Assembly: GCA_964514595.1 (NCBI GenBank)
Contig: CAZEQZ010000002.1
Coordinates: 29,812 to 93,811, forward strand
DNA: 64,000 nucleotides
Source: an uncultured Candidatus Saccharibacteria bacterium
Lineage (GTDB): Bacteria > Patescibacteriota > Dojkabacteria > SC72
Direction of reading: 5' to 3'
Shown here piece after piece: positions 1 to 64,000 of this stretch. The position numbers and the translations under genes are program-made. The notes below the pieces were generated by a model. The model ran no database searches, was not told the DNA's origin, and worked only from the letters and a program-made list of their open reading frames with translations. Within the stretch, counting starts at the first letter, position 1. Every line of letters begins with the position of its first letter.

Positions 1-290
1 TTTTCAACTACCTATACAAAAAAATAAACAGAGATATAGGGAATTGTAAAGTCATCTCCCTACCCTGTTGTATACACCTATATGGGAAATATGATTTCCT
101 AGCTATCCTTCCACATAGAGATAGTTTAGAAATTAGATTTGCTTATAAGGGTAAGATCAAGAGCCCAAGAATAGTTCAATCTGTTAATCTAAGCAGCAAA
201 TTAGTTAAAACCTGTATGGATATCTATAAAAAGGAAGACATAGACAATGAATTAATACAATGGTTGAGAGAATCGTACTCCCTTAAATAA
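1..290 (+). CDS. 3' end of an ORF running off the left edge of the window, hypothetical protein, stop TAA at 288–290
   Basis: Frame 3 is open from the window start to TAA at 288–290. The translation is ...KVISLPCCIHLYGKYDFLAILPHRDSLEIRFAYKGKIKSPRIVQSV...WLRESYSLK. No family was recognised. Confidence 0.3.
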   Translation, partial: FNYLYKKINRDIGNCKVISLPCCIHLYGKYDFLAILPHRDSLEIRFAYKGKIKSPRIVQSVNLSSKLVKTCMDIYKKEDIDNELIQWLRESYSLK

Positions 291-331
291 TTGTATTTGA
301 CACTACATAGACTTAGTAGTACTATTCAGAC

Positions 332-637
332 ATGACAAAAAACCCATTATACAACGCACTATCTGCATTCACATACATAGTACTAGTAGTACTACTTATG
401 AACTTTGCAAGCAAGGTTGAGGACCCATCAGGATCTATAATAGCTCCTGTTATGATGATATCCCTATTTACCCTCTCAGCAGCTGTAATGGCGTATATAT
501 TTCTATACCGACCAATTATGTTGTATTTAGATGATGAGAAAAAGGATGGAGTTAAACTATTCATACAAACAGTAGCTATATTTGCTTCCCTAACTCTTAT
601 ACCCTTCCTATTATATCTAACCGGGATCTTCTCCTAA
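332..637 (+). CDS. small hydrophobic membrane protein (hypothetical)
   Basis: 101-aa ORF with 2–3 predicted TM helices. No recognisable motif. Confidence 0.4.
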   Translation: MTKNPLYNALSAFTYIVLVVLLMNFASKVEDPSGSIIAPVMMISLFTLSAAVMAYIFLYRPIMLYLDDEKKDGVKLFIQTVAIFASLTLIPFLLYLTGIFS

Positions 638-865
638 CTACCTCCTCCTTTGATCCAGTTTAAGGAATACTGCTAATGCCACTATAAATGAAACAAGGTT
701 TAATACAGCTAATATGGTCATGTTACCCATAAAAGCATCTATACTCAAAAGTACTGCACCCAACGAATATACAAGTACAAAATTCTTCTGTATATCCCTA
801 CTATCATTTAGCAACTGTATACCCCACCCTACAACTATTAGTACTAGACCTAGATATGTAATCAT
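638..865 (-). CDS. small hydrophobic membrane protein (hypothetical)
   Basis: 75-aa ORF, convergent with and abutting the previous ORF. Two predicted TM helices. Confidence 0.35.
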   Translation of the reverse strand: MITYLGLVLIVVGWGIQLLNDSRDIQKNFVLVYSLGAVLLSIDAFMGNMTILAVLNLVSFIVALAVFLKLDQRRR

Positions 866-1222
866 ATTATTTTAATAATAAGTTAATTACTTAGTATCTA
901 TTATTCCCAATCTCTTTGCAATAAATTATAACTCTGCTATAATCTTTCCCATTATGGAATTTATAAACCATTTATATACAACTTGGACCCTAATCGTTAA
1001 GCCATCTATGTGTGGTCATATTAACTATGCACCACTAAATATTGGAGGTTCCACTATTATCTAATCCATAATAAATTTGTTAGTGAAGAGCCTCCAAATA
1101 TGGAGGTTTTTTTATTCCCCGTTGTAAAGACTAAAGTATTTGGAAGTTCTACACCCTCAAACAATAATTTGGGAGGGTGGCTCATTAATAATCAAATACT
1201 AACAAATAAAAAGGAGAATAAA

Positions 1223-2413
1223 ATGAAAGCAGAAAACAAATTTAGGTGGCCAAAAGAGATATACATCTTTTGGTTAGTCGAGTTCATACTCGGCATAGAG
1301 TTAATTGGTCCTGTATTACTAATCTTTTTTAAAGATTGGGGAGGACTTAATCAAACTCAAACCCAAGTACTTCAAAGTTGGTTCACTCTATGGATCTTCA
1401 TCCTAGAGATTCCAACAGGTGTATTTGGAGATGTTAAGGGAAAGAAATACTCTGTGATACTAGGATACATACTAATGAGTATAGGGACTATGGTCTACTC
1501 TATAATCCCTAACCTATACCTCTTCTTTCTAGCAGAATTTCTTTTTGCCTTAGGCATAGCATTCATATCAGGAGCTAAAGAAGCCTGGATGTATGATATT
1601 GCTAAAGAGTTGAAGGTGGAGGAGAGATTTAGAGATATCTGCGTTACTGGCTCAAATCTACACATGCTAGGGATGATAGTTGCCTCCGTTATATTCATTC
1701 CCGTAAGCAACATACTCCCTGTACATCACATCTTTAGAGTTGGGATCATAAGCAGAGTGATATCACTACTCCTTCTTGGTCTATTTGTGAGAAATACAGA
1801 TGGGAAGAAGGAAAGATCTCTGAAGCCTGAATATATAGAAACTGCTAAAAAGGGGTTATCTTTAATAAAGAATAATCTCAATTTAAGAAAAATAACCATA
1901 TACCTAAGCATATTAACATCCACCAGCTACTTCGTAATATGGCTCTATCAAGAAGCACTCAAAGTACTAGATGTTGGCAACGAACTCTTCGGAATATATA
2001 GAGTTGTACTTCTAGTAGCAGAGATAGTAGCTATTCGCGTAGTGGCTATGTTTATAAAGAAATATGGTCTTCGAAGAATGTCCCCTATAATGGCAGTAGT
2101 TGTAGCAGTGGGTTTCCTAATTGCAGGTTTCCTACAAAGCATATTAGGAATACTTATTCTCTTAATCTTTGCAGGAGGATTAGGTTTGCAAATATACAAC
2201 CTACTCTCCAAAGAGATTAATGAGGAAATAGATAGTGAGCAAAGAGCAACAGCTTTATCGTTTGTGAGTATGGTTAAGCGTCTAATGTTGACACTTTTCA
2301 ATCCAGCTATTGGTTATCTAGTAGATAGTAAAGGTGTCTTTATAGCGTTTACAATACTCGGGGTTATGTCTTTGCTAGCAGGCTTTTTTAAGCCAAAATA
2401 TAAATTAAAATAG
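1223..2413 (+). CDS. MFS-type transporter
   Basis: About 12 hydrophobic segments. The loop sequence GVFGDVKGKKYSV after TM2 resembles the MFS G-x3-D-R/K-x-G-R/K motif. The start was moved to the internal ATG at 1223, which sits behind AAAAGGAGAATAAA, rather than the upstream ATG at 1100. Confidence 0.7.
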   Translation: MKAENKFRWPKEIYIFWLVEFILGIELIGPVLLIFFKDWGGLNQTQTQVLQSWFTLWIFILEIPTGVFGDVKGKKYSVILGYILMSIGTMVYSIIPNLYLFFLAEFLFALGIAFISGAKEAWMYDIAKELKVEERFRDICVTGSNLHMLGMIVASVIFIPVSNILPVHHIFRVGIISRVISLLLLGLFVRNTDGKKERSLKPEYIETAKKGLSLIKNNLNLRKITIYLSILTSTSYFVIWLYQEALKVLDVGNELFGIYRVVLLVAEIVAIRVVAMFIKKYGLRRMSPIMAVVVAVGFLIAGFLQSILGILILLIFAGGLGLQIYNLLSKEINEEIDSEQRATALSFVSMVKRLMLTLFNPAIGYLVDSKGVFIAFTILGVMSLLAGFFKPKYKLK

Positions 2414-2430
2414 TATTTGATTAATGAGCA

Positions 2431-2484
2431 AAAGGGTGTCCGAACATATATCTTTTAAGATATACTATTAAGACACCCTTTAAT
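2431..2484 (+). terminator. intrinsic terminator after the MFS gene
   Basis: Compound hairpin AAAGGGTGTC ... GACACCCTTT with an internal ATATCTT/AAGATAT stem, followed by an A/T-rich tract. Confidence 0.5.
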
Positions 2485-2558
2485 TAATTTCTCTACATCC
2501 TTGCGGAACCTATTTCTAAGGTGTACTATTTCTCTATATTCACTTTATCTTTCAAAAA

Positions 2559-3008
2559 ATGGTAACTCAAGAATTATTAGAGTATATATCTGGGCAAATA
2601 AAACAAGAAAAAGATCCCAACGAAATAAGGAGTGTACTAAGGGGGCAGGGTTGGACAGAAGATGATTTGGATAGTGCATTCAACCAAGTTACTCAAAAAA
2701 ATGATGTATTTGAGAAGGTAATAGAAACGGAGGAAAAGAAAAACAAATTTAATCAATTCAATTTTAAAGAGTATAAATGGTATGAGTGGCTAGCTCTTTT
2801 ACCTGCACTAATACTACTTTACAGTGGCGGAGGATTGGGTGCATTAATTGGCTTCCTGAGTTGGAATAGAACATTATCAACTATCCGACATCCTCTTTAC
2901 TCAGTTGCAAAGAAAATATTTCTCACTATATTGATAAATATTTTACTTATTATCCTATACATAGCTCTTGCAATATTGATAAGCTACTTAATAGAGAAGT
3001 ATTTATAA
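2559..3008 (+). CDS. hypothetical protein with a C-terminal transmembrane region
   Basis: 149-aa ORF with a hydrophilic N-terminal domain and 2–3 C-terminal TM helices. Confidence 0.4.
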   Translation: MVTQELLEYISGQIKQEKDPNEIRSVLRGQGWTEDDLDSAFNQVTQKNDVFEKVIETEEKKNKFNQFNFKEYKWYEWLALLPALILLYSGGGLGALIGFLSWNRTLSTIRHPLYSVAKKIFLTILINILLIILYIALAILISYLIEKYL

Positions 3009-3073
3009 TCATCCATTTCTGATAGATTGATTGTAATATACTTAAATAAGCATATTTGCTATCATAATTATTA

Positions 3074-5158
3074 ATGAAAAGAAATCTTAAGGAAAGCAAA
3101 TTAAGATACATGCAACTCTTTGCATCATCCCTACTACTTTCAATATTGACAATAGGAATATATGTATACAACATATCTTTAACTAAGATTCTAAATGAAG
3201 CTCCGTACGATATTGTTGTTGCTAACATATCCACTCTGGATGCACAAATATACTGGAAAGCTGATCCAGACATAATACATACTATTTACTACAAAGAAGC
3301 CTCCGATACCGGACTTTTTAAAGAGATAGAGGGAATGAAATCATATGTTGATGTAATAAAAAATGAAAGAATTAATGTCGTCTCTTTACAAGAGCTAAGA
3401 CCAGATACAAAATATCTCTTCAGAATTGAGTCCGAAAACAATCTCTGGAATAATAATTCCTCATTTAAAACAAAGGATATTGCGCAGGAGGTATATATAC
3501 CTGAAGTAGTTTCAGGATCCACAACCGATATGACTTTTGTTTTAATCGATATCGAAGGAGAAAAATACATGGTTAATACCCAGTATCATGGTACTTGGGC
3601 AATTGATTCTCAATATAAAGAGTATACTGTAACTGAATACGCAAACTATATTCCGAAGGAAGAGCTTCAAACTAGACTTTGGGATCTATTTGGTTCCCCA
3701 GTATATGCTCAATCAGGAGCAAATTGTAAAATGAATATCAAAATTAACAATTATCCCCATCCTCCTTCTAAAGCCAAAACTGTGGACATACTTAATAGGT
3801 GGGTAGCTAGTTGTAAATTAGGAGGATATCCAGATGAATGCTACGGGGATGTATACTGCAGAGCGTTAAAAGCAGGTGTAGATCCTGCCTTTGCAATGAC
3901 AATATGGTCCAATGAGTCCGGAGGGAGTAACTATGCATACTCTTCTAAGGTAGAAGATTTCGGTATTCATGGACTCTCATCCGTACCTGTCGCGAACTTT
4001 GACAAACAGATTAATCACTTCTTAAACAATATTGCTGCCAGAGGATCCGGATATATATCAGGATGTAGTGGAGGAAGTAATATAGATATGTGGGGCGCAA
4101 AATTTTTAACCGGGAATTGTAATAATATTGATAGTGGGAAGAAATATATGACTGGGATATCGGAAGTATATAGTTGGTATACTAACACCTCTCTTTCTTG
4201 GCCATTCACCGTACCCTCTGTTAGCTCTGCATGTGATTACTCCTCTGCGTATACAAATACAACATACAACACATGCGGTGCTAAAGGAACCCCTACAACT
4301 CCACCCCCTACAACTCCAACAAATGTCCCTCCTGGGGGCGATGGTATTAAAGATTTAATGGTGGTAACTGGATCTGGAATAACTCCAAAGGATAGAGATT
4401 GCAAAGATCCTGATGGTTGTATCTGTCTATACGGATACACCAATAGTAATCCAACAGACACTTTAACAATCAAATATGGATACACATGCACAGTAGATAA
4501 GAAAGTTATACTCACTCCTTCCTCCGCTACAAAGGTATGCTGTTTAAGTGACAATTCGGTTTCCTTTGTGGATGAGGATAAATGCTCCGGGAGGAAAATA
4601 GCAAATGTTAAGGAAACAGATTGTAAGGAGCAGGTTGATAGAATTAATATTGTTAAGGGAGTTAACTTTGTACAAATCCCAGCAATAATAAATATAGAGG
4701 AAATTCCAATAGATACTGCCAGATCCTTGGTTTCATACGCTAATAACTCAATACTAGCAGTTGGATTATTTAGAAATGATAGATGGGAGAAGATAGTCAA
4801 GAGTGAGAATGGAGTTCTTAACGGTCAAGACTTTAATTTAGAACCAGGAGATGTGTATATGGTCATATCTACAGAGGATATAGAAATACCATTAAGAATT
4901 GTAAAGATGGAGAAAAGTTTAGATACATCAAAACTTCTAGGATGGAACTTAGTTCCCACCTCTCTTTTTGCAAGCGTGGCTAGTAATTCAAAATCTTTGC
5001 TTCAAAATACCCAGTACTCATATATCAGACAGGTCGCATTATGGAATAATAGTAGCAGTATATTTGAATATACACTACGAGATACCTCCGGAGAAATATA
5101 TGGAGAATCCTTACAAATACAAGATCAGAAGGGCTTCTTCATAAAAATACCACAATAA
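3074..5158 (+). CDS. secreted multidomain protein: signal anchor, FN3-like domain, lysozyme-like/GH73-like domain, Pro/Thr linker, Cys-rich region and C-terminal beta domain
   Basis: N-terminal TM/signal segment. FN3-like segment (DIVVANISTLDAQIYWKA...YLFRIESEN). MTIWSNESGGSNYAY resembles the E-S-G-G catalytic region of GH73/lysozyme-like peptidoglycan hydrolases and also matches ORF 8221. The linker is TPTTPPPTTPTNVPPGG. Many Cys residues follow. Confidence 0.55.
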   Translation: MKRNLKESKLRYMQLFASSLLLSILTIGIYVYNISLTKILNEAPYDIVVANISTLDAQIYWKADPDIIHTIYYKEASDTGLFKEIEGMKSYVDVIKNERINVVSLQELRPDTKYLFRIESENNLWNNNSSFKTKDIAQEVYIPEVVSGSTTDMTFVLIDIEGEKYMVNTQYHGTWAIDSQYKEYTVTEYANYIPKEELQTRLWDLFGSPVYAQSGANCKMNIKINNYPHPPSKAKTVDILNRWVASCKLGGYPDECYGDVYCRALKAGVDPAFAMTIWSNESGGSNYAYSSKVEDFGIHGLSSVPVANFDKQINHFLNNIAARGSGYISGCSGGSNIDMWGAKFLTGNCNNIDSGKKYMTGISEVYSWYTNTSLSWPFTVPSVSSACDYSSAYTNTTYNTCGAKGTPTTPPPTTPTNVPPGGDGIKDLMVVTGSGITPKDRDCKDPDGCICLYGYTNSNPTDTLTIKYGYTCTVDKKVILTPSSATKVCCLSDNSVSFVDEDKCSGRKIANVKETDCKEQVDRINIVKGVNFVQIPAIINIEEIPIDTARSLVSYANNSILAVGLFRNDRWEKIVKSENGVLNGQDFNLEPGDVYMVISTEDIEIPLRIVKMEKSLDTSKLLGWNLVPTSLFASVASNSKSLLQNTQYSYIRQVALWNNSSSIFEYTLRDTSGEIYGESLQIQDQKGFFIKIPQ

Positions 5159-5235
5159 TCTTCTCTATATACCCTTGACAAACATTAGCACTCGGTGCTA
5201 CCATTTGCTATATTTAAATTATTAAAAGGATATAT

Positions 5236-5685
5236 ATGAAAATTATAAAAAGAGAAGATAATAAAAGGTCATATCCATCTACATATGTACCTTTTAGATC
5301 AATTTTTGATGATTTCTTCACCCCTACAGTATGGGATGACTTCTTTACAACCCCCTCAGTATCCAACCTATCCGCAGATATATGGGAGGAGAAAGAGGAT
5401 ATATTCGTTAAGATGGCTTTGCCCGGAATAAAAAAGGAGGATATTAAGATAACCATTAACGAGGATAATATATCCATATCAGGACAGAGTAAGAAAGAGG
5501 AAGAAGAGAAAGAGAAGGATAGAAAATACTACTTTAGAAGTATGGAAAGTTCTTTTGAACAATCCTTCAATCTTCCTACAAAGGTAAATCCAGATTCTAC
5601 TGAAGCAGAATTTAAAGACGGAGTATTAACCGTAAGACTACCTAAAGCTGATGAAGTTAAACCTAGGGAGGTAGAAATAAAGTAG
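5236..5685 (+). CDS. Hsp20/alpha-crystallin family small heat-shock protein
   Basis: Alpha-crystallin domain signature: DIWEEKEDIFVKMALPGIKKEDIKITINEDNISISGQ ... EFKDGVLTVRLPK. A Shine-Dalgarno-like AAAAGGA precedes the ATG. Confidence 0.85.
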   Translation: MKIIKREDNKRSYPSTYVPFRSIFDDFFTPTVWDDFFTTPSVSNLSADIWEEKEDIFVKMALPGIKKEDIKITINEDNISISGQSKKEEEEKEKDRKYYFRSMESSFEQSFNLPTKVNPDSTEAEFKDGVLTVRLPKADEVKPREVEIK

Positions 5686-5707
5686 TTAGATCAACCCATA
5701 GCTGTAT

Positions 5708-5745
5708 GAAAGGGGCTTGAGATAATAGCCCCTTTCTGTATAATA
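5708..5745 (+). terminator. intrinsic terminator after hsp20
   Basis: GAAAGGGGCT-tgagataat-AGCCCCTTTC hairpin followed by a T-rich tract. Confidence 0.6.
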
Positions 5746-5752
5746 GGGTATT

Positions 5753-6442
5753 TTGGAGACAGATCTAAGAGAACAACCAATAGAAGTACCAATAGCTAAT
5801 GTAGCTATTGATATAAACAATTACCGTATCAAAAGCTCCACAAATCAGGAATATAGGGAACAAAAGATGTGGGAGAATGCCAGATTACTACTCCTCGCAA
5901 ATAACAAAGAATTTGATTTTAGAGGATTTACAGGACCATTAGGTGAATCGCTTTTTAAAATCGCCTTGAAAGCCAATGATTACCCAGAAAATGAAATAGA
6001 GATCTCCACAGGAGATCAAGACCTATATGAACACATCGACTTTTTCATATCCTCCTACCCTATTGAAGTAACTAGTAATTTAGATTTCCATACTGCTAAG
6101 AAGAATACAGGAGAAGAAATATCCTTATTCCTACCAAAAATTGCTGGTCAACACAGTATAATAAATCGAAGTCCAGAAAATTATCACTACATAGGAAAAA
6201 CTATTAGAAATAACATATTCGAACCATCAAAGTTCTTGGAAGATATAATTAAAATTAATAGAGAGGTTCTAGAACTTTATAAACTATCTCAATATACAGG
6301 AGAAAGAGTATTTAAAAGAGATTCCATATTTAAGAAACACTTTAAAGTAGGAGATATTTCTGAAGAAAAAATCGAAGAGATAGAAGAATTCCTTAATATG
6401 CTGGAAGAAAAAACATTATTAGTCCCTAGCGCCCTTCAATAA
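5753..6442 (+). CDS. hypothetical protein
   Basis: 229-aa ORF. The ORF-track start at 5753 is a TTG. An internal ATG at 5867 (MWENARL...) is an alternative start. No family recognised. Confidence 0.35.
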   Translation: METDLREQPIEVPIANVAIDINNYRIKSSTNQEYREQKMWENARLLLLANNKEFDFRGFTGPLGESLFKIALKANDYPENEIEISTGDQDLYEHIDFFISSYPIEVTSNLDFHTAKKNTGEEISLFLPKIAGQHSIINRSPENYHYIGKTIRNNIFEPSKFLEDIIKINREVLELYKLSQYTGERVFKRDSIFKKHFKVGDISEEKIEEIEEFLNMLEEKTLLVPSALQ

Positions 6443-8110
6443 TTCCATTAATAACTCTCCCTGCTGCTGAGTAGCTAATCTGGGTATTAAATCCCTATCG
6501 GTATATATTGGCACAACTCTACTCTGAATATGTTTTCCATTATAGAAATAGTGTGAAAGTACAAGTCCTTGCCTTGTACCTATCCACATACTCTGATCAA
6601 AAAACAGATTACCCAATCCATAAAAAATAACACCATCACCGTATACCTCATATGTTTGAGGTTGATGTGCCTGAGTACCAACAACTATATCCGCCCCCAA
6701 ATCAACAGCCTTTCTAAACACTTCTTTCTGATCTGGATTACTAAGAGGTTTATAACAAATTGGATATATTACATCAGAAGCAGGATAACTGTAGCACTCT
6801 TGGAACTGAAATGTCACTATTACAACATCTGCCTCCTTCTTTGCCTTCTCAATATCACTCTTCATCTTACTCTCGGACCAAAAATTAGCACCAGACCTAC
6901 TCTCTCCTGCTAAAGCTAAACTTCTGTACACAGAATCATAGTAATTATAACCAAGGAAAGCTATGGTATTTCCCTTAACCTCTTCATACAGTATTTTACT
7001 TGCATCTTCATCATTTAAACCTCCACCAAAATATCTCATCCCTAAACTCGTGTACAACTCTATACTCTCTTTACTATACTGTGCTCCAAAATCATTGTTG
7101 TGATTTCCGGTTAATTCCACAATATCTACACCTGATTCTTTCAAAGCTTCAATATACTCTGGTCTAGAACAGAAACTCATTCCAGAGTATGACCTACAAC
7201 CAGGAACAAATGAAACTTCATTAGAAATATGTGTTAGATCTGCATTTGCAAGAAATTCCCCTATCTCCCTAGCAGGATATGCATTATCTCCAGAGTTATC
7301 AATCTTAATCGCTAATCCCCTAGACATTGCTACAACTCCTCCCATATTTATCTTAACCAATCTTTCTCTATTCCAATATCCATTATCTACATCTATATTC
7401 TTTGAAAGAACATTTAATATGAACTCATCTACACTCTTTTTTAACGTAGCATACAACCTTATGGAAATAGCTCCTTTTGAATCATCTAAATAGTATTTGT
7501 CATTAACCTCAAGGATCTTAACTTGATAGTCCAAATCCTTAAAATCTACTAACCCTATATTACTATCACTCTCCTTAAGCTTATTTACTAAATCCGGATA
7601 TGAATTCAATACCGAAGCATTAATACCGTATTCATCCTTCATGTACTCCCTATATACGGAATTAATAACAAAAACTGAATAACTACCCATTTCATCCTCA
7701 GTAACACTATCTAATAAAGAATACATATGCCCTACAGGAATTAGCTCTTTCCCAGACACCTCCCTTGCATCATCATTCTTTGTTCTAGAGAGCTCAATAT
7801 CAGCTCCCCCATCCTTTATTCTGAACCTCTTCTTCCCATTCAATTCCATTCCTTCCAAACTCTCTTGTATTGATTCCCTATACTCTTGAGAAATTGTATC
7901 ATCCAAAGAAACAGTATATGTATCATACCTAACGATGTTTTTTCTACTAAAAAGATACCCTATTGCTGATGTGAAATAGGTTCCTTCTGTTATCCATAGT
8001 ACGACAGGAAGAAGTATTAAAAAGAGTATAAAGGATAGTGGGAAAAGTGATTTCTTTTTAATATTTCTCTGCCTCCTAGTTGGTTGCGATATGTATATAT
8101 TCTGCCTCAT
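6419..8110 (-). CDS. capA: CapA/PgsA-family metallophosphatase-like protein (poly-gamma-glutamate capsule biosynthesis family), membrane-anchored
   Basis: N-terminal TM. PGA_cap-type motifs: LANADLTHISNEVSF, VDIVELTGNHNNDFG, VGTQAHQPQTYE and GLGNLFFDQ. Confidence 0.8.
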   Translation of the reverse strand: MRQNIYISQPTRRQRNIKKKSLFPLSFILFLILLPVVLWITEGTYFTSAIGYLFSRKNIVRYDTYTVSLDDTISQEYRESIQESLEGMELNGKKRFRIKDGGADIELSRTKNDDAREVSGKELIPVGHMYSLLDSVTEDEMGSYSVFVINSVYREYMKDEYGINASVLNSYPDLVNKLKESDSNIGLVDFKDLDYQVKILEVNDKYYLDDSKGAISIRLYATLKKSVDEFILNVLSKNIDVDNGYWNRERLVKINMGGVVAMSRGLAIKIDNSGDNAYPAREIGEFLANADLTHISNEVSFVPGCRSYSGMSFCSRPEYIEALKESGVDIVELTGNHNNDFGAQYSKESIELYTSLGMRYFGGGLNDEDASKILYEEVKGNTIAFLGYNYYDSVYRSLALAGESRSGANFWSESKMKSDIEKAKKEADVVIVTFQFQECYSYPASDVIYPICYKPLSNPDQKEVFRKAVDLGADIVVGTQAHQPQTYEVYGDGVIFYGLGNLFFDQSMWIGTRQGLVLSHYFYNGKHIQSRVVPIYTDRDLIPRLATQQQGELLMELLKGARD

Positions 8111-8220
8111 TTCTTAACCATATTAACATAATTTACGACCTTTACAAACTAGATACTATGGGCTATCCGTGGTATAATATAACTTGCTTTAAATAATAGC
8201 TAATATATAATAATAGAAAG

Positions 8221-8811
8221 ATGAAAAACCTGCTCGTGAAAGGAAATAAAGCACTTGCAATAATTACGGGAACCATTTTCTTTGGTATGTTGTTAAACAA
8301 CATCTCCATTAGTACACCTGTTAATTATGTAGAGGCAAATCAAATAGAGGAAATAGGTATGCTCTCTAGTGCTACTAGTATTGAAATGGAAGAAAAATTA
8401 TCCGCCCAGGAGATAGCTGTGTATCATGTCCCAACATATGTACCTGATCCTGTTCAGGTCGAACAGATTAGGAGATATCTTTCCAACAGAAATGCTCCTT
8501 TAGCTGATTATGCACAAGAATTTGTTATGGCAGCCGATCATTATGGAATTGACTACAGAATTGTTGCAGCTATATCTGTTATGGAGTCTAATGGTGGAAG
8601 AAAAACCTTTAGACCATACAATGCATGGGGTTGGGGTAAAATGACCTTTGAGAGCTGGGAACAGGGTATATGGACAGTATCAAAGGGTATTGCAGGATAC
8701 TACTCAAGAGGACTTACCACACCTAAGTTAATGGCACCATACTACTGTCCTCCTAATGCTGAAAGTTGGGGTAACAAAGTTTCATTCGTTATGTATGAAA
8801 TGACTTTGTAG
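8221..8811 (+). CDS. secreted lysozyme-like (GH73/FlgJ-like glucosaminidase-type) peptidoglycan hydrolase domain protein
   Basis: Signal/TM segment. AAISVMESNGGRKTFRPYNAWGWGK matches the GH73 pattern A-x-ESGWG ... N-x-FGIK and the domain in ORF 3074. Confidence 0.45.
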   Translation: MKNLLVKGNKALAIITGTIFFGMLLNNISISTPVNYVEANQIEEIGMLSSATSIEMEEKLSAQEIAVYHVPTYVPDPVQVEQIRRYLSNRNAPLADYAQEFVMAADHYGIDYRIVAAISVMESNGGRKTFRPYNAWGWGKMTFESWEQGIWTVSKGIAGYYSRGLTTPKLMAPYYCPPNAESWGNKVSFVMYEMTL

Positions 8812-8823
8812 TAGTCCATTTAT

Positions 8824-9531
8824 ATGTATCCCAAAACAGCAAAAATCTCAAATTACTCACTTACTTATTTCAACAAGAAAGAACTATCTATCCTTAAGGA
8901 AGAGATCTTTTCAAAGGAGATATATTCCATTGACCTAGACTCTCCCACACCTGTTATTTTTGACATAGGAGCATACATAGGACTATCTACAGTATATTTT
9001 AAACATAAATATCCCCATTCCAAGATATTTTGTTTTGAACCAAACCCAAATGTATTCCCGTTATTAGAAGAAAATATCTACGGGAATCAACTAACAGATA
9101 TTACGCTACACAATATCGCCTTGGGAAAATCAGAAGGTATAAGAGATTTCTATATAGACAGCTCAGGAGAAGGAGCATTTTCAACATCCAGTTTTATAAA
9201 AAATGCTTGGAATGGAAAGCAAAAAACCTCACGTATAGCTGTACCTGTTAAAAAATTAAGCTCTTTTATTTCAGAAAATATCGATTTGGTTAAGATAGAT
9301 GTCGAAGGGTGTGAGTTAGAGATACTGAATGATTTAGAAGAAAGCAACAAGATTGATAGTATAAAAAACATCATTTTAGAATATCACCCAATTTCCAAAA
9401 GAAATATAGAAAATGTTATTAAAATTCTAGAAAGGAATAATTTTGAGCTTTCATATTATCTAGAAGGTGAGAAAGTACAATCTCCTACGGAAGAGCTACT
9501 CCTTATAGTAGCCAAGAAAAGAGGTAAGTAA
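8824..9531 (+). CDS. FkbM-family methyltransferase
   Basis: FDIGAYIGLSTVYF, FCFEPNPNVFPLLEEN and ALGKSEGIRDFY, typical of Methyltransf_21/FkbM. Confidence 0.7.
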   Translation: MYPKTAKISNYSLTYFNKKELSILKEEIFSKEIYSIDLDSPTPVIFDIGAYIGLSTVYFKHKYPHSKIFCFEPNPNVFPLLEENIYGNQLTDITLHNIALGKSEGIRDFYIDSSGEGAFSTSSFIKNAWNGKQKTSRIAVPVKKLSSFISENIDLVKIDVEGCELEILNDLEESNKIDSIKNIILEYHPISKRNIENVIKILERNNFELSYYLEGEKVQSPTEELLLIVAKKRGK

Positions 9532-10527
9532 TCTTAATACTCCACTTCTGTTACTATTAAAGAGAATATATAGCTCCCTAGCCAATTTACTACTATCATG
9601 CCTTACAAGACTTCTTTTAAGTTCGTCCCCTTTCTGTTTCTTAATTGGATCATAAGCTACTAGGTCCCTCCTAATCACAATCCTTCCATCCCCATCGTGC
9701 AGATTATCTTCCAATATGTGCTCACCATCATCAAGATATCTTTGATATGCCTCTTTTGGAAATCTTCCATTATTAATTAATACATAGTTAACCTTTCTTC
9801 CAATATATTTCTCAACTATTTCCACTACTTCCTTCTGCGTCTTATTCCTAGTTTGTCCTATCTTACTCATTAAATTCGTAATGTATACTACCTTAGCCCT
9901 ACTCTTAGATATTTCCTCACACACACCATCTGCCAAAAGATTTGGGATTAACGTAGTGTAGACATCCCCAGGACCAAGAAGTATGTATTGAGCCCTTCTA
10001 ATCGCCTCCAAAGAGGCTTCCGTAGCCTTAGCTGGTGAATCTAAATTAAACTCCACTATATCTTTATGTTTCTCAGGTTCATCAATATAGTGCTCCCCTA
10101 CTACCTTACTCCCATCATCATATTTAGCCACTAATCTTACCTTATCCAAAGTAACTGGTATAACATCTCCTCTCACACTAAACATATTCTTATACATCTC
10201 AATAGCCTCTATTTCAGAGCCCAAGATATCTGTCATAGCTATCATAAGGAGATTTCCCAAAGTATGCCCTTTCATACTATTAGAATTTGAAAATCTGTAT
10301 GTAAAAAGCTTTCTTAGAACTTCATTATTATTCGAATCAGCTAGAGCTAGTATGGATTTTCTCACATCACTTAGAGGAAGAAGTCCAAATTCATCTCTAA
10401 CCACAGCATTACTCCCCCCATCATCCATCATACCGACAATCACACTTAGATTTAACTCTCTATATCTTTTCAAGCCTTCAAGGACCACCGTAGATCCTGT
10501 ACCTCCTCCAATTACCGTTATATTCAT
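9496..10527 (-). CDS. yvcK: YvcK/CofD-family (UPF0052) gluconeogenesis-factor-like protein
   Basis: ITVIGGGTGSTVVLEGLK ... VIVGMMDDGGSNAVVRDEFGLLPLSDVRKS matches the YvcK N-terminal signature. Confidence 0.8.
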   Translation of the reverse strand: MNITVIGGGTGSTVVLEGLKRYRELNLSVIVGMMDDGGSNAVVRDEFGLLPLSDVRKSILALADSNNNEVLRKLFTYRFSNSNSMKGHTLGNLLMIAMTDILGSEIEAIEMYKNMFSVRGDVIPVTLDKVRLVAKYDDGSKVVGEHYIDEPEKHKDIVEFNLDSPAKATEASLEAIRRAQYILLGPGDVYTTLIPNLLADGVCEEISKSRAKVVYITNLMSKIGQTRNKTQKEVVEIVEKYIGRKVNYVLINNGRFPKEAYQRYLDDGEHILEDNLHDGDGRIVIRRDLVAYDPIKKQKGDELKRSLVRHDSSKLARELYILFNSNRSGVLRLLTSFLGYYKE

Positions 10528-10584
10528 GAAAAAAGTATACCATTTTCATGGTATAATGAAAGGTTAATATTAAACACACACAGT

Positions 10585-11106
10585 ATGAAATTCAAAGTAG
10601 GATCAAAAGTTTTTTACCCCTCACACGGTGCAGGATGGATCAAAGAAGAGAAAGAAATAGAGTTTGATGGCCAAAAAAAGAGATACTTTGAATTCGAGCT
10701 AATTACAAACCCCCTTAGTATATCTACTCCTGTAGATAATGTGGAGAATTTAGGAATTAGGGATGTACTTTCTGTACAAAAAATAAAAGATATTATTAAA
10801 GTTCTAAAAAAGAACTCAAGTGTAAATCCAAAGGTAAAAGATTTTAACATGATGTTAAATATGTTTAAGGATCTAGAAGAGAGTTCTGATATAGAGGCTT
10901 CAATAAAAATAATACAGTATTGTAATTATGTAAAGAAAAGCAGAGAAAAAGAGGGACGATTAATACCTATTAGTATTGAGAAACAGTTAGAAAATGCTAT
11001 CAGGAATATAGTTGGGGAATTGGCAGTATCAAGCGGTACAACATTAAAAACAGCTTCAAAAAACTTCTCAAAAATAACCGGAATAGAGGTTGATATAGAG
11101 GAATAA
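10585..11106 (+). CDS. carD: CarD/CdnL-family transcriptional regulator
   Basis: The N-terminus FKVGSKVFYPSHGAGWIKEEKEIEFDGQKKRYFEFELITNPLSISTPV is the CarD_CdnL_TRCF RNAP-interacting domain. Its length of 173 aa is typical for CdnL. Confidence 0.8.
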   Translation: MKFKVGSKVFYPSHGAGWIKEEKEIEFDGQKKRYFEFELITNPLSISTPVDNVENLGIRDVLSVQKIKDIIKVLKKNSSVNPKVKDFNMMLNMFKDLEESSDIEASIKIIQYCNYVKKSREKEGRLIPISIEKQLENAIRNIVGELAVSSGTTLKTASKNFSKITGIEVDIEE

Positions 11107-11127
11107 TATCCATATAGAACGCAAAAA

Positions 11128-11374
11128 GCAGGATGCCGGACCTACACCGGAACTTCAACATCACCAATTTGCAAGCAAAGTAGAGATGCCTCACAACCCG
11201 AAGGAAGTGAAAAGAAGGAAGGTTCTAATAACCAACAACATCCTGCATAAGCAAGGCGCTGGACCTACACCAGAATACCGAAAACATCGCAATCCTGCGA
11301 ACAGAAAAGAGATGCCCTACAACCCGAAGGAAGTAGAAAACGGAAGATGGTTCTAATAACCAACAACACCTTGC
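11128..11374. repeat. two tandem ~120-nt GC-enriched elements (candidate structured sRNA pair), each closed by a terminal helix
   Basis: Unit A is 11128–11246 and unit B is 11251–11374. They share ggacctacacc, agagatgcc-tacaacccgaaggaagt and ggttctaataaccaacaaca. Unit A is closed by GCAGGATG/CATCCTGC and unit B by GCAAGG/CCTTGC, so the closing helix changed compensatorily. They lie between the convergent 3' ends of carD and ileS. Confidence 0.4.
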
Positions 11375-11468
11375 ATATCATGAGTAAAAACTCAAGTTTT
11401 AAAGAGCGTAGCAAGACTTTAGTAAAAATTTGGCAAGATGTCAATAGCCACAACCGAGCTTATAGTAA

Positions 11469-14438
11469 TCACTCGAAAAGCACCATAACTTTAGTCCCAG
11501 CAATACTAAATCCACCTTCCATATTTTCATCATTTTCAACAACATCTACCTCCTTGGCTTGTAAAGCCTTACTATTCTCCACTACATACTCAGAAAGCAC
11601 CTCACTAGCCTCCCCGCCTTGAAAGAAGAACTTAACTTTAACCATATCATCCATCCTCAGGCCTTTCTTCTTTCTCATGTCTCTATACTTTCTTAAGAAG
11701 TCATTCACTATACCCTCATTTTTTAGTTCATCAGTTATATTAGTATCCAAAGATACATATAACTCATTCTCTCCTACTGTTACAATCCCTTCAGCTTCGA
11801 TGGGTTTCTCCGAAAAAGCAACCTCTTTTAGATTTAACTCTTCCTTTACAATCTTCATCACATAATCATCATCCACACCTACATATGCTTTAGTTAATGG
11901 TTGTCTTAAACTTACTTTAGATATCTCCCTTGCCTGAAGACCATTAGAACAGATCTCTCTAACAATCATCATTTTATCAAGCAATTCTTTATCTACCTCC
12001 TTCTCAGAAAATTCTGGATACTCTTCTAAATGAACTGACTCCTTATGATTTTTAATACCTGCCTTTACAACTAGATTCTGGTATATCTCCTCCGAAAGAA
12101 AAGGCATTTGAGGTGCAAATGTCTTTGCAAACAGCACCATAGTCGCATACAATGTCTGAAGTGCATCCGAACTACCTTCCGCAAACCTATTCCTTGATCT
12201 CCTTATCCACCATTGCGATATATTGTCTATACAGGGCTGTATCAACTTAACCGAAGCAGGGATATTGTACTCCTCCAAAGCATTTGCATACTGCATAGAT
12301 ATACTCTTCATATATGATTCCATCCACTTATCCAGGTTATCTTTCGATGTATACTCTGTACTCTCTGGGGACCAAGCATGTATGTTTGCATACAAAGATA
12401 GATATCTATATGTGTTCCAAAGAGGAATTAATATATCCTTTATTTGCTCATCTAGTAATTCATCTGACCAAGAGATGTCTCCTCCTGCCATAATTGGTGT
12501 GGACATAATATACAATCTCAAAGCTTCACCACCCTTTGCTTCCAACGTTTCTTTTGGATCAGAGTAGTTTTGATATGACTTACTCATCTTTCGGCCATCA
12601 TTCCCAAACATAACCCCAGTACAAACAACATTTTTATATGGTATATCATCAAAAAGAAGAACGGACATTCTGAATAACACATTAAACCACGCCCTTATTT
12701 GCCCAGTATACTCAACTATGAAATCAGCAGGAAACGCATCCTCAAAAGCATCTTTATTTTCAAACGGATAGTGATGCTCTGCAAAAGGTACACTACCGGA
12801 GTCCATCCAACAATCTAGCACCTCAGGAACTCTTCTAAATTCTTTTCCATCCTTTTTCAGAATTAACTGATCACAAACATCTCTATGCAAAGTCATTTTC
12901 TTTCCATTAACTCTATACTCTACCCCACCTTCTTCCTTCTCCACTTTCTCTATCTGATCTGTGTACTCCATCATCTCTTCCATACTTCCAACTACTAACT
13001 GCTCCCCATCCTCACTTTCCCACACAGGCATAATTGTTGCCCAATACCTATTTCTTGATATAGCCCAATCTGGAGAGGTTTCTAAAACATACTCAAATCT
13101 CTTTTTAAAAGTGGCTGGAACCCAATTAATCTTTTTCTGAAGTTCAAGCATCTTAGGCTTTATCTTCTGTATATCGATAAAATATGAATCTTGAGTCATA
13201 TATATCAACGGATTAGCGCCTCTATAGAAAGGAAGTCTATGTATATAATTTTCTGACCTTAACAATTTCTCCTGTTTTTTTAGATCCTCCACAATTAAGG
13301 GGGATGCGTCTCTAATATATATACCCTTCCAATCTTCATCTAACATATTTCCTGCTTCATCTATATGAACCACGACACTAAGACCTAGTTCTTTTCCAAG
13401 ATTAAAGTCCACCTCTCCAAATCCAGGCGCTATATGCAATACCCCTGTACCTTCGTCTGAAACCACATCATCTGAGAGGTACACATGCCAATCTTTCTCA
13501 GTTGCATTGTCAGCATAGAAATCGTATACAGGTTCATACTCCAAGCCTTCTAACTCTGTTCCTTCTATACTCTTTATCACTTCGTACTGATCATCCCCAA
13601 AGGTATATCCCAATCGATCAGTAGCAACAACTAAGTATTCATCCTTATACTTAACTATTGAGTACTCGTATTCCTTGTTCACGGCAAGTGCAAAATTGGC
13701 GGGTATGGTCCATGCAGTCGTTGTCCATGCAACCAACTTAACAGGTTCTCCATTAGTATATTGTTTAAACTTATCACTTTTTAACTTAAACTTAACAAAT
13801 ATTGCAATATCCTCAACATCCTCGTAAGTATCATCCATAGCAACTTCAAAATTCGAAACAGGAGTTGATGCATCCGTGGAATATAACGAAACCCTCTTCC
13901 CTTTATATATATATCCCTTATCCCAAATCTGTTTAAAGGCCCAAATTACAGACTCATTAAATTCTGGATCCATGGTACGATATGCATTGTCCAAATCTAC
14001 CCACCTTCCTATTTTTTCAATATACCATCTCCAATCAGTTATCCCTTTCTCTACATATCTCCTACACTCTCCCACATACTCATCTACACCTATTCTCTCC
14101 TCAATATCTCTTCTATCCTTAACATTCAAATTCTTACTCACCCTTTCTTCTATCGGCAATCCATGACAATCCCAACCCCAAATCCTCCTAACCCTATATC
14201 CTTTCATTGTCCAATACCTTGGGATTATATCCTTAGGTATAGATACTAAAAGAGATGCATAGTGGGGAGTTCCCGTTACGAAAGGAGGCCCATCCACAAA
14301 TGAAAATCTTTTATCTTTCGGCCTACTCTCAACACTCTTTCTAAAAGTATCATTCTCTTTCCAAAACTCAATAAGAGTATCTTCTAAACTACTAAAATTT
14401 GGCTTGGGATTTACCTCTTGTATTTTAGATTTCCCCAT
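11469..14438 (-). CDS. ileS: isoleucyl-tRNA synthetase, eukaryote-like type 2
   Basis: PPFVTGTPHYASLL (HIGH-type region), KMSKSYQNY (KMSKS) and the DWAISRNRYW motif in a 989-aa protein. The N-terminus resembles eukaryote-type IleRS (EFWKEN...KDKRFSF.DGPPF). Confidence 0.85.
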   Translation of the reverse strand: MGKSKIQEVNPKPNFSSLEDTLIEFWKENDTFRKSVESRPKDKRFSFVDGPPFVTGTPHYASLLVSIPKDIIPRYWTMKGYRVRRIWGWDCHGLPIEERVSKNLNVKDRRDIEERIGVDEYVGECRRYVEKGITDWRWYIEKIGRWVDLDNAYRTMDPEFNESVIWAFKQIWDKGYIYKGKRVSLYSTDASTPVSNFEVAMDDTYEDVEDIAIFVKFKLKSDKFKQYTNGEPVKLVAWTTTAWTIPANFALAVNKEYEYSIVKYKDEYLVVATDRLGYTFGDDQYEVIKSIEGTELEGLEYEPVYDFYADNATEKDWHVYLSDDVVSDEGTGVLHIAPGFGEVDFNLGKELGLSVVVHIDEAGNMLDEDWKGIYIRDASPLIVEDLKKQEKLLRSENYIHRLPFYRGANPLIYMTQDSYFIDIQKIKPKMLELQKKINWVPATFKKRFEYVLETSPDWAISRNRYWATIMPVWESEDGEQLVVGSMEEMMEYTDQIEKVEKEEGGVEYRVNGKKMTLHRDVCDQLILKKDGKEFRRVPEVLDCWMDSGSVPFAEHHYPFENKDAFEDAFPADFIVEYTGQIRAWFNVLFRMSVLLFDDIPYKNVVCTGVMFGNDGRKMSKSYQNYSDPKETLEAKGGEALRLYIMSTPIMAGGDISWSDELLDEQIKDILIPLWNTYRYLSLYANIHAWSPESTEYTSKDNLDKWMESYMKSISMQYANALEEYNIPASVKLIQPCIDNISQWWIRRSRNRFAEGSSDALQTLYATMVLFAKTFAPQMPFLSEEIYQNLVVKAGIKNHKESVHLEEYPEFSEKEVDKELLDKMMIVREICSNGLQAREISKVSLRQPLTKAYVGVDDDYVMKIVKEELNLKEVAFSEKPIEAEGIVTVGENELYVSLDTNITDELKNEGIVNDFLRKYRDMRKKKGLRMDDMVKVKFFFQGGEASEVLSEYVVENSKALQAKEVDVVENDENMEGGFSIAGTKVMVLFE

Positions 14439-14458
14439 ATATCAAACTGTCATATATT

Positions 14459-14665
14459 AAATAAACAAAAGCCCCCTCATTAAAACTAATATATCTAGTA
14501 TATATTAATATTAACAAAGGGGCGAACTATTTAGTACGCGGTACCACCCTATTTTGTTCTTAACCACATAATATGGTTTAGGTATTATATCGATTACCAA
14601 TCGTTGGGTTCTATTTGTCATATGACTTTCTTCCCACCACTCACCAGTGATATCTGGATCAAAGT
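14459..14665 (-). promoter_or_regulatory. T-box riboswitch leader of ileS (promoter, T-box sequence, terminator/antiterminator)
   Basis: The reverse complement of 14535–14553 reads AATAGGGTGGTACCGCGTA, an exact match to the conserved T-box core AGGGTGGTACCGCG. Downstream on the minus strand is a terminator, CGCCCCT...AGGGGGC followed by TTTTGTTTATTT (14459–14523). An extended -10, TGATATAAT, lies at about 14674–14682 on the minus strand. Confidence 0.65.
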
Positions 14666-14710
14666 GTTACGTTATTATATCACACCAAAAACTCTTCTGA
14701 ATATCTTTTA

Positions 14711-16495
14711 GTGTATAATACTGTGATGAAAACAACCTGGAATCTCAAACTACTATACAACTCCCCAAATGATCCCAATATTGAAAAGGATATAAAAAAA
14801 TCAAAAAGATTAGTTTCTGCATTTTGTAGGAAGTGGGAAGATGATAGTAGATATACTAAGAATTCTAAGGTATTAAAAGAAGCTTTGGATGATTATGAGA
14901 AACTAATACTTTCTAATCCCTTCTGTGACAAACCACTATACTACCTTGCTCTAAAGAATTCCTTAAACCAGACAGATATTGATGTTAAAGCAAAGATGAA
15001 CAAAGTCGGAGATATAGCGACAAAGCTATACAATGAAATACAATTTTTCGAATTAAATATTTCCAAAATTCCCATAGAAAAACAGAAGAAATTATTAACA
15101 AGCCCCGTCTTAAAAGAATACAAACATTTCCTAGAGAGGATATTTCTTCTGTCCAAATATCTCCTAACTGAGAAGGAGGAAAAAATCTTCACATTAACAA
15201 GTAAAACTTCACATTCTAATTGGGTTAGTATGATGGATGAACTACTAGATAAACAATTATTGAAGGTAAACCACGGGGGAAAGAAAAAGATAACTATCCC
15301 ATACAATGAAGTTAACAAGTATTTAGATTCTAAAGAGAAGAAGGTTAGAGATTATGTTGTTAAAAAATACAACGAGGTTAATAACAGGTATCTTGAGATA
15401 GCAGAATTTGAAATTAATTCCGTTTTAGAAAGTAAAAAGATATCCGATGAGTACAGAGGTATTCCAAGACCAGATTTAACAAGACATATATCAGATGATA
15501 TCGATTCTAAAGTAGTAGATACCCTTGTTGAAGCAGTTTCAAACAATTTCAATATACCAAGAGACTTCTATAAACTTAAAGCAAAATTACTCAATCAAAA
15601 AAAGCTAGGATACTACGAAAGAAATGTGCCATTAGGCGACGTGGATATGGAGTATACATTTAACGATGGAATGAAATTAGTCAAAGATACACTCTATGAT
15701 CTTGATTCTGAGTTTGGAGCTATTTTTAATAGGTTTGTGAATGAGGGTCAGGTTGATGTATTTCCTAAAACAAATAAATCGGGGGGAGCATACTGTACAT
15801 CCCCAGAGAAAACATTACCGACATTCATACTTCTAAATCATACCGACAGATTAAATGATGTTTTAACAATAGCCCATGAAAGTGGACACGGTATTCACTC
15901 CGAGATGTCTAAGGTACAAAATTCTCTTAATTGTAACTATCCCATATCATTGGCAGAGGTAGCTAGTATATTCTTTGAGGATTTTGTATTAGAAGAGATA
16001 CTTAAAAATTCTGATGAGGAAACAAAGTTTTCAATATTAACACAGAAATTAAATTCAGATATATCTTCTGTATTCAGGCAGGTAGCTTTCTATAACTTTG
16101 AGACAGAATTACATACTGAATTTAAAAAAAGAGGATATCTAAGTAAGGAGTATATTTCAGATATGTTCTGTAAACACATGCGTTCATATATGGGAGATAC
16201 TGTTTTACAAGATGACAGTATGAAGACGGGCTGGATATATGTAGGTCATTTTAGAAGATTTTTTTATGTCTATTCCTATGCTAGCGGATTACTTATATCC
16301 AAGGCATTACAAAGTATGGTCAGAGAAGATAAAAAGAATATATCTTTAGTAAAGAAACTCCTTAGTTCAGGAAGTACACAATCTCCTAAGGATTTGTTTA
16401 AGGGTATGGGAATTGATATAATGGATAAGGATTTTTGGAATAGAGGGATAATAGAAATAGAAAAATCCCTAAAAGAAATTAAATTGAAAAATTAA
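14711..16495 (+). CDS. pepF: M3B-family oligoendopeptidase F
   Basis: Zinc HExxH motif IAHESGHGIHSE in a protein of the right length with the M3B architecture. The start may instead be the second ATG at 14726. Confidence 0.8.
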   Translation: MYNTVMKTTWNLKLLYNSPNDPNIEKDIKKSKRLVSAFCRKWEDDSRYTKNSKVLKEALDDYEKLILSNPFCDKPLYYLALKNSLNQTDIDVKAKMNKVGDIATKLYNEIQFFELNISKIPIEKQKKLLTSPVLKEYKHFLERIFLLSKYLLTEKEEKIFTLTSKTSHSNWVSMMDELLDKQLLKVNHGGKKKITIPYNEVNKYLDSKEKKVRDYVVKKYNEVNNRYLEIAEFEINSVLESKKISDEYRGIPRPDLTRHISDDIDSKVVDTLVEAVSNNFNIPRDFYKLKAKLLNQKKLGYYERNVPLGDVDMEYTFNDGMKLVKDTLYDLDSEFGAIFNRFVNEGQVDVFPKTNKSGGAYCTSPEKTLPTFILLNHTDRLNDVLTIAHESGHGIHSEMSKVQNSLNCNYPISLAEVASIFFEDFVLEEILKNSDEETKFSILTQKLNSDISSVFRQVAFYNFETELHTEFKKRGYLSKEYISDMFCKHMRSYMGDTVLQDDSMKTGWIYVGHFRRFFYVYSYASGLLISKALQSMVREDKKNISLVKKLLSSGSTQSPKDLFKGMGIDIMDKDFWNRGIIEIEKSLKEIKLKN

Positions 16496-16499
16496 ACAA

Positions 16500-17045
16500 A
16501 TGGATTACACAGAGCCAATATCATCCTCAGAAACAGAGGGAATATCTATGCCTGAAGATATAAAAAAATATTTTGACCAAAAAATAGAAGAGCTTGGAGA
16601 TATTAAAATTAGCTATACAGATACCTTTTATAGAGAAGAAGGAGACATTGCTTTTGCTGCTGTAGAAGTACAAGAGATGAAGGACGTTATAGAAAGTAAG
16701 GAGTATCCTTTGGGAAGAAAGATAGAAAGCTATCCTTTCGCAGTAATGACAGATCTGAATGCCAAAGAAGGAGAAAGAACTTTAGAACCAACTACACTAG
16801 AGGACTTAACAGTAGAAATATTAAGAAAGAACAACTTAAGAGAGGCTTTAGAAAATAAGACAGGTATAATGCTTCAGAACGGAGAGATTATTGTACTTGT
16901 AAACCCAACTAGCTTCATGGACGGTGCCCCATCAACAAAAGGAGAGCTAGATCATGCGATTATGATCCCAAGCGCAACAAAAAACAGCGATAAAGAAGCA
17001 GCCAAGATTTCTTCAGCTCCACGAAGATCTGACCAAATTAAATAG
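16500..17045 (+). CDS. hypothetical protein
   Basis: 181-aa acidic ORF with no recognisable motif. Its 3' end overlaps pcm convergently. Confidence 0.35.
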   Translation: MDYTEPISSSETEGISMPEDIKKYFDQKIEELGDIKISYTDTFYREEGDIAFAAVEVQEMKDVIESKEYPLGRKIESYPFAVMTDLNAKEGERTLEPTTLEDLTVEILRKNNLREALENKTGIMLQNGEIIVLVNPTSFMDGAPSTKGELDHAIMIPSATKNSDKEAAKISSAPRRSDQIK

Positions 17046-17649
17046 TCTTTAACTCAACAAAAGAGAAACCGTAATACTCTTCCCTGATTACTTCTTCCTT
17101 TTTCTTAATTACTTTGTATATAGACTCCTGTATAGGAATAACCATTACTCCATTCTCCTTTAGTTGATCTAACAATTCCTTTGGAAATTTCTTAGCAGAT
17201 GCAGATACCAATATCCTATCAAACACCTCCCCTGGAATACCTAATTTATCAGTTGCTTTTGATATCTCTGCATTCTCTAGATTATATTTTGAAATATTCT
17301 CCCTACCCATATCCACCAATTCTTGTAGTAACTCTACACCGTAAACATATCCCTCCCTCCCTACAATACTAGACAGTAACGCTGTACTCCATCCACTACC
17401 ACTACCTATATCCAAAACCTTATGCCCTTCCTTAAGATTAAGAAGTTCTAACATAAAAGCAACTGTATACGGTTGAGATACTGTTTGATCATATCCTATG
17501 GGTAGTGCAATATCTCTATATGCAATATCTTTGTACTTAGGTAGTACAAAATCAATGCGATCAATATCTAAAAAGGCCTTAATTATATCCTTACTCTTTA
17601 ATACACCACTATCTATTAAACTTTGTACCAATTCCTTATTACTCTCCAT
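17038..17649 (-). CDS. pcm: protein-L-isoaspartate(D-aspartate) O-methyltransferase
   Basis: TVSQPYTVAFMLELLNLKEGHKVLDIGSGSGWSTALL ... GYVYGVELLQELV matches the PCMT signature. Confidence 0.85.
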   Translation of the reverse strand: MESNKELVQSLIDSGVLKSKDIIKAFLDIDRIDFVLPKYKDIAYRDIALPIGYDQTVSQPYTVAFMLELLNLKEGHKVLDIGSGSGWSTALLSSIVGREGYVYGVELLQELVDMGRENISKYNLENAEISKATDKLGIPGEVFDRILVSASAKKFPKELLDQLKENGVMVIPIQESIYKVIKKKEEVIREEYYGFSFVELKTI

Positions 17650-17650
17650 A

Positions 17651-17724
17651 TGGTTGCCGGACCTAGATTCGAACTAGGATTAACGGTTTCAGAGACCGTC
17701 GTCCTACCATTAGACGATCCGGCA
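17651..17724 (-). tRNA. tRNA-Gln (anticodon CUG), CCA encoded
   Basis: Minus-strand sequence TGCCGGA-TC-GTCT-AATGGTA-GGAC-G-ACGGT-CTCTGAA-ACCGT-TAAT-CCTAG-TTCGAAT-CTAGG-TCCGGCA-A-CCA. It folds as a cloverleaf with a 7-nt anticodon loop CTCTGAA. Confidence 0.8.
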
Positions 17725-17733
17725 ATGGATATA

Positions 17734-19353
17734 TTATATCATCATATCAATATATTTCTGTATCCTCCCCTTAACCGTATCCTCTCCTAATACCTGTATA
17801 ACCTGATATAAATCTGGTGTCCTTGTTCTATGTGTTATAGCAACCCTAAGTATCATAGCCACATCCCCCACCTTTTCATAACCCAATTGCGAGGCTAGAT
17901 TCTTAATCTTTTCAAACCACTCTTCTTGAGAATCATCTATATTAAACAATTCCAAATATCTCTCCAATATCTTCTTCTGGTCTTCTTTCTCAACCCTACC
18001 CGAAATATCCTCCACTTCTTCTTTCTCTAATAGCGCATCAAAAAACATACCTAATTGTCCTCTAATATTCTCAAATTTAACAAGATCTTTTCTAATCTTT
18101 TCGCCCGTTCTTTCAATATTAAATATTGATATACAGTAATCTTTGTTTTCTTTGAGTAGTTCATACACTTCACTATCATATACCTTAGCCCACTCCATAC
18201 CCATATCATATACCTGCTCTGAAGTTAGTGTGGATATATACTCCTTGCATGTATCATCTAGTTTTACTATATCAAACAAAGCTCCTGCTTTATTAAATTT
18301 TTCAATCTTTAATTCAAATTCCTCTATATCCTTTTCTGGATTCTGTATACGCCAATCATAGAAATTGGAATTAGCAACATTCAAAAGATACTCAAGTATT
18401 CCCTCCTTTGGATAACCTCTCTCTAAGTAGTATGAGACTGAAGCCTCAGGATCTTTTCTTTTACTCAGTTTCCTCTTTTTCCCATCGTCTAATTTCATTA
18501 AAGGAGATACATGAGCATAAGGTATTTTCTCAAATCCTAACTTCTCAAAAAGCTCTACATGCAAAGGAACTGAAGAAAACCACTCATCTCCCCTAATTAC
18601 ATGAGTTATACCCATTAAAATATCATCTATGGGATGTGCGAAGTGATATGTGGGAAATCCATCAGATTTAAGCAAGACAGCATCCATATCATTCTCTCGC
18701 AATGTAACGCCACCTTTTACTAAATCTTGCATATTAAAACTGTTATCAATACTTCCCGTTGAATACAACCTTATTACAAACTCTTTTCTCTCTTTTAACA
18801 AACTCTCAATTTCTTCCAAAGAGCTATCCCTATACTTAGCCCATCTTCCATAACACCCTGTTCTCTCCTTTAACTCCTCCTGCTTATGTCTAATCTCCTC
18901 CAACTCTTCCTCCGTTAAGAAACATGGGTATGCATTACCCTTAGATACCATGTCCTTTGCAAAGACATGATATATATCAAGCCTTTTACTTTGGATATAA
19001 GGTCCATACTCTCCTTTCCAGTTCTCCTCATCAATCATACCCTCATCGAATTCAATACCAAAACCCTTAAGTCCTTCAACTATCTGTGTTACACCGTTCT
19101 CTATCTCCCTCTCTTTATCCGTATCTTCTATTCTAAGTATAGATATGCCATCACTTTGTTTTGCCAGTTTAGTACATACAAAGCCTGTATATATACTACC
19201 TATATGCAAGAAACCTGTGGGACTGGGTGCAAACCTCAATACCATACCGTCCATTACTCTCTCGGGATACCTTTTGAATACATCCTCTGGTGTCTCTTTT
19301 ACATCAGGAAAAAGCAAATTAGCTAATCGTATATTATCCTCTTTTGTTCTCAT
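17734..19353 (-). CDS. gltX: glutamyl-tRNA synthetase, possibly non-discriminating
   Basis: RFAPSPTGFLHIGS (the HIGH region in GluRS form) and RKLSKRKD (the KLSKR form of KMSKS). It lies directly upstream of tRNA-Gln on the same strand. Confidence 0.85.
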   Translation of the reverse strand: MRTKEDNIRLANLLFPDVKETPEDVFKRYPERVMDGMVLRFAPSPTGFLHIGSIYTGFVCTKLAKQSDGISILRIEDTDKEREIENGVTQIVEGLKGFGIEFDEGMIDEENWKGEYGPYIQSKRLDIYHVFAKDMVSKGNAYPCFLTEEELEEIRHKQEELKERTGCYGRWAKYRDSSLEEIESLLKERKEFVIRLYSTGSIDNSFNMQDLVKGGVTLRENDMDAVLLKSDGFPTYHFAHPIDDILMGITHVIRGDEWFSSVPLHVELFEKLGFEKIPYAHVSPLMKLDDGKKRKLSKRKDPEASVSYYLERGYPKEGILEYLLNVANSNFYDWRIQNPEKDIEEFELKIEKFNKAGALFDIVKLDDTCKEYISTLTSEQVYDMGMEWAKVYDSEVYELLKENKDYCISIFNIERTGEKIRKDLVKFENIRGQLGMFFDALLEKEEVEDISGRVEKEDQKKILERYLELFNIDDSQEEWFEKIKNLASQLGYEKVGDVAMILRVAITHRTRTPDLYQVIQVLGEDTVKGRIQKYIDMMI

Positions 19354-19410
19354 ATTAATACTGGTAATATTAATGTTGATACAATATTTAAGTACTGCTA
19401 AGATTATATC

Positions 19411-20730
19411 ATGACTTTAACAGAGGCAGCATTTTGGACAAAGAGATTTGGGGTTATAGCAGCAGGAGCATTTGCAGTTTTTGTGATAGTAATACTAGCT
19501 GTCACATTAAGAGCTGCTGATGAAATGCCTCCACAATACATGACTGCTAATTTTGCATGTACACAAACCAGAGAAGAGTTTCTAGAGCATAAGTTAGAAA
19601 TTCCCTCATTAAAACTGGCAGATGGTTCTGAAATGGTATTTGAAATAAATACGGATAGTGGAAAGATTGATTCCCTTCCTCAAATTATTAATGTCTATTC
19701 ATTTGACAATCCTGTACAAGCTTTAAGTGCACAAGCAGATGCAAAAATTTTAGCTAAGAAACTAGGGTTTGATCCTGATGCAATAATTAGAAGGGGTACA
19801 CAAAGCTATGTTTGGGTGGATAGGGAGAGAAACCAAACTTTGGAAGTGGAAGCTAAGAATTTAAATTTTTCATTAAAGACAGATCCTGCATTTATTAGAC
19901 AGATGGCCAGGGAAGCCAGCCTACCCTCTGAACAAGAAGCTAAATCGAAGGCGGCCAATGCCCTTAGATCTTTAGGACTATATCCCGAGGACTACTCCAC
20001 AGGAAATCACCAAACTACGTTAATAAAGGTTAATCCAGATGGTTCATATAGCAAGGCCACCGCTCTTGCAGACGCTCAGTTGGTAAGGGTGGATTTTGTT
20101 AGAAACAAATCTATGATAACAATACCCTCCAATATAGTCGGTGCAGAAAGTATGGTACAAACCCTTTCAAGGAAGCTACCTGAAGAACCAATTAGTGAGA
20201 CTAGGATTGTTAATGATGAAAAACTCATTGTATACACATTCAATACCTTAGTTTCTTTTCCTAATACACAAAGAGCTAATATTTCTGTATATATAGGCGT
20301 GGACAATAAGGATAATACAGTAACGACATTAAGTTCTGTATATCAAATAGAGTATACATTCTGGCCAATATATCCTGAATCTTGTGGTACATATGAATTG
20401 ATATCTCCACAAGTAGCAATAGAAAAGGTTCAATCTGGAGAAGGAAGTTTAGTATATCTTTTTGAAAACGGTGGAGATGATGTTATAGAGTATGTACCAA
20501 GAAGGGTGAAGAAATTTTCGGTATTAGACGTATATCTTGTATACTACGAAGATTGGGAAGAGTTAGAATATCTTCAACCAGTATACGCAATATCTGGGGA
20601 AGTTATATTTGATAATGATATTAAGGGATCCTTTGACTACTTCTACCCCGCTATTAACTATGAAATCGTACAGGATAAGATAGAACAACCAAAACCCGAA
20701 GTCATAGAAGAATCTGGAGGATTGTTGTAA
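19411..20730 (+). CDS. membrane-anchored extracytoplasmic hypothetical protein
   Basis: N-terminal TM (FGVIAAGAFAVFVIVILAVTL) followed by a 400-aa soluble domain. No family recognised. Confidence 0.4.
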   Translation: MTLTEAAFWTKRFGVIAAGAFAVFVIVILAVTLRAADEMPPQYMTANFACTQTREEFLEHKLEIPSLKLADGSEMVFEINTDSGKIDSLPQIINVYSFDNPVQALSAQADAKILAKKLGFDPDAIIRRGTQSYVWVDRERNQTLEVEAKNLNFSLKTDPAFIRQMAREASLPSEQEAKSKAANALRSLGLYPEDYSTGNHQTTLIKVNPDGSYSKATALADAQLVRVDFVRNKSMITIPSNIVGAESMVQTLSRKLPEEPISETRIVNDEKLIVYTFNTLVSFPNTQRANISVYIGVDNKDNTVTTLSSVYQIEYTFWPIYPESCGTYELISPQVAIEKVQSGEGSLVYLFENGGDDVIEYVPRRVKKFSVLDVYLVYYEDWEELEYLQPVYAISGEVIFDNDIKGSFDYFYPAINYEIVQDKIEQPKPEVIEESGGLL

Positions 20731-20775
20731 TAAAGATTGTTAATATAGGCCAAGATAATATATAATTGCTATTCA

Positions 20776-22107
20776 ATGGAAAGAACATTAATAGGAGAAT
20801 TGAAAAATCACATAGGAGAATCCGTAAGGATTAGAGGAAGAGTCGATACAATCAGGGATCAAGGGAAAATAATATTTTTAATAATAAGAGACCGAACTGG
20901 ACAAGTTCAAGCCATAGCTTGGAGTGGTAATGGTGAAGAACTTTTTAAGGAAGTAAAATCATTAACTCTAGAATCTATTGTAGATCTAACAGGAAACCTC
21001 AAGGAGGCAAAACAGGTAGAAGCAGGATATGAATTGGAAATAACGGAAATGAGTGTTGATTCTGTATCACAAACTCCCCTTCCAATAGTCATAGAAGAGG
21101 AACATCATGATAATCTAACAGCACTAGATTTAAGACTAGACTACAGATGGATAGATCTTAGATCTAAAAAGAACAACTTGATGATGAAGGTTGCAACAGT
21201 AATGACCAATAGTATGAGACAGTACTGCTTAGATAACAGTTTCTGTGAGATACAAGCTCCAAGAATAATAGGTGCTGCAAGCGAAGGTGGTGCTAATGTA
21301 TTTGAAGTCAAATACTTCGACAAGAAAGCATATCTTGCACAATCTCCACAATTTCATAAACAGATGGCAATGGCAGCAGATTTAGAAAGAGTCTTCAATG
21401 TTGGACCTGTATTCAGAGCTGAGAAATCATTCACAACAAGACATATAACAGAGTACACCAGTTTTGATGTAGAGATGGCATATATAGATTCATACAAAGA
21501 TGTATGCAAATTTGAAGAAGGATTGATTAAATCTATGTTAGAAGCTGTAAAGAAAGAGTACGGAGAGGAAATAGAGAAAGTATTTGGAATCAATATAAAG
21601 ATTCCAGAATCTTTTGAATATTTATCTGTAAAGGAAGCCAAAGAGAAATTAGCTAAAGAAAATATACCAAGTAAAGAGGAAGGAGACTTCTCCCCAGAGG
21701 AAGAAAGAGCTATTTCTGAGATAGTCGAAAGAGAAACAGGGAATGAATTCCTATTCATGATAGATTACCCACATAAAGACAGAGCTTTCTATCATATGAA
21801 AAACGCAGAAAATCCAACACTAGCATTGGGATTTGACCTATTCTGGAAAGGTATAGAAATAACCACAGGAGCACAAAGAGAACATAGAATGGACAATCTA
21901 ATAGAAAATGCAAAAGAAAGAGGTATAGATGTTGAATCTCTAAAAGACTACTTTGAATATTTTAAGTACGGCTGTCCCCCACATGGAGGATTTGCAATTG
22001 GCACAGAAAGATTACTTATGAAGCTACTTGGTTACAACAGTATCTTAGAAACAACATACCTTCCTAATACTCCTAATAGATTAGGAAAGTTATTAAACAA
22101 AAATTAA
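20776..22107 (+). CDS. aspS: aspartyl-tRNA synthetase, archaeal/eukaryotic type (class IIb; AsnRS not excluded)
   Basis: 443-aa class II aaRS with an N-terminal OB fold. Motifs: EGGANVFEVKYFDKKAYLAQSPQFHKQ (motif 1 region), FRAE (motif 2) and GGFAIGTERLLM (motif 3). Confidence 0.8.
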   Translation: MERTLIGELKNHIGESVRIRGRVDTIRDQGKIIFLIIRDRTGQVQAIAWSGNGEELFKEVKSLTLESIVDLTGNLKEAKQVEAGYELEITEMSVDSVSQTPLPIVIEEEHHDNLTALDLRLDYRWIDLRSKKNNLMMKVATVMTNSMRQYCLDNSFCEIQAPRIIGAASEGGANVFEVKYFDKKAYLAQSPQFHKQMAMAADLERVFNVGPVFRAEKSFTTRHITEYTSFDVEMAYIDSYKDVCKFEEGLIKSMLEAVKKEYGEEIEKVFGINIKIPESFEYLSVKEAKEKLAKENIPSKEEGDFSPEEERAISEIVERETGNEFLFMIDYPHKDRAFYHMKNAENPTLALGFDLFWKGIEITTGAQREHRMDNLIENAKERGIDVESLKDYFEYFKYGCPPHGGFAIGTERLLMKLLGYNSILETTYLPNTPNRLGKLLNKN

Positions 22108-23810
22108 GAGGAAAACTTCCACTCCTTTACATTAAACTGTATATCCTCCCTACCATTCCATGCATTTATATCAGGATATCCCACTACATCTATACTATCT
22201 CCTTCTTTAAGTGTATCTACATCCTCATTACAACTAAATAGTAGCAGGGTAAGATAATCTACTCCACTACCCTTAACAAACAGTTTAAGGTGATTACTCT
22301 CTTTGCCTATTACATTCTTTTTCTTTATTTCCAGCCCCTTTAAACAAACATACGGTTTAGGATTACCAAATCCTAAAGGTTCTAATTTCTTTAAATCATT
22401 TACCAAACTCACAGTAATATCCTCTGAATTTAGCAGTATCTCTACCTTTAACTTGGGAAGAAGATCATCGTCCGATATCTTCTCATTAGCATAATCTAAG
22501 ATACTTTCACTAAACTTCTTAAAATTTTCTTCCTTCAGAGTGAAGCCAGCTGCCAATTCATGTCCACCATATCTCTCTAAATACTTTTTAAATTTCTCTA
22601 ATGCCTTTGTAATATTAAAACCTTTAATACTCCTAGCAGAGCCCTTCACTAAGCCCTCATTTAAAGTGGCTACTATTACTGGTTTGTAGTATTCCTCCTG
22701 AAGTTTTCCCGCAACTAAACCAATAATACCCTCATGCCAGTTATCCCCTTTTGCAAAAAGTAATTTCTTTTTACTATCCTTAACCATTTCCCTCGCTTCT
22801 TCTAACACTCCATTTGTCATCCTCTGTCTTTCAAAGTTTGTTACCTCCAATACATTTGCTATTTCCTTACACTGCCTTTCATCTGTACTGACCAAAAGCC
22901 TTACTGCATCCATTGGGGAAGCTATCCTCCCTACAGCATTAATCCTAGGACCTAATATATATCCTAGATGATATGTATCTATATCTTCTATATTAATACC
23001 CGCTCTTAGTGCTAACATACGAAGTCCCAATCTATTTCCTTTCCTTATCTTATTTAATCCGAATTTAACAAATACCCTATTAACATCGATAAGTGGCATA
23101 ACATCGGTGACTGTCGAGAGTGATACTAAATCCAGACCATACATTGGATCCTCCTCCATACCAAGCTTGTCCATTACTGCTTGTATTAACAAATATACTA
23201 CTGCAGTACCTGAAATCTCCGTGTATGGATACTCCTTTTCTGGATACATTTGATGAACTAATGGATATTTCAAATCTTTAAGGATATCTTTAGGTGGCTG
23301 ATGATGATCTGTTACAATAAAATCCAAATTCTTTTCTTTTTTAAATTCATTTATCAATTCCTTATCCCTTACTCCACAATCTACAGTTATTACCAAGTTA
23401 GCTCCTAAATCCAAAACATCGTTTAAGGAATCCCTTGTTAAGCCATACCCCTGTTCTATTCTGTTTGGTAGATAAGGTACCACATCAATTTTCTTCTTTA
23501 GAAATTTTGATACATCTCTATATAGAAACTCCCATAACAAAGAGGTTGCACATATACCATCAGCATCATAGTCACCATGTATTACAATTTTACTGCCTTT
23601 CTCTATATGTTTAAGTATTTCCTTAGTAGCTTTAGAGGTATTGTACAGTTTTTTGTATGAAGGAATATTATTTAAGGAAGGATTTAGATAGTTTTCTTTC
23701 TCAACTATCTTCCTACTCTTTAAGATATACTCCACTACATCCGTTGTTTTCTTTTTTGGAATAATCCACTCCCTCCTACTTTGAAGACTCATCATTAATG
23801 AACTGTTCAA
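22104..23810 (-). CDS. recJ: single-stranded-DNA-specific exonuclease RecJ
   Basis: DHH motifs (HGDYDADGICA, VTDHHQP) and DHHA1 (GGHELAAGF) in a 568-aa protein. Confidence 0.85.
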   Translation of the reverse strand: MNSSLMMSLQSRREWIIPKKKTTDVVEYILKSRKIVEKENYLNPSLNNIPSYKKLYNTSKATKEILKHIEKGSKIVIHGDYDADGICATSLLWEFLYRDVSKFLKKKIDVVPYLPNRIEQGYGLTRDSLNDVLDLGANLVITVDCGVRDKELINEFKKEKNLDFIVTDHHQPPKDILKDLKYPLVHQMYPEKEYPYTEISGTAVVYLLIQAVMDKLGMEEDPMYGLDLVSLSTVTDVMPLIDVNRVFVKFGLNKIRKGNRLGLRMLALRAGINIEDIDTYHLGYILGPRINAVGRIASPMDAVRLLVSTDERQCKEIANVLEVTNFERQRMTNGVLEEAREMVKDSKKKLLFAKGDNWHEGIIGLVAGKLQEEYYKPVIVATLNEGLVKGSARSIKGFNITKALEKFKKYLERYGGHELAAGFTLKEENFKKFSESILDYANEKISDDDLLPKLKVEILLNSEDITVSLVNDLKKLEPLGFGNPKPYVCLKGLEIKKKNVIGKESNHLKLFVKGSGVDYLTLLLFSCNEDVDTLKEGDSIDVVGYPDINAWNGREDIQFNVKEWKFSS

Positions 23811-24429
23811 TTAAATCCCAACTAAAACCCTTCCGCATTAAATAATCTATTTTCTTCCTATCATCATACGTAATTTTTTGTTTCTTAAACTTCTTCTCAT
23901 ATATTCTCTTTAAAACATCATACTCATCCTCTACTAACTCATCAACTTTCTGTTGGGCTAAATCCCTATTCATACCTTTAGACATTAATTCAGCAACTAG
24001 AATCATTTTTCCTCTGGGTTTGTTCTTAACTCTAGAGAGTACAAATTCTTCTGCAAATCTCTCATCATCTAGATATTTATACTCCTTAAGTCTATCTATT
24101 ATTTCATTAAACATTTTTTCTAAATCCTCTTTAGATATATCACTATACCAATCCCCTTTTTTCTTAAATGACAAGTCTTTTAGATACCTTCTTAATTGAA
24201 ATTCTGTTTTAACAGATTTAGATATGTATGACATAGCTCTTGCCATAAATCTGTTTGTTAATTCTGTTATTAATATACTATCTAGTTCTTTAGCTTTAAT
24301 ACTCTTCCCCACATACATATTAAACTTAGCTACAGTATCTAGTGATACACCACAGAAAAATTTTCCATCAATATGCATATTGACCCTAGAAGGATCCTTC
24401 TTTTGAGATGAGAGTTTTGTTATCTTCAT
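23776..24429 (-). CDS. recX: RecX-like regulatory protein
   Basis: The start overlaps the recA stop (ATGA). Helical repeats with YLDDERFAEEFVLSRVKNKPRGKMILVAELMSKG resemble RecX (YLDDSRFA..F..SR...G...I..EL..KG). Confidence 0.7.
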   Translation of the reverse strand: MKITKLSSQKKDPSRVNMHIDGKFFCGVSLDTVAKFNMYVGKSIKAKELDSILITELTNRFMARAMSYISKSVKTEFQLRRYLKDLSFKKKGDWYSDISKEDLEKMFNEIIDRLKEYKYLDDERFAEEFVLSRVKNKPRGKMILVAELMSKGMNRDLAQQKVDELVEDEYDVLKRIYEKKFKKQKITYDDRKKIDYLMRKGFSWDLIEQFINDESSK

Positions 24430-25454
24430 TATTTAATTTTTGTTTTAACCTCTTTTTCGATCTTCTCTCTGAGCTTCTTGTCTTCTCTTAGAAGATCTGA
24501 TGTCGATTCTCTCCCCTGTGCTAGTTGAATATCTCCATATTTAAACCAAGCGCCTGCTTTCTGCACAACACCTAACTCCAATGCTGCATCCAATATACTA
24601 CTCTCTTTATCTATGCCCATAGGATATATCATATTAAAGGTGGCCTCTTTAAAAGGTGGCGCCATTTTATTTTTCACAACCTTCACCTTTCTAGAGTGTC
24701 CTATCAATTTCCCATCCTTAAGTATTTTGTCTTTTTGTCTAATATCCATCCTAATGGATGAGTAGAATTTGAGAGCATTACCTCCTGTGGTTGTTTCAGG
24801 ATTACCAAACATAATTCCAATCTTCATTCTTAATTGGTTTAGAAATATTATAGTAGTGCCCGTTTTACTAGATATAGCAGTTATTTTTCTCAGTGCCTGA
24901 GACATAAGTCTGGCTTGAAGACCCATATGACTGTCACCCATATCTCCCTCTATTTCTGCTCTCGGAGTTAATGCAGCTACTGAGTCTACAACTATAACAC
25001 CAAATGCTGCCGACCTAACCAATGTTTCCAATATCTCCAATGCTTGCTCCCCAAAGTCTGGTTGAGAGATATATAATTCATCCATATTAAGACCAATATT
25101 TTTTGCATAAGTAGGATCAAATGCATGTTCTGCATCTATGAACGCAACTGCTTCTCCCTTCCTTTGAGCTTCCGTTAGTATGTGAATAGCTAATGTAGTT
25201 TTCCCTGATGCCTCTGGCCCATATATTTCTACTATTCTACCTTTTGGTATACCCCCTATACCTAGTGCTATATCCAGAGAAAGTGCACCTGTGGGGATTA
25301 CCTCCACATCCACCTTACTCTGTTGCCCTAGCTTCATAATGGATCCTTTCCCAAATTGTTTTTCTATTTGAGATACCGCCATTTCTATGGCTTTCATCTT
25401 AGGGGAATCAACCTTAGGGGTTGATTCTGTTTTCTTTTTTGTAGCTGTTGTCAT
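24429..25454 (-). CDS. recA: recombinase RecA
   Basis: [20 protein letters not shown] (Walker A) and [11 protein letters not shown], with conserved L1/L2 regions throughout. Confidence 0.95.
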
Positions 25455-25550
25455 TTTAATTTTGCATAAAGTTAGTATATATTCAGAATATCAGAGTATA
25501 CCAATTAGGTCAAAGAGGGAGAGAAAAGATTTAATTAACCGATAATAATA

Positions 25551-26141
25551 TTATATTAGTTCTTTAGATATTACTTCTGATAGGTTTTTTACAAACTCAT
25601 TTCTTAATTTTGTACTCTCTCTAATATATCGGGCTACCTCTATTTGCACAGATGGTACCCTTAAGGTTGACGCCCCAAATTCTCCCAAAGTTTCTCCTAA
25701 TCTATTAGGGAATCTAAATATAGCTATATTAAGTCCTCTAAGTTCTCCTCTCTCCAAATTTCTTTGTAATAGTTTTGAAAGTATAATTGATTTCCTAAAC
25801 TGAGTGGGATAGTACACAGCTATATCATACATATGTCCATCTTTAAGTCCGTGTATATCTATAAAGTATTTGATTTTATTCTCCTTAATAATTTTCCTTA
25901 TCTCCTGCTTGTATGGATTACGTTGCTCCTTGTGATAGTTTGGATCAAAATCAGACTCAGTAGTGAGTACTATCCCAAACGAATTACTATTCTTGCATAC
26001 TTCCTCCAATATTGTATCCGTTAATGGCTCTCCAGTTTTGTATGCCATGCTAAGCCTAGGTCTTCTGTGGGCATATACGTGTGGTGCAGAGAGCAGTACT
26101 TCTTTTTTCCCTTCTATTGTCTTAAATGGCAGTGAGTTCAT
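25551..26141 (-). CDS. hypothetical protein, possibly N-formylglutamate-amidohydrolase-like
   Basis: LLSAPHVYAH and FIDIHGLKDGH resemble FGase-family metal-binding motifs. The assignment is weak. Confidence 0.35.
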   Translation of the reverse strand: MNSLPFKTIEGKKEVLLSAPHVYAHRRPRLSMAYKTGEPLTDTILEEVCKNSNSFGIVLTTESDFDPNYHKEQRNPYKQEIRKIIKENKIKYFIDIHGLKDGHMYDIAVYYPTQFRKSIILSKLLQRNLERGELRGLNIAIFRFPNRLGETLGEFGASTLRVPSVQIEVARYIRESTKLRNEFVKNLSEVISKELI

Positions 26142-26221
26142 TATATATAAATTAGCATATATTGAGGTTTATTTCCAAATATGGAAGAATATTAGTATAG
26201 ATAACTTTTTAAAAACACTCT

Positions 26222-26791
26222 ATGAAGAGAATAATTAATTTAGGTATATGTTTAATGTTAGGAGTTTTTGCCCTTTCATTCACTACTCTGCCATCATATG
26301 CACAAATGGATGAGGACTTTACGACAACAACATATGATGATTTAGAGTGGGAATATGATTGGGATACTAATTTTGACTCTACAACTGAATTTGAAGGGTT
26401 AGAGGAGTTAGTAGGTGCTGGTCTGATATTTGGTAGTGTGATGTTAATATTTGCATTAGCACTCTCACTAGGATTATATGTGTACTCCTCATTAGCTATG
26501 ATGACCATAGCAAAAAGGTTAGATCAACCAAATGGTTGGTTTGCATGGATACCTATTCTTAATGTAATACTTCTTTTTAAGATGGGTGATATGAATCCAT
26601 GGTTATTACTCATTGCATTAATACCTGGATTAGGAGCATTCGTAGTGGGAATTATTTCAATAATTGCCCTTATGAATATTTGTGAAAAGAGGGGGTATGA
26701 GAAGTTACTTGGATTACTTGCATTAGTACCTTTGGCAAATTTGATACTACTTGGTATTCTTGCATGGGGGAATGGGAATAAGAAGGAGTAG
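26222..26791 (+). CDS. membrane protein: signal peptide, acidic segment, then 4 TM helices
   Basis: 189 aa. The N-terminal signal is followed by a D/E/T-rich stretch and then hydrophobic helices. Confidence 0.45.
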   Translation: MKRIINLGICLMLGVFALSFTTLPSYAQMDEDFTTTTYDDLEWEYDWDTNFDSTTEFEGLEELVGAGLIFGSVMLIFALALSLGLYVYSSLAMMTIAKRLDQPNGWFAWIPILNVILLFKMGDMNPWLLLIALIPGLGAFVVGIISIIALMNICEKRGYEKLLGLLALVPLANLILLGILAWGNGNKKE

Positions 26792-26812
26792 GATTGATTA
26801 AATAGAGATTAA

Positions 26813-26840
26813 GGGGAGTACTTTGTACTCCCTTTTTCTA
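26813..26840. terminator. bidirectional intrinsic terminator between the membrane-protein gene and rmuC
   Basis: GGGAGTAC-ttt-GTACTCCC hairpin flanked by T-runs on both strands. Confidence 0.55.
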
Positions 26841-27983
26841 TTCTCTCTCAGGTATTACATCTACCAGTAACTTCTGTTCACTATCACCTGCTTCTAATCC
26901 CTCCTGCTTAACTCTGTCTATCCTCCTTACCAATTGATTAAATCTAGTAGTACTCACAGTATCATACTGTTTCTGCAATGACCCTATCCTATCCCCTATC
27001 TTATAAAACTCTCCAGAAAAATTCTCAAACTCTTTCTCAAAAGACTTAACATGAGTAATGATGTTATAAATATTCTTCTGTACCCTAAAATTCTCATACG
27101 ATTGCTTAATCATCCTTAGCATAGCCGTAAAACTAAATGGACCTGCTAACACCACCTTGCTCGCCATAGCCTCCTGAGAAAGCTCAGGCATCTTGTCGTA
27201 TATATATGAAAATATCATCTCATTAGGAATAAACAGTATTACAAAATCTACAGTCCTATCCTCTGGATTAATATAATCACGAGATGTAACTTGCTTTATC
27301 TTCTCTTTAACATCCTTTTCAAATAATTTCATATACTTCTCCTTTGTTTCCTTGTCCTCAGTTTCAGACATCCTCTGAAGATTTGCATACGGGAATTTAG
27401 AATCTACATTTATCCTTGTCCTATCAGGAAGAAATATTGCGAAATCAGGTCTAGTCTCAGAACCACTCTGTTCTTTATTAAATTCATAATCCTCCCCCCT
27501 TACAAATCCAGCCATCTTCAGAAGATCGTCCGCAACCTGCTCTCCGAATTGACCTCTTAATTGATTATTAGAAAGTACTTTCTTTAAACTCTCAGTACTA
27601 ACAGAAAGCTGTTCTGTAATCTTTCTACTTTCCTCTACAGATGTTTTTAAACTAGAGAAGGAATCTATCCTCTCTTTCTCAGCCGTCTTAACATACTCCT
27701 CTAAACCCTTCACCATTCTAGATATCTCCTCTCTTTTATTATCAAAATCTATCCTGTTCTGCTTACTCTCCGAAGCCAAAGATTCCCTAGCAGTCCTAAC
27801 CAAATACTCATTTGCCTCCATTAAAGCCTTCGGAACTAATTCCTCTAATTTTTCCTCAATACTTTCGCTAATATCCTCTGTATTAGCCCCTCCTCCCTTT
27901 TTTAATATATAGAAAAGTCCTATTCCTAACAGTATACCCCCTATTAAAGCTACAATTACCTCAATCATAATGGTAGAATACAT
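26838..27983 (-). CDS. rmuC: DNA recombination protein RmuC
   Basis: N-terminal TM, coiled-coil, and the RmuC core RPDFAIFLPDRTRINVDSKFPYANLQRM. Confidence 0.8.
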   Translation of the reverse strand: MYSTIMIEVIVALIGGILLGIGLFYILKKGGGANTEDISESIEEKLEELVPKALMEANEYLVRTARESLASESKQNRIDFDNKREEISRMVKGLEEYVKTAEKERIDSFSSLKTSVEESRKITEQLSVSTESLKKVLSNNQLRGQFGEQVADDLLKMAGFVRGEDYEFNKEQSGSETRPDFAIFLPDRTRINVDSKFPYANLQRMSETEDKETKEKYMKLFEKDVKEKIKQVTSRDYINPEDRTVDFVILFIPNEMIFSYIYDKMPELSQEAMASKVVLAGPFSFTAMLRMIKQSYENFRVQKNIYNIITHVKSFEKEFENFSGEFYKIGDRIGSLQKQYDTVSTTRFNQLVRRIDRVKQEGLEAGDSEQKLLVDVIPERE

Positions 27984-28013
27984 AAAGTTATCGTATGCTA
28001 TTATAGACTAAAT

Positions 28014-29234
28014 ATGATTAAGAAACTATCAAGTAAAGAGCTACTTTTTGTAAAAAATCTTTTCCTAACTACTATACTTGGAGGAATCATAGGGATTATT
28101 AACTACTTCTTTAATATATTCATTGCAAGGTATACAGATTCCCAAGTATTTAGTATATTTAGCTCTGCTTTAGGGGTGATATATCTTCTTCAGATTCCTG
28201 CAATAGCTATTCAAGCCGTAATTACCAAAGGAATTGCCCAGAATAAAAACAAAGATCTTAATCATTACAAGTGGAACTCTTTTCTGATTTTTTCTGGTAT
28301 GGGTATTATTTTCTCAATACTTTTCTTTCTATTTAAAAATACCGTTGCCGATATTGCCTCAATACCTACAGAAACAATCCTATTTTTAGCTATAACCTTT
28401 CTCTTTGCATTTATGAGTCCAGTAGCAAAGGGATTGCTTTTAGGATTAGAGAAGATCGTTACTGTTAATATCGTCTTGCTTTTAGAGACTATACTTAAAT
28501 TTGCAATCGGTATAGTAGCGATAAGAATGGGAGGTGCTCTTCCTCTGTTAATTTTGGCCAATTCTGTTCCTGCTATTCTCACTACCGTTGTAATACTTCC
28601 TTTGATTAAATTTGAGAAGAGAGATTTTGAAAGAGTTAAAATCAATTATATCGAGCTTGTACTCATAACTCTATCCATTCTTCTTCTAACTGCACCCTTT
28701 ACAGTTGATTTGATACTTGTAAATCCAGCGTTTAGACCAGAGTATGCAGCTATATCTCTTCTTGGGAAGCTTGTATATTTTGCATCTATAACTACAGGAG
28801 CAGTTATGTTTGCAAGACTTACAAATGAAAGCGAAGCAAAAAATCAAAGAAGGAGTTTAATGATTTCATTAATACTTTCTCTCTCTATTGGGTTGTTCAT
28901 CTCTACCCTATTTTTCATATTTAATGGCTATGTTGTTGATCTAACTGTTGGAAGCCAGTACGGTATGATTAGTAAATATATCGGGGTGTTTGGTCTTTGT
29001 ATGACGGGCTTTGCATTTGTATATATGGCTGCTAATTTTTTCATATCAAAAGGTTTTTTTAAATATCTATATATTCTCTTTATTACAACAGTACTTCAAA
29101 TACTTCTTTTTATTATTAGGAATGATTCTTTAGATATGGTTATACAAAATCAGATATTTGTATATATATTTCTTTCATTTGCAACGTTAATATATTTAAT
29201 AATTAAATTAAGAGATATTAAGAATGGTAGATAA
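28014..29234 (+). CDS. polytopic membrane protein, oligosaccharide/lipid-linked-glycan flippase-like (Wzx/MurJ-like superfamily)
   Basis: About 12 TM helices across 406 aa. The family assignment is by topology only. Confidence 0.45.
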   Translation: MIKKLSSKELLFVKNLFLTTILGGIIGIINYFFNIFIARYTDSQVFSIFSSALGVIYLLQIPAIAIQAVITKGIAQNKNKDLNHYKWNSFLIFSGMGIIFSILFFLFKNTVADIASIPTETILFLAITFLFAFMSPVAKGLLLGLEKIVTVNIVLLLETILKFAIGIVAIRMGGALPLLILANSVPAILTTVVILPLIKFEKRDFERVKINYIELVLITLSILLLTAPFTVDLILVNPAFRPEYAAISLLGKLVYFASITTGAVMFARLTNESEAKNQRRSLMISLILSLSIGLFISTLFFIFNGYVVDLTVGSQYGMISKYIGVFGLCMTGFAFVYMAANFFISKGFFKYLYILFITTVLQILLFIIRNDSLDMVIQNQIFVYIFLSFATLIYLIIKLRDIKNGR

Positions 29235-29718
29235 TAAGGTGATTAAGAAAAAAACTAAAAAGCTCACTAATGATTTTAAACAGTTTGCTTTTAAAGAGGC
29301 CACACTAGGTGCTGCAGTGGGTATTATGTTAGGTGCTGCATTTAGGGATGTAATAAATTCTTTGGTTAATGATGTCCTTACACCTCCTATTGCATATATT
29401 ACATCTGGTATAGATTTCACTTCTCTATATTTCACATTTGGTTCTACTAAGTATGAGAGTATTGAATTAGCAAGGGAAGCAGGTGCAGTGATTATTCATT
29501 ACGGAAATTTTATTAGTGAGTTCATTACATTTCTAATTACCGCTTTTATTCTATTTCTTTTAGCATATCAAGGTGGAAAGATAGTTAATAGATTAAACAA
29601 AAAAGAAGCGGAAAGGAAGAAAAGTAAAGAGAAGAAGTGTCCGTTTTGTAAATCGAAGATACATGAGGAGGCTACTAGATGTCCGTTTTGTACGAGTAGG
29701 TTAGAAAATGGACGATGA
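29224..29718 (+). CDS. mscL: large-conductance mechanosensitive channel MscL with a C-terminal Cys4 zinc-ribbon extension
   Basis: FKQFAFKEATLGAAVGIMLGAAFRDVINSLVNDVLTPP plus a second TM match MscL. The C-terminus carries CPFCKSKIHEEATRCPFC. Confidence 0.85.
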   Translation: MVDNKVIKKKTKKLTNDFKQFAFKEATLGAAVGIMLGAAFRDVINSLVNDVLTPPIAYITSGIDFTSLYFTFGSTKYESIELAREAGAVIIHYGNFISEFITFLITAFILFLLAYQGGKIVNRLNKKEAERKKSKEKKCPFCKSKIHEEATRCPFCTSRLENGR

Positions 29719-29782
29719 TGGATTTGAACCAACGACCCCTACAATGTGAATGTAGTGCTCTAACCAGCTGAGCTAATCGTCC
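29709..29782 (-). tRNA. tRNA-Val (anticodon CAC), no encoded CCA
   Basis: GGACGAT-TA-GCTC-AGCTGGTTA-GAGC-A-CTACA-TTCACAT-TGTAG-GGGTC-GTTGG-TTCAAAT-CCATC-ATCGTCC-A. There is one U·U mismatch in the T-stem. Its 3' end overlaps the last 10 nt of mscL. Confidence 0.75.
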
Positions 29783-29803
29783 ATAGAAACAATTATATCA
29801 CGA

Positions 29804-30088
29804 TTATTCGGGCCTCCTTGGATAGTTCGTAGATACTGGCGGATACTCTGTACTCTCTTGTACAGGTTGTTCTGCTACATTCTGGTCTGCAATACCTTCC
29901 TGAGCTATATCTTCCCCCTTATCCTCTTCCTCTGGGATTCTTTCTTTTATATTCCTCCACATTAAAAGAAATACTACCAAAAGGAAAGGGAATGCTACAG
30001 CTACAAGTATGTTTCTTGTAACAATGCCTGTTATAACAGCAAGTATTAAACAACCTATTAATGTGAATATGATCCTCCCCATTGTCAT
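29804..30088 (-). CDS. small membrane protein with an acidic C-terminal tail
   Basis: 94 aa with 2 TM helices followed by an E/D/Q-rich tail. Confidence 0.4.
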   Translation of the reverse strand: MTMGRIIFTLIGCLILAVITGIVTRNILVAVAFPFLLVVFLLMWRNIKERIPEEEDKGEDIAQEGIADQNVAEQPVQESTEYPPVSTNYPRRPE

Positions 30089-30107
30089 AATCTAATATAT
30101 ACCAAAT

Positions 30108-33100
30108 TTAAGATTTTTTCACCTTTATCCTCTCTGCAAGAATGTAGTTATCTTTTCTCACATCAATGAAAGTCCCCCTCTTGATATCAACTAACTCCCA
30201 ACCTTTCTCCGCAATATCAAGCTCATATTTACCTTTGTCTAATATAAATCTATATTTACCTTTACTGTTTGTTACTCTTTTAGCTATTACCTTATTGAAT
30301 TCCTTTTCTCGTATAGTTATAGATATGTTAGATAGTGGCTTACCCTTCTCATCTACAACTTTTCCATATTTACCTTTCTTATTAAAGAAAGAGTTTATTA
30401 AAATATATAACGGGATTATATACAGAAGAAGAAATATTAGATTATTACTATTCCTGTGTGTGTAGTATGTGTACGAGGATATGGTCACTCCCACAATAAA
30501 TATGAAGACATTGAGTATTGATAGTGCTTTAACTAATATATTCTTGATTCTGTGAAATACCATTTGACCACCTAGAATCTCTTTAGGATCTATAGGAACA
30601 GCAATTTGTATATCCGTATCTTCTGACGATATATCTAGGCTACCAGTATATACATTCTGTAATGGATAATCATGTGGACCCTTTACATATATACTTGGGT
30701 ATTCATATCCAGACTTAGATACTTTTAACAAATACTTTCCCTTTCCTAAGCTAGCAGAGAATCTCCCATTGATATCTGTAACAGCTGTATCCACCAACCT
30801 ATCCTTAGTATTAAATACTCTAACTAATGCCATATGGACAGGTTCTTTAGTATTAGAATCATATACAAACCCGTAATTAACCCTCTTCTTTCTAAAGCCT
30901 AAGGAACTCAAAATTAACATCATAAATTGCGATACCATATATCCCAACTGTGTTAACCCACCAAAGAGAGCTGTAGCTCCTACCGTTACAGTTACTACAT
31001 TTGCTGTTGTGGAAATAGTCCGAAGCTCCCTCTCTTCAAGATTGGTCACAACATCTGTATTTATCAATATGCCTAAAGTATTATCCTTTATAAAGTTTGT
31101 AATTTTCTGAATAGTTGATTGCTTTGGAACAGCCTTCTCTGATTTCGACTCCTCTTTTTTCTCCTCCACGACAGGTTTATCTACTTTAGTATCTTTCGGT
31201 TCTTCATAGTAGAATCCTAGTCCTCCTGTACCTCTTAACCCATCAGCAACCCAATAATTTATTCCACCTATTACTACCTTAGACACCGTAACTGATGACT
31301 CCCCTACATTCTTTTTACTCGGAAACTCCCCTGTAAATTGTACTGCTCCCGAACACTTCTCCTTTACTTCCTCTAACTGAGAGGCACCTGGGCAAAGCAG
31401 AAACGCATTCGTATCATCTGCATTAACATACATTGTGAACGGATTAGAGACACCATGATTCTCTTGAAGCTTTATTACTGTCTTCCTCTCTTCTGGAGCA
31501 CTTAGTATTATAGCGTCCTGCCAATCCCTATCCTGATTAAATAAAACAGGAATATCCGCTACTAGGAGATCCCCTTTCTTTATCCTAACATTCCTTTCCC
31601 CGAATTGAGCATTATTACGTACTGTTAAATCTATATTCTCTTGAGTAGCCAGGGTAGCACGAAGTGTACTGTCAATATTTCTCAATATAGCCCCTGTACC
31701 GATGAAGATTGGATCACTCCAACCAGTTTGTACTAGAGATTTATTTCTAGCCTTAACTGAAAACCCATACTGAACTCCTGTCTCCAATCCATTTACTATT
31801 ACTCCATTAGCAGATCCAAAATTAGAGAAAGTTCCCCATTTTTCCTGAACAGTTAATGTCCCTAATTCAAAATCTAAATACCTACCACTATTGTTTTCTC
31901 TAATTAATAACTCTGTATCTGCTGGATTATCTAAAGTATTAATATATACCCTAGCACTATCACTTGACACAGCATTCACCCTAACCATGGATGGGCTCTG
32001 AGCGAAGGTATATATTGATTGATTCGTTGACCAGGTTGTAGCAACATTCTTTTTATTTAAACTTCTTACTTTAAATTCGTACTCAGTATTAGGAAGCAAT
32101 CCATCAATATCGATACTGGAAGAAAATGGAGTAATGGAGGAGGAAGTCATTAATATTTTCAGATCATTATTGTAATATCTATTACTCTTATTCTCCACTA
32201 TCTGTAGGCTATCCCTACTACTTCCAGATATTGCTAATCTAACAGAGGATGCTCCTGTTGCAGTTACTGAGGATATCCTAGAAGGTTCTGAGTGCGTAGA
32301 GAAAAGAAATGTATTTGAATAATCACTTTCAGATATATTACTGTACACTTTCACCTTCCTAGCATATTCTGTATTAGAGGAGAGATTTCCCTCTATACAC
32401 TGGTTCATACTATTAACAGAGCAGGTGATCAACAGATTGTTATTGGAATCATAGATCTTATATCCTACCTTAGAAGCATTGCTATCCGTTACTCTCCAAG
32501 TAAATGAACTGGCTGTTGTTGTGAGAGCTGAGAGTAGTGTCGGAGGATATAGTTTAGTTGCAACTGTAACTGATTGAGAAAATTCACTTTCTATATCCGC
32601 TTCATTTCTAGATTTAACTTTGAATCTGTATTCCGTACCTACTTCCAACCCAACAACTTCCTTTCCATTCTCCGACCCGAACTGAGTATATGTTCCCCAT
32701 ACCTCCTCATCTACCAAAGCTCCTGTAGAGATATCTACATACTTGTTCGTACTTTCTTCCATAATTGCATATTGTGTACCTACAGGGTTATTATCCTGAC
32801 TTAAAGCAACAGTTATACTGTTTATAGTTCGTGCAATTAATACTGGTACATTTGGTATATCTGATTTAGTATATGTCCCTATATACTCACTAAAGGTAGT
32901 TTCTATACCATTATAGTTTCTAGATTTCACCCTGAAGAAATAAAGGGTATTAGGTTCTAAATTAGTTACTGCTGTACTTTCTGATTGAGTCCATACGGAA
33001 ATTCCCTCATTACAATCTAATTCCTCACATTCAAAAAATACGCCTGAATTACCGTCATTTATATTATTTACCCCCTCTGCTGTTAAAGAGACTGAAGAAG

Positions 33101-35534
33101 ATGAAAGAGGAGACAAAGATATGGATGGAACTTCTGCCAAAGTATATATTGTTATACTCTCAGAATATTCGGTTTCAACACCATCTCCATTTCTGCCCTT
33201 CACTCTGAAAGTATATGCGGTATTAAAATCCAAATTAGTTACCTCATCACTACTGGTAGATATCCATTCATTAATACCTGTGTCACATCCTGTATTCTCA
33301 CAATCAAAATATATTTCCGACCCATTTATCTGACCGAGGGCAGACAGATTTATCGTTGAAACAGTTTTCTCTCCTCCTTCTAGTATTGTTGGTGGCGAGA
33401 GTAGTGTATACACATATGCAAGTTCAGAAGGGGCACTTTCTCCTGAGGAATTGTATGCAGTAATTTTTCTAGAATATTGAGTATTCTCATCAAGACCAGT
33501 CTCATCACAATATGTTAAGTCCTCTCCAAGGCAGTATTTAATTAAATTGTCTTCTTCATCATACAGAGCAAATCCTTCTTCATTGTTAGCATTATCTGAG
33601 AAGTGCCATCTGATGACAGAGGTTGACAAAGCTTCAGGTGTCCCCATTGTTGGGACTTCAGGAGCCGTAGAATAAGTTAGAGATACACCTTCTAATACAG
33701 GAGTGTCTTGTCCACTATTAGTATCAAAAGATATTTTGTAATAAAACTCAGAAGTTTGTAGATCTAATTCTTCCAGAATGATCTCTACATTTTCACCAAG
33801 GATTAGCTCATCATCACCATCTTCTATTCCAGAGGAATCAAACCACATTAAAGAATCCGTACTAAATTGAATAGAAGCTGAAGTCCCCACAGGTTTAGAA
33901 GATAGAGTATAAGAGAAGGACTGTATAAAAACATTATTTTCTTCCGAAATCAAATCAGACGATTGCAAAGTCATTGAGTTGGCGTATGCAGGGCTCACTT
34001 GTGAACTTGCGACAGGGGTGGAATTACCATTAAAAGAAGTCGTGTATTCTATACGAACCCTACCATCACCTCCGGCAACTCCTCGTGTAGATGGAACACC
34101 AGCAGATGCAGTAGTAGAAGACTCACTTAAACTTATTTGCCCTCCTACTATCTTAATAGCACCACCTGCGCCGGTTCCTCCCCCAGAACCCTTGGATTCA
34201 GGTTCCGCAGTAATGTTTCCTCCATTACTTTTTATTGAGCCCAACACATTTATATCAGTCCCCAAAATAAATATTATTCCTCCTCCACGACTCCCACTCG
34301 TACCATCATAATAAGATCCCGATAACCCTTGACCTGCACCACCTCCACCTCCACCTCCTCCGAAATTAAGCCTAGACAAATCAGCTTCTCCCGCGCTTTT
34401 ACCACCACCCCCTCCTCCAGCCGAGTATCTCTTATCTCCGTAATGCAAAGCCCCCGCTCCCCCGGCTCCACTGGCCGAAGATGTTCCCCCATCCCCAGAG
34501 GTCACCCTACTATATCCCCCCACTCCTGGGGTTCCATAACCACCGCCCCCTCCTCCTCCACCTAAACCATCACAGTCATTTGTTGTACATTTTGTATTTG
34601 TAGAACCACCACCCCCTCCTCCAACTGATCCGTAATCATTACTTCCAGCTCCTCCTGCCCTGTTAGATCCTCCGCCACCACCACCACTCCAACTTCCTGC
34701 ATACCCTACTGCACCAGTAGCTCCTCCCTTCCCATCGTTTCCAGATACTGGGAAATATCCTTCTCCAGGAGTAGTATTACATGCTCCTACAGCACACTTA
34801 TTTCCTCCTCTATATCCCAAAGCAGAAACATCTATATTTCCGTTTACATTAACTACCCCAGAAGCTTCAAACGAGAAAACTCCTCCTTTTGTACCATCCC
34901 ATGCATCAGGATACCAATTTACCCCAGCATTAACTGTTACATCACTATACTGGGGAATTCTCTGAACCATTATTTTTTGTGTAGTACCATTGTATCCATT
35001 TGTCAGATTCCTATCTAAAGAGAGAATTTCGCCTACTACATTCTCTACGTATGCAGTTTCATACTGTCCGACATTTGAATGATCTGCTTGTGTACCTTGT
35101 AAGTTTATTATCAATATTTCATCCCCTATCGACAACCCCGTAGCTACAGAAGATAGGGTTATGCTATCACTCCCAGCCACCACATTTTCTGTTACAGAGA
35201 AATTAACTGCATCTCCATCCACTCTCCCAACACAGCTCCCAGTATTAATGTTTGTATTTACAGAAACAGTACAAATTCCATCATTCCCTGTTCCAAAACT
35301 AACTTTACTAACTTTAACAGTTCCCTCCCCAATATCATAATTAGATGAATTGACCTGATCTATTAAATCTAATGTGCTGAAATCCTCTACTACGGTATGT
35401 GCAACACTTTGTATGGTTCTTGCAAGATATAAATAAACAGCTATAGGTAAAAATGTGATTACTGTAAATACTGAAAGAATAACTATAAACCTCCTCCAAT
35501 TAAAATTCCCTAAGAGTGTTTTCTTTTTCTTCAT
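30108..35534 (-). CDS. giant (1808 aa) cell-surface protein: signal anchor, Gly-rich beta region, about 8 FN3-like repeats, then TM helices interleaved with two CarboxypepD_reg-like domains
   Basis: N-terminal TM. Poly-Gly runs at aa ~230–560 (GGGGGGS, GLGGGGGGGGYGTPG). Repeated ~90-aa FN3-like units (e.g. ...YFDCENTGCDTGINEWISTSSDEVTNLDFNTAYTFRVKGRNGDGVETEYSESITIYTLAEVP). Hydrophobic helices at aa ~1480–1520 and ~1660–1720. Two transthyretin-like segments (GFVYDSNTKEPVHMALVRVF...; GKVVDEKGKPLSNISITIRE...). Confidence 0.7.
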   Translation of the reverse strand: MKKKKTLLGNFNWRRFIVILSVFTVITFLPIAVYLYLARTIQSVAHTVVEDFSTLDLIDQVNSSNYDIGEGTVKVSKVSFGTGNDGICTVSVNTNINTGSCVGRVDGDAVNFSVTENVVAGSDSITLSSVATGLSIGDEILIINLQGTQADHSNVGQYETAYVENVVGEILSLDRNLTNGYNGTTQKIMVQRIPQYSDVTVNAGVNWYPDAWDGTKGGVFSFEASGVVNVNGNIDVSALGYRGGNKCAVGACNTTPGEGYFPVSGNDGKGGATGAVGYAGSWSGGGGGGSNRAGGAGSNDYGSVGGGGGGSTNTKCTTNDCDGLGGGGGGGGYGTPGVGGYSRVTSGDGGTSSASGAGGAGALHYGDKRYSAGGGGGGKSAGEADLSRLNFGGGGGGGGAGQGLSGSYYDGTSGSRGGGIIFILGTDINVLGSIKSNGGNITAEPESKGSGGGTGAGGAIKIVGGQISLSESSTTASAGVPSTRGVAGGDGRVRIEYTTSFNGNSTPVASSQVSPAYANSMTLQSSDLISEENNVFIQSFSYTLSSKPVGTSASIQFSTDSLMWFDSSGIEDGDDELILGENVEIILEELDLQTSEFYYKISFDTNSGQDTPVLEGVSLTYSTAPEVPTMGTPEALSTSVIRWHFSDNANNEEGFALYDEEDNLIKYCLGEDLTYCDETGLDENTQYSRKITAYNSSGESAPSELAYVYTLLSPPTILEGGEKTVSTINLSALGQINGSEIYFDCENTGCDTGINEWISTSSDEVTNLDFNTAYTFRVKGRNGDGVETEYSESITIYTLAEVPSISLSPLSSSSVSLTAEGVNNINDGNSGVFFECEELDCNEGISVWTQSESTAVTNLEPNTLYFFRVKSRNYNGIETTFSEYIGTYTKSDIPNVPVLIARTINSITVALSQDNNPVGTQYAIMEESTNKYVDISTGALVDEEVWGTYTQFGSENGKEVVGLEVGTEYRFKVKSRNEADIESEFSQSVTVATKLYPPTLLSALTTTASSFTWRVTDSNASKVGYKIYDSNNNLLITCSVNSMNQCIEGNLSSNTEYARKVKVYSNISESDYSNTFLFSTHSEPSRISSVTATGASSVRLAISGSSRDSLQIVENKSNRYYNNDLKILMTSSSITPFSSSIDIDGLLPNTEYEFKVRSLNKKNVATTWSTNQSIYTFAQSPSMVRVNAVSSDSARVYINTLDNPADTELLIRENNSGRYLDFELGTLTVQEKWGTFSNFGSANGVIVNGLETGVQYGFSVKARNKSLVQTGWSDPIFIGTGAILRNIDSTLRATLATQENIDLTVRNNAQFGERNVRIKKGDLLVADIPVLFNQDRDWQDAIILSAPEERKTVIKLQENHGVSNPFTMYVNADDTNAFLLCPGASQLEEVKEKCSGAVQFTGEFPSKKNVGESSVTVSKVVIGGINYWVADGLRGTGGLGFYYEEPKDTKVDKPVVEEKKEESKSEKAVPKQSTIQKITNFIKDNTLGILINTDVVTNLEERELRTISTTANVVTVTVGATALFGGLTQLGYMVSQFMMLILSSLGFRKKRVNYGFVYDSNTKEPVHMALVRVFNTKDRLVDTAVTDINGRFSASLGKGKYLLKVSKSGYEYPSIYVKGPHDYPLQNVYTGSLDISSEDTDIQIAVPIDPKEILGGQMVFHRIKNILVKALSILNVFIFIVGVTISSYTYYTHRNSNNLIFLLLYIIPLYILINSFFNKKGKYGKVVDEKGKPLSNISITIREKEFNKVIAKRVTNSKGKYRFILDKGKYELDIAEKGWELVDIKRGTFIDVRKDNYILAERIKVKKS

Positions 35535-35671
35535 TAATATGGCAGTTATATTACTTCTTACATTTTACATAGATGAGTGTGTCATGACAAGCGTTTTGGG
35601 AATTTTGATGGATGGTGGGATGTGTTGGAGAGCCTGAAACTTAAAACCTGCATTGTTTTAACAAGCTATCT

Positions 35672-36289
35672 CTAAAAAAGCCCCCATTTATTCATATCCT
35701 CAGACACTCCCATTATTACAGAAATCTTCTCAGGAAGAATATCCTTATTCAATGCTAACACCGTTAATCTTAGATGACCTTCCAACACAACAAATTCGTT
35801 TCCATCAGAAACAAGAATCATTTCGTCAAAAGACTTATTTTTCTTAAAATACTCTGATGCTTCTAAGAGATTATCATACGGCACATCATAGACCATCTCA
35901 TTATTTCTAATTTTGCGCACAGCATCTTTAGACAATCTAGAACCATTTGTTAACTCTACCCAATAATCATAATTAATAAACAAAACTTCGTTTATGAGAA
36001 AATCCTTAGAGACCTCTACACGAAACCATTTGATATTTTGTGGGAATCCACCAAAGAGACCTTTTCTAGAAACATATTTTCTTGTTTCTTCAAGAATTTC
36101 TAGTCTTATATCATTCTCTTGGGAGTTGTTGAGATCAGGATTTTGAATTATAGAATTAGTTACTCCCAATTTTTCAATTGCCATCTTAATCTTTTCAGAA
36201 AATCTTTCAGACTTAAGTTCTCCTTTTAAGAATACGCTTATTACTTCAGCTTCAGAGATTGGTTTAAGATCTAATCCAGATATATTCAT
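35672..36289 (-). CDS. hypothetical protein
   Basis: 205-aa ORF directly downstream of tRNA-Val(UAC). No family recognised. Confidence 0.35.
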   Translation of the reverse strand: MNISGLDLKPISEAEVISVFLKGELKSERFSEKIKMAIEKLGVTNSIIQNPDLNNSQENDIRLEILEETRKYVSRKGLFGGFPQNIKWFRVEVSKDFLINEVLFINYDYWVELTNGSRLSKDAVRKIRNNEMVYDVPYDNLLEASEYFKKNKSFDEMILVSDGNEFVVLEGHLRLTVLALNKDILPEKISVIMGVSEDMNKWGLF

Positions 36290-36316
36290 AGGAAATTATA
36301 CAGGAAATTCAAAAAA

Positions 36317-36393
36317 TGGTGGGCGACACAGGATTCGAACCTGTGACCCTCTCGGTGTAAACGAGATGCTCTGACCAGCTGAGCTAGTCGCCC
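36317..36393 (-). tRNA. tRNA-Val (anticodon UAC), CCA encoded
   Basis: GGGCGAC-TA-GCTC-AGCTGGTCA-GAGC-A-TCTCG-TTTACAC-CGAGA-GGGTC-ACAGG-TTCGAAT-CCTGT-GTCGCCC-A-CCA. Perfect cloverleaf. Confidence 0.9.
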
Positions 36394-36400
36394 ATATATA

Positions 36401-36487
36401 TGCCGAGGACAGGAGTTGAACCTGCACGAGAGTATAAGTCTCACTACCACCTCAAGGTAGCGTGTCTGCCAATTCCACCACCTCGGC
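36401..36487 (-). tRNA. tRNA-Leu (anticodon GAG), type II with a long variable arm
   Basis: GCCGAGG ... CTACC-TTGAGGT-GGTAG, a long variable arm, T arm GCAGG-TTCAACT-CCTGT, acceptor 3' strand CCTCGGC, discriminator A. Confidence 0.85.
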
Positions 36488-36539
36488 ACATTATACAGTG
36501 ATTATTCTAACAAATTAAGCCTTTTTATCCAATACTTAA

Positions 36540-37397
36540 CTATTCAAACTTCATTGAATCCAAGACCCTTTGAGCTATCTGTTGAGATTCTACAACAGAA
36601 GAATCAATATAATACAGAATATTAAAAATATATTTATCCATAATCACAATATAACCCTTTGAAGAGCCTCCTATCCCTACAATAGTATACTCTAAGACAT
36701 TTTTTCCCCATTTGATAGAATCTTTATGGGATTCTGTACCATACTCATTATCTGCAGGATAAAACACCGAGAAAATATCTATATACTTTTTTTTCACTTG
36801 CTCGTAATTTTCGTTCCCATCGTTTTCAAATATATAAATGTCAAATACATGTTCTTTGACACAACCCTGCCCACATCCGAAATTGTCTGGTATTCGAGAA
36901 GGAAAAAATTCTATTCGGACATGATGTTCTAAATCAGAATGAACCTTTCCATACCAAGATATATCAAAAGCATCCGGCGCATAATCTGCATGCTTCACAT
37001 CCCAATATGAATATATATTTTGAGCACTATCTATCCCTGGCATGCTCAGCATCTTATATGTTGGAATTTCAACACCAAAACCATACTGAGGCAAAGAGAA
37101 AAGTCCCCATCCACCATTATCTAAACGAGCTTCATTCGTACACACAGTGCACTCCTCTGGATCACTATCCTCAACATTATTATCCCCCGTTACGTTCTCT
37201 TGCTTATTATCTCTATCACCAATTACATCCTCTAAAAGATTAATCCCATTATCTTTCAAAACAAAATATGTTAATCCTAAGAGAGAAAAAGCCAACAAAA
37301 TTATCAACGCATATACCCCTACCTTTTGTGGTTTCTTAGTCTCTGGCATCTCCTCGGAAACAGGAACCACGATATCATTTTGTAGTGATTCTTCCAT
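36540..37397 (-). CDS. membrane-anchored/secreted hypothetical protein with CxxC pairs
   Basis: The ORF track extends to 37595, but the first 66 codons look non-coding. The start was placed at the ATG at 37397 (MEESLQ...), which precedes a TM anchor (VGVYALIILLAFSLLGLTYFVL). ECTVCTNE and CGQGC motifs are present. Confidence 0.4.
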   Translation of the reverse strand: MEESLQNDIVVPVSEEMPETKKPQKVGVYALIILLAFSLLGLTYFVLKDNGINLLEDVIGDRDNKQENVTGDNNVEDSDPEECTVCTNEARLDNGGWGLFSLPQYGFGVEIPTYKMLSMPGIDSAQNIYSYWDVKHADYAPDAFDISWYGKVHSDLEHHVRIEFFPSRIPDNFGCGQGCVKEHVFDIYIFENDGNENYEQVKKKYIDIFSVFYPADNEYGTESHKDSIKWGKNVLEYTIVGIGGSSKGYIVIMDKYIFNILYYIDSSVVESQQIAQRVLDSMKFE

Positions 37398-37454
37398 ATG
37401 TGAAAAAAGATAAAATAGATATACATATATTAATACACTTTCATTATACTTTGT

Positions 37455-37630
37455 AAATAGACCCTTAGGGTCTGACACTCCTCCGTCCCCCAAATATCTT
37501 TGGCCTGTACTATCTTTTTGCAAAATAAGAAGGTTCTTTTGGATGTTGCAACAACAAAAATATGTACAAAAACAAGACGATTTCCTCTTGTACAAAGGTT
37601 TTTACGGGGACAGGCCGGGGTCTGACCCTA
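37455..37630. repeat. GC-rich palindromic repeat copies (GGGTCTGACCC family) in the divergent promoter region upstream of eno
   Basis: GACCCTTAGGGTCTGACAC at about 37459–37478 and GGGGACAGGCCGGGGTCTGACCC at 37605–37627. The perfect palindrome GGGTC-T-GACCC stands out against the AT-rich surroundings. The same 23-mer family occurs inside tsaD. Confidence 0.5.
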
Positions 37631-37697
37631 TGTATAACCCAATTGCAAAAATATCCCTTTTGATGCAAAATGTACATATAACATTAGGCAATACAAC

Positions 37698-38969
37698 ATG
37701 AAGATCAAAAACATACAAGCCAGAGAAATATTAGATTCCAGAGGTATACCAACAATATCTACTGAGATAGAGCTATGGAGCGGGGAAACAGGAGTCGCAG
37801 AAGTACCGTCCGGAGCATCTACAGGAAAAACAGAAGTTTTAGAAATGAGAGATGAAGACAACGAAAGACACAATGGAAAAGGTGTACTTAAAGCAGTAGA
37901 GATAATTAATACCACTATTAGAGATCTTGTAGTGAACAAAGAATTCTCTAGCCAAAGAGAGTTTGATGAACTATTAATAAATGAAGATGCAACTGAATTA
38001 AAAACCAAATTAGGAGGAAACACAATACTCTCCTGCTCTATGGCATTTGCCAGAGCAGTATCTAACGAATTTGGTCTAAATCTGTACGAATATATTGGGA
38101 TGATATATTGGGACAAGGAGTATTCTACAAGTAACTTCAAAATGCCTACCCCCCTTATACTTGTAATGGAAGGTGCAAAACATGGAAACTGGGCTACTGA
38201 CATACAAGAGTATATGTTAGCTCCTAAGATAGAAAGATTTGGATCTTTTAGTGAAGCATTCAGAGTTACAACAGAGGTATTTCATAATATTCATGACATT
38301 CTTGATACCAAGGGATATTCAGTTGGGCTTGGACTGGAGGGTGCATTCGCACCAAAAGAGATAGGAAGTAACAAGGAAGCTTTTGAAATAATAATGGAGG
38401 GGTTGAAGAAATCAGGTTTTAATCCAGGACAGGATTTTGACATTGCCTTAGATCTAGCAAGTTCCGAATTCTATGATGAGCAAAAAGATATATATGTATT
38501 AAAAAGCGAGAACAAAGAATTGAGCAAGGATGAATGGATATCACTACAAAGAGAATGGTATAAAGAATTTCCAGTATCTTCCATAGAGGACCCTCTACAT
38601 CAGGATGATTGGAATGGATGGAGTGAATTTACAAGAGAGTTTGGAGAAAAATATCAGATTGTTGGAGATGACCTACTAACTACGAATGTTAAAAGGATAC
38701 AGAGAGCTATTGAAGAGAAGGCCGTCAATAGTGTACTCATAAAATTAAACCAAATAGGAACAGTATCAGAGACGCTGGACGCTATACGATTGACGGTAGA
38801 CAATGGGATGAGTGCTGTTATTTCACACAGGAGTGGAGAAACAAATGACGACTTTATTGCTGATTTAGTTGTAGCTACACCTGCAAATCAGTGTAAATTT
38901 GGAGGTCCTAGTAGAGGTGAGAGGCTGGCAAAATATAACAGATTATTAGATATTGAACAAAATATATAA
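37698..38969 (+). CDS. eno: enolase (phosphopyruvate hydratase)
   Basis: SRGIPTISTEIELWSGETGVAEVPSGASTGKTEVLEMRD and SHRSGETNDDFIADLVVA. Enolase signature along the full length. Confidence 0.95.
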   Translation: MKIKNIQAREILDSRGIPTISTEIELWSGETGVAEVPSGASTGKTEVLEMRDEDNERHNGKGVLKAVEIINTTIRDLVVNKEFSSQREFDELLINEDATELKTKLGGNTILSCSMAFARAVSNEFGLNLYEYIGMIYWDKEYSTSNFKMPTPLILVMEGAKHGNWATDIQEYMLAPKIERFGSFSEAFRVTTEVFHNIHDILDTKGYSVGLGLEGAFAPKEIGSNKEAFEIIMEGLKKSGFNPGQDFDIALDLASSEFYDEQKDIYVLKSENKELSKDEWISLQREWYKEFPVSSIEDPLHQDDWNGWSEFTREFGEKYQIVGDDLLTTNVKRIQRAIEEKAVNSVLIKLNQIGTVSETLDAIRLTVDNGMSAVISHRSGETNDDFIADLVVATPANQCKFGGPSRGERLAKYNRLLDIEQNI

Positions 38970-39047
38970 CAAAGGGAATAGGCGAGCGTGGAATAGATAA
39001 AAATCTTTTAGACTTCTGAAGTCTAATTATTCCACACTCACCGTTAG

Positions 39048-39121
39048 CGCTCCTGAAAGGATTCGAACCTCTATACAGTCATTCAAAGGCTGACTGGCTT
39101 TTCCATTTAAGCTACAGGAGC
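39048..39121 (-). tRNA. tRNA with an atypical 9-nt anticodon loop (GCCUUUGAA); identity unresolved (Gln-UUG or Lys-UUU), possible pseudo-tRNA
   Basis: GCTCCTG-TA-GCTT-AAATGGAA-AAGC-C-AGTCA-GCCTTTGAA-TGACT-GTAT-AGAGG-TTCGAAT-CCTTT-CAGGAGC-G. All other arms are canonical, including the T-loop TTCGAAT. Discriminator is G73. No CCA. Confidence 0.55.
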
Positions 39122-39167
39122 ATAAAATACCAGAATTATATACTATAAGCTTCTAAAATTACAGTTC

Positions 39168-40271
39168 CTAAAGAGACAATCTTGGCTCCCTATCTATTTC
39201 TTTAATTTCATTTTTGTCTGTAATATATTCTTTCCTCTGTATTTTGTAATATGCAACTATCCCAACCATTCCTGCATTATCTCCTCTGTATTCTTTTTTA
39301 GGATATATATATTCCAAACCGTATGATCTAGCAATATTGCCTATAAATCTGACCATTTCCTCACTGTTAAATACCCCACCTCCCACAAATATAGCTTTTA
39401 TTTCAGGATACTGTTCTATAGCCATATCTAATTTTATTTTAATAGACTCATTCACAGCGTCCAAAAATCCTCTACAGAAATCATATATCCATTCTTTCTC
39501 TGGCTTCCCTTCCTCTCTTAGTTCCTTAACCTTATACAGTGCTGCTGTTTTCAAACCCGAATAGCTAAAGTTAAGATCTTTGGAATTCTTCATTGGTATA
39601 GGGAAGACAATTTCCCCTGATTTTCCTTTCTTTGCAAATTCGGTAATTACAGGACCACCTGGATATCCCAAATTCAACATCCTCGCAACCTTATCAAATG
39701 CCTCGCCCACTGCATCATCCAATGTCTCCCCAAGTTTCTTGTACTCCCCAGTCTGTTGAACATGTACCAGCTCAGTGTGCTTACCAGATACCAAAAGACC
39801 AATGGCCGGAAATAGGGACAGACCCTGGTACGACCCCTGTGGTTTCAAAATATTATCGCTATGCAATTTCTTCTGGTCCAGGGACAGACCAGGGTCAGAC
39901 CCCAGAAAACCTGAGAGTAAGTGCCCTTCCATATGGTTTATAGGTACAAATGGAAGACCATTTTCAATTGCCAAATCCTTAGCAAAGTTCAAACCTATCT
40001 CCAGATCAATCGCTAACCCTGGACCATACGTACATGCTATATAATCAACATCCTCGATTTTAACCTTTGCTCTCTTAAGTGCCTTCTCATATACGATTGG
40101 TATGTTTTTTTCATGCTCTCTCCTGGCTATATCTGGCACTACTCCACCCCACTGAGCATGTATTTCCACCTGAGAGGATACCTCAGAAGAAAGGATCTTA
40201 TTCCCTCTTAAGACTGCTACAGATGTATCATCACAACTTGTATCTATTGCTAATATTAGTAGGTTATTCAT
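39168..40271 (-). CDS. tsaD: tRNA N6-adenosine threonylcarbamoyltransferase TsaD (Kae1/Gcp family), carrying a ~25-aa in-frame insertion
   Basis: ILAIDTSCDDTSVAVL, HMEGHLLSGF and LLVSGKHTELVHV. Between the HMEGH region and LLVSG lies an extra segment GSDPGLSLDQKKLHSDNILKPQGSYQGLSLFP. It is encoded by GC-rich repeat DNA. Confidence 0.9.
   Translation of the reverse strand: MNNLLILAIDTSCDDTSVAVLRGNKILSSEVSSQVEIHAQWGGVVPDIARREHEKNIPIVYEKALKRAKVKIEDVDYIACTYGPGLAIDLEIGLNFAKDLAIENGLPFVPINHMEGHLLSGFLGSDPGLSLDQKKLHSDNILKPQGSYQGLSLFPAIGLLVSGKHTELVHVQQTGEYKKLGETLDDAVGEAFDKVARMLNLGYPGGPVITEFAKKGKSGEIVFPIPMKNSKDLNFSYSGLKTAALYKVKELREEGKPEKEWIYDFCRGFLDAVNESIKIKLDMAIEQYPEIKAIFVGGGVFNSEEMVRFIGNIARSYGLEYIYPKKEYRGDNAGMVGIVAYYKIQRKEYITDKNEIKEIDREPRLSL
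39815..39903. repeat. three copies of the GGGACAGACC/GGGTCAGACCC palindromic repeat inside the tsaD coding region
   Basis: GGGACAGACCCTGG (39815), GGGACAGACCAGGG (39881) and GGGTCAGACCCCAG (39893). The 23-mer GGGACAGACCAGGGTCAGACCCC matches the copy upstream of eno. It is translated as PGLSL/QGLSL in tsaD. Confidence 0.5.
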
Positions 40272-41343
40272 ATATCTCTATGCTCCTCTCATTAAGTGAT
40301 ACATACTTAATATTTACCTTGTATATGGGAATATTCATATTGTCACACAGTGCAGATATCTCTTGGTAGAATTTATCTGCCCACTCTATCAATACAATGT
40401 TTCCACTCTCTAAATGTTGGATTAATCCTGAGGTCTCTAATTCATGATCCTCTAATTTCCATGTATCCATATGTGCGAGGATCTGTCCCTTGTTATATGT
40501 ATATTCATTAATTATGGTATATGTCGGTGAATTTACGATTTCTTTAACTCCAAGTTGTTCAGCTACTCCTTTTGCAAATTGTGTTTTTCCTGCTCCTAGT
40601 TCTCCACTTAGTGCTACTACAACCGGGATATCTTCTGACAGATATTTTTTAGCAAATTCTTTTGCTAAATCAATAGTTTCTTGGGTTGTTTTTGTATTCC
40701 TTTCTTCCACCTTTTTATTTTTAATTAAGGCATTTTCAAATTGAAGCTTACCCTGCCTTAGGATACTTAATTGGTTCATTGTGGTGTCTAATACTGTAGA
40801 GGGTTGATTTTTAGGTAGTTGGCCCGCATCTAGGAAAAGATCTATCAGTTTAAAACTTTTCTTAGGAAGATCTTTCATTAACTGATCTATGTTGTATGGA
40901 GGTGATTTGTATGACACATTAGCTGATGTTGCTGTTATCGGTTTCCCGAATTGTTTAATTAATTCTAATGTAAATTCATAATCTGGATATCTTACTCCCA
41001 CAGCTCCCTGTATGGATACTACTGGAGGAACTAGATTACCCTTACTCATTGATATTACAGTTATTGGTCCAGGGAGATAGTTTTTGTATATGTTGTCTGC
41101 CATTTCATTAATCTCTACATACTCCTCTGCCATCTTCCTGTCTGCTACAGCTATGGATATGGGTTTGGATCCTCTGAGTGTTTTATATTCCATTATCTTT
41201 TCCAATGCTTTTGGATTAGTTGCATCTCCTCCTAGTCCATAGCAAGTTTCTGTCGGGTATACAATTAATCCACCGTTTTTTAATGTTTCAACGGCTTTTT
41301 TTATAGCAAGATCTTTATCTTTTTTAATATCAATTCTGTTCAT
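40264..41343 (-). CDS. tsaC-tsaE: fused L-threonylcarbamoyladenylate synthase (TsaC/Sua5/YrdC domain) and TsaE (YjeE P-loop ATPase)
   Basis: N-terminal YrdC-type fold (VYPTETCYGLGGDATNPKALEKI...). The C-terminal ~140 aa carry the TsaE Walker A ALSGELGAGKTQFAKGVAEQLGV, then SPTYTIINEY and IEWADKF. Confidence 0.8.
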   Translation of the reverse strand: MNRIDIKKDKDLAIKKAVETLKNGGLIVYPTETCYGLGGDATNPKALEKIMEYKTLRGSKPISIAVADRKMAEEYVEINEMADNIYKNYLPGPITVISMSKGNLVPPVVSIQGAVGVRYPDYEFTLELIKQFGKPITATSANVSYKSPPYNIDQLMKDLPKKSFKLIDLFLDAGQLPKNQPSTVLDTTMNQLSILRQGKLQFENALIKNKKVEERNTKTTQETIDLAKEFAKKYLSEDIPVVVALSGELGAGKTQFAKGVAEQLGVKEIVNSPTYTIINEYTYNKGQILAHMDTWKLEDHELETSGLIQHLESGNIVLIEWADKFYQEISALCDNMNIPIYKVNIKYVSLNERSIEIYE

Positions 41344-41419
41344 GGTATAATGTATATTATACTAGGAATATATGTAAATGCCCATATTCCAATACTTTTA
41401 AATTGTTAACATATATATT

Positions 41420-41740
41420 ATGCCATTACTACATTTAACTGACGAGAATTTTCAAGAAGAAATTAAGAATTATGAAGGAGTTGCTTTAGTAGATTTTTGG
41501 GCACCATGGTGTGGTCCTTGTCAGATGGTTGGACCATCTATTGAGGAATTAGCTACAGAGATGGAGGGGAAGGCTAAGGTTGGGAAAATTAATGTTGACG
41601 AAGAAGCTACTACGGCACAAGAGTACTACATAATGAGCATACCTGCGGTGTATGTATTCAAGAATGGAGAAGTTGTTGAGAAGCTGATTGGAGCTATGGA
41701 CAAGAATAGCTACAAAGAAGCTATTGAGAAGAATTTATAG
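41420..41740 (+). CDS. trxA: thioredoxin
   Basis: WAPWCGPCQM active site. 106 aa. Confidence 0.9.
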   Translation: MPLLHLTDENFQEEIKNYEGVALVDFWAPWCGPCQMVGPSIEELATEMEGKAKVGKINVDEEATTAQEYYIMSIPAVYVFKNGEVVEKLIGAMDKNSYKEAIEKNL

Positions 41741-42611
41741 TTTCTCTCTGTATAATGGTTGGATTAATTCCTTCCTTTTGTTGATTCTTTGAAGCTTCTT
41801 TTGCCTCATACATTAATTGATCAGCTTCATTGAATTTTCTTCTTAATATGTCTCGAACTAATTTTGTTCTTTCCTTAATATCTATACCTGTTCGACTCCC
41901 CAATTCTTGAAGTATGGAGTTCACGCTAAAACCTAATATGCCTGCACTATAGTTAAGATTAGATGTTTGTGTTTCATTTAAACGATCTACTATGGTATCC
42001 GTTATGTCTTCGTTTGATACTGTGAATACAGAGAATTCATCTCCGCCCCACCTAGCTATTTCATCATACGATCTGAATACATTTTTAAGATATTGGGCCA
42101 TTTGGAGTATGTATTCATCACCAATACTATGACCTTGTTCATCATTTATCTTCTTAAGATTATTTAAATCAAATACCCCAAAAGTTATGTATCTATCATT
42201 CATTTCTTCCCTTTGTATCATATCTGCTAATTTCTCAATAGCTATATTCCATCCCAATCTATTATCTACCTCTGTCAATGGATCTACTGTCATACTATTT
42301 TGAAGATCAATCACCCTATCTATCTCCCTACTAAAGTATAGGTTCAGAGGGGTGCCCTGTTTGTTGAAGGATACTCTTGCTCCCTTGAAGTCTTCTTGCT
42401 CTAATGGAATATATGTAATTAATTCTTCTGGATTTTCTGTTTCCTTGATCTGATTAGATTTTCTTTGAATATTTTCTAGCTGTTCTTCAGGTATGTATCT
42501 TGGATCATACTCAACATAGTAGATTTTTTCTCCAGAGGGATCTGTAGCGGAGTACATCATATTAGTTGGTATTTTTTCTGTAGTGGTGTCGTTGGATAGT
42601 TCTATGTTCAT
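41721..42611 (-). CDS. GGDEF-domain protein (diguanylate cyclase)
   Basis: RYITFGVFDLNNLKKINDEQGHSIGDEYI ... RWGGDEFSVFT with an intact GGDEF motif. Confidence 0.8.
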   Translation of the reverse strand: MNIELSNDTTTEKIPTNMMYSATDPSGEKIYYVEYDPRYIPEEQLENIQRKSNQIKETENPEELITYIPLEQEDFKGARVSFNKQGTPLNLYFSREIDRVIDLQNSMTVDPLTEVDNRLGWNIAIEKLADMIQREEMNDRYITFGVFDLNNLKKINDEQGHSIGDEYILQMAQYLKNVFRSYDEIARWGGDEFSVFTVSNEDITDTIVDRLNETQTSNLNYSAGILGFSVNSILQELGSRTGIDIKERTKLVRDILRRKFNEADQLMYEAKEASKNQQKEGINPTIIQRETINSSQ

Positions 42612-42695
42612 TTGTAGTATGGATAAGAATAATATGTATTATACATCATATTATTGTTATTCTGTATTACGTTTGATATACTTTTCACGTTATAT

Positions 42696-42772
42696 GGAGT
42701 GGTAGCTCAATTGGTTAGAGCATCTGCCTGTCACGCAGAAGGCTGCGGGTTCGAGTCCCGTCCATTCCGCCA
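42696..42772 (+). tRNA. tRNA-Asp (anticodon GUC), CCA encoded
   Basis: GGAGTGG-TA-GCTC-AATTGGTTA-GAGC-A-TCTGC-CTGTCAC-GCAGA-AGGCT-GCGGG-TTCGAGT-CCCGT-CCATTCC-G-CCA. Confidence 0.9.
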
Positions 42773-42920
42773 TCTATTTCTATAATTTCCGCGAACCAAT
42801 ATTTTATTGCATTAACAAGGCATATTATCAATCTGTTCCGCCCACTCTACTTAATCACCCTCCGAAATAATCCTATTTCTGTTGTATAATTACTCATAAT
42901 CCAATATCTTCATACAAATT

Positions 42921-43361
42921 ATGAGAGAGTTCAGAAAAAATATTTTTATTAGTGGCAATGACGTACTGAAATCTTTCAGTTTGAGAGCAAGTACACTTGT
43001 ACAAGTAGAAGATAGATATCTCATGGTTTTAAATGAGGGAGCTAATAAATATAAACACCCTGGAGGACATATAAACCTCAGCGAATCACTTCTGGAAGGT
43101 CTTAAGAGAGAACTAAAGGAAGAGATTGGTTTAGAGATACAAGATGCTGATCCAGAGAATATCTTCTTTGATGTGGTATTCAAAGATGGTAATGCTATGA
43201 TTAATTCCCTTTTTCAAATAGAGATAGATTTAAAGACTGCTAAAGAAGTAATGCTTACTTCTCCTTTATCAACGAAATTATTCAAGCTAGAAGAATTAAA
43301 TGAAGATAATACATGGGAATCAGAGATTAATGCTATTAGGCATTACGAGAAAACATTCTGA
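42921..43361 (+). CDS. NUDIX hydrolase
   Basis: Nudix box GGHINLSESLLEGLKRELKEEIGLEI (G-x5-E-x7-REUxEExGU). Confidence 0.8.
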   Translation: MREFRKNIFISGNDVLKSFSLRASTLVQVEDRYLMVLNEGANKYKHPGGHINLSESLLEGLKRELKEEIGLEIQDADPENIFFDVVFKDGNAMINSLFQIEIDLKTAKEVMLTSPLSTKLFKLEELNEDNTWESEINAIRHYEKTF

Positions 43362-43495
43362 CTTTTTCAAAAGTACAATCATCAACTCTTAACCAATCAC
43401 TATTTCGGGAATCATTCCATATCCTCCGCCATTCTTTCAAGGTTGCGACAAGACCTATCCACTATCTCTGAAACTTCTCTGATATAATTTTATGT

Positions 43496-44104
43496 ATGAT
43501 AAAAAAGAAGGAACTAATACTTCAGGATTTCGAAAAATATCCCAAACAATATACCTGGGAACTTAGTACAAATACAAAAGAAGAATTACTTCTCCGTCCA
43601 TTACTTCATTCTGATATTGGGAAACTAACATCTTTTTTAGAGAATCTTTCAATTGAAACAAGAAGACTAAGCACTTTCGATAGTTATGACAAAGTAACTG
43701 CAAAAGAATTATGCAATGCTATAAGTAAGTATGATAAATTACGCTTTGTTTTAGAGAATCAAAACAAAGAAATAGTTGGTTTGATAGAATTTACACTGGA
43801 TATACCTCAGAATATAATAGATAAATACACAACCTATGGCATTACCCTAGATACCAAATACACATGTAGATTTGGCCCTACTTTGGCAGATGAATATCAA
43901 AGCAAAGGATTAGGAAATCTAATATTCCCTTATGTATTAAAAATAGCAGAATTGTTGGGAAGGAAACACATCATACTCTATGGAGGAGTTCTTGCAGACA
44001 ATACTAGGGCAATAAATTACTATCAAAAACATGGATTTAAGATTGCGGGGAAGTTTTATAATGATAATGGAGTTGAAAATCTTGATATGATATTCTCTAT
44101 TTAA
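43496..44104 (+). CDS. GNAT-family N-acetyltransferase
   Basis: The C-terminal half, ...YQSKGLGNLIFPYVLKIAELLGRKHIILYGGVLADNTRAINYYQKHGFKIAG, matches the GNAT motif A/B region. Confidence 0.6.
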   Translation: MIKKKELILQDFEKYPKQYTWELSTNTKEELLLRPLLHSDIGKLTSFLENLSIETRRLSTFDSYDKVTAKELCNAISKYDKLRFVLENQNKEIVGLIEFTLDIPQNIIDKYTTYGITLDTKYTCRFGPTLADEYQSKGLGNLIFPYVLKIAELLGRKHIILYGGVLADNTRAINYYQKHGFKIAGKFYNDNGVENLDMIFSI

Positions 44105-44132
44105 TTCAGAAATAATTTAGACCCAATCAGAA

Positions 44133-44561
44133 ATGAAAGATCACATTGTTTATTTAGATACAAAAGCTAAGGAATTTGAAAAGCTTAAAAATAAAGAGAA
44201 GAGTATTATAATTAGAGGTGCTGCAGGAAGAAAATTGCCATATGGAATAGTATATGAAGGTGATACTCTCTACTTTATTAATAACAACGGAGAAGGATTA
44301 ATAAAAGGAAAAGCTACTGTAAAGTCTGTATTCAATTCAGAAAAAATGACACCCGAGCAATCTACTAAGTTAGTAGATGATAACAAAGAGAAGCTAAATC
44401 TCTCTGATAAACAGTATAGTAAATGGGCAGGGAAGAGATATTTAGTTCTAATTGAAGTAGGGAACTTTGAAGAAATTACTCCTTTTGAGATTGATAAAAG
44501 TAAATATAGTAATATGGATGACTGGTTGCCTGTTGAAGATATTGATTCTGTTAAAATATGA
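44133..44561 (+). CDS. hypothetical protein, possibly ASCH/PUA-like
   Basis: 142 aa. The fold assignment is weak and rests on length and beta-rich composition only. Confidence 0.3.
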   Translation: MKDHIVYLDTKAKEFEKLKNKEKSIIIRGAAGRKLPYGIVYEGDTLYFINNNGEGLIKGKATVKSVFNSEKMTPEQSTKLVDDNKEKLNLSDKQYSKWAGKRYLVLIEVGNFEEITPFEIDKSKYSNMDDWLPVEDIDSVKI

Positions 44562-44611
44562 TAGGTATAGAAATTTTTTCTGTCACAAACCATTTGTGCT
44601 ACAATTAAATT

Positions 44612-45349
44612 ATGAAAATAATAACATGGAATGTAGCAGGATTCAGAAGAGCAAATAGCTTAGATACCTGGGATTACTCTGAGGTAGATATTAAATACTT
44701 TGTAGACATAATCTCAGATTTAAATCCTGATATTGTTCATTTTCAAGAGGTAGAGTTTGTAGAGGGGGTAGATAGAGTAAAAGAGATATCAGAAATACTT
44801 AGATTTGAAAACTATCAAGGTATTCCAATGCATCCAAATCATATCGGGGAAGGAGAATTGGGGTATGCCATCCTATCAAAAGATACCATTTCCAATCTAA
44901 ATATAATTGATCAACCCTATCCGACTTTCGAATTAACATTTTCAGATGGAAAGGAAGCAGTTAGGTATGACAAGAAATTTGTCTCATATACATCTTTCGG
45001 ATTAAATCTCACTACTCTTCAATTACAACCTCTTCATTATTGGGGTTATAGCTATTATGAAGAACCTGGTTATTCATATGGTAAAGAAATTTCGAATAAT
45101 CTACTCTCCTTAAAGAGTGATATTATTACTGGAGATTTTCAAATTTCCCATTTAATTGTTCCTCTCGAAAATCTCTTTACTTCATACAATGATATTCTTC
45201 CTAATAAATTCACAAGGATGAGGAAGAATGGAAAACATACAAAGTCAGATCATATATTAGCAAAAGAAATTATAAAAGTGGAATCTTCAGAGGTTATCAA
45301 AACAAAAACAGATCATTATCTATGTTATGCGGACTTAACAACCCTATGA
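44612..45349 (+). CDS. endonuclease/exonuclease/phosphatase (EEP) family protein
   Basis: N-terminal MKIITWNVAGFRRAN and DIVHFQEVEF, the EEP motifs I/II. Confidence 0.7.
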   Translation: MKIITWNVAGFRRANSLDTWDYSEVDIKYFVDIISDLNPDIVHFQEVEFVEGVDRVKEISEILRFENYQGIPMHPNHIGEGELGYAILSKDTISNLNIIDQPYPTFELTFSDGKEAVRYDKKFVSYTSFGLNLTTLQLQPLHYWGYSYYEEPGYSYGKEISNNLLSLKSDIITGDFQISHLIVPLENLFTSYNDILPNKFTRMRKNGKHTKSDHILAKEIIKVESSEVIKTKTDHYLCYADLTTL

Positions 45350-45870
45350 GCATATACATTGTATTTATCATCTCATTCTTAATCCTTACCATCTTCGGAA
45401 CCCTACTACACTTCACTCATGGATGGTTTAAGAAGGGTATCCTATTACATATATTCTCAGCTTTAAATGAAAGTACATGGGAACATATGAAGCTATTAAT
45501 AGCTCCAACTATATTAGTAATAATATTTCAGTATATATTCCTTAGAAATGAATATTTAAATATATTTAATTCTCTTTTGATATTGTTAATTGTAGAACTA
45601 ATCTCTATACCCCTTCTCTACAAACCTCTTAGGATATTAATTAAAGAGGTACCTTTTCCAATTACAATATCCATTTTTATTCTTTCCATAATATTTGGAT
45701 TAATAGCAGAATATACTATGTTAAAGAATGAGGTATTCATATTTCCTGAACATATATCCTTAATAGTTATTTTGGGGATAGTAATAATATTTGGAATATT
45801 TACATACTATCCTCCTAAGTTCTTCATATTTAGAGACCCTGTTACAAAGAGGTATGGAGATATAAGATAA
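45322..45870 (+). CDS. polytopic membrane protein (hypothetical)
   Basis: 182 aa with 5–6 TM helices. Confidence 0.4.
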   Translation: MLCGLNNPMSIYIVFIISFLILTIFGTLLHFTHGWFKKGILLHIFSALNESTWEHMKLLIAPTILVIIFQYIFLRNEYLNIFNSLLILLIVELISIPLLYKPLRILIKEVPFPITISIFILSIIFGLIAEYTMLKNEVFIFPEHISLIVILGIVIIFGIFTYYPPKFFIFRDPVTKRYGDIR

Positions 45871-45963
45871 CAATCGTATGGTAATACAAGACTAATACAA
45901 TATTCTATTTATTCCACCTTATAGTATAATCTTAAGTACTCATAACTTACAAATACTTTGAAC

Positions 45964-46767
45964 ATGGCCATAGAAGATAGAAGGGAACCAACAAATCAAG
46001 AATCCTTTCAAGAAACAGTAAAATTGGCCAATGTTTAAGGAACTGCAACATACGAAGGATATATATCAATAACAAGAGGAAACAGATCGGTAGAACAAGG
46101 TCTTGGAAAGTATGTTGAGGAATCTAATTTTGGAGATAGTATTAAGTGGGATTGTTTAAATGAGGCAAAGACTTTACTCAGATCAGGTTCTCACTATTAC
46201 AATGATAGACTCTTTCATAGAGGTATCTGTATAGAAGATACAGTTATTACTTTCTGTTCTCCAGATACATATCTATCTCTTAACAAAGCACTCTCTACAG
46301 TTTTGTATTGGAGCTTAGAGAATAAAGTTAAGCTTGAGCACATAGCAATAAGATCAAACTGGAAGAAAGAAGGTCTAATTGAGAGTTTGAATAGTTGTAG
46401 AGGTATTACACCTGGTTTTTCTGATTATGATAATGGAACAAGGGAACTTGCTTTCTATCCAGCAGATACGGATTTACCTGAAGAGGATAACTATTGGGAA
46501 GTAGACTACAAAGGTAATCTAATTCCATCTCTAAACTTATTCACATCACCAGAGATTTGGCATTTTGTAACAGAGAGACCTGTTGAAATGATTGAGTTAA
46601 TTGCAAAACAAATAGGAAGACAATCATGTATAATCGAGGAGGAGACATTTTTCAATATAGAATCTGCAATAGTAATTCCGGATGTAACAAATGAGAATCA
46701 TTTGTTTACTATAACAGCATCTTCTAAGGAAACGGATTTTAGAAATATCATTAAACAAAATAACTGA
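45964..46767 (+). pseudogene. ORF interrupted by an in-frame TAA at 46036–46038; either a pseudogene or a 24-codon uORF plus a downstream gene with no ATG start
   Basis: The ATG at 45964 opens the same frame as the 46303–46767 ORF. The frame is coding-like throughout. The only stop is TAA at codon 25. After the stop there is no in-frame ATG or GTG until the TTG at 46303. Confidence 0.4.
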
Positions 46768-46785
46768 GATATTTAAAAGGGTTTG

Positions 46786-47556
46786 TTATTTTTCATATAT
46801 ATCAAGAATATATCTCACTCCATTAACAGACCTTTCTAAACCATCCATATCCCCACACTTATACCTACTATTATGCAAAAAATAATTTACTACACTACGA
46901 TATTTTGTAATATTATTAATATCTTCGATTAATCTACTATTCTTAGCTTCCATACTCTCTTCTCTTTCTTCTAAGAGTGTCCCATATATCTGTTCCCAAC
47001 TATCAGGTAGTACTGCAACAGATATTGGTTGGAACCCATATTTAGGTAATTCTTTGTGTAATGTAATAGTTCCATTTATATCTGGTCTTATAACTGGAAT
47101 ACCTTTACCTTCTACTAACAATGATTTTCTAGGTAAACCGTAAACATACTTATAGTGGCCATCACACTCAACTAGGTCATGCTCCTTCTTAATACTTTCT
47201 TCATACTCCTCTTTACTCTCTCCTTCCCTTCTTTCTCTTACCTTAATCCAATGATACTTGTCTTCTGGTTCCCCTTCCTCTACTCTTCTTGGTCTAGAAG
47301 TAGCTGTAACTACATGATATACCAATCCTAAGGATTCTAACTCGTCCATTACAGTATCTTTACCTGCACATGTAAAACCAGTAAGTATGATAGCTAACTT
47401 CTTTGTAGGATCTTTTTCAACATACCTATTACAATATACTCCTAGTTCAGGTTGGGAACCTATACTGTCTTTCAAATGAAGATACATATCTTCCATAGGT
47501 GGGAATTCAGAAAAATCTTTTATTTCACTACTTACTTCAACAGGATCTTTTAACAA
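46786..47556 (-). CDS. gmk: guanylate-kinase-like P-loop kinase with an N-terminal extension
   Basis: Walker A GFTCAGKDT. VTATSRPRRVEEGEPEDKYHWIKV matches the Gmk TTRPPRPGE..G.DYHFV motif. ECDGHYKYVYGLP matches EWAEVHGNYYGT. Confidence 0.55.
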   Translation of the reverse strand: MLKDPVEVSSEIKDFSEFPPMEDMYLHLKDSIGSQPELGVYCNRYVEKDPTKKLAIILTGFTCAGKDTVMDELESLGLVYHVVTATSRPRRVEEGEPEDKYHWIKVRERREGESKEEYEESIKKEHDLVECDGHYKYVYGLPRKSLLVEGKGIPVIRPDINGTITLHKELPKYGFQPISVAVLPDSWEQIYGTLLEEREESMEAKNSRLIEDINNITKYRSVVNYFLHNSRYKCGDMDGLERSVNGVRYILDIYEK

Positions 47557-47663
47557 GTATCATTTATACTAAAGTTATAGGATATTATAGAGCAATTTGA
47601 TCGAATATGTATAGTTCATCTTGATATACTCAACTTATCTATTTATAATAAAGGGATAATATT

Positions 47664-47969
47664 TTGAAAGAAAAAATGCTTGAATATCTCCGTGTATTAG
47701 AAATTAATCCTGCCTCTGATGGTCGTCAATATGAGAAAATTGATCTTGAAGACTTGGGTGACATAGGCTTCGCAGATGGATATGCAGATTTAATGAACGA
47801 TCAAGAAAATATCCAAGAAGAACTCCATAAAAGAAATCTTAAAGACGAACAACTGGAATATTATCTCTTCTTATACAAAGAAGGGTATGATAAGGGGGAA
47901 TTTATGAGCCAAAATGCAGATATACTTTATGATGAACATGGAAATCTGAAAGACGAATACACTCTTTAA
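47664..47969 (+). CDS. acidic hypothetical protein
   Basis: 101 aa, D/E-rich. Confidence 0.3.
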   Translation: MKEKMLEYLRVLEINPASDGRQYEKIDLEDLGDIGFADGYADLMNDQENIQEELHKRNLKDEQLEYYLFLYKEGYDKGEFMSQNADILYDEHGNLKDEYTL

Positions 47970-47979
47970 AAAATCTTCC

Positions 47980-48546
47980 CTATTTAATAAATACAGAAAA
48001 AGGCTCTACTAATTCAGAAATATACTGTATACTAACCTCTTTTCTATCTACATCTTCATTAGGTATATACACTCCACAAGCCTTATCCACCCTATACCTA
48101 AAATAATTATCAAACCTTTGATTTTCATTAGGAAATACACCCTTAAGGGTACAATATTCCGAAAGATTAAGTACAAAATTTGTCTTCTTTAACTTCGTAC
48201 CTGTAATGGCAAAATGTGGCTTATTATTATTCCCAACCAGTAACACATCATCAGGAAGTTTCCTCCATACACTCCTATCTTCAGAAAAATACTTAAACTT
48301 TTCAAAAGACTTAGGTACAAAATCAGACTTAGTCTCTACAAACAAAATTTTAATCTTGTTACCTTGTGCATTAGAAACTAAGTTTCTAATAACTAAGGGT
48401 CTGCAAAATACTCCACTGTATCCCCAAAAATATTTTCCTACTTTCTTTTGTTCTTTCTGTTTGATATCTATTATTTCATCTAACGAATATCCACAGTATG
48501 GACCTACTTTCATTAGAATTATATGGGAATATTTCTTTAATTGCAT
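47980..48546 (-). CDS. hypothetical protein
   Basis: 188 aa. No recognisable family. Confidence 0.35.
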   Translation of the reverse strand: MQLKKYSHIILMKVGPYCGYSLDEIIDIKQKEQKKVGKYFWGYSGVFCRPLVIRNLVSNAQGNKIKILFVETKSDFVPKSFEKFKYFSEDRSVWRKLPDDVLLVGNNNKPHFAITGTKLKKTNFVLNLSEYCTLKGVFPNENQRFDNYFRYRVDKACGVYIPNEDVDRKEVSIQYISELVEPFSVFIK

Positions 48547-48627
48547 ATGGGTTAATTATATCACCATCCTTTATTTATTCTCCTCTTATATCTCTACTAC
48601 CCAAGTTATTAGAATTCTTAAAAATTA

Positions 48628-48972
48628 CTACTCCATCTCTCCTCGAAACCATTCCCAATATGAATCTGCTACTGATATAACTGGTATAGCAAATATACAA
48701 GGTACCTCATATGTATGTAGTTTAGTTACTTCTTTTTCAATATCATCATATTTAGACTTAATACTCTTTACTATTAATACAACTTCCTTACTCTTATCTA
48801 TCTTTCCTGTCTTAGGTGGCCAAAAGAACATAGGTTGCATATTCTCAAATATATTTACACATGCACATAGTTTCTTTTTCATAAGTTCTTCCCCTATACC
48901 TTCTGCTTGTTTAAGACTATCACAAGTAATATATACTAATATCATATAATCATCGTTTTGAGTAAATTTCAT
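48628..48972 (-). CDS. cutA: divalent-cation tolerance protein CutA
   Basis: ILVYITCDSLKQAEGIGEELMKKKLCACVNIF ... LHTYEVPCIFAIPV ... YWEWF matches the CutA1 signature. Confidence 0.85.
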   Translation of the reverse strand: MKFTQNDDYMILVYITCDSLKQAEGIGEELMKKKLCACVNIFENMQPMFFWPPKTGKIDKSKEVVLIVKSIKSKYDDIEKEVTKLHTYEVPCIFAIPVISVADSYWEWFRGEME

Positions 48973-49176
48973 ATTTAGTATAACTATTTTAATGATGTAT
49001 TATATTACAATATAGGATATATTAGCTATATGAAAGACTATAAAATATTAGAGATAGGTAATATTAGAGTATCATTTGCTTGGTATGATATATGGATAGG
49101 GATATATATAGATAAAGAAAAAAGGAAATTATATATATGTCCTATACCTATGATATTGGTTAGGATTGGATATTAG

Positions 49177-49815
49177 TCAAAGGGGAGAAATCATTTTCAC
49201 CTCTCCTACCTTCTCCATACCTTTCTTAGTAACATACAATCCCTCATCCTCTCTTAAACATATAATATCTGTTTTTAATATATCCCTATACTCTTGTACC
49301 AACTCTTCCATACTATCTTCATAATGTACCCATATATTACTACCATTAATCATATTTAAACCATTTAACTCTTTTAAATTAACAACATTCTCATCATAAA
49401 ATTCTGCTGTCTTAATACTCTTAGCAAATATTAAAGCACCTGCACTACTACCCATTACAGGAATATCTGTATTAGTTAATAAATCGATTAATTTACTATC
49501 AAACTTACTATCTCTTAACTCTTTTAAAAGGTAGTAGGTATTACCACCACCTATGAATATACCACCATATTTAATTAGATCTTCATAGGTAATGGTCCTT
49601 AGATCTTCTTCTGTACAAAGTGTAATATTGAAATTCCCATACTTTCCTAATTCATCTCTCTTTATCCATTCCATACAGGAATCATATGGGTGTTTAACCT
49701 TATCTATGGCTATTGGTATATATAATATATCGTTGTTTTTAAGTAATGATGTAAACAAGGTATTAACTCTTACTGTTTGTTTACCACTACCTCCTCCTGC
49801 TAGTATTAGGTTCAT
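49177..49815 (-). CDS. S51 peptidase family (dipeptidase E/cyanophycinase-like) protein
   Basis: LILAGGGSGKQ, GGNTYYLL and PVMGSSAGALIF (the Ser nucleophile motif). Confidence 0.7.
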   Translation of the reverse strand: MNLILAGGGSGKQTVRVNTLFTSLLKNNDILYIPIAIDKVKHPYDSCMEWIKRDELGKYGNFNITLCTEEDLRTITYEDLIKYGGIFIGGGNTYYLLKELRDSKFDSKLIDLLTNTDIPVMGSSAGALIFAKSIKTAEFYDENVVNLKELNGLNMINGSNIWVHYEDSMEELVQEYRDILKTDIICLREDEGLYVTKKGMEKVGEVKMISPL

Positions 49816-49832
49816 ATGAGATTATATACAAT

Positions 49833-50762
49833 TTATAAATCCACATACCCCCTTAAAAACCCCTCATGCATCTCTATCCTTCCCCTATTAAATTCATTCA
49901 ATTCTTCAGAATAATAAGCTAAATACTCTATTATTCTAGATACCCAATACAATTCATCTAACTCCTTCTCTTCCTTTGTATAACTCATAAGAGAGTAATA
50001 CTCATCTACTACCTTATCCCCCAAATCAAAATGCCATATTAACATCCTAATTCTTGAAAAATCATATATAGGATCACCGAACATAGACTCTCCCCAATCT
50101 ATAATACCTGCAATATTATTTGTTTTTGGATTTACAAATAAATTTCTTTGATTATAGTCGGTATGTAATAGACAATAATTATCTTCCCTTATACCTACCT
50201 TTAAAAACTTAGAAATATACATATCTACACTCTTAAGTATCAGATCTTTATCTAAACCCTTCCTTTTACTAATCTCATCCCATTTAAGATATTCATCAGT
50301 ACTATCAAACTTAGAAAGATGAAATTCTTTCCAATTTCTTCTTTCATCATTATTTGTAATATACCCCACCCTATCCGAACCTATACTATGAATAACCCTT
50401 AATGATTCTATCATCGATGGTATGTATAGAGGAATCTCTTCTTTGGCTACAGACTCTAATAACGGGAATTGTATCTTCTCCATTACGAGCACAGGGATAT
50501 CATCTATTGATGCTTTTAAATATACTTTAGGAATTGGAATATTAAGATTATTTTTCTTAATTAGATCATATGCTCTTATATCCATTTCTACTCCTTCCCC
50601 TATCTTTACGACATATTCCTTATTATTTTCATCAAGAAAGGATACTATTTCACTATCCATACCCTTGGGAGATTCTGTAATCTTGGTAATTGAAATATTT
50701 AATTCTTTGGTAATTTTGTTAAGAATATTGTCAAAATTATTCCTAGTTTTGTCCATATTCAA
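49833..50762 (-). CDS. aminoglycoside-phosphotransferase-fold (APH/choline-kinase-like) kinase
   Basis: Catalytic LLHTDYNQRNLFV (HxDxxxxN) and IDWGESMFGDPIYD (DxG...D). Confidence 0.75.
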   Translation of the reverse strand: MNMDKTRNNFDNILNKITKELNISITKITESPKGMDSEIVSFLDENNKEYVVKIGEGVEMDIRAYDLIKKNNLNIPIPKVYLKASIDDIPVLVMEKIQFPLLESVAKEEIPLYIPSMIESLRVIHSIGSDRVGYITNNDERRNWKEFHLSKFDSTDEYLKWDEISKRKGLDKDLILKSVDMYISKFLKVGIREDNYCLLHTDYNQRNLFVNPKTNNIAGIIDWGESMFGDPIYDFSRIRMLIWHFDLGDKVVDEYYSLMSYTKEEKELDELYWVSRIIEYLAYYSEELNEFNRGRIEMHEGFLRGYVDL

Positions 50763-50792
50763 TAACTATATCACATTGTATAATACTACTAT

Positions 50793-50897
50793 ACAGGAGG
50801 GTTGAGAGTTGGTAGAACCTCTCCATGCAAGCCAATACTACCCTGTTGATCAGGATGTGGCGTTTAGTGTGATTTCGGTGCAAGTCCGACCTCCTGT
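50793..50897 (+). ncRNA. candidate structured RNA, 105 nt, with tRNA-like modules (possibly Y-RNA-like or tRNA-like)
   Basis: Terminal 8-bp helix ACAGGAGG/CCTCCTGT. Canonical D-arm-like GAGAG-TTGGTAGAAC-CTCTC containing the consensus D-loop AGTTGGTAGA. T-arm-like TCGG-TGCAAGT-CCGA next to the 3' strand of the terminal helix. About 50 nt lie between them with no standard anticodon arm. Confidence 0.35.
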
Positions 50898-50909
50898 ATA
50901 TTAAAGATT

Positions 50910-51302
50910 ATGAACTACAATCAAATTAACAAACAAAACCTACCTAAATGGGAAAATACTCTTAAATATATTACTGAGGTATTAAATAAGAATGATATTA
51001 AATACTATCTATCCTCCTCTGGATTACACTACATACTAGGTCAAGAAGTATACCCATATGATATAGATCTATTTATGTCTAAGGAGGATGTAAGAAGGGT
51101 ATACAAATTACTAACTAAGTACAAAGTATCTAACCTACACTATTGGGAAGAAGATTGTACTAAGTTATTAGAATTTCAAGGTACATACAATGACATACCC
51201 TTTGAAATATGTGAGTGGGAGAAAGAACCAGAGGAATTAAAGGAGGTGGAGTATAAGGATATCGAAGTTTATGCCTCCCCTATTAAATCTTCTATAGCAT
51301 AA
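50910..51302 (+). CDS. minimal nucleotidyltransferase-fold protein
   Basis: SSSGLHYILGQEVYPYDIDLF fits the Pol-beta NTase G[SG]-x9-13-D-x-D motif. 130 aa. Confidence 0.5.
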   Translation: MNYNQINKQNLPKWENTLKYITEVLNKNDIKYYLSSSGLHYILGQEVYPYDIDLFMSKEDVRRVYKLLTKYKVSNLHYWEEDCTKLLEFQGTYNDIPFEICEWEKEPEELKEVEYKDIEVYASPIKSSIA

Positions 51303-52267
51303 ATGATTTCGTTTACATCACTTCCATAGATTCTGTAAACCCCTTTATCATAAAGATTATAAATTAGATTCCTACGATTATTTCTTGTTATAGAATCATC
51401 CAAAGATGGTGTATGCGAAAGAAGATACCCAGAATCAGACATCACATGTGTAGCGACTCCTGAAATATGACGTGCTAACTTCTCTCCCAAGAATAAATTT
51501 GTCTTAATATCTTTTGGAGTAATTCTCTCTAAATGAATTTTCTCTCTACCTGTTGGATCTATATGTATTATGAAGGTGGAGTTAAGCTCAGAAATACCTT
51601 CTGATTTTCTTATACCCAGCTCCAAAGGATCTATCTTTATTTTATTCTCCCAACTACTACTTCCATTGTCAGGGAAATTCTCTCTCGATAAGGGGAGATG
51701 CCCAGAGAGAACAGCCGATTCTCTAACCATTAAATATTTCGTACCTCCAAATAAGAACACCTTATCTTCTTCAAGTAAAGGCCTCTCTAAAATAACCTGG
51801 TCATTCCCTATTAAAGAGTATCCCCTTAACCCAAGATTGACTGCTATAGTTGTCTTCCCAGCTCCTTGATTCCCCAAGAACAAAATTCCTTTCCCGCTTG
51901 GAGTCTCAACGGCAGATCCATGTGTTAAGGCTCCCCCCGCAAGTTGCCTCTCTCGTTCTGTTAGACATAGTGCTAAATGCAAAAGTGCTCTTCCTTGACT
52001 TATCTCCTCCTTTGGACAAGCTAGAATAAAACATGTCTTCTCTGGATTAACCTCCAAAGCTACTTCCTCTTGCTCTAAATGAATAACTGAATATTTAGAC
52101 TCATTGTCCTCCTCTTCATAAAAACTACAACTGGGGATACCACAATCATCATTAAATTCCTTGTCGAAATCTGCATATATATTAACTTTTCTCCCAGCAA
52201 CTTCTAGACCTTTCCAAAAAGGAACTCCTATCAATTCTTTTTCATTTATTTCTGAAGCCTCTATCAT
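51269..52267 (-). CDS. HPr-kinase C-terminal-domain-like P-loop kinase (HprK-related)
   Basis: HGSAVETPSGKGILFLGNQGAGKTTIAVNLGLRGYSLIGNDQVIL matches the HprK/P C-domain motif H-x-S/G-x-V-x(5)-G-x-L-x-x-G-x-S-G-x-GKS ... L-x-x-DD/ND-x-V. It is the last gene of the minus-strand operon. Confidence 0.65.
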   Translation of the reverse strand: MIEASEINEKELIGVPFWKGLEVAGRKVNIYADFDKEFNDDCGIPSCSFYEEEDNESKYSVIHLEQEEVALEVNPEKTCFILACPKEEISQGRALLHLALCLTERERQLAGGALTHGSAVETPSGKGILFLGNQGAGKTTIAVNLGLRGYSLIGNDQVILERPLLEEDKVFLFGGTKYLMVRESAVLSGHLPLSRENFPDNGSSSWENKIKIDPLELGIRKSEGISELNSTFIIHIDPTGREKIHLERITPKDIKTNLFLGEKLARHISGVATHVMSDSGYLLSHTPSLDDSITRNNRRNLIYNLYDKGVYRIYGSDVNEIIYAIEDLIGEA

Positions 52268-53502
52268 TACTCTTCTGCCTTGATATTATATACGGAAGGA
52301 AGAAGAACCTCTTCCTTTAGAATCTTCTGCGTCCAATCTCTTTTGGCCAGTATTCCTTTAATTAAACTTTCTAATTCCTTAGAGTTTATCTCTTTAGAAG
52401 AAAATACTGTTATCTCATGGGGAGAGAAAAATGGGTCTCCATTTCTGGTCATTACAAGAACTTCAACTTTACAATCAAAGTGCTCCGCTATTTCTCTTGC
52501 CATTTCATCAACTATTACTCCATAAACCTTACCAACATGATATACAGGATTCTTTCCCCAGGCAGCTTCCATTGAATATTTCCTCATCATAGGAATTATT
52601 CCTCTCCTATTGTTTCCCCTACCTACACATCCTTCTTCTCCAAAATCTGTGGCTGACCCTCCAGCTACAAGATAAGCTTTCTTGGCTGTGGTAATACCTT
52701 TCGCAAGTTGATCCTGGGTATTAATATGCAGTTCATATTCTAATTTCATATCTTTAAACCTTTTTTGGATATGGTCCTTTATTACCTGAACGATGTATTT
52801 TTTCTTCTCTTTATACTCTAAAGAATCCTTAATATCCTGCGCGAAGAAAGGAATACACATCGTTATACTATACTTATTATCTCTCCTAATAGTCATAACC
52901 TTTATGTCCTGCCCAATAAAAGAATATTTAGGATTCTTTTCTTCATCATAAAACAATCCTTCCAACTCTAGTGTCAGGCTCTCTGCAAAGGTTAAAGGCC
53001 AACAACCAACTACAGCAGATGTGTCATTAGCAAATATGTTTTTGTACTCTGGAAGATCCTCTACTGACTTAGGATTAAACCATCTGGGATTGCGAGAATA
53101 TTGCTTTGTTTCATTCATTATTATTAACCAATTTTCAGTATCAAATCTAGGCATAACTTTGTTAAGATAGGTTTTAACTGCGTCCTCAATGATTGACTGT
53201 ATGGGAATTTTTTTCCCATCAAAGGATCCACTCATCCTCCCGTTAACAAGAACCCTTACGGGCTCTGTGAATTTACCTTTTCCCCAATCAAATTCAGATA
53301 ACCCTCCCATAATACAAACTTTATCTACGTTATGATGTAGTACATACCCGAAATTATCCAAACAGTATTTTGAATAATCTATAGATATTCTTTCCGCTAA
53401 ACCGTCCGCTAACGTATCTGGATGTCCCCAACCCTTCCTCTCAACAATTTCTATATCATTGTCATCTGGGAATATATGCTTTGTTGTTTGATGTATATTC
53501 AT
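52267..53502 (-). CDS. S-adenosylmethionine synthetase, archaeal type (MAT; PF01941 family)
   Basis: IEIVERKGWGHPDTLADGLAE, ILHHN-like VLHHNVDKV, ANDTSAVVG, GQDIKVM, LHINTQD and GGSATDFGEEGCVGRGNNRRGIIPMMRKYSMEAAWGKNPVYHVGKVY are collinear with archaeal MAT (e.g. [20 protein letters not shown] ... MGDDGSVGRGNRVNGLITP...SGKNPVNHVGKIY). Confidence 0.85.
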   Translation of the reverse strand: MNIHQTTKHIFPDDNDIEIVERKGWGHPDTLADGLAERISIDYSKYCLDNFGYVLHHNVDKVCIMGGLSEFDWGKGKFTEPVRVLVNGRMSGSFDGKKIPIQSIIEDAVKTYLNKVMPRFDTENWLIIMNETKQYSRNPRWFNPKSVEDLPEYKNIFANDTSAVVGCWPLTFAESLTLELEGLFYDEEKNPKYSFIGQDIKVMTIRRDNKYSITMCIPFFAQDIKDSLEYKEKKKYIVQVIKDHIQKRFKDMKLEYELHINTQDQLAKGITTAKKAYLVAGGSATDFGEEGCVGRGNNRRGIIPMMRKYSMEAAWGKNPVYHVGKVYGVIVDEMAREIAEHFDCKVEVLVMTRNGDPFFSPHEITVFSSKEINSKELESLIKGILAKRDWTQKILKEEVLLPSVYNIKAEE

Positions 53503-53519
53503 TGTCTATACAAATAAAA

Positions 53520-54209
53520 TTATTTTAGATTCAAGAGATCTATTAACTCTGACAAACTCTCGATCATAGGATATTTTTTAGATGTTTCCTTATTCCTGTA
53601 CAAAACCAAATTATCTATCCCTGCAGTCGCTGCACCTTTTAGATATTCAATTTTGTCATCAACGAACATGATTTTATCTCCACCAACACCTATCTCGCTC
53701 AAAACATATTCATATGCCTTAGGATCAGGCTTCTCTAATCCTATCTCTTTAGATATAAATATATGATCGAAATATTTATATAGATTACCTATCTTTAATT
53801 CGTGGACTCTTCTAGAAGGTAGCGCATTTGAAAATATTCCTAAACGATATTTCTTGCCAAGAATCTTCAAAGCACTTATTGTATCTTCCTTCAACGCAAA
53901 ATCACCCTTCATTCTGCAGTTAGTCATTTTATTGATGAATTCTGTATCAAAATCTATTCCTAGGTAATCACAGATCTTTTTATGAAATTTGTCTAAGTAG
54001 GCTTTCTCTTTCTTAACTGTATTCATATTTTTAAAGGCCAGTTTCTCCGACTTAGTTTGCTCGTCTATAATTTTATCGAGCATCTTACGATATTCCTCTC
54101 TGGTGAGGTTCAGGAGCTTGGCTACATTTTCATCTTCATGGGAGACTTTATATACAAGCACATTCCCGACATCAAATAGTATATATTCTGGATTTTTTAC
54201 TTTCTTCAT
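53520..54209 (-). CDS. HAD-superfamily hydrolase (phosphatase)
   Basis: Motif I ILFDVGNVL (DxG/DxD type), motif III K...GIFSN and motif IV MFVDDKIEYLKGA. Confidence 0.75.
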   Translation of the reverse strand: MKKVKNPEYILFDVGNVLVYKVSHEDENVAKLLNLTREEYRKMLDKIIDEQTKSEKLAFKNMNTVKKEKAYLDKFHKKICDYLGIDFDTEFINKMTNCRMKGDFALKEDTISALKILGKKYRLGIFSNALPSRRVHELKIGNLYKYFDHIFISKEIGLEKPDPKAYEYVLSEIGVGGDKIMFVDDKIEYLKGAATAGIDNLVLYRNKETSKKYPMIESLSELIDLLNLK

Positions 54210-54222
54210 ATTTTATAATTTA

Positions 54223-55362
54223 TTAATTTATTTCTTTTTTTAACAAAAAAGCTTGCTCATTTAAAAGATCCTCGACCTCGGCAGATTTTTTCCCATCTAT
54301 CTCTTCAAAATATGATAAAACTCTAACAAGGTAGTGAACCAAGAGTTCTTTTGATAGATATTGAATAGAATCCTGGGATAACTCCGTTGAACAAATAATA
54401 TCTACCAATTCTCTCAATGTACAGATCCAATCATTTTTCGTATAAAGAATTTTTGAGGAGAGAAATTTCTCTATTTTATCTAAAGAACCTCGAAGGTAAT
54501 TAAACTCTGTCTCATGATATAACTTTTCAACTTCATCCTTCCTGTTTTGTATTGAAAGGTCACTTGGACGATTATATTGCTCTTGAATCGCCTCACAGTT
54601 AGTATCCTTATCAATCATTACACTCTTTCTATTTGAATTTAAACATAAATCTCTATTTAAGACTGAAATTAATGATTGAGCTACTTCCTCGAACATAGGA
54701 ATCATTTTACTAAAACTCGAATTGTGGATTTTCTCACCTAAGTAAACCTCTTTTAATTTCAATCCATTTAGCATTGCTGTTAGAGTCATAGTTATATCAA
54801 TACCATATTTATAGGAAGAATCATTCTCAAGGTTATTGAGGAGATATTTGGAAAAGTTTAATGTAAAGGCGAAATCTCCGGCTATGGGTTGACGAACGGA
54901 ATCTCCAAAAAGAGAAAATAATAGCGGATAACACAGATGATTAGTGGTGTTTCCTTCGTAACGGTTTCTTTTATAAACAGGCGTCACATAATCTACTTGC
55001 TCGTCCATTAAAGGTTTTAGTAATTTATATATCCATATTGGCTCAATAGACCTAAGATCACTATCTATTGTCCCCATGAAAGGAATTTCTGCTCCAACAG
55101 CATAATTCAAGAAATTTTTTATATTCTCCCCTTTCCCGATGTTATTTGTAGCTATATATAATTTTTGTACTCCCCCCGTATCAGCAATAAAAAACTCCTC
55201 CTTAGTTCGATCAGTACTGTTATTGTCAGCATTAATAATTACTGCCTTCTTCTCTGGGAAATACTCATTAATACCAAGTGCTACAATCTCCACCACATTC
55301 CTGATTGTTTTCTCTTCGTTTTTCGAAGGGATACATATGGCTATATCTATTTTATTATTCAT
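54223..55362 (-). CDS. GT-A fold glycosyltransferase (GT2/GT81-like, e.g. glycosyl-3-phosphoglycerate-synthase-like)
   Basis: IAICIPSKNEEKTIRNVVEIV ... IINADNNSTDRT and DSD (DxD) followed by a long helical C-terminal extension. Confidence 0.6.
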   Translation of the reverse strand: MNNKIDIAICIPSKNEEKTIRNVVEIVALGINEYFPEKKAVIINADNNSTDRTKEEFFIADTGGVQKLYIATNNIGKGENIKNFLNYAVGAEIPFMGTIDSDLRSIEPIWIYKLLKPLMDEQVDYVTPVYKRNRYEGNTTNHLCYPLLFSLFGDSVRQPIAGDFAFTLNFSKYLLNNLENDSSYKYGIDITMTLTAMLNGLKLKEVYLGEKIHNSSFSKMIPMFEEVAQSLISVLNRDLCLNSNRKSVMIDKDTNCEAIQEQYNRPSDLSIQNRKDEVEKLYHETEFNYLRGSLDKIEKFLSSKILYTKNDWICTLRELVDIICSTELSQDSIQYLSKELLVHYLVRVLSYFEEIDGKKSAEVEDLLNEQAFLLKKEIN

Positions 55363-55364
55363 AG

Positions 55365-56219
55365 TTACTGATACTGTAGATTAAGATTATGTAAAAGCTT
55401 CTTTAGATTATTCAAGGACTCTAAAGATCCATCTTTACAATGGGTTTCTATGGTTAAGAAAATTTTCTTTTTGTTATGATTATCCATAAATGTTTTTAAA
55501 ATCTCACTATAAGGAATATCGCCTTGTCCTAAAATACAAAATTCTTCCTTTTTAATAGAAAAATCTTTTAGATGAATATTCCCGCTAATATTGGGTAGTG
55601 AAGAAATTAAATCTTCCTTGCTGAACTCTCCTTCACAAGAGTATAAGTTTCCTATATCTAGTAATATATTTATATAATCTTCCTTCACATACTCTCTGAA
55701 ATTAATCAAATCCCTCATTGAGTGAATATTGCAGACTGGTTCGTTCTCTATTAATAATTCTATTTCACTTTCTCGACACAAGTTTACAAGTCGATTGTAA
55801 AGGGTTATTTCTTTTTGAAAAAACAATGGATCACATTCCTCTTGCATCCTTAAACCAGAAAAAATTCTAAGATATTGAGCTTTTAATTCTATTGCACATT
55901 GTAATGATTTATCTATCATTCGTATCTTTTCTTCATCTGAGACGGTACCTGAAACTCCAAATTCTGTGAAATTATTGTTACTCTCTGCGTGTTGAAACCA
56001 CTTAAATAACGGACTTGAGATACCACTAACCAATATCCCAGCCTGCTGAAGATTAAGTTTAAGTTCCGAAATCTCTCTTTCCGAAAGATTAACAATGTTT
56101 TTACCATTTATAGTTCGAATATCAATAAATTTCAATTTGTTTTCGATACAAAAATTTATCGCTTTCTTTATGTCATTACTAACCTCATCGTTAATTATCG
56201 AAAGATTTATTTTATCCAT
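55365..56219 (-). CDS. xylose-isomerase-like TIM-barrel protein (sugar phosphate isomerase/epimerase; IolE/IolI-like)
   Basis: Pattern ...FIDIRTINGKNIVNLSEREISELKLNLQQAGILVSGISSPLFKW... It is paralogous to ORF 59688 (...VELRSINNKNLLDFTNKEIFNLSKKLSTANLKPVALASPVFKW...). Confidence 0.6.
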   Translation of the reverse strand: MDKINLSIINDEVSNDIKKAINFCIENKLKFIDIRTINGKNIVNLSEREISELKLNLQQAGILVSGISSPLFKWFQHAESNNNFTEFGVSGTVSDEEKIRMIDKSLQCAIELKAQYLRIFSGLRMQEECDPLFFQKEITLYNRLVNLCRESEIELLIENEPVCNIHSMRDLINFREYVKEDYINILLDIGNLYSCEGEFSKEDLISSLPNISGNIHLKDFSIKKEEFCILGQGDIPYSEILKTFMDNHNKKKIFLTIETHCKDGSLESLNNLKKLLHNLNLQYQ

Positions 56220-57096
56220 TTATAGCTCTTTCCAATTTAATTTCCATTTTATGAATATTAAAATCAGGGACCTTCTTTCCTGTCCATAACTCAAAAGCCT
56301 TAATCCCCTGATATATCATCATTTGTAATCCCCCTACAGCTTTAGCTCCTGATATCTTCCTAGATTGTTTTAGAAATTCTGTATCTACTGGATTAAAGAC
56401 AACATCAAAAAACTTCTTTCCTTTGGAATTATTAGCCAACATGATTTTTGATAATATATGAGAGGGAATTATGCTCCCACCATCGTCAGGATGCATCCCA
56501 ACTGAAGTAGTATTAATAATCAAATCTGCATCAAGCAACCTATCCAGATGCTGCTCCAACTCTGAGAGAGAAAAACAATCTAAAATTAGTTCACTTGAGG
56601 AGAAATCTTTCTGTAAAATTTCTAATCTCCTTTTACTCCTATTAAAAACCGTTATATTTTTTGTAGATTTTTGCAAACCTGACAGTACAGCACGAGAAGC
56701 TCCACCTGCCCCGAAAATAACTACATTGTCAGAAGTACGAATCTTCCCAAAATTTTGTTCTATCGTACTGATAGCCCCATATTCATCTGTGTTGTAACCT
56801 ATCAATCTTCCATCCTTATTTACGACGGTATTAACTGCCCCTACAGATCTCGCACTTTGGTCAATTTCATCTAAATATTTCATAATTTCGATCTTATACG
56901 GAAGTGTTACGTTGAAACCTACAAAATTTAAACCCCTCATAGCTGATATTGCTCTATTAAGGGCCCTTCCATTTTCCTTAGGAATTCTTATCTTAACGTG
57001 AGAATATTCTATATGACAAAGTTCAGACAATTCTTTAAAAAGTATTGGAGAAACACTATGTTCTACAGGATCTCCGATTAAACCAGATATCTTCAT
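56212..57096 (-). CDS. aroE: shikimate/quinate 5-dehydrogenase family protein
   Basis: GLIGDPVEHSVSPILF (substrate-binding motif), VVIFGAGGASRAVLSGL (Rossmann) and NTTSVGM. Confidence 0.75.
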   Translation of the reverse strand: MKISGLIGDPVEHSVSPILFKELSELCHIEYSHVKIRIPKENGRALNRAISAMRGLNFVGFNVTLPYKIEIMKYLDEIDQSARSVGAVNTVVNKDGRLIGYNTDEYGAISTIEQNFGKIRTSDNVVIFGAGGASRAVLSGLQKSTKNITVFNRSKRRLEILQKDFSSSELILDCFSLSELEQHLDRLLDADLIINTTSVGMHPDDGGSIIPSHILSKIMLANNSKGKKFFDVVFNPVDTEFLKQSRKISGAKAVGGLQMMIYQGIKAFELWTGKKVPDFNIHKMEIKLERAING

Positions 57097-58076
57097 CTTA
57101 CTACGTTTGCCAATTTAAATAGGTTTTCCATTTGCCAATTTGAAAAATCCCCACGATTTGGAACAAAATCAGAATTAATTTCTTTAGAGGTAAAGGTCTT
57201 TATTATGTTTTTCAGGCTATTATCATAAACTCGCCTCCCTCTATCACTATTGAATATCTCTATTCTGGAGAAACATCTCTTATCATTTGGTATGGGTTCA
57301 AACTGAGCAAATATTTTTTCTTTCTTTTTTGTTTCAATAGAAAGGACTCTGTAATTCTGGATATCTCCGGTACCAGGCAGAAGGAATCTTTTGTTTTTAA
57401 TCTTATAATCACCAACTAGAGATTGATACATCCTAATATCGACATCCTCACAAGTAAGTTTAAAACAAAGATCATCTTCTAAAAAACTATCTCCACACTT
57501 CTTTTTCACATCTACAACCTCAATGTTGTACAAACCCAATGAATACAAGATTGATAGCATATGGGGGATCTCTATCCCTAGACCTCCCAGTTTTTCATCT
57601 ACAAAACGTCCCCTAAGGGTATCCTCCCTCCTATCCTTTGAAAATTCTATTTCGATTGAAGTAATTTTCTGATCTTTTTCCAAGAGATACTCTTTTATTT
57701 CTCTGATTGTATCTGAATATAGATAGTTCTCCGACACATTTACTTTACATTGCGGATTTTGATTTATAAGTTTTTTATATTTTCTATAATCTTCAGGATT
57801 ATTACATAAGGGCTTCTCTACAAGGATATTAGCATCTGGTTTCAAAGAAATTATCTTTTCCAAATCCTTGACATGCCTGCTTGTCGGAGTACAGATATCA
57901 AACATGAAATTTTCTAAATCCAGATCAGCATTCAATTTTTTCAATGTTTTGTATGGGATTTCTTTTTTATAAGGGTCAAAAACATAAACGTCAAAACCAA
58001 GGGATTTATAAATTCTACTCTTAAGGGAACCAATTTTTCCGTATCCTATTATTAAAATGCTTTCCATAATATACAC
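57093..58076 (-). CDS. Gfo/Idh/MocA-family NAD(P)-dependent oxidoreductase
   Basis: N-terminal Rossmann fold ILIIGYGKIGS. EKPLCNNPED, the conserved EKP motif. It is the first gene of the minus-strand operon. Confidence 0.8.
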   Translation of the reverse strand: MYIMESILIIGYGKIGSLKSRIYKSLGFDVYVFDPYKKEIPYKTLKKLNADLDLENFMFDICTPTSRHVKDLEKIISLKPDANILVEKPLCNNPEDYRKYKKLINQNPQCKVNVSENYLYSDTIREIKEYLLEKDQKITSIEIEFSKDRREDTLRGRFVDEKLGGLGIEIPHMLSILYSLGLYNIEVVDVKKKCGDSFLEDDLCFKLTCEDVDIRMYQSLVGDYKIKNKRFLLPGTGDIQNYRVLSIETKKKEKIFAQFEPIPNDKRCFSRIEIFNSDRGRRVYDNSLKNIIKTFTSKEINSDFVPNRGDFSNWQMENLFKLANVVR

Positions 58077-58198
58077 ACCCAGTGTATATATTATACACGA
58101 AAGAAATTAAAGTCAAGTCCCCTTCTAGAGTTGCAATTAAACCCTATAGGATGTTATGATTCTTCATATAGGATAAATAAAATTGACCATATCTCTAT

Positions 58199-58771
58199 AT
58201 GAAGATCGTATTACTTGGATCAAAAAATGGAAGAGAAAAAATACCTAAAGTTTTTGATTCTATAATAAAAACCTTAGAGGATCTCTCAATAGAAATTCTT
58301 GGACCATACACACAATCTTATGAAGAAGTTTTGAGTCATGAAGAAATGAAGATTTCAAATCCTAATGTAAGGCATGCTCTCTTTATGAGAAAGGTAATAA
58401 GACAAGCGGATGCATTAATAGTTGAGACAACTTTCGATGGTTTCGCCCTAGGACATGAATCAACAGTAGCTCTAGAAGAATACAAACCAGTACTTGCAAT
58501 CTCTCAAAGTTCTAAAGATTTTTCTTTTATACACGATACAAAATTTCGTTATAACTCATATAAAAAACATACCGATATTCCACCCATTATCAAAGATTTT
58601 ATCGAATATTACAATCAGAATTTTAAAGTATTTAGACTCAACATCCTTTTACATCAAAGACAAGTTAATTATCTAAGGTGGATATATCAGAAAAGAAACA
58701 TTAACCGTTCGTTATTTATCCGAAGTTTAATAGATAAAGCTATTGATAAAGATTCTGATTATCCTAATTAA
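58199..58771 (+). CDS. nucleoside 2-deoxyribosyltransferase-like domain protein with a C-terminal helical extension
   Basis: MKIVLLGS...ADALIVETTFDGFALGHESTVALEEYKPVLAI matches the Nuc_deoxyrib_tr pattern (aD.vvA.ldg...D.GT.fE.G.A.a.gKPv). The C-terminal 70 aa are basic and helical. Confidence 0.4.
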   Translation: MKIVLLGSKNGREKIPKVFDSIIKTLEDLSIEILGPYTQSYEEVLSHEEMKISNPNVRHALFMRKVIRQADALIVETTFDGFALGHESTVALEEYKPVLAISQSSKDFSFIHDTKFRYNSYKKHTDIPPIIKDFIEYYNQNFKVFRLNILLHQRQVNYLRWIYQKRNINRSLFIRSLIDKAIDKDSDYPN

Positions 58772-58783
58772 GAATATTTATTC

Positions 58784-59677
58784 ATGAAGATAGAAGACTA
58801 TAATGTGATATTTATAACGCTAGATTCTTTACCATATCAAACGGCCGTATTGTCACCTAACCTCTTTCTGAATAAGATTTCGACACTAAAAAAAGCTGAA
58901 ACACATGGTACCTACACCTACCCAGCACACCACTCTTTTTTCATTGGATTAATTCCTAGATTAATAGGTAACAGTAGCAACAAATATTTGGGAAAGTATT
59001 CCCAGATCTGGAGAAATAATTCTGCAAATCAATCAGAGAAGAAGGTCGCAATTTTTTTCAAAGAAAAAAGCATTATTGACTTTTACAAAAATAAAAATCA
59101 TCAAACTATTGGTTTTGGGGGAGTAGAATTTTTTAATACTTATAAAAAAAGTAATACATTGCCAAATCTTTTCGAAGAATTTGTTTTCTTCGGTCCTAAA
59201 GAGAAATTAGACAAATTAGAAAGAATCCCTAGAAGCCCGAATTGGTTTCCTTTAAATAACCTTGATTACATTACTCATAAGATAAAAGACAACCCTTTCT
59301 TCCTTTTCATCAATTCTATAGCGACTCATATTCCTTATGATAATCCTAATACCCATTTATCGGACAATGATAAAAAAATAATTGCAAAGATCTACAGAGA
59401 GCATGATCTAAAAATCCCAAGAACGAAGAGGAATATTCCTATATCCTCCGAGGAAATACTTCGGATTCGAAAAATTCAACAAGATTCATTTTCTTGGGCA
59501 GATACGCAAATTAAAAAGCTAATAGACCTTATTCCAAGGAAAAGACCAACTATTCTAATAGTTTGTAGCGATCATGGGGAAGAATTTGGGGAGTTTGGGA
59601 GGTTCGGTCATGCCCACTTTGCACGCACAATTATGTATGTTCCATATTGGGATTGTATTTTAGATAAAAATAGCTAA
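58784..59677 (+). CDS. alkaline-phosphatase-superfamily metalloenzyme (sulfatase/phosphopentomutase-like)
   Basis: N-terminal IFITLDSLPY and C-terminal CSDHGEEFGEFGRFGHAH (the SDHGE motif). Confidence 0.55.
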   Translation: MKIEDYNVIFITLDSLPYQTAVLSPNLFLNKISTLKKAETHGTYTYPAHHSFFIGLIPRLIGNSSNKYLGKYSQIWRNNSANQSEKKVAIFFKEKSIIDFYKNKNHQTIGFGGVEFFNTYKKSNTLPNLFEEFVFFGPKEKLDKLERIPRSPNWFPLNNLDYITHKIKDNPFFLFINSIATHIPYDNPNTHLSDNDKKIIAKIYREHDLKIPRTKRNIPISSEEILRIRKIQQDSFSWADTQIKKLIDLIPRKRPTILIVCSDHGEEFGEFGRFGHAHFARTIMYVPYWDCILDKNS

Positions 59678-59687
59678 CTATTAACTC

Positions 59688-60569
59688 ATGAATATTGCTT
59701 ATACTATAAATTTGGATGAATTTGGACAAGATCTTGATATTTCGATACGCAAGTGCCAAGAATTAGGAATTCAGAATGTTGAACTCAGATCTATCAATAA
59801 TAAAAACCTTCTAGACTTCACAAACAAAGAAATCTTTAACTTATCGAAAAAATTAAGTACTGCAAATCTTAAACCTGTTGCCCTTGCATCTCCTGTTTTT
59901 AAATGGTTTTATTTCGAGGAAACCTCGTCGTTCATATCGTTTGATAGCTATTATTTCGAGAAGTTTTTATCAATTCAAAAAAAGAAAAAATATATATTCC
60001 GCACTTTTGAAATAGCCTCTATGCTGAAAATACCAATTATACGAGTCTTCTCATACATAAAGGATGACTCCATCCCTATCTCTACTGTTCCTGAATTATT
60101 TAAAGATTCTCTTTTTAAACTAGCTATTTCTCTAGCAAAGAAGAACTCTCTTTCCTTATACATAGAAAATGAACCTATCTGTTTAGTAAGAGATGCCGAT
60201 ACGGTGAACAATCTAATCCCCTATATAAAGGATTCCCCTATAAAGGTTTGGTTTGATATATCAAACTTTTTCATGGTTGGAGACGATTTGAGTAAGACTT
60301 TTCTAAATAAGATTTTACCTTTTACTGATTATATCCAATTTAAAGATTTTTCACGAAAGGAAAATTTTGTATACGTTCCTTTAATGACAGGAGATGTTCC
60401 TTATGAAAATATACTAAACAATATTAACAGCTTTTATAAAGAAAATGATACTGTCTTTTTTAATGTAGAAACTCATATAGAAGAAGACAAAGATGACGCT
60501 ATAAAAGAATCTTTTAAGAATTTACGAAATACTGTGAGAAAAATCTCGTCCAATACTAGTACCTTCTAA
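59688..60569 (+). CDS. xylose-isomerase-like TIM-barrel protein, paralog of ORF 55365
   Basis: Collinear similarity to the 55365–56219 product along the whole length. Confidence 0.6.
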   Translation: MNIAYTINLDEFGQDLDISIRKCQELGIQNVELRSINNKNLLDFTNKEIFNLSKKLSTANLKPVALASPVFKWFYFEETSSFISFDSYYFEKFLSIQKKKKYIFRTFEIASMLKIPIIRVFSYIKDDSIPISTVPELFKDSLFKLAISLAKKNSLSLYIENEPICLVRDADTVNNLIPYIKDSPIKVWFDISNFFMVGDDLSKTFLNKILPFTDYIQFKDFSRKENFVYVPLMTGDVPYENILNNINSFYKENDTVFFNVETHIEEDKDDAIKESFKNLRNTVRKISSNTSTF

Positions 60570-60640
60570 ATATTATAACTTCATATTACTGAGTTGATTA
60601 CATAATGTATAAAAATATTTAATATTGATATAATCTTTCT

Positions 60641-61501
60641 ATGGGAATATTATTCGCTTTATTATCATCACTCTTTTTCGCATTAAGCTATACAAGCTTA
60701 AAAAGAAGCTACCAGGAATTCCCTCCCTCCGTAGCATTCTTCTTCGATATGATCTTTGGATTACTAATATGGATACCCTTCTCCTTACTCTTAGGCTTCA
60801 ACTTCTCAGATATTCTAACAGTACTACCGTATGCACTACTCAGCGCAATTCTTTCAGAAGCACTTGTTTTCTATATATTCTCCAAAGGAGAAATCAGCAT
60901 CACAGGCACAATAATCGCTTCTTACCCTGTATACACAATCCTTTTTGCAACGATACTTCTAGGGGAGACACTACAACCTCTTCATTGGTTCTTTGTATTT
61001 TTAACAATCATAGGAACTATCTTAACTTCGCTTCCAGACAGAATATCTAAGGAAGAATTTAAAAAGAAGGAATACATTCTTTGGGCAATAGCAGGAGCTA
61101 CTGGTATTGGTTTATCCGATACTATATCCAAGGGAGTGATAGATAGAACATCAGCATCAGCCTTTCTTTTCTCTCTAGCCTTCATGCAAATACCTGTGAG
61201 TCTTCTCTATTTAAAACTAGAAAAGGAGGATCCAAAACATATTTTTAAATTTATAAAAGATATTAAAAGATACAAATATTCGATTATAGGATCACTTTTG
61301 AATGTGTTAGGATTAATAGGATTATGGTTGGCCTTTGAGTATACATATGTCTCAATAGCTTCTCCATTAACAGCAGCATACCCTGGATTAATGATTGTAC
61401 TTGCTGTTTTATGGTTGAAGGAAAAGCCTAGGATTATAGAATTAGTAGGACTTGCTATAATAATGATAGGAATAATTGGTATAAGCTATTTCTATATTTA
61501 A
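60641..61501 (+). CDS. EamA/DMT-family transporter
   Basis: 10 TM helices arranged as two EamA repeats (GILFALLSSLFFALSYTSLKRS...). Confidence 0.75.
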   Translation: MGILFALLSSLFFALSYTSLKRSYQEFPPSVAFFFDMIFGLLIWIPFSLLLGFNFSDILTVLPYALLSAILSEALVFYIFSKGEISITGTIIASYPVYTILFATILLGETLQPLHWFFVFLTIIGTILTSLPDRISKEEFKKKEYILWAIAGATGIGLSDTISKGVIDRTSASAFLFSLAFMQIPVSLLYLKLEKEDPKHIFKFIKDIKRYKYSIIGSLLNVLGLIGLWLAFEYTYVSIASPLTAAYPGLMIVLAVLWLKEKPRIIELVGLAIIMIGIIGISYFYI

Positions 61502-61525
61502 TACATTACTTCACACTCATCCCCC

Positions 61526-62407
61526 CTACTCCGATATAGTCAATTTAAATGACTTAACTATATCTCCATCTATCTCTGCTCTCTCATGATTAATAGATGA
61601 TGATGTAAATCCATCTCCCTCATCTGTAACCTCTATAAAAGGTAATCCATCCACTATATCAAAATATACCTCTTTAAAAATTTTCTCATACCTATCCTTA
61701 CTAAAATCGGTATCTATTAAATATGTCCAATAAAAATTACTAGATCCTCCATCATAATACGTTCCTGACTCCATATAATAATCTGATATTGATATAGAAT
61801 CAGAAAAAGCATCAGGAAGAGACATACCATTCCTTCTAACTACACTTAACACTCCACCACCTGAATATTTTCTTTCTGCATTTGATGACCCTCTTAACAA
61901 AACTATATAGTTATATGGATAGCCTCCAGCTATTCTTTCTTCAGGATTTTCTGGTAGATCAGCTGTAAATGTAATTATATACCTACCAATTAATCTGCAC
62001 TCCTCTGGATCTATACTAATACCAATACTCCCTATTAAATTCTCTCCAGATATATTAAGAACCTTTCCATCATATTGCTCTGCATACGGTTTACATTCCT
62101 CAGGCGTTAATTTAGGAACATTATTTGTACTATTTTTTGAGTTGGTATTAACAAAGAAGAATGAAATGGAGAGTATAAGTAGAATAGAAAAAAGTATTAA
62201 CCATATAAAAGAGGAAAGTATGGTATATAGTTTTGTGAAATTAACTACAGTAAATGTAATCCAAAGAAAAATTAAAATGCCTATCCATGGGCTAAAACCT
62301 TTAAGAAGTAGTAGAAGGGTTATAAATAATATTGATATTATTAATACTATCTTTGTAAAGAGTTTTCTATTTGAAAAAATCTCATTAAATCTTTTAACTA
62401 TATCCAT
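61526..62407 (-). CDS. membrane-anchored extracytoplasmic hypothetical protein
   Basis: 2–3 N-terminal TM helices followed by a 200-aa soluble domain. Confidence 0.4.
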   Translation of the reverse strand: MDIVKRFNEIFSNRKLFTKIVLIISILFITLLLLLKGFSPWIGILIFLWITFTVVNFTKLYTILSSFIWLILFSILLILSISFFFVNTNSKNSTNNVPKLTPEECKPYAEQYDGKVLNISGENLIGSIGISIDPEECRLIGRYIITFTADLPENPEERIAGGYPYNYIVLLRGSSNAERKYSGGGVLSVVRRNGMSLPDAFSDSISISDYYMESGTYYDGGSSNFYWTYLIDTDFSKDRYEKIFKEVYFDIVDGLPFIEVTDEGDGFTSSSINHERAEIDGDIVKSFKLTISE

Positions 62408-62461
62408 ATTGTATAAAAATTATATTAAATGAAAAGAACTACTAGGAAACAAAAAACTACT

Positions 62462-64000
62462 TTAAGCATACTGGCTCTCTGATTTATTAATACCTTTATA
62501 TAGAAAGGATAAAACTATAACTGAGCTCAGAACTATTACTACCCACCAAGGAAACTTTTTACTATTCTCTACAATTATTTCATGTACCTCATCTTCCTTC
62601 CCTAAAACTAAACTCTGTTCATACTCCTTTCCATCATATATAACCCTTATTATATACTCACCCTTTTCAAAATCCTGAATTACAACTTCTCCATTCTCAT
62701 CAGTTAAATACTCTCTACCCTCAATAATTACCTTCGCACCAGCTAATACATTTCCCTTATTATCAACTATCCTTATCCTATACTCTACACTTTTCTCATC
62801 ATCCTTTTCTTCTACTACAATCTCCTCTACCTCATCCTCTTCCACTTCCTCTTCTAATGGAGGAATATATGTATATGTAACATTCCTCCTCGTTATTACT
62901 GTTGTTAAAGATGGTGTTGTATCTATAACAGGAGATGTAGGAGTTTCTGTTTGAGGTTGAGAAATTACATATGTAAATTCAGAGACAGAAGAAGCAATAC
63001 CATCTATACAACCCACAGCTCTAATTACAGATGTAACGGATATAGGTATGGAAGTTGTATACACTGTACCTGTACTACATGTAGGTACTGATCCATTAAC
63101 TGTATACCTTATACTACTACTTCCCGTTGAAGAAAGAGATACATTAAAACCAGTAGAATATGTACCTGAAGCTACATTAGAGACCGGTGCAGACGGCATA
63201 ACTAAATTTTGTATACCTAATACAGGATATCCTTTTCCATCGTATACATTACTCCATATTGTATCAAAATCCCAATCAGGATCTGTATTATATACCTTAT
63301 GTGAATATGTCTTAAATATATCCATACTACCAGCTCTTTCATAGTGATCTGCAGATTCATCATTATCAAAAGGAGAAGGTCCATTGGGGCTCATCACTAA
63401 ACCAATTGCTCTAACAATACTACTAGACCACCAGCTATTATTTAATACAGCCAAATCTAAATCACAATCTTCACCTTCACAGAAAGTGATATTTAATCTC
63501 CCAATTAAACCACCAACATATACTTTCTCATAACTACTGCTGTAGTTTTCTAACACTAAATTAGCAAAATTATTTACAATCTTAAGAAAAAAAACAGTTA
63601 TTCTTTCAACAAAAGGTTTTCCAAGGATATTGACCATATCAGAAAGAAGACCCTCTTCCATAAATTCAGCCCCTATTAAACCACCAATAGCCGTTTCTAT
63701 ACCACTAGAACCGATATCATTTATATCTACACTGGTATTACTATATGAATTCTCAATATCTGAAACTATCGTAACACCTGCTAAGCCACCTAAATAAGGG
63801 GCATATTGATCAACCTCAAAGGCCTCACTGGTAGATTCCCATTTGGACATATCAAAAGATCCTGTGTTATACGAGTTCTTAATAATTCCATTAACCCCTA
63901 TCCCAAGTAAACCACCAACCCCATCTAATAGTATCATATTAGAAAGTACTAACTGTGTGGTAATATCACCTACATTGTATGATTCTTGGATATCAATTAA
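62462..64000 (-). CDS. 5'-partial cell-surface protein: CHB_HEX_C-like beta domain, CarboxypepD_reg-like domain and a C-terminal TM anchor
   Basis: The frame stays open to the window edge upstream of the ATG at 63937, so the gene is probably longer. GTYSTGFNVSLSSTGSSSIRYTVNGSVPTCSTG resembles the chitobiase/hexosaminidase C-terminal domain. YRIRIVDNKGNVLAGAKVIIEGREYLTDENGEVVI is transthyretin-like. An acidic EEEVEEDEVEE spacer follows. The C-terminus is WWVVIVLSSVIVLSFLY. Confidence 0.6.
   Translation of the reverse strand, partial: LIDIQESYNVGDITTQLVLSNMILLDGVGGLLGIGVNGIIKNSYNTGSFDMSKWESTSEAFEVDQYAPYLGGLAGVTIVSDIENSYSNTSVDINDIGSSGIETAIGGLIGAEFMEEGLLSDMVNILGKPFVERITVFFLKIVNNFANLVLENYSSSYEKVYVGGLIGRLNITFCEGEDCDLDLAVLNNSWWSSSIVRAIGLVMSPNGPSPFDNDESADHYERAGSMDIFKTYSHKVYNTDPDWDFDTIWSNVYDGKGYPVLGIQNLVMPSAPVSNVASGTYSTGFNVSLSSTGSSSIRYTVNGSVPTCSTGTVYTTSIPISVTSVIRAVGCIDGIASSVSEFTYVISQPQTETPTSPVIDTTPSLTTVITRRNVTYTYIPPLEEEVEEDEVEEIVVEEKDDEKSVEYRIRIVDNKGNVLAGAKVIIEGREYLTDENGEVVIQDFEKGEYIIRVIYDGKEYEQSLVLGKEDEVHEIIVENSKKFPWWVVIVLSSVIVLSFLYKGINKSESQYA

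Follow-up and report, generated by a model that had tools for sequence, protein, structure and literature searches.

What is made by an operon in which a methionine adenosyltransferase (MAT) is encoded next to a P-loop kinase, a glycosyltransferase (GT), a phosphatase and three candidate ring-tailoring enzymes is the question raised by one locus in the 64,000-nucleotide stretch of DNA analysed here (the window). Seven minus-strand genes at 51269-58076 do form one real operon. The open reading frames on both strands lie exactly where the preliminary description had placed them (Table 1), and a check of them gave intergenic gaps of at most 17 bp, the junctions in operon order being overlaps of 4 and 8 bp, gaps of 2, 13 and 17 bp and an overlap of 1 bp. 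All seven genes, in unchanged order and together with a divergent gene for a 190-aa protein (p190), recur in lineages with 41-64% protein identity and unrelated flanks (identical gene order in L005/L009, L007 and L021), far more than chance would give; scattering in relatives, which the preliminary description had named as an outcome that would refute it, is the opposite of what is seen. Its family assignments were all verified by profile search, those for the oxidoreductase, the 'HprK-like' kinase and the 190-aa protein being the weaker ones, and its remark that the composition matches no characterised pathway holds, in that none with the same gene set was found in family libraries, PDB, PADLOC or the literature.

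Table 1. Features of the operon and of its divergent side (window positions).
Feature	Position	Strand	Match or remark
Gene 1, Gfo/Idh/MocA-type NAD(P) oxidoreductase (GFO), 327 aa from GTG	57093..58076	-	PF01408 at threshold
Gene 2, AroE-type shikimate-dehydrogenase-family reductase (SDH), 294 aa	56212..57096	-	TIGR00507
Gene 3, xylose-isomerase-like TIM barrel (TIM), 284 aa	55365..56219	-	PF01261 2e-15
Gene 4, GT-A glycosyltransferase, GpgS/MGS-like, 379 aa	54223..55362	-	PF00535 5e-12; DxD D100/D102
Gene 5, HAD-IA phosphatase, 229 aa	53520..54209	-	PF00702/PF13419
Gene 6, archaeal-type MAT, 411 aa	52267..53502	-	PF01941 3e-91
Gene 7, P-loop phosphotransferase, HprK/PEPCK-fold, 332 aa	51269..52267	-	start overlaps MAT stop by 1 bp
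Divergent intergenic region, operator-like repeats and back-to-back promoter-like sites	58077..58198	.	
p190, DNPH1/NDT-fold domain ~1-140 (predicted) and RHH-like tail ~143-184	58199..58771	+	AF2/Foldseek
STM4013-family alkaline-phosphatase-superfamily hydrolase	58784..59677	+	PF00884 8e-11; NF038075 1e-31
TIM2, second TIM barrel	59688..60569	+	PF01261 2e-12
EamA/DMT transporter, 286 aa	60641..61501	+	PF00892 2e-31

With wider sampling (about 70 loci in 17 kinase lineages), the operon proves to be the lineage-specific version of a widespread, undescribed cluster that spans CPR/Patescibacteria-like bacteria and six Streptomyces species. Its invariant core consists of a MAT subfamily, a GpgS-like GT and the kinase, whose gene directly follows that of MAT. 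After dereplication the GT is found in 17/17 kinase lineages; MAT is present in all 14 of those with contigs extending upstream, and when sampling starts from MAT the kinase is found in 6/6. Before dereplication, MAT lies beside the kinase in 40 of 54 loci and elsewhere within the locus in 13. Around this core three slots vary. That for the phosphatase is occupied by a HAD protein here and by the unrelated folds of HD_4 or ComB-like proteins in other lineages. A carboxylate-capping slot, absent in the window, is filled elsewhere, often as a fusion with the GT, by a methyltransferase or by a CofE-like glutamate ligase, the latter present in 12/17 kinase lineages. The third is the ring-tailoring trio of GFO, TIM and SDH. 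Similarities to GpgS, CofE and ComB all lie under the curated equivalog cutoffs, except for one CofE-like protein (222.6 against 180.65 bits). Fusions (GT::CofE, GT::methyltransferase and TIM::GFO, the last in most CPR loci) link the steps, and a UDP-glucose 6-dehydrogenase gene adjoins one cluster (L073). ComB-like and CofC-like genes also occur in some versions, outside the window. The Streptomyces version, in the order TIM, GFO, MAT, kinase, GT, CofE-like, SDH, is under purifying selection (dN/dS 0.15-0.55 over all genes, 0.18-0.30 for MAT).

By its sequence, the cluster MAT is a distinct archaeal-type subfamily. The window copy reaches none of the NCBIfam equivalog cutoffs for MAT (NF003362, 416 against 481 bits), and the subfamily carries the motif 'GEEG / WFxP..DLPE', its gating loop (WFxP..DLPE) being rebuilt and 4 aa longer. 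Asp283, at the position that contacts ribose and the methionine amine, is replaced by Glu in all 30 cluster MATs and, among the closest homologues, in 119 of 120. Intact are the catalytic His, the methionine-carboxylate ligands (H62, N64, N161), Asp201 (ribose) and Tyr271 (stacking). The archaeal type by itself is no oddity here, as the nearest named relatives are from CPR (Andersenbacteria, Harrisonbacteria), where this type is normal; what is notable is the near-obligate linkage to the kinase and the fact that Streptomyces retains it under purifying selection. A SAM-consuming enzyme is recognisable in neither the window version nor the Streptomyces version.

The kinase represents a new P-loop family of HprK/PEPCK fold. 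Of the earlier label 'HprK-like' the fold stands, but the protein is equally PEPCK-like, with resemblance to this small-acid kinase across about 212-380 positions, and is below the HprK cutoffs of both Pfam (26.3 against 33.3 bits) and NCBIfam. For the GT, the only solved relatives are GpgS proteins; the match to NF010496 (GpgS; 2e-19) reaches 69.7 of the 262 bits of the cutoff, that to PF21969 is weak, and a C-terminal region of ~140 aa is extra relative to GpgS. Presence of DxD in 40/40 cluster GTs argues for DxD-dependent, and hence NDP-sugar-using, enzymes. The best NCBIfam matches of the HAD protein are nucleotidase-type HADs, all below cutoff, and there is weak similarity to enolase-phosphatase (6e-6).

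In the ring trio the window GFO is at the bare Pfam threshold (24.1 against 24 bits) and has no PDB match by sequence. Orthologues from L010 and L022 match GFO strongly, and their nearest relatives are sugar and NDP-sugar 3-dehydrogenases, the L022 domain being nearest 3q2i/3q2k (1e-34), DgpA and glucuronide 3-dehydrogenase, and a sugar or ring 3-dehydrogenase is the activity proposed for gene 1 on this resemblance. The start of gene 1 is probably the ATG at 58067, which gives the 324 aa called in L001, not the GTG at 58076. SDH exceeds the NCBIfam aroE cutoff (231.8 against 200.2 bits), has 1nvt as its best solved relative (2.7e-55) and retains the substrate and catalytic residues S14, S16, T61, K65, N86, D102 and Q244, with Y215F changed; judged by these features it is a canonical AroE-type enzyme, in a family whose members also include a keto-sugar reductase. 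The AroE residues, carboxylate-binding ones included, are kept across 26 cluster SDHs. For the TIM barrel, NCBIfam matches to ketose 3-epimerases are weak and a PDB sequence search gave no match; fused to GFO in other lineages, it is proposed to be a keto-ring isomerase, epimerase or dehydratase partnering gene 1. The label 'IolG/IolE-like' is thus too specific, given the 3-dehydrogenase relatives of the GFO orthologues and the AroE type of the SDH. As the trio is missing from some lineages (L023, L050/53), it is accessory.

Between the operon and the divergent genes, a palindrome (ATATACAC/GTGTATAT) at 58069-58089 lies over the operon start, and TATAGGAT occurs twice with a spacing of 22 bp (58145, 58167); ACAC/GTGT half-sites are also found in L005 and L007. 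Promoter-like hexamers are at 58116-58088 (-) and 58131-58160 (+), such matches being not above chance frequency in the region, and no Rfam family matches there. The p190 protein has no Pfam match, and a profile search of PDB ranked Rcl/DNPH1 first at a non-significant E of 0.4. Its AF2 model (pLDDT 84) matches DNPH1 by Foldseek (E 5e-5, TM 0.63-0.75) and also BcmB, from which the N-terminal domain is predicted to have the DNPH1/Rcl fold of the nucleoside 2-deoxyribosyltransferase superfamily; in L021 the orthologue matches RHH_9, though weakly. Only 7 homologues occur among 5.8e9 proteins, and the gene is conserved in divergent position in L005, L007, L009 and L021. The p190 protein is likely a local regulator sensing a nucleotide-like ligand, and possibly instead an N-glycosidase. 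Of the divergent module as originally drawn, only this gene is conserved with the operon. The sulfatase-like STM4013-family gene and TIM2, a paralogue of the first TIM barrel (29% identity, E 2e-34), have no counterparts in any other locus compared, and EamA is seen only in the window's own strain; all three are lineage-specific and outside the conserved system.

Our tentatively favoured reading, held at slightly less than even confidence, is that the operon is a version of a biosynthetic cluster making a glycoside through kinase, GT and phosphatase together with ring tailoring, every chemical step being inferred from family resemblance. The kinase would phosphorylate a small carboxylate-bearing acceptor, the GT would glycosylate the phospho-acceptor and the phosphatase would then strip the phosphate, as happens with GpgS/GpgP and in other glycoside syntheses that use a phosphorylated acceptor. 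GFO, TIM and SDH may between them take a six-membered ring through oxidation, isomerisation or dehydration, and reduction back; the ring is proposed to be carboxylated because of the AroE residues kept in the cluster SDHs. It could be a uronic acid or of shikimate/quinate type, although a shikimate-type ring would have no evident source, since no shikimate pathway is known in CPR-type bacteria. In other lineages the carboxylate would be capped last with glutamate or methyl. SAM made in situ would be required by the pathway, presumably to supply methyl groups in versions whose GT carries a fused methyltransferase. The product is probably an undescribed sugar-acid metabolite, most likely a glycoside, soluble or envelope-bound.

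The absence of GFO, SDH, TIM and GT from one locus (L008), in which HAD, MAT and kinase are kept, suggests MAT, and not the GT, as the possible main partner of the kinase. It is on the whole unlikely that the essential unit is MAT and kinase, perhaps with the phosphatase. On this reading the kinase would be a protein-serine kinase/phosphorylase, or a partner handling PPi/PPPi, and would either regulate SAM synthesis or be coupled to it energetically; the sugar genes would form an accessory glycosylation module that is co-located yet separable. Against it, the GT accompanies the kinase in every lineage, usually directly after it, and Streptomyces retains all seven genes under purifying selection. 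The kinase lacks the HprK N-domain besides falling under the HprK cutoffs, PEPCK aligns over more of its length, and no gene for an HPr-like substrate is found nearby.

Somewhat less likely again is use of SAM as a building block, with its adenosyl, ribosyl or aminocarboxypropyl group incorporated to yield a SAM-derived nucleoside or a thio/sulfonium-sugar conjugate. By analogy with arsenosugars and the mycobacterial methylthioxylose cap, the nearest cases, phosphorylation would be cryptic and later reversed. Retention of MAT in a Streptomyces cluster without methyltransferase or radical-SAM enzyme would be explained, as might the Glu at position 283 and the rebuilt gating loop; nucleotide-type accessories (HD_4/SpoT-like, DNPH1-fold p190, nucleotidase-like HAD matches) and a CofC-like neighbour nearest the 'arsenosugar' family TIGR04282 point the same way. 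However, the invariant DxD indicates an NDP-sugar rather than SAM as GT donor, MAT keeps all its catalytic and methionine-carboxylate ligands, known SAM-cleaving or SAM-transferring families are not present, MAT in CPR-type genomes presumably supplies ordinary SAM too, and the TIGR04282 match is below cutoff and outside the window.

The frequency of the CofE-like ligase, one above the CofE cutoff, with ComB-like (2-phosphosulfolactate phosphatase) and CofC-like genes in some versions, raises the idea of a side chain like that of F420 or folate, e.g. an oligoglutamylated glycosyl- or phospho-2-hydroxyacid (lactate or glycerate), as a cofactor tail or novel cofactor. GpgS-like GTs use 3-phosphoglycerate and a PEPCK-like kinase fits a C3 acid, but the window version has no CofE-, CofC-, CofD- or ComB-like gene, FO/deazaflavin and pterin genes are seen in no locus, and the known F420 and folate tails are made without AroE-type or GFO enzymes, leaving this quite improbable. 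Catabolism of inositol, quinate/shikimate or glycosides by GFO, TIM and SDH, as in IolG/IolE, QuiC and DgpA/B/C-type pathways, is more doubtful still and hardly to be expected: degradation of inositol and of 3-keto-glycosides typically involves a GFO paired with a TIM barrel, the GFO matches include DgpA and inositol dehydrogenases, and the SDH is AroE/quinate-dehydrogenase-like, but IolB/C/D/J, aldolase and uptake genes are absent from the core, the DxD GT, the ligase and methyltransferase fusions and MAT are biosynthetic features, and the trio is the part that the cluster can do without. The salvage shunt for SAM by-products (MTA, SAH, 5'-deoxyadenosine) that the preliminary description had offered beside a small glycoside or cyclitol-type molecule, the option that the evidence favours, is extremely improbable: MAT within the operon, the N-glycosidase-type fold of p190 and the enolase-phosphatase similarity of the HAD protein would suit it, but no nucleosidase/phosphorylase, MTR kinase, isomerase, aldolase or dioxygenase is found among the window genes, p190, restricted to a single lineage, ends in a tail of DNA-binding type, fusions of a DxD GT to a glutamate ligase or methyltransferase make no sense there and indicate biosynthesis, and Streptomyces already has standard salvage.

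Among known systems, HPr kinase/phosphorylase and ATP-dependent PEP carboxykinase share with the cluster kinase the catalytic-domain fold, Walker A, the preceding His and the following Asp. It differs in being ~200 aa shorter than PEPCK, in its own invariant residues (E104, R107, E262, R266, D290, R298) and in having MAT as genomic partner rather than HPr or gluconeogenesis genes. Archaeal-type MAT structures (PF01941; TkMAT, PfMAT, SsMAT, MjMAT) are full-length homologues with the same catalytic and ligand residues, from which the cluster MAT is set apart by Asp283 to Glu, the longer loop, its sub-cutoff scores and an almost constant kinase neighbour. Coenzyme F420 CofC and CofE and coenzyme M ComB, which all handle small phospho-2-hydroxyacids and their glutamylation, have their counterparts in other cluster versions and none in the window, CofG/H, CofD and sulfolactate genes being lacking; the ligase is fused to a glycosyltransferase, an arrangement we know of nowhere in F420 synthesis. 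Pairing or fusion of GFO with a xylose-isomerase-like TIM barrel recalls WlbA-type NDP-sugar 3-dehydrogenases, DgpA/DgpBC and IolG/IolE, and the SDH recalls the AroE step of the shikimate pathway, but the cluster loci are without a WlbC-type aminotransferase, C-glycoside or inositol catabolic genes or other shikimate-pathway genes, and coupling of GFO, TIM and SDH to GT, kinase and MAT is undescribed. The synthesis of glucosylglycerate and mannosylglycerate (GpgS with GpgP, MpgS with MpgP) resembles the cluster in having a DxD GT-A enzyme beside a phosphatase, a phosphorylated, carboxylate-bearing acceptor being glycosylated and then dephosphorylated; apart from the sub-cutoff score and C-terminal extension of its GT, the cluster differs in adding to this pair a kinase, MAT, ring oxidoreductases and, elsewhere, a glutamate ligase, none of which those pathways have.

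The seven minus-strand genes, encoding in order a Gfo/Idh/MocA-type oxidoreductase (GFO), a shikimate dehydrogenase-family enzyme (SDH), a TIM barrel, a glycosyltransferase (GT), a HAD phosphatase, an S-adenosylmethionine (SAM) synthetase (MAT) and a P-loop kinase, are tightly packed, with three junctions overlapping (by 4, 8 and 1 bp) and three separated by 2, 13 and 17 bp in the ORF listing, which reproduces exactly the coordinates of the preliminary description. A 122-bp intergenic region separates them from four plus-strand genes that diverge from its far side. No terminator-like site was found on the minus strand within the operon, and promoter-like hexamers are without evidential weight, since they are no commoner here than chance allows in AT-rich DNA. 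Riboswitch control was rejected, with Rfam matching nothing in the 122-bp leader and tRNAs alone across the window. Palindromic elements shared by three lineages, and a pair of direct repeats, may constitute an operator or a translational hairpin (see Table).

The immediate surroundings include a downstream phosphotransferase gene and a small ORF without a family on the opposite strand, neither of which is kept in other versions of the operon. Further away, a Sua5/TsaC::TsaE fusion, present also in the related locus L007 and so characteristic of this lineage of small-genome bacteria, adjoins the TsaD gene. Two large surface-type proteins look like adhesins, and sortase-type surface proteins are also among the gene content. 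A defence-system role was rejected, as PADLOC returned zero matches for ten proteins at E ≤ 1e-3.

Table. Coordinates of features in the window and in homologous loci on other contigs (L numbers)
Feature	Location	Strand	Remarks
Seven-gene operon	window 51269-58076	-	
p190	window 58199-58771	+	190 aa
STM4013/SEN3800-family alkaline-phosphatase-superfamily (sulfatase-fold) hydrolase, TIM2 (second TIM barrel), EamA transporter	window 58784-61501	+	hydrolase model 1e-31; TIM2 at 59688-60569
Palindromic ACAC/GTGT elements	window 58066-58094; L007:4198-4214; L005:4148-4158/4236-4246		over start of first operon gene
Direct repeats TATAGGAT	window 58145-58174		two copies, 22 bp apart, between divergent genes
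APH-family phosphotransferase	window 49833-50762	-	directly downstream of operon
130-aa ORF	window 50910-51302	+	3′ end overlaps that of kinase gene by 34 bp
Sua5/TsaC::TsaE fusion	window 40264-41343	-	
TsaD	window 39168-40271	-	
1808-aa surface-type protein	window 30108-35534	-	fn3, CarboxypepD_reg, SpaA-like domains
491-aa surface-type protein	window 62462-63937	-	CHB_HEX_C, GLUG, CarboxypepD_reg domains
IS200-type Y1 transposase	L022:4194-4592		between MAT and kinase
GT::class-I SAM-dependent methyltransferase fusion	L072:10185-12089		
CofC-like/DUF2064 protein	L023:17537-18193; L038:15087-15821		near Andersenbacteria-type cluster
Second GT2-family GT, EpsD/MftF-like	L071:8624-9586		320 aa; also in 13 other groundwater CPR loci

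Far from being scattered in relatives, the genes recur in four loci whose kinases are 44-55% identical to that of the window (L005, L007, L009 and L021), each with all seven in identical order, a divergent gene of ~190 aa alongside and per-gene identities of 41-64%, on flanks that are unrelated (Mur ligases, HisRS, or LpxC/LysRS). Because gene order is kept across divergent lineages, the operon is a selected unit. A natural deletion is pertinent to its internal organization: locus L008, on an ERZ27293233 contig from a closely related strain, encodes a kinase identical to that of L007, is devoid of p190, GFO, SDH, TIM and GT, and retains HAD, MAT and kinase, with class-I LysRS directly upstream of HAD. 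The sugar-tailoring half is thus dispensable, with the HAD-MAT-kinase trio kept.

Three sources led to the wider family. A one-genome-per-species scan contained no close relative of the source organism, but six Streptomyces species in it have distant homologues of the kinase; searching metagenomes with a more inclusive kinase alignment gave 47 further loci; and three look-ups from the MAT side were added. All loci were annotated with reference proteins, and dereplication at 70% identity left 17 kinase lineages. Every one of the 17 has a GpgS-like GT, and all 14 whose contigs reach upstream have MAT, which adjoins the kinase in 8 and lies at another place in the locus in 6; with sampling from the MAT side, the kinase is found in 6/6. 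Across the 17 lineages a CofE-like ligase occurs in 12, SDH in 11, and TIM and GFO in 9. The most frequent architecture is SDH, a TIM::GFO fusion, MAT, kinase, an HD_4 hydrolase and a GT::CofE fusion. Among the variants, that of Andersenbacteria has MAT, kinase, CofE and GT with a CofC-like gene nearby, L022 has a ComB-like phosphatase, L073 has both a CofE-like ligase and HAD, adjoined by UDP-glucose 6-dehydrogenase, and L072 comprises SDH, MAT, kinase and a GT::methyltransferase fusion, the methyltransferase domain standing where other lineages have the CofE-like ligase and making this the sole version with an obvious SAM consumer. The L022 copy may be decaying, with a transposase gene between MAT and kinase and the upstream SDH apparently split into two ORFs. 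These comparisons establish the cluster's gene content, order, fusions and conservation, and, as read from the sequences, the catalytic motifs of MAT, kinase, GT and SDH are intact. A Nudix hydrolase was rejected as a member: a strict Nudix-box scan places one within 2.5 kb of the cluster in 2/51 loci, although Pfam marks Nudix genes near several, and the association is taken to be inconsistent. In the groundwater CPR loci with a second GT, its gene, encoded on the other strand, is found 2-3.6 kb downstream of that for the kinase, and L072 also has a polysaccharide deacetylase there; such neighbors hint that the cluster is connected with the making of envelope glycans.

In Streptomyces (L010-L015) the operon consists of TIM, GFO, archaeal-type MAT, kinase, GT, CofE-like ligase and SDH, the MAT being 37% identical to that of the window. 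With dN/dS at 0.15-0.55 (0.18-0.30 for MAT), purifying selection acts on each of the seven genes, and several have a GC3 of 0.78-0.83 against 0.94-0.96 in the flanks, which would be consistent with foreign origin. Recent acquisition from within CPR diversity was rejected, as in a neighbor-joining tree the MATs of Streptomyces branch beside those of CPR bacteria as their sister clade and not among them. Streptomyces own a bacterial MetK besides, and given this and the purifying selection, the extra MAT must be retained for a reason. In the CPR/Patescibacteria carriers, on the other hand, the MAT of this cluster is probably the sole SAM synthetase.

That the MAT is of archaeal type, as proposed from the sequence at the outset, is borne out by a full-length match to PF01941 far above the gathering score (306.6 bits, cutoff 27; residues 10-387; 3e-91), its closest named relatives being in Candidatus Andersenbacteria and Harrisonbacteria. 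Together with the Sua5::TsaE fusion and the sortase-type surface proteins, these relatives suggest that the source is a bacterium of CPR/Patescibacteria type with a small genome. The MAT nevertheless falls below the NCBIfam equivalog cutoff (best NF003362, 415.9 bits against 481), as does the Streptomyces cluster MAT (428.1 against 481). In the TkMAT structure the active site comprises His33, His62, Asn64, Asn161, Asp201, Tyr271, Asp283 and Asp144/Leu145, with Asp283 touching the ribose and the methionine amine, Asp201 the ribose, and Tyr271 stacking (PMC3853416). The catalytic His, the three methionine-carboxylate ligands, ribose-contacting Asp201 and the stacking Tyr are unchanged in 30/30 cluster MATs; Asp283 is replaced by Glu in 30/30, and in the same 30/30 the gating loop is longer and rebuilt with a conserved WFxP..DLPE, so that the Asp144/Leu145 loop is unalignable, though the conserved ‘DLPE’ may substitute for it. 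Of the nearest 120 database MATs, 119 have GEEG and 116 the loop motif. By sequence, then, the cluster MATs form a distinct subfamily whose members are most likely still SAM synthases.

The kinase is more removed from its named relatives. Its scores of 26.3 against PF07475 (Hpr_kinase_C; cutoff 33.3) and 27.6 against TIGR00679 (cutoff 240) derive from a match restricted to ~55 residues round the P-loop, full-length HprK structures match it over 141-151 residues only, and its N-terminal half aligns with PEPCK, not with the HprK N-terminal domain. No HPr/PTS gene is present in any locus examined. The earlier label ‘HprK-like’ can accordingly be kept for the catalytic domain, which has the HprK-type fold with Walker A, upstream His and downstream Asp, but not for family membership by cutoff, the N-terminal domain or an HPr substrate. 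Among 5.8 billion clustered proteins only 11 homologues share words with the window kinase, and the cluster defines a new kinase family of ~300 representative clusters (309 at E ≤ 1e-10) as well as the MAT subfamily. A weak precomputed match of the Andersenbacteria kinase is to ScmC (PF27840), a name for which the literature yielded nothing but unrelated acronyms. P0010, a 316-aa homologue and the representative of 1364 sequences, matches 61% of the kinase at 37% identity under the label ‘serine/threonine protein kinase, partial [Streptococcus pyogenes]’; either a Firmicutes relative of the kinase or contamination from oral CPR bacteria may lie behind it. The similarity to HprK, together with the gene set of L008, lends support to a first, less probable alternative to the preferred biosynthetic reading, namely that the kinase mainly serves or regulates MAT.

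For the GT, the call of a GT-A enzyme is upheld: it belongs to GT2/GT-A, and its best specific model is that of the GT81 enzyme glucosyl-3-phosphoglycerate synthase (GpgS, NF010496), though under cutoff (69.7 bits against 262; 2e-19), GpgS also being the only related solved structure (2.6e-5). Its DxD (D100-x-D102) recurs without exception in the 40 cluster GTs compared, and for that reason it is taken as a conventional NDP-sugar-dependent GT-A, SAM being disfavored as its glycosyl donor. The same invariance, along with the unchanged methionine ligands of MAT, counts against a second alternative, in which SAM is a building block of the product. That possibility draws on the fact that Streptomyces keep MAT in a cluster lacking any methyltransferase, on nucleotide-type accessory proteins, and on the CofC-like neighbor being nearest the TIGR04282 ‘arsenosugar biosynthesis glycosyltransferase’ family (94.7 bits, under the cutoff of 134); in the arsenosugar pathway, sugars are made from the adenosyl moiety of SAM. 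L023 also has a gene for SAM decarboxylase upstream. An F420- or folate-like tail, catabolism and salvage all find little support.

Two further positions in the cluster are filled differently by lineage. HAD (HAD-IA in the window), HD_4 and ComB-like enzymes substitute for one another, and displacement of this non-orthologous kind strongly indicates that the pathway needs a dephosphorylation step. The other position is taken by a CofE-like Glu ligase or a methyltransferase, often fused to the GT, the window lineage being without either; the fusions suggest that the GT product bears a carboxylate that is later capped.

GFO, TIM and SDH make up a ring trio. SDH passes TIGR00507 (aroE; 231.8, cutoff 200.2) and matches 1nvt at 2.7e-55. 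Taking the E. coli AroE sites to be catalytic Lys65/Asp102 and ligands S14, S16, T61, N86, Y215 and Q244, 7/8 are intact in the window SDH, the exception being Y215F; T61, K65, N86, D102 and Q244 are present in 26/26 cluster SDHs, all 26 retain the carboxylate-binding serines, and Y215F is found in CPR members. Other aro genes are absent from the window and every locus, and the SDH family includes a keto-sugar reductase. The GFO assignment is marginal in the window, where the Rossmann domain is at the gathering score (24.1 against 24), and solid through its orthologues in L010 (58.6 bits) and L022 (83.7 bits), with C-terminal domains matched too. A sequence search of the PDB gave nothing for the operon TIM or the window GFO; the L022 GFO domain is closest to 3q2i and 3q2k, the WlbA UDP-GlcNAcA 3-dehydrogenases, followed by DgpA and glucuronide 3-dehydrogenase. 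The evidence from GFO and SDH would point to a carboxylated six-membered ring, of uronic acid or shikimate/quinate type. Family models also confirm the remaining initial assignments (SDH, xylose-isomerase-like TIM barrels, HAD phosphatase, alkaline-phosphatase superfamily, EamA). The exception is the IolG-like and IolE-like designations, which claim more than the evidence allows. The myo-inositol catabolic set (IolG and IolE with IolB, IolC, IolD and IolJ/IolA) is not matched, TIGR04380 (iolG) giving 15 bits against 355, with only distant GFO/TIM-barrel similarity and no IolB/C/D/J-type family in the operon.

On the plus strand, p190 matches neither Pfam nor NCBIfam, and a profile search of the PDB gives Rcl at E 0.4. 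Its earlier likening to nucleoside 2-deoxyribosyltransferases finds no sequence match to a family model, but the fold is there: the modeled N-terminal domain (pLDDT 84) is of the DNPH1/Rcl/BcmB type (Foldseek DNPH1 E 5e-5, target TM 0.63-0.75), invariant G85-H86-E87 lines up with GYE of Rcl, and an acidic residue is at the position of the catalytic Glu. Behind this domain comes a tail of two helices; in the L021 orthologue a weak RHH match is seen. We read p190 as a putative ligand-sensing local regulator. The hydrolase, TIM2 and EamA genes trail it at gaps of 12, 10 and 71 bp, TIM2 being a paralogue of the operon TIM (29% identity). This trio is confined to the window's own strain and may be a lineage-specific add-on, processing or transporting the product further.

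The reading that we prefer is that the operon is of a phospho-acceptor glycoside biosynthetic type. Kinase, GT and phosphatase would act in turn to yield a glycoside on a carboxylate-bearing acceptor, a carboxylated ring would be oxidised, isomerised and reduced, and a glutamate or methyl cap would be optional. There is a real chance that the operon will prove something more unusual, centered on the MAT-kinase pair. One joint reading of this sort, which we consider improbable, is that the core makes a new SAM-dependent or SAM-derived glycoside, a cofactor-like molecule or envelope precursor near-universal in CPR/Patescibacteria, with the kinase physically partnering MAT, which, if so, would account for the near-inseparability of their genes. 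As part of that reading, the glycoside would be glutamylated or methylated in most lineages, a few Streptomyces would share the system by ancient transfer or common descent, and the kinase might phosphorylate SAM or the acceptor, possibly with tri- or pyrophosphate released by MAT.

CPR/Patescibacteria genomes are tiny, with scant biosynthesis, and many, the source organism among them, still keep a six-to-eight-gene cluster around MAT; a pathway conserved in reduced, host-dependent bacteria is likely to bear on the envelope, cofactor supply or host interaction. Named species whose strains are deposited, among them S. pathocidini NRRL B-24287 and S. stephensoniae DSM 40932, carry the Streptomyces version, and S. 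montanisoli is another culturable carrier, so that the product could be found by experiment, providing a route into CPR biochemistry. Interest rests on conservation in genome-reduced CPR, the enclosure of what is probably their sole SAM synthetase, and accessibility in Streptomyces.

Nothing relevant came from searching the literature for this combination of genes, for bacterial MATs of archaeal type, or for CPR together with F420 ligase, MAT or SDH, and no characterised pathway matching the cluster was found. By cutoff, the cluster MAT, kinase and GT are outside the curated families (MAT equivalogs, HprK and GpgS, respectively). The families closest to the components are archaeal MAT, HprK/PEPCK, GpgS, AroE and WlbA/DgpA-type dehydrogenases, and the closest known logic is that of GpgS/GpgP-type glycoside synthesis.
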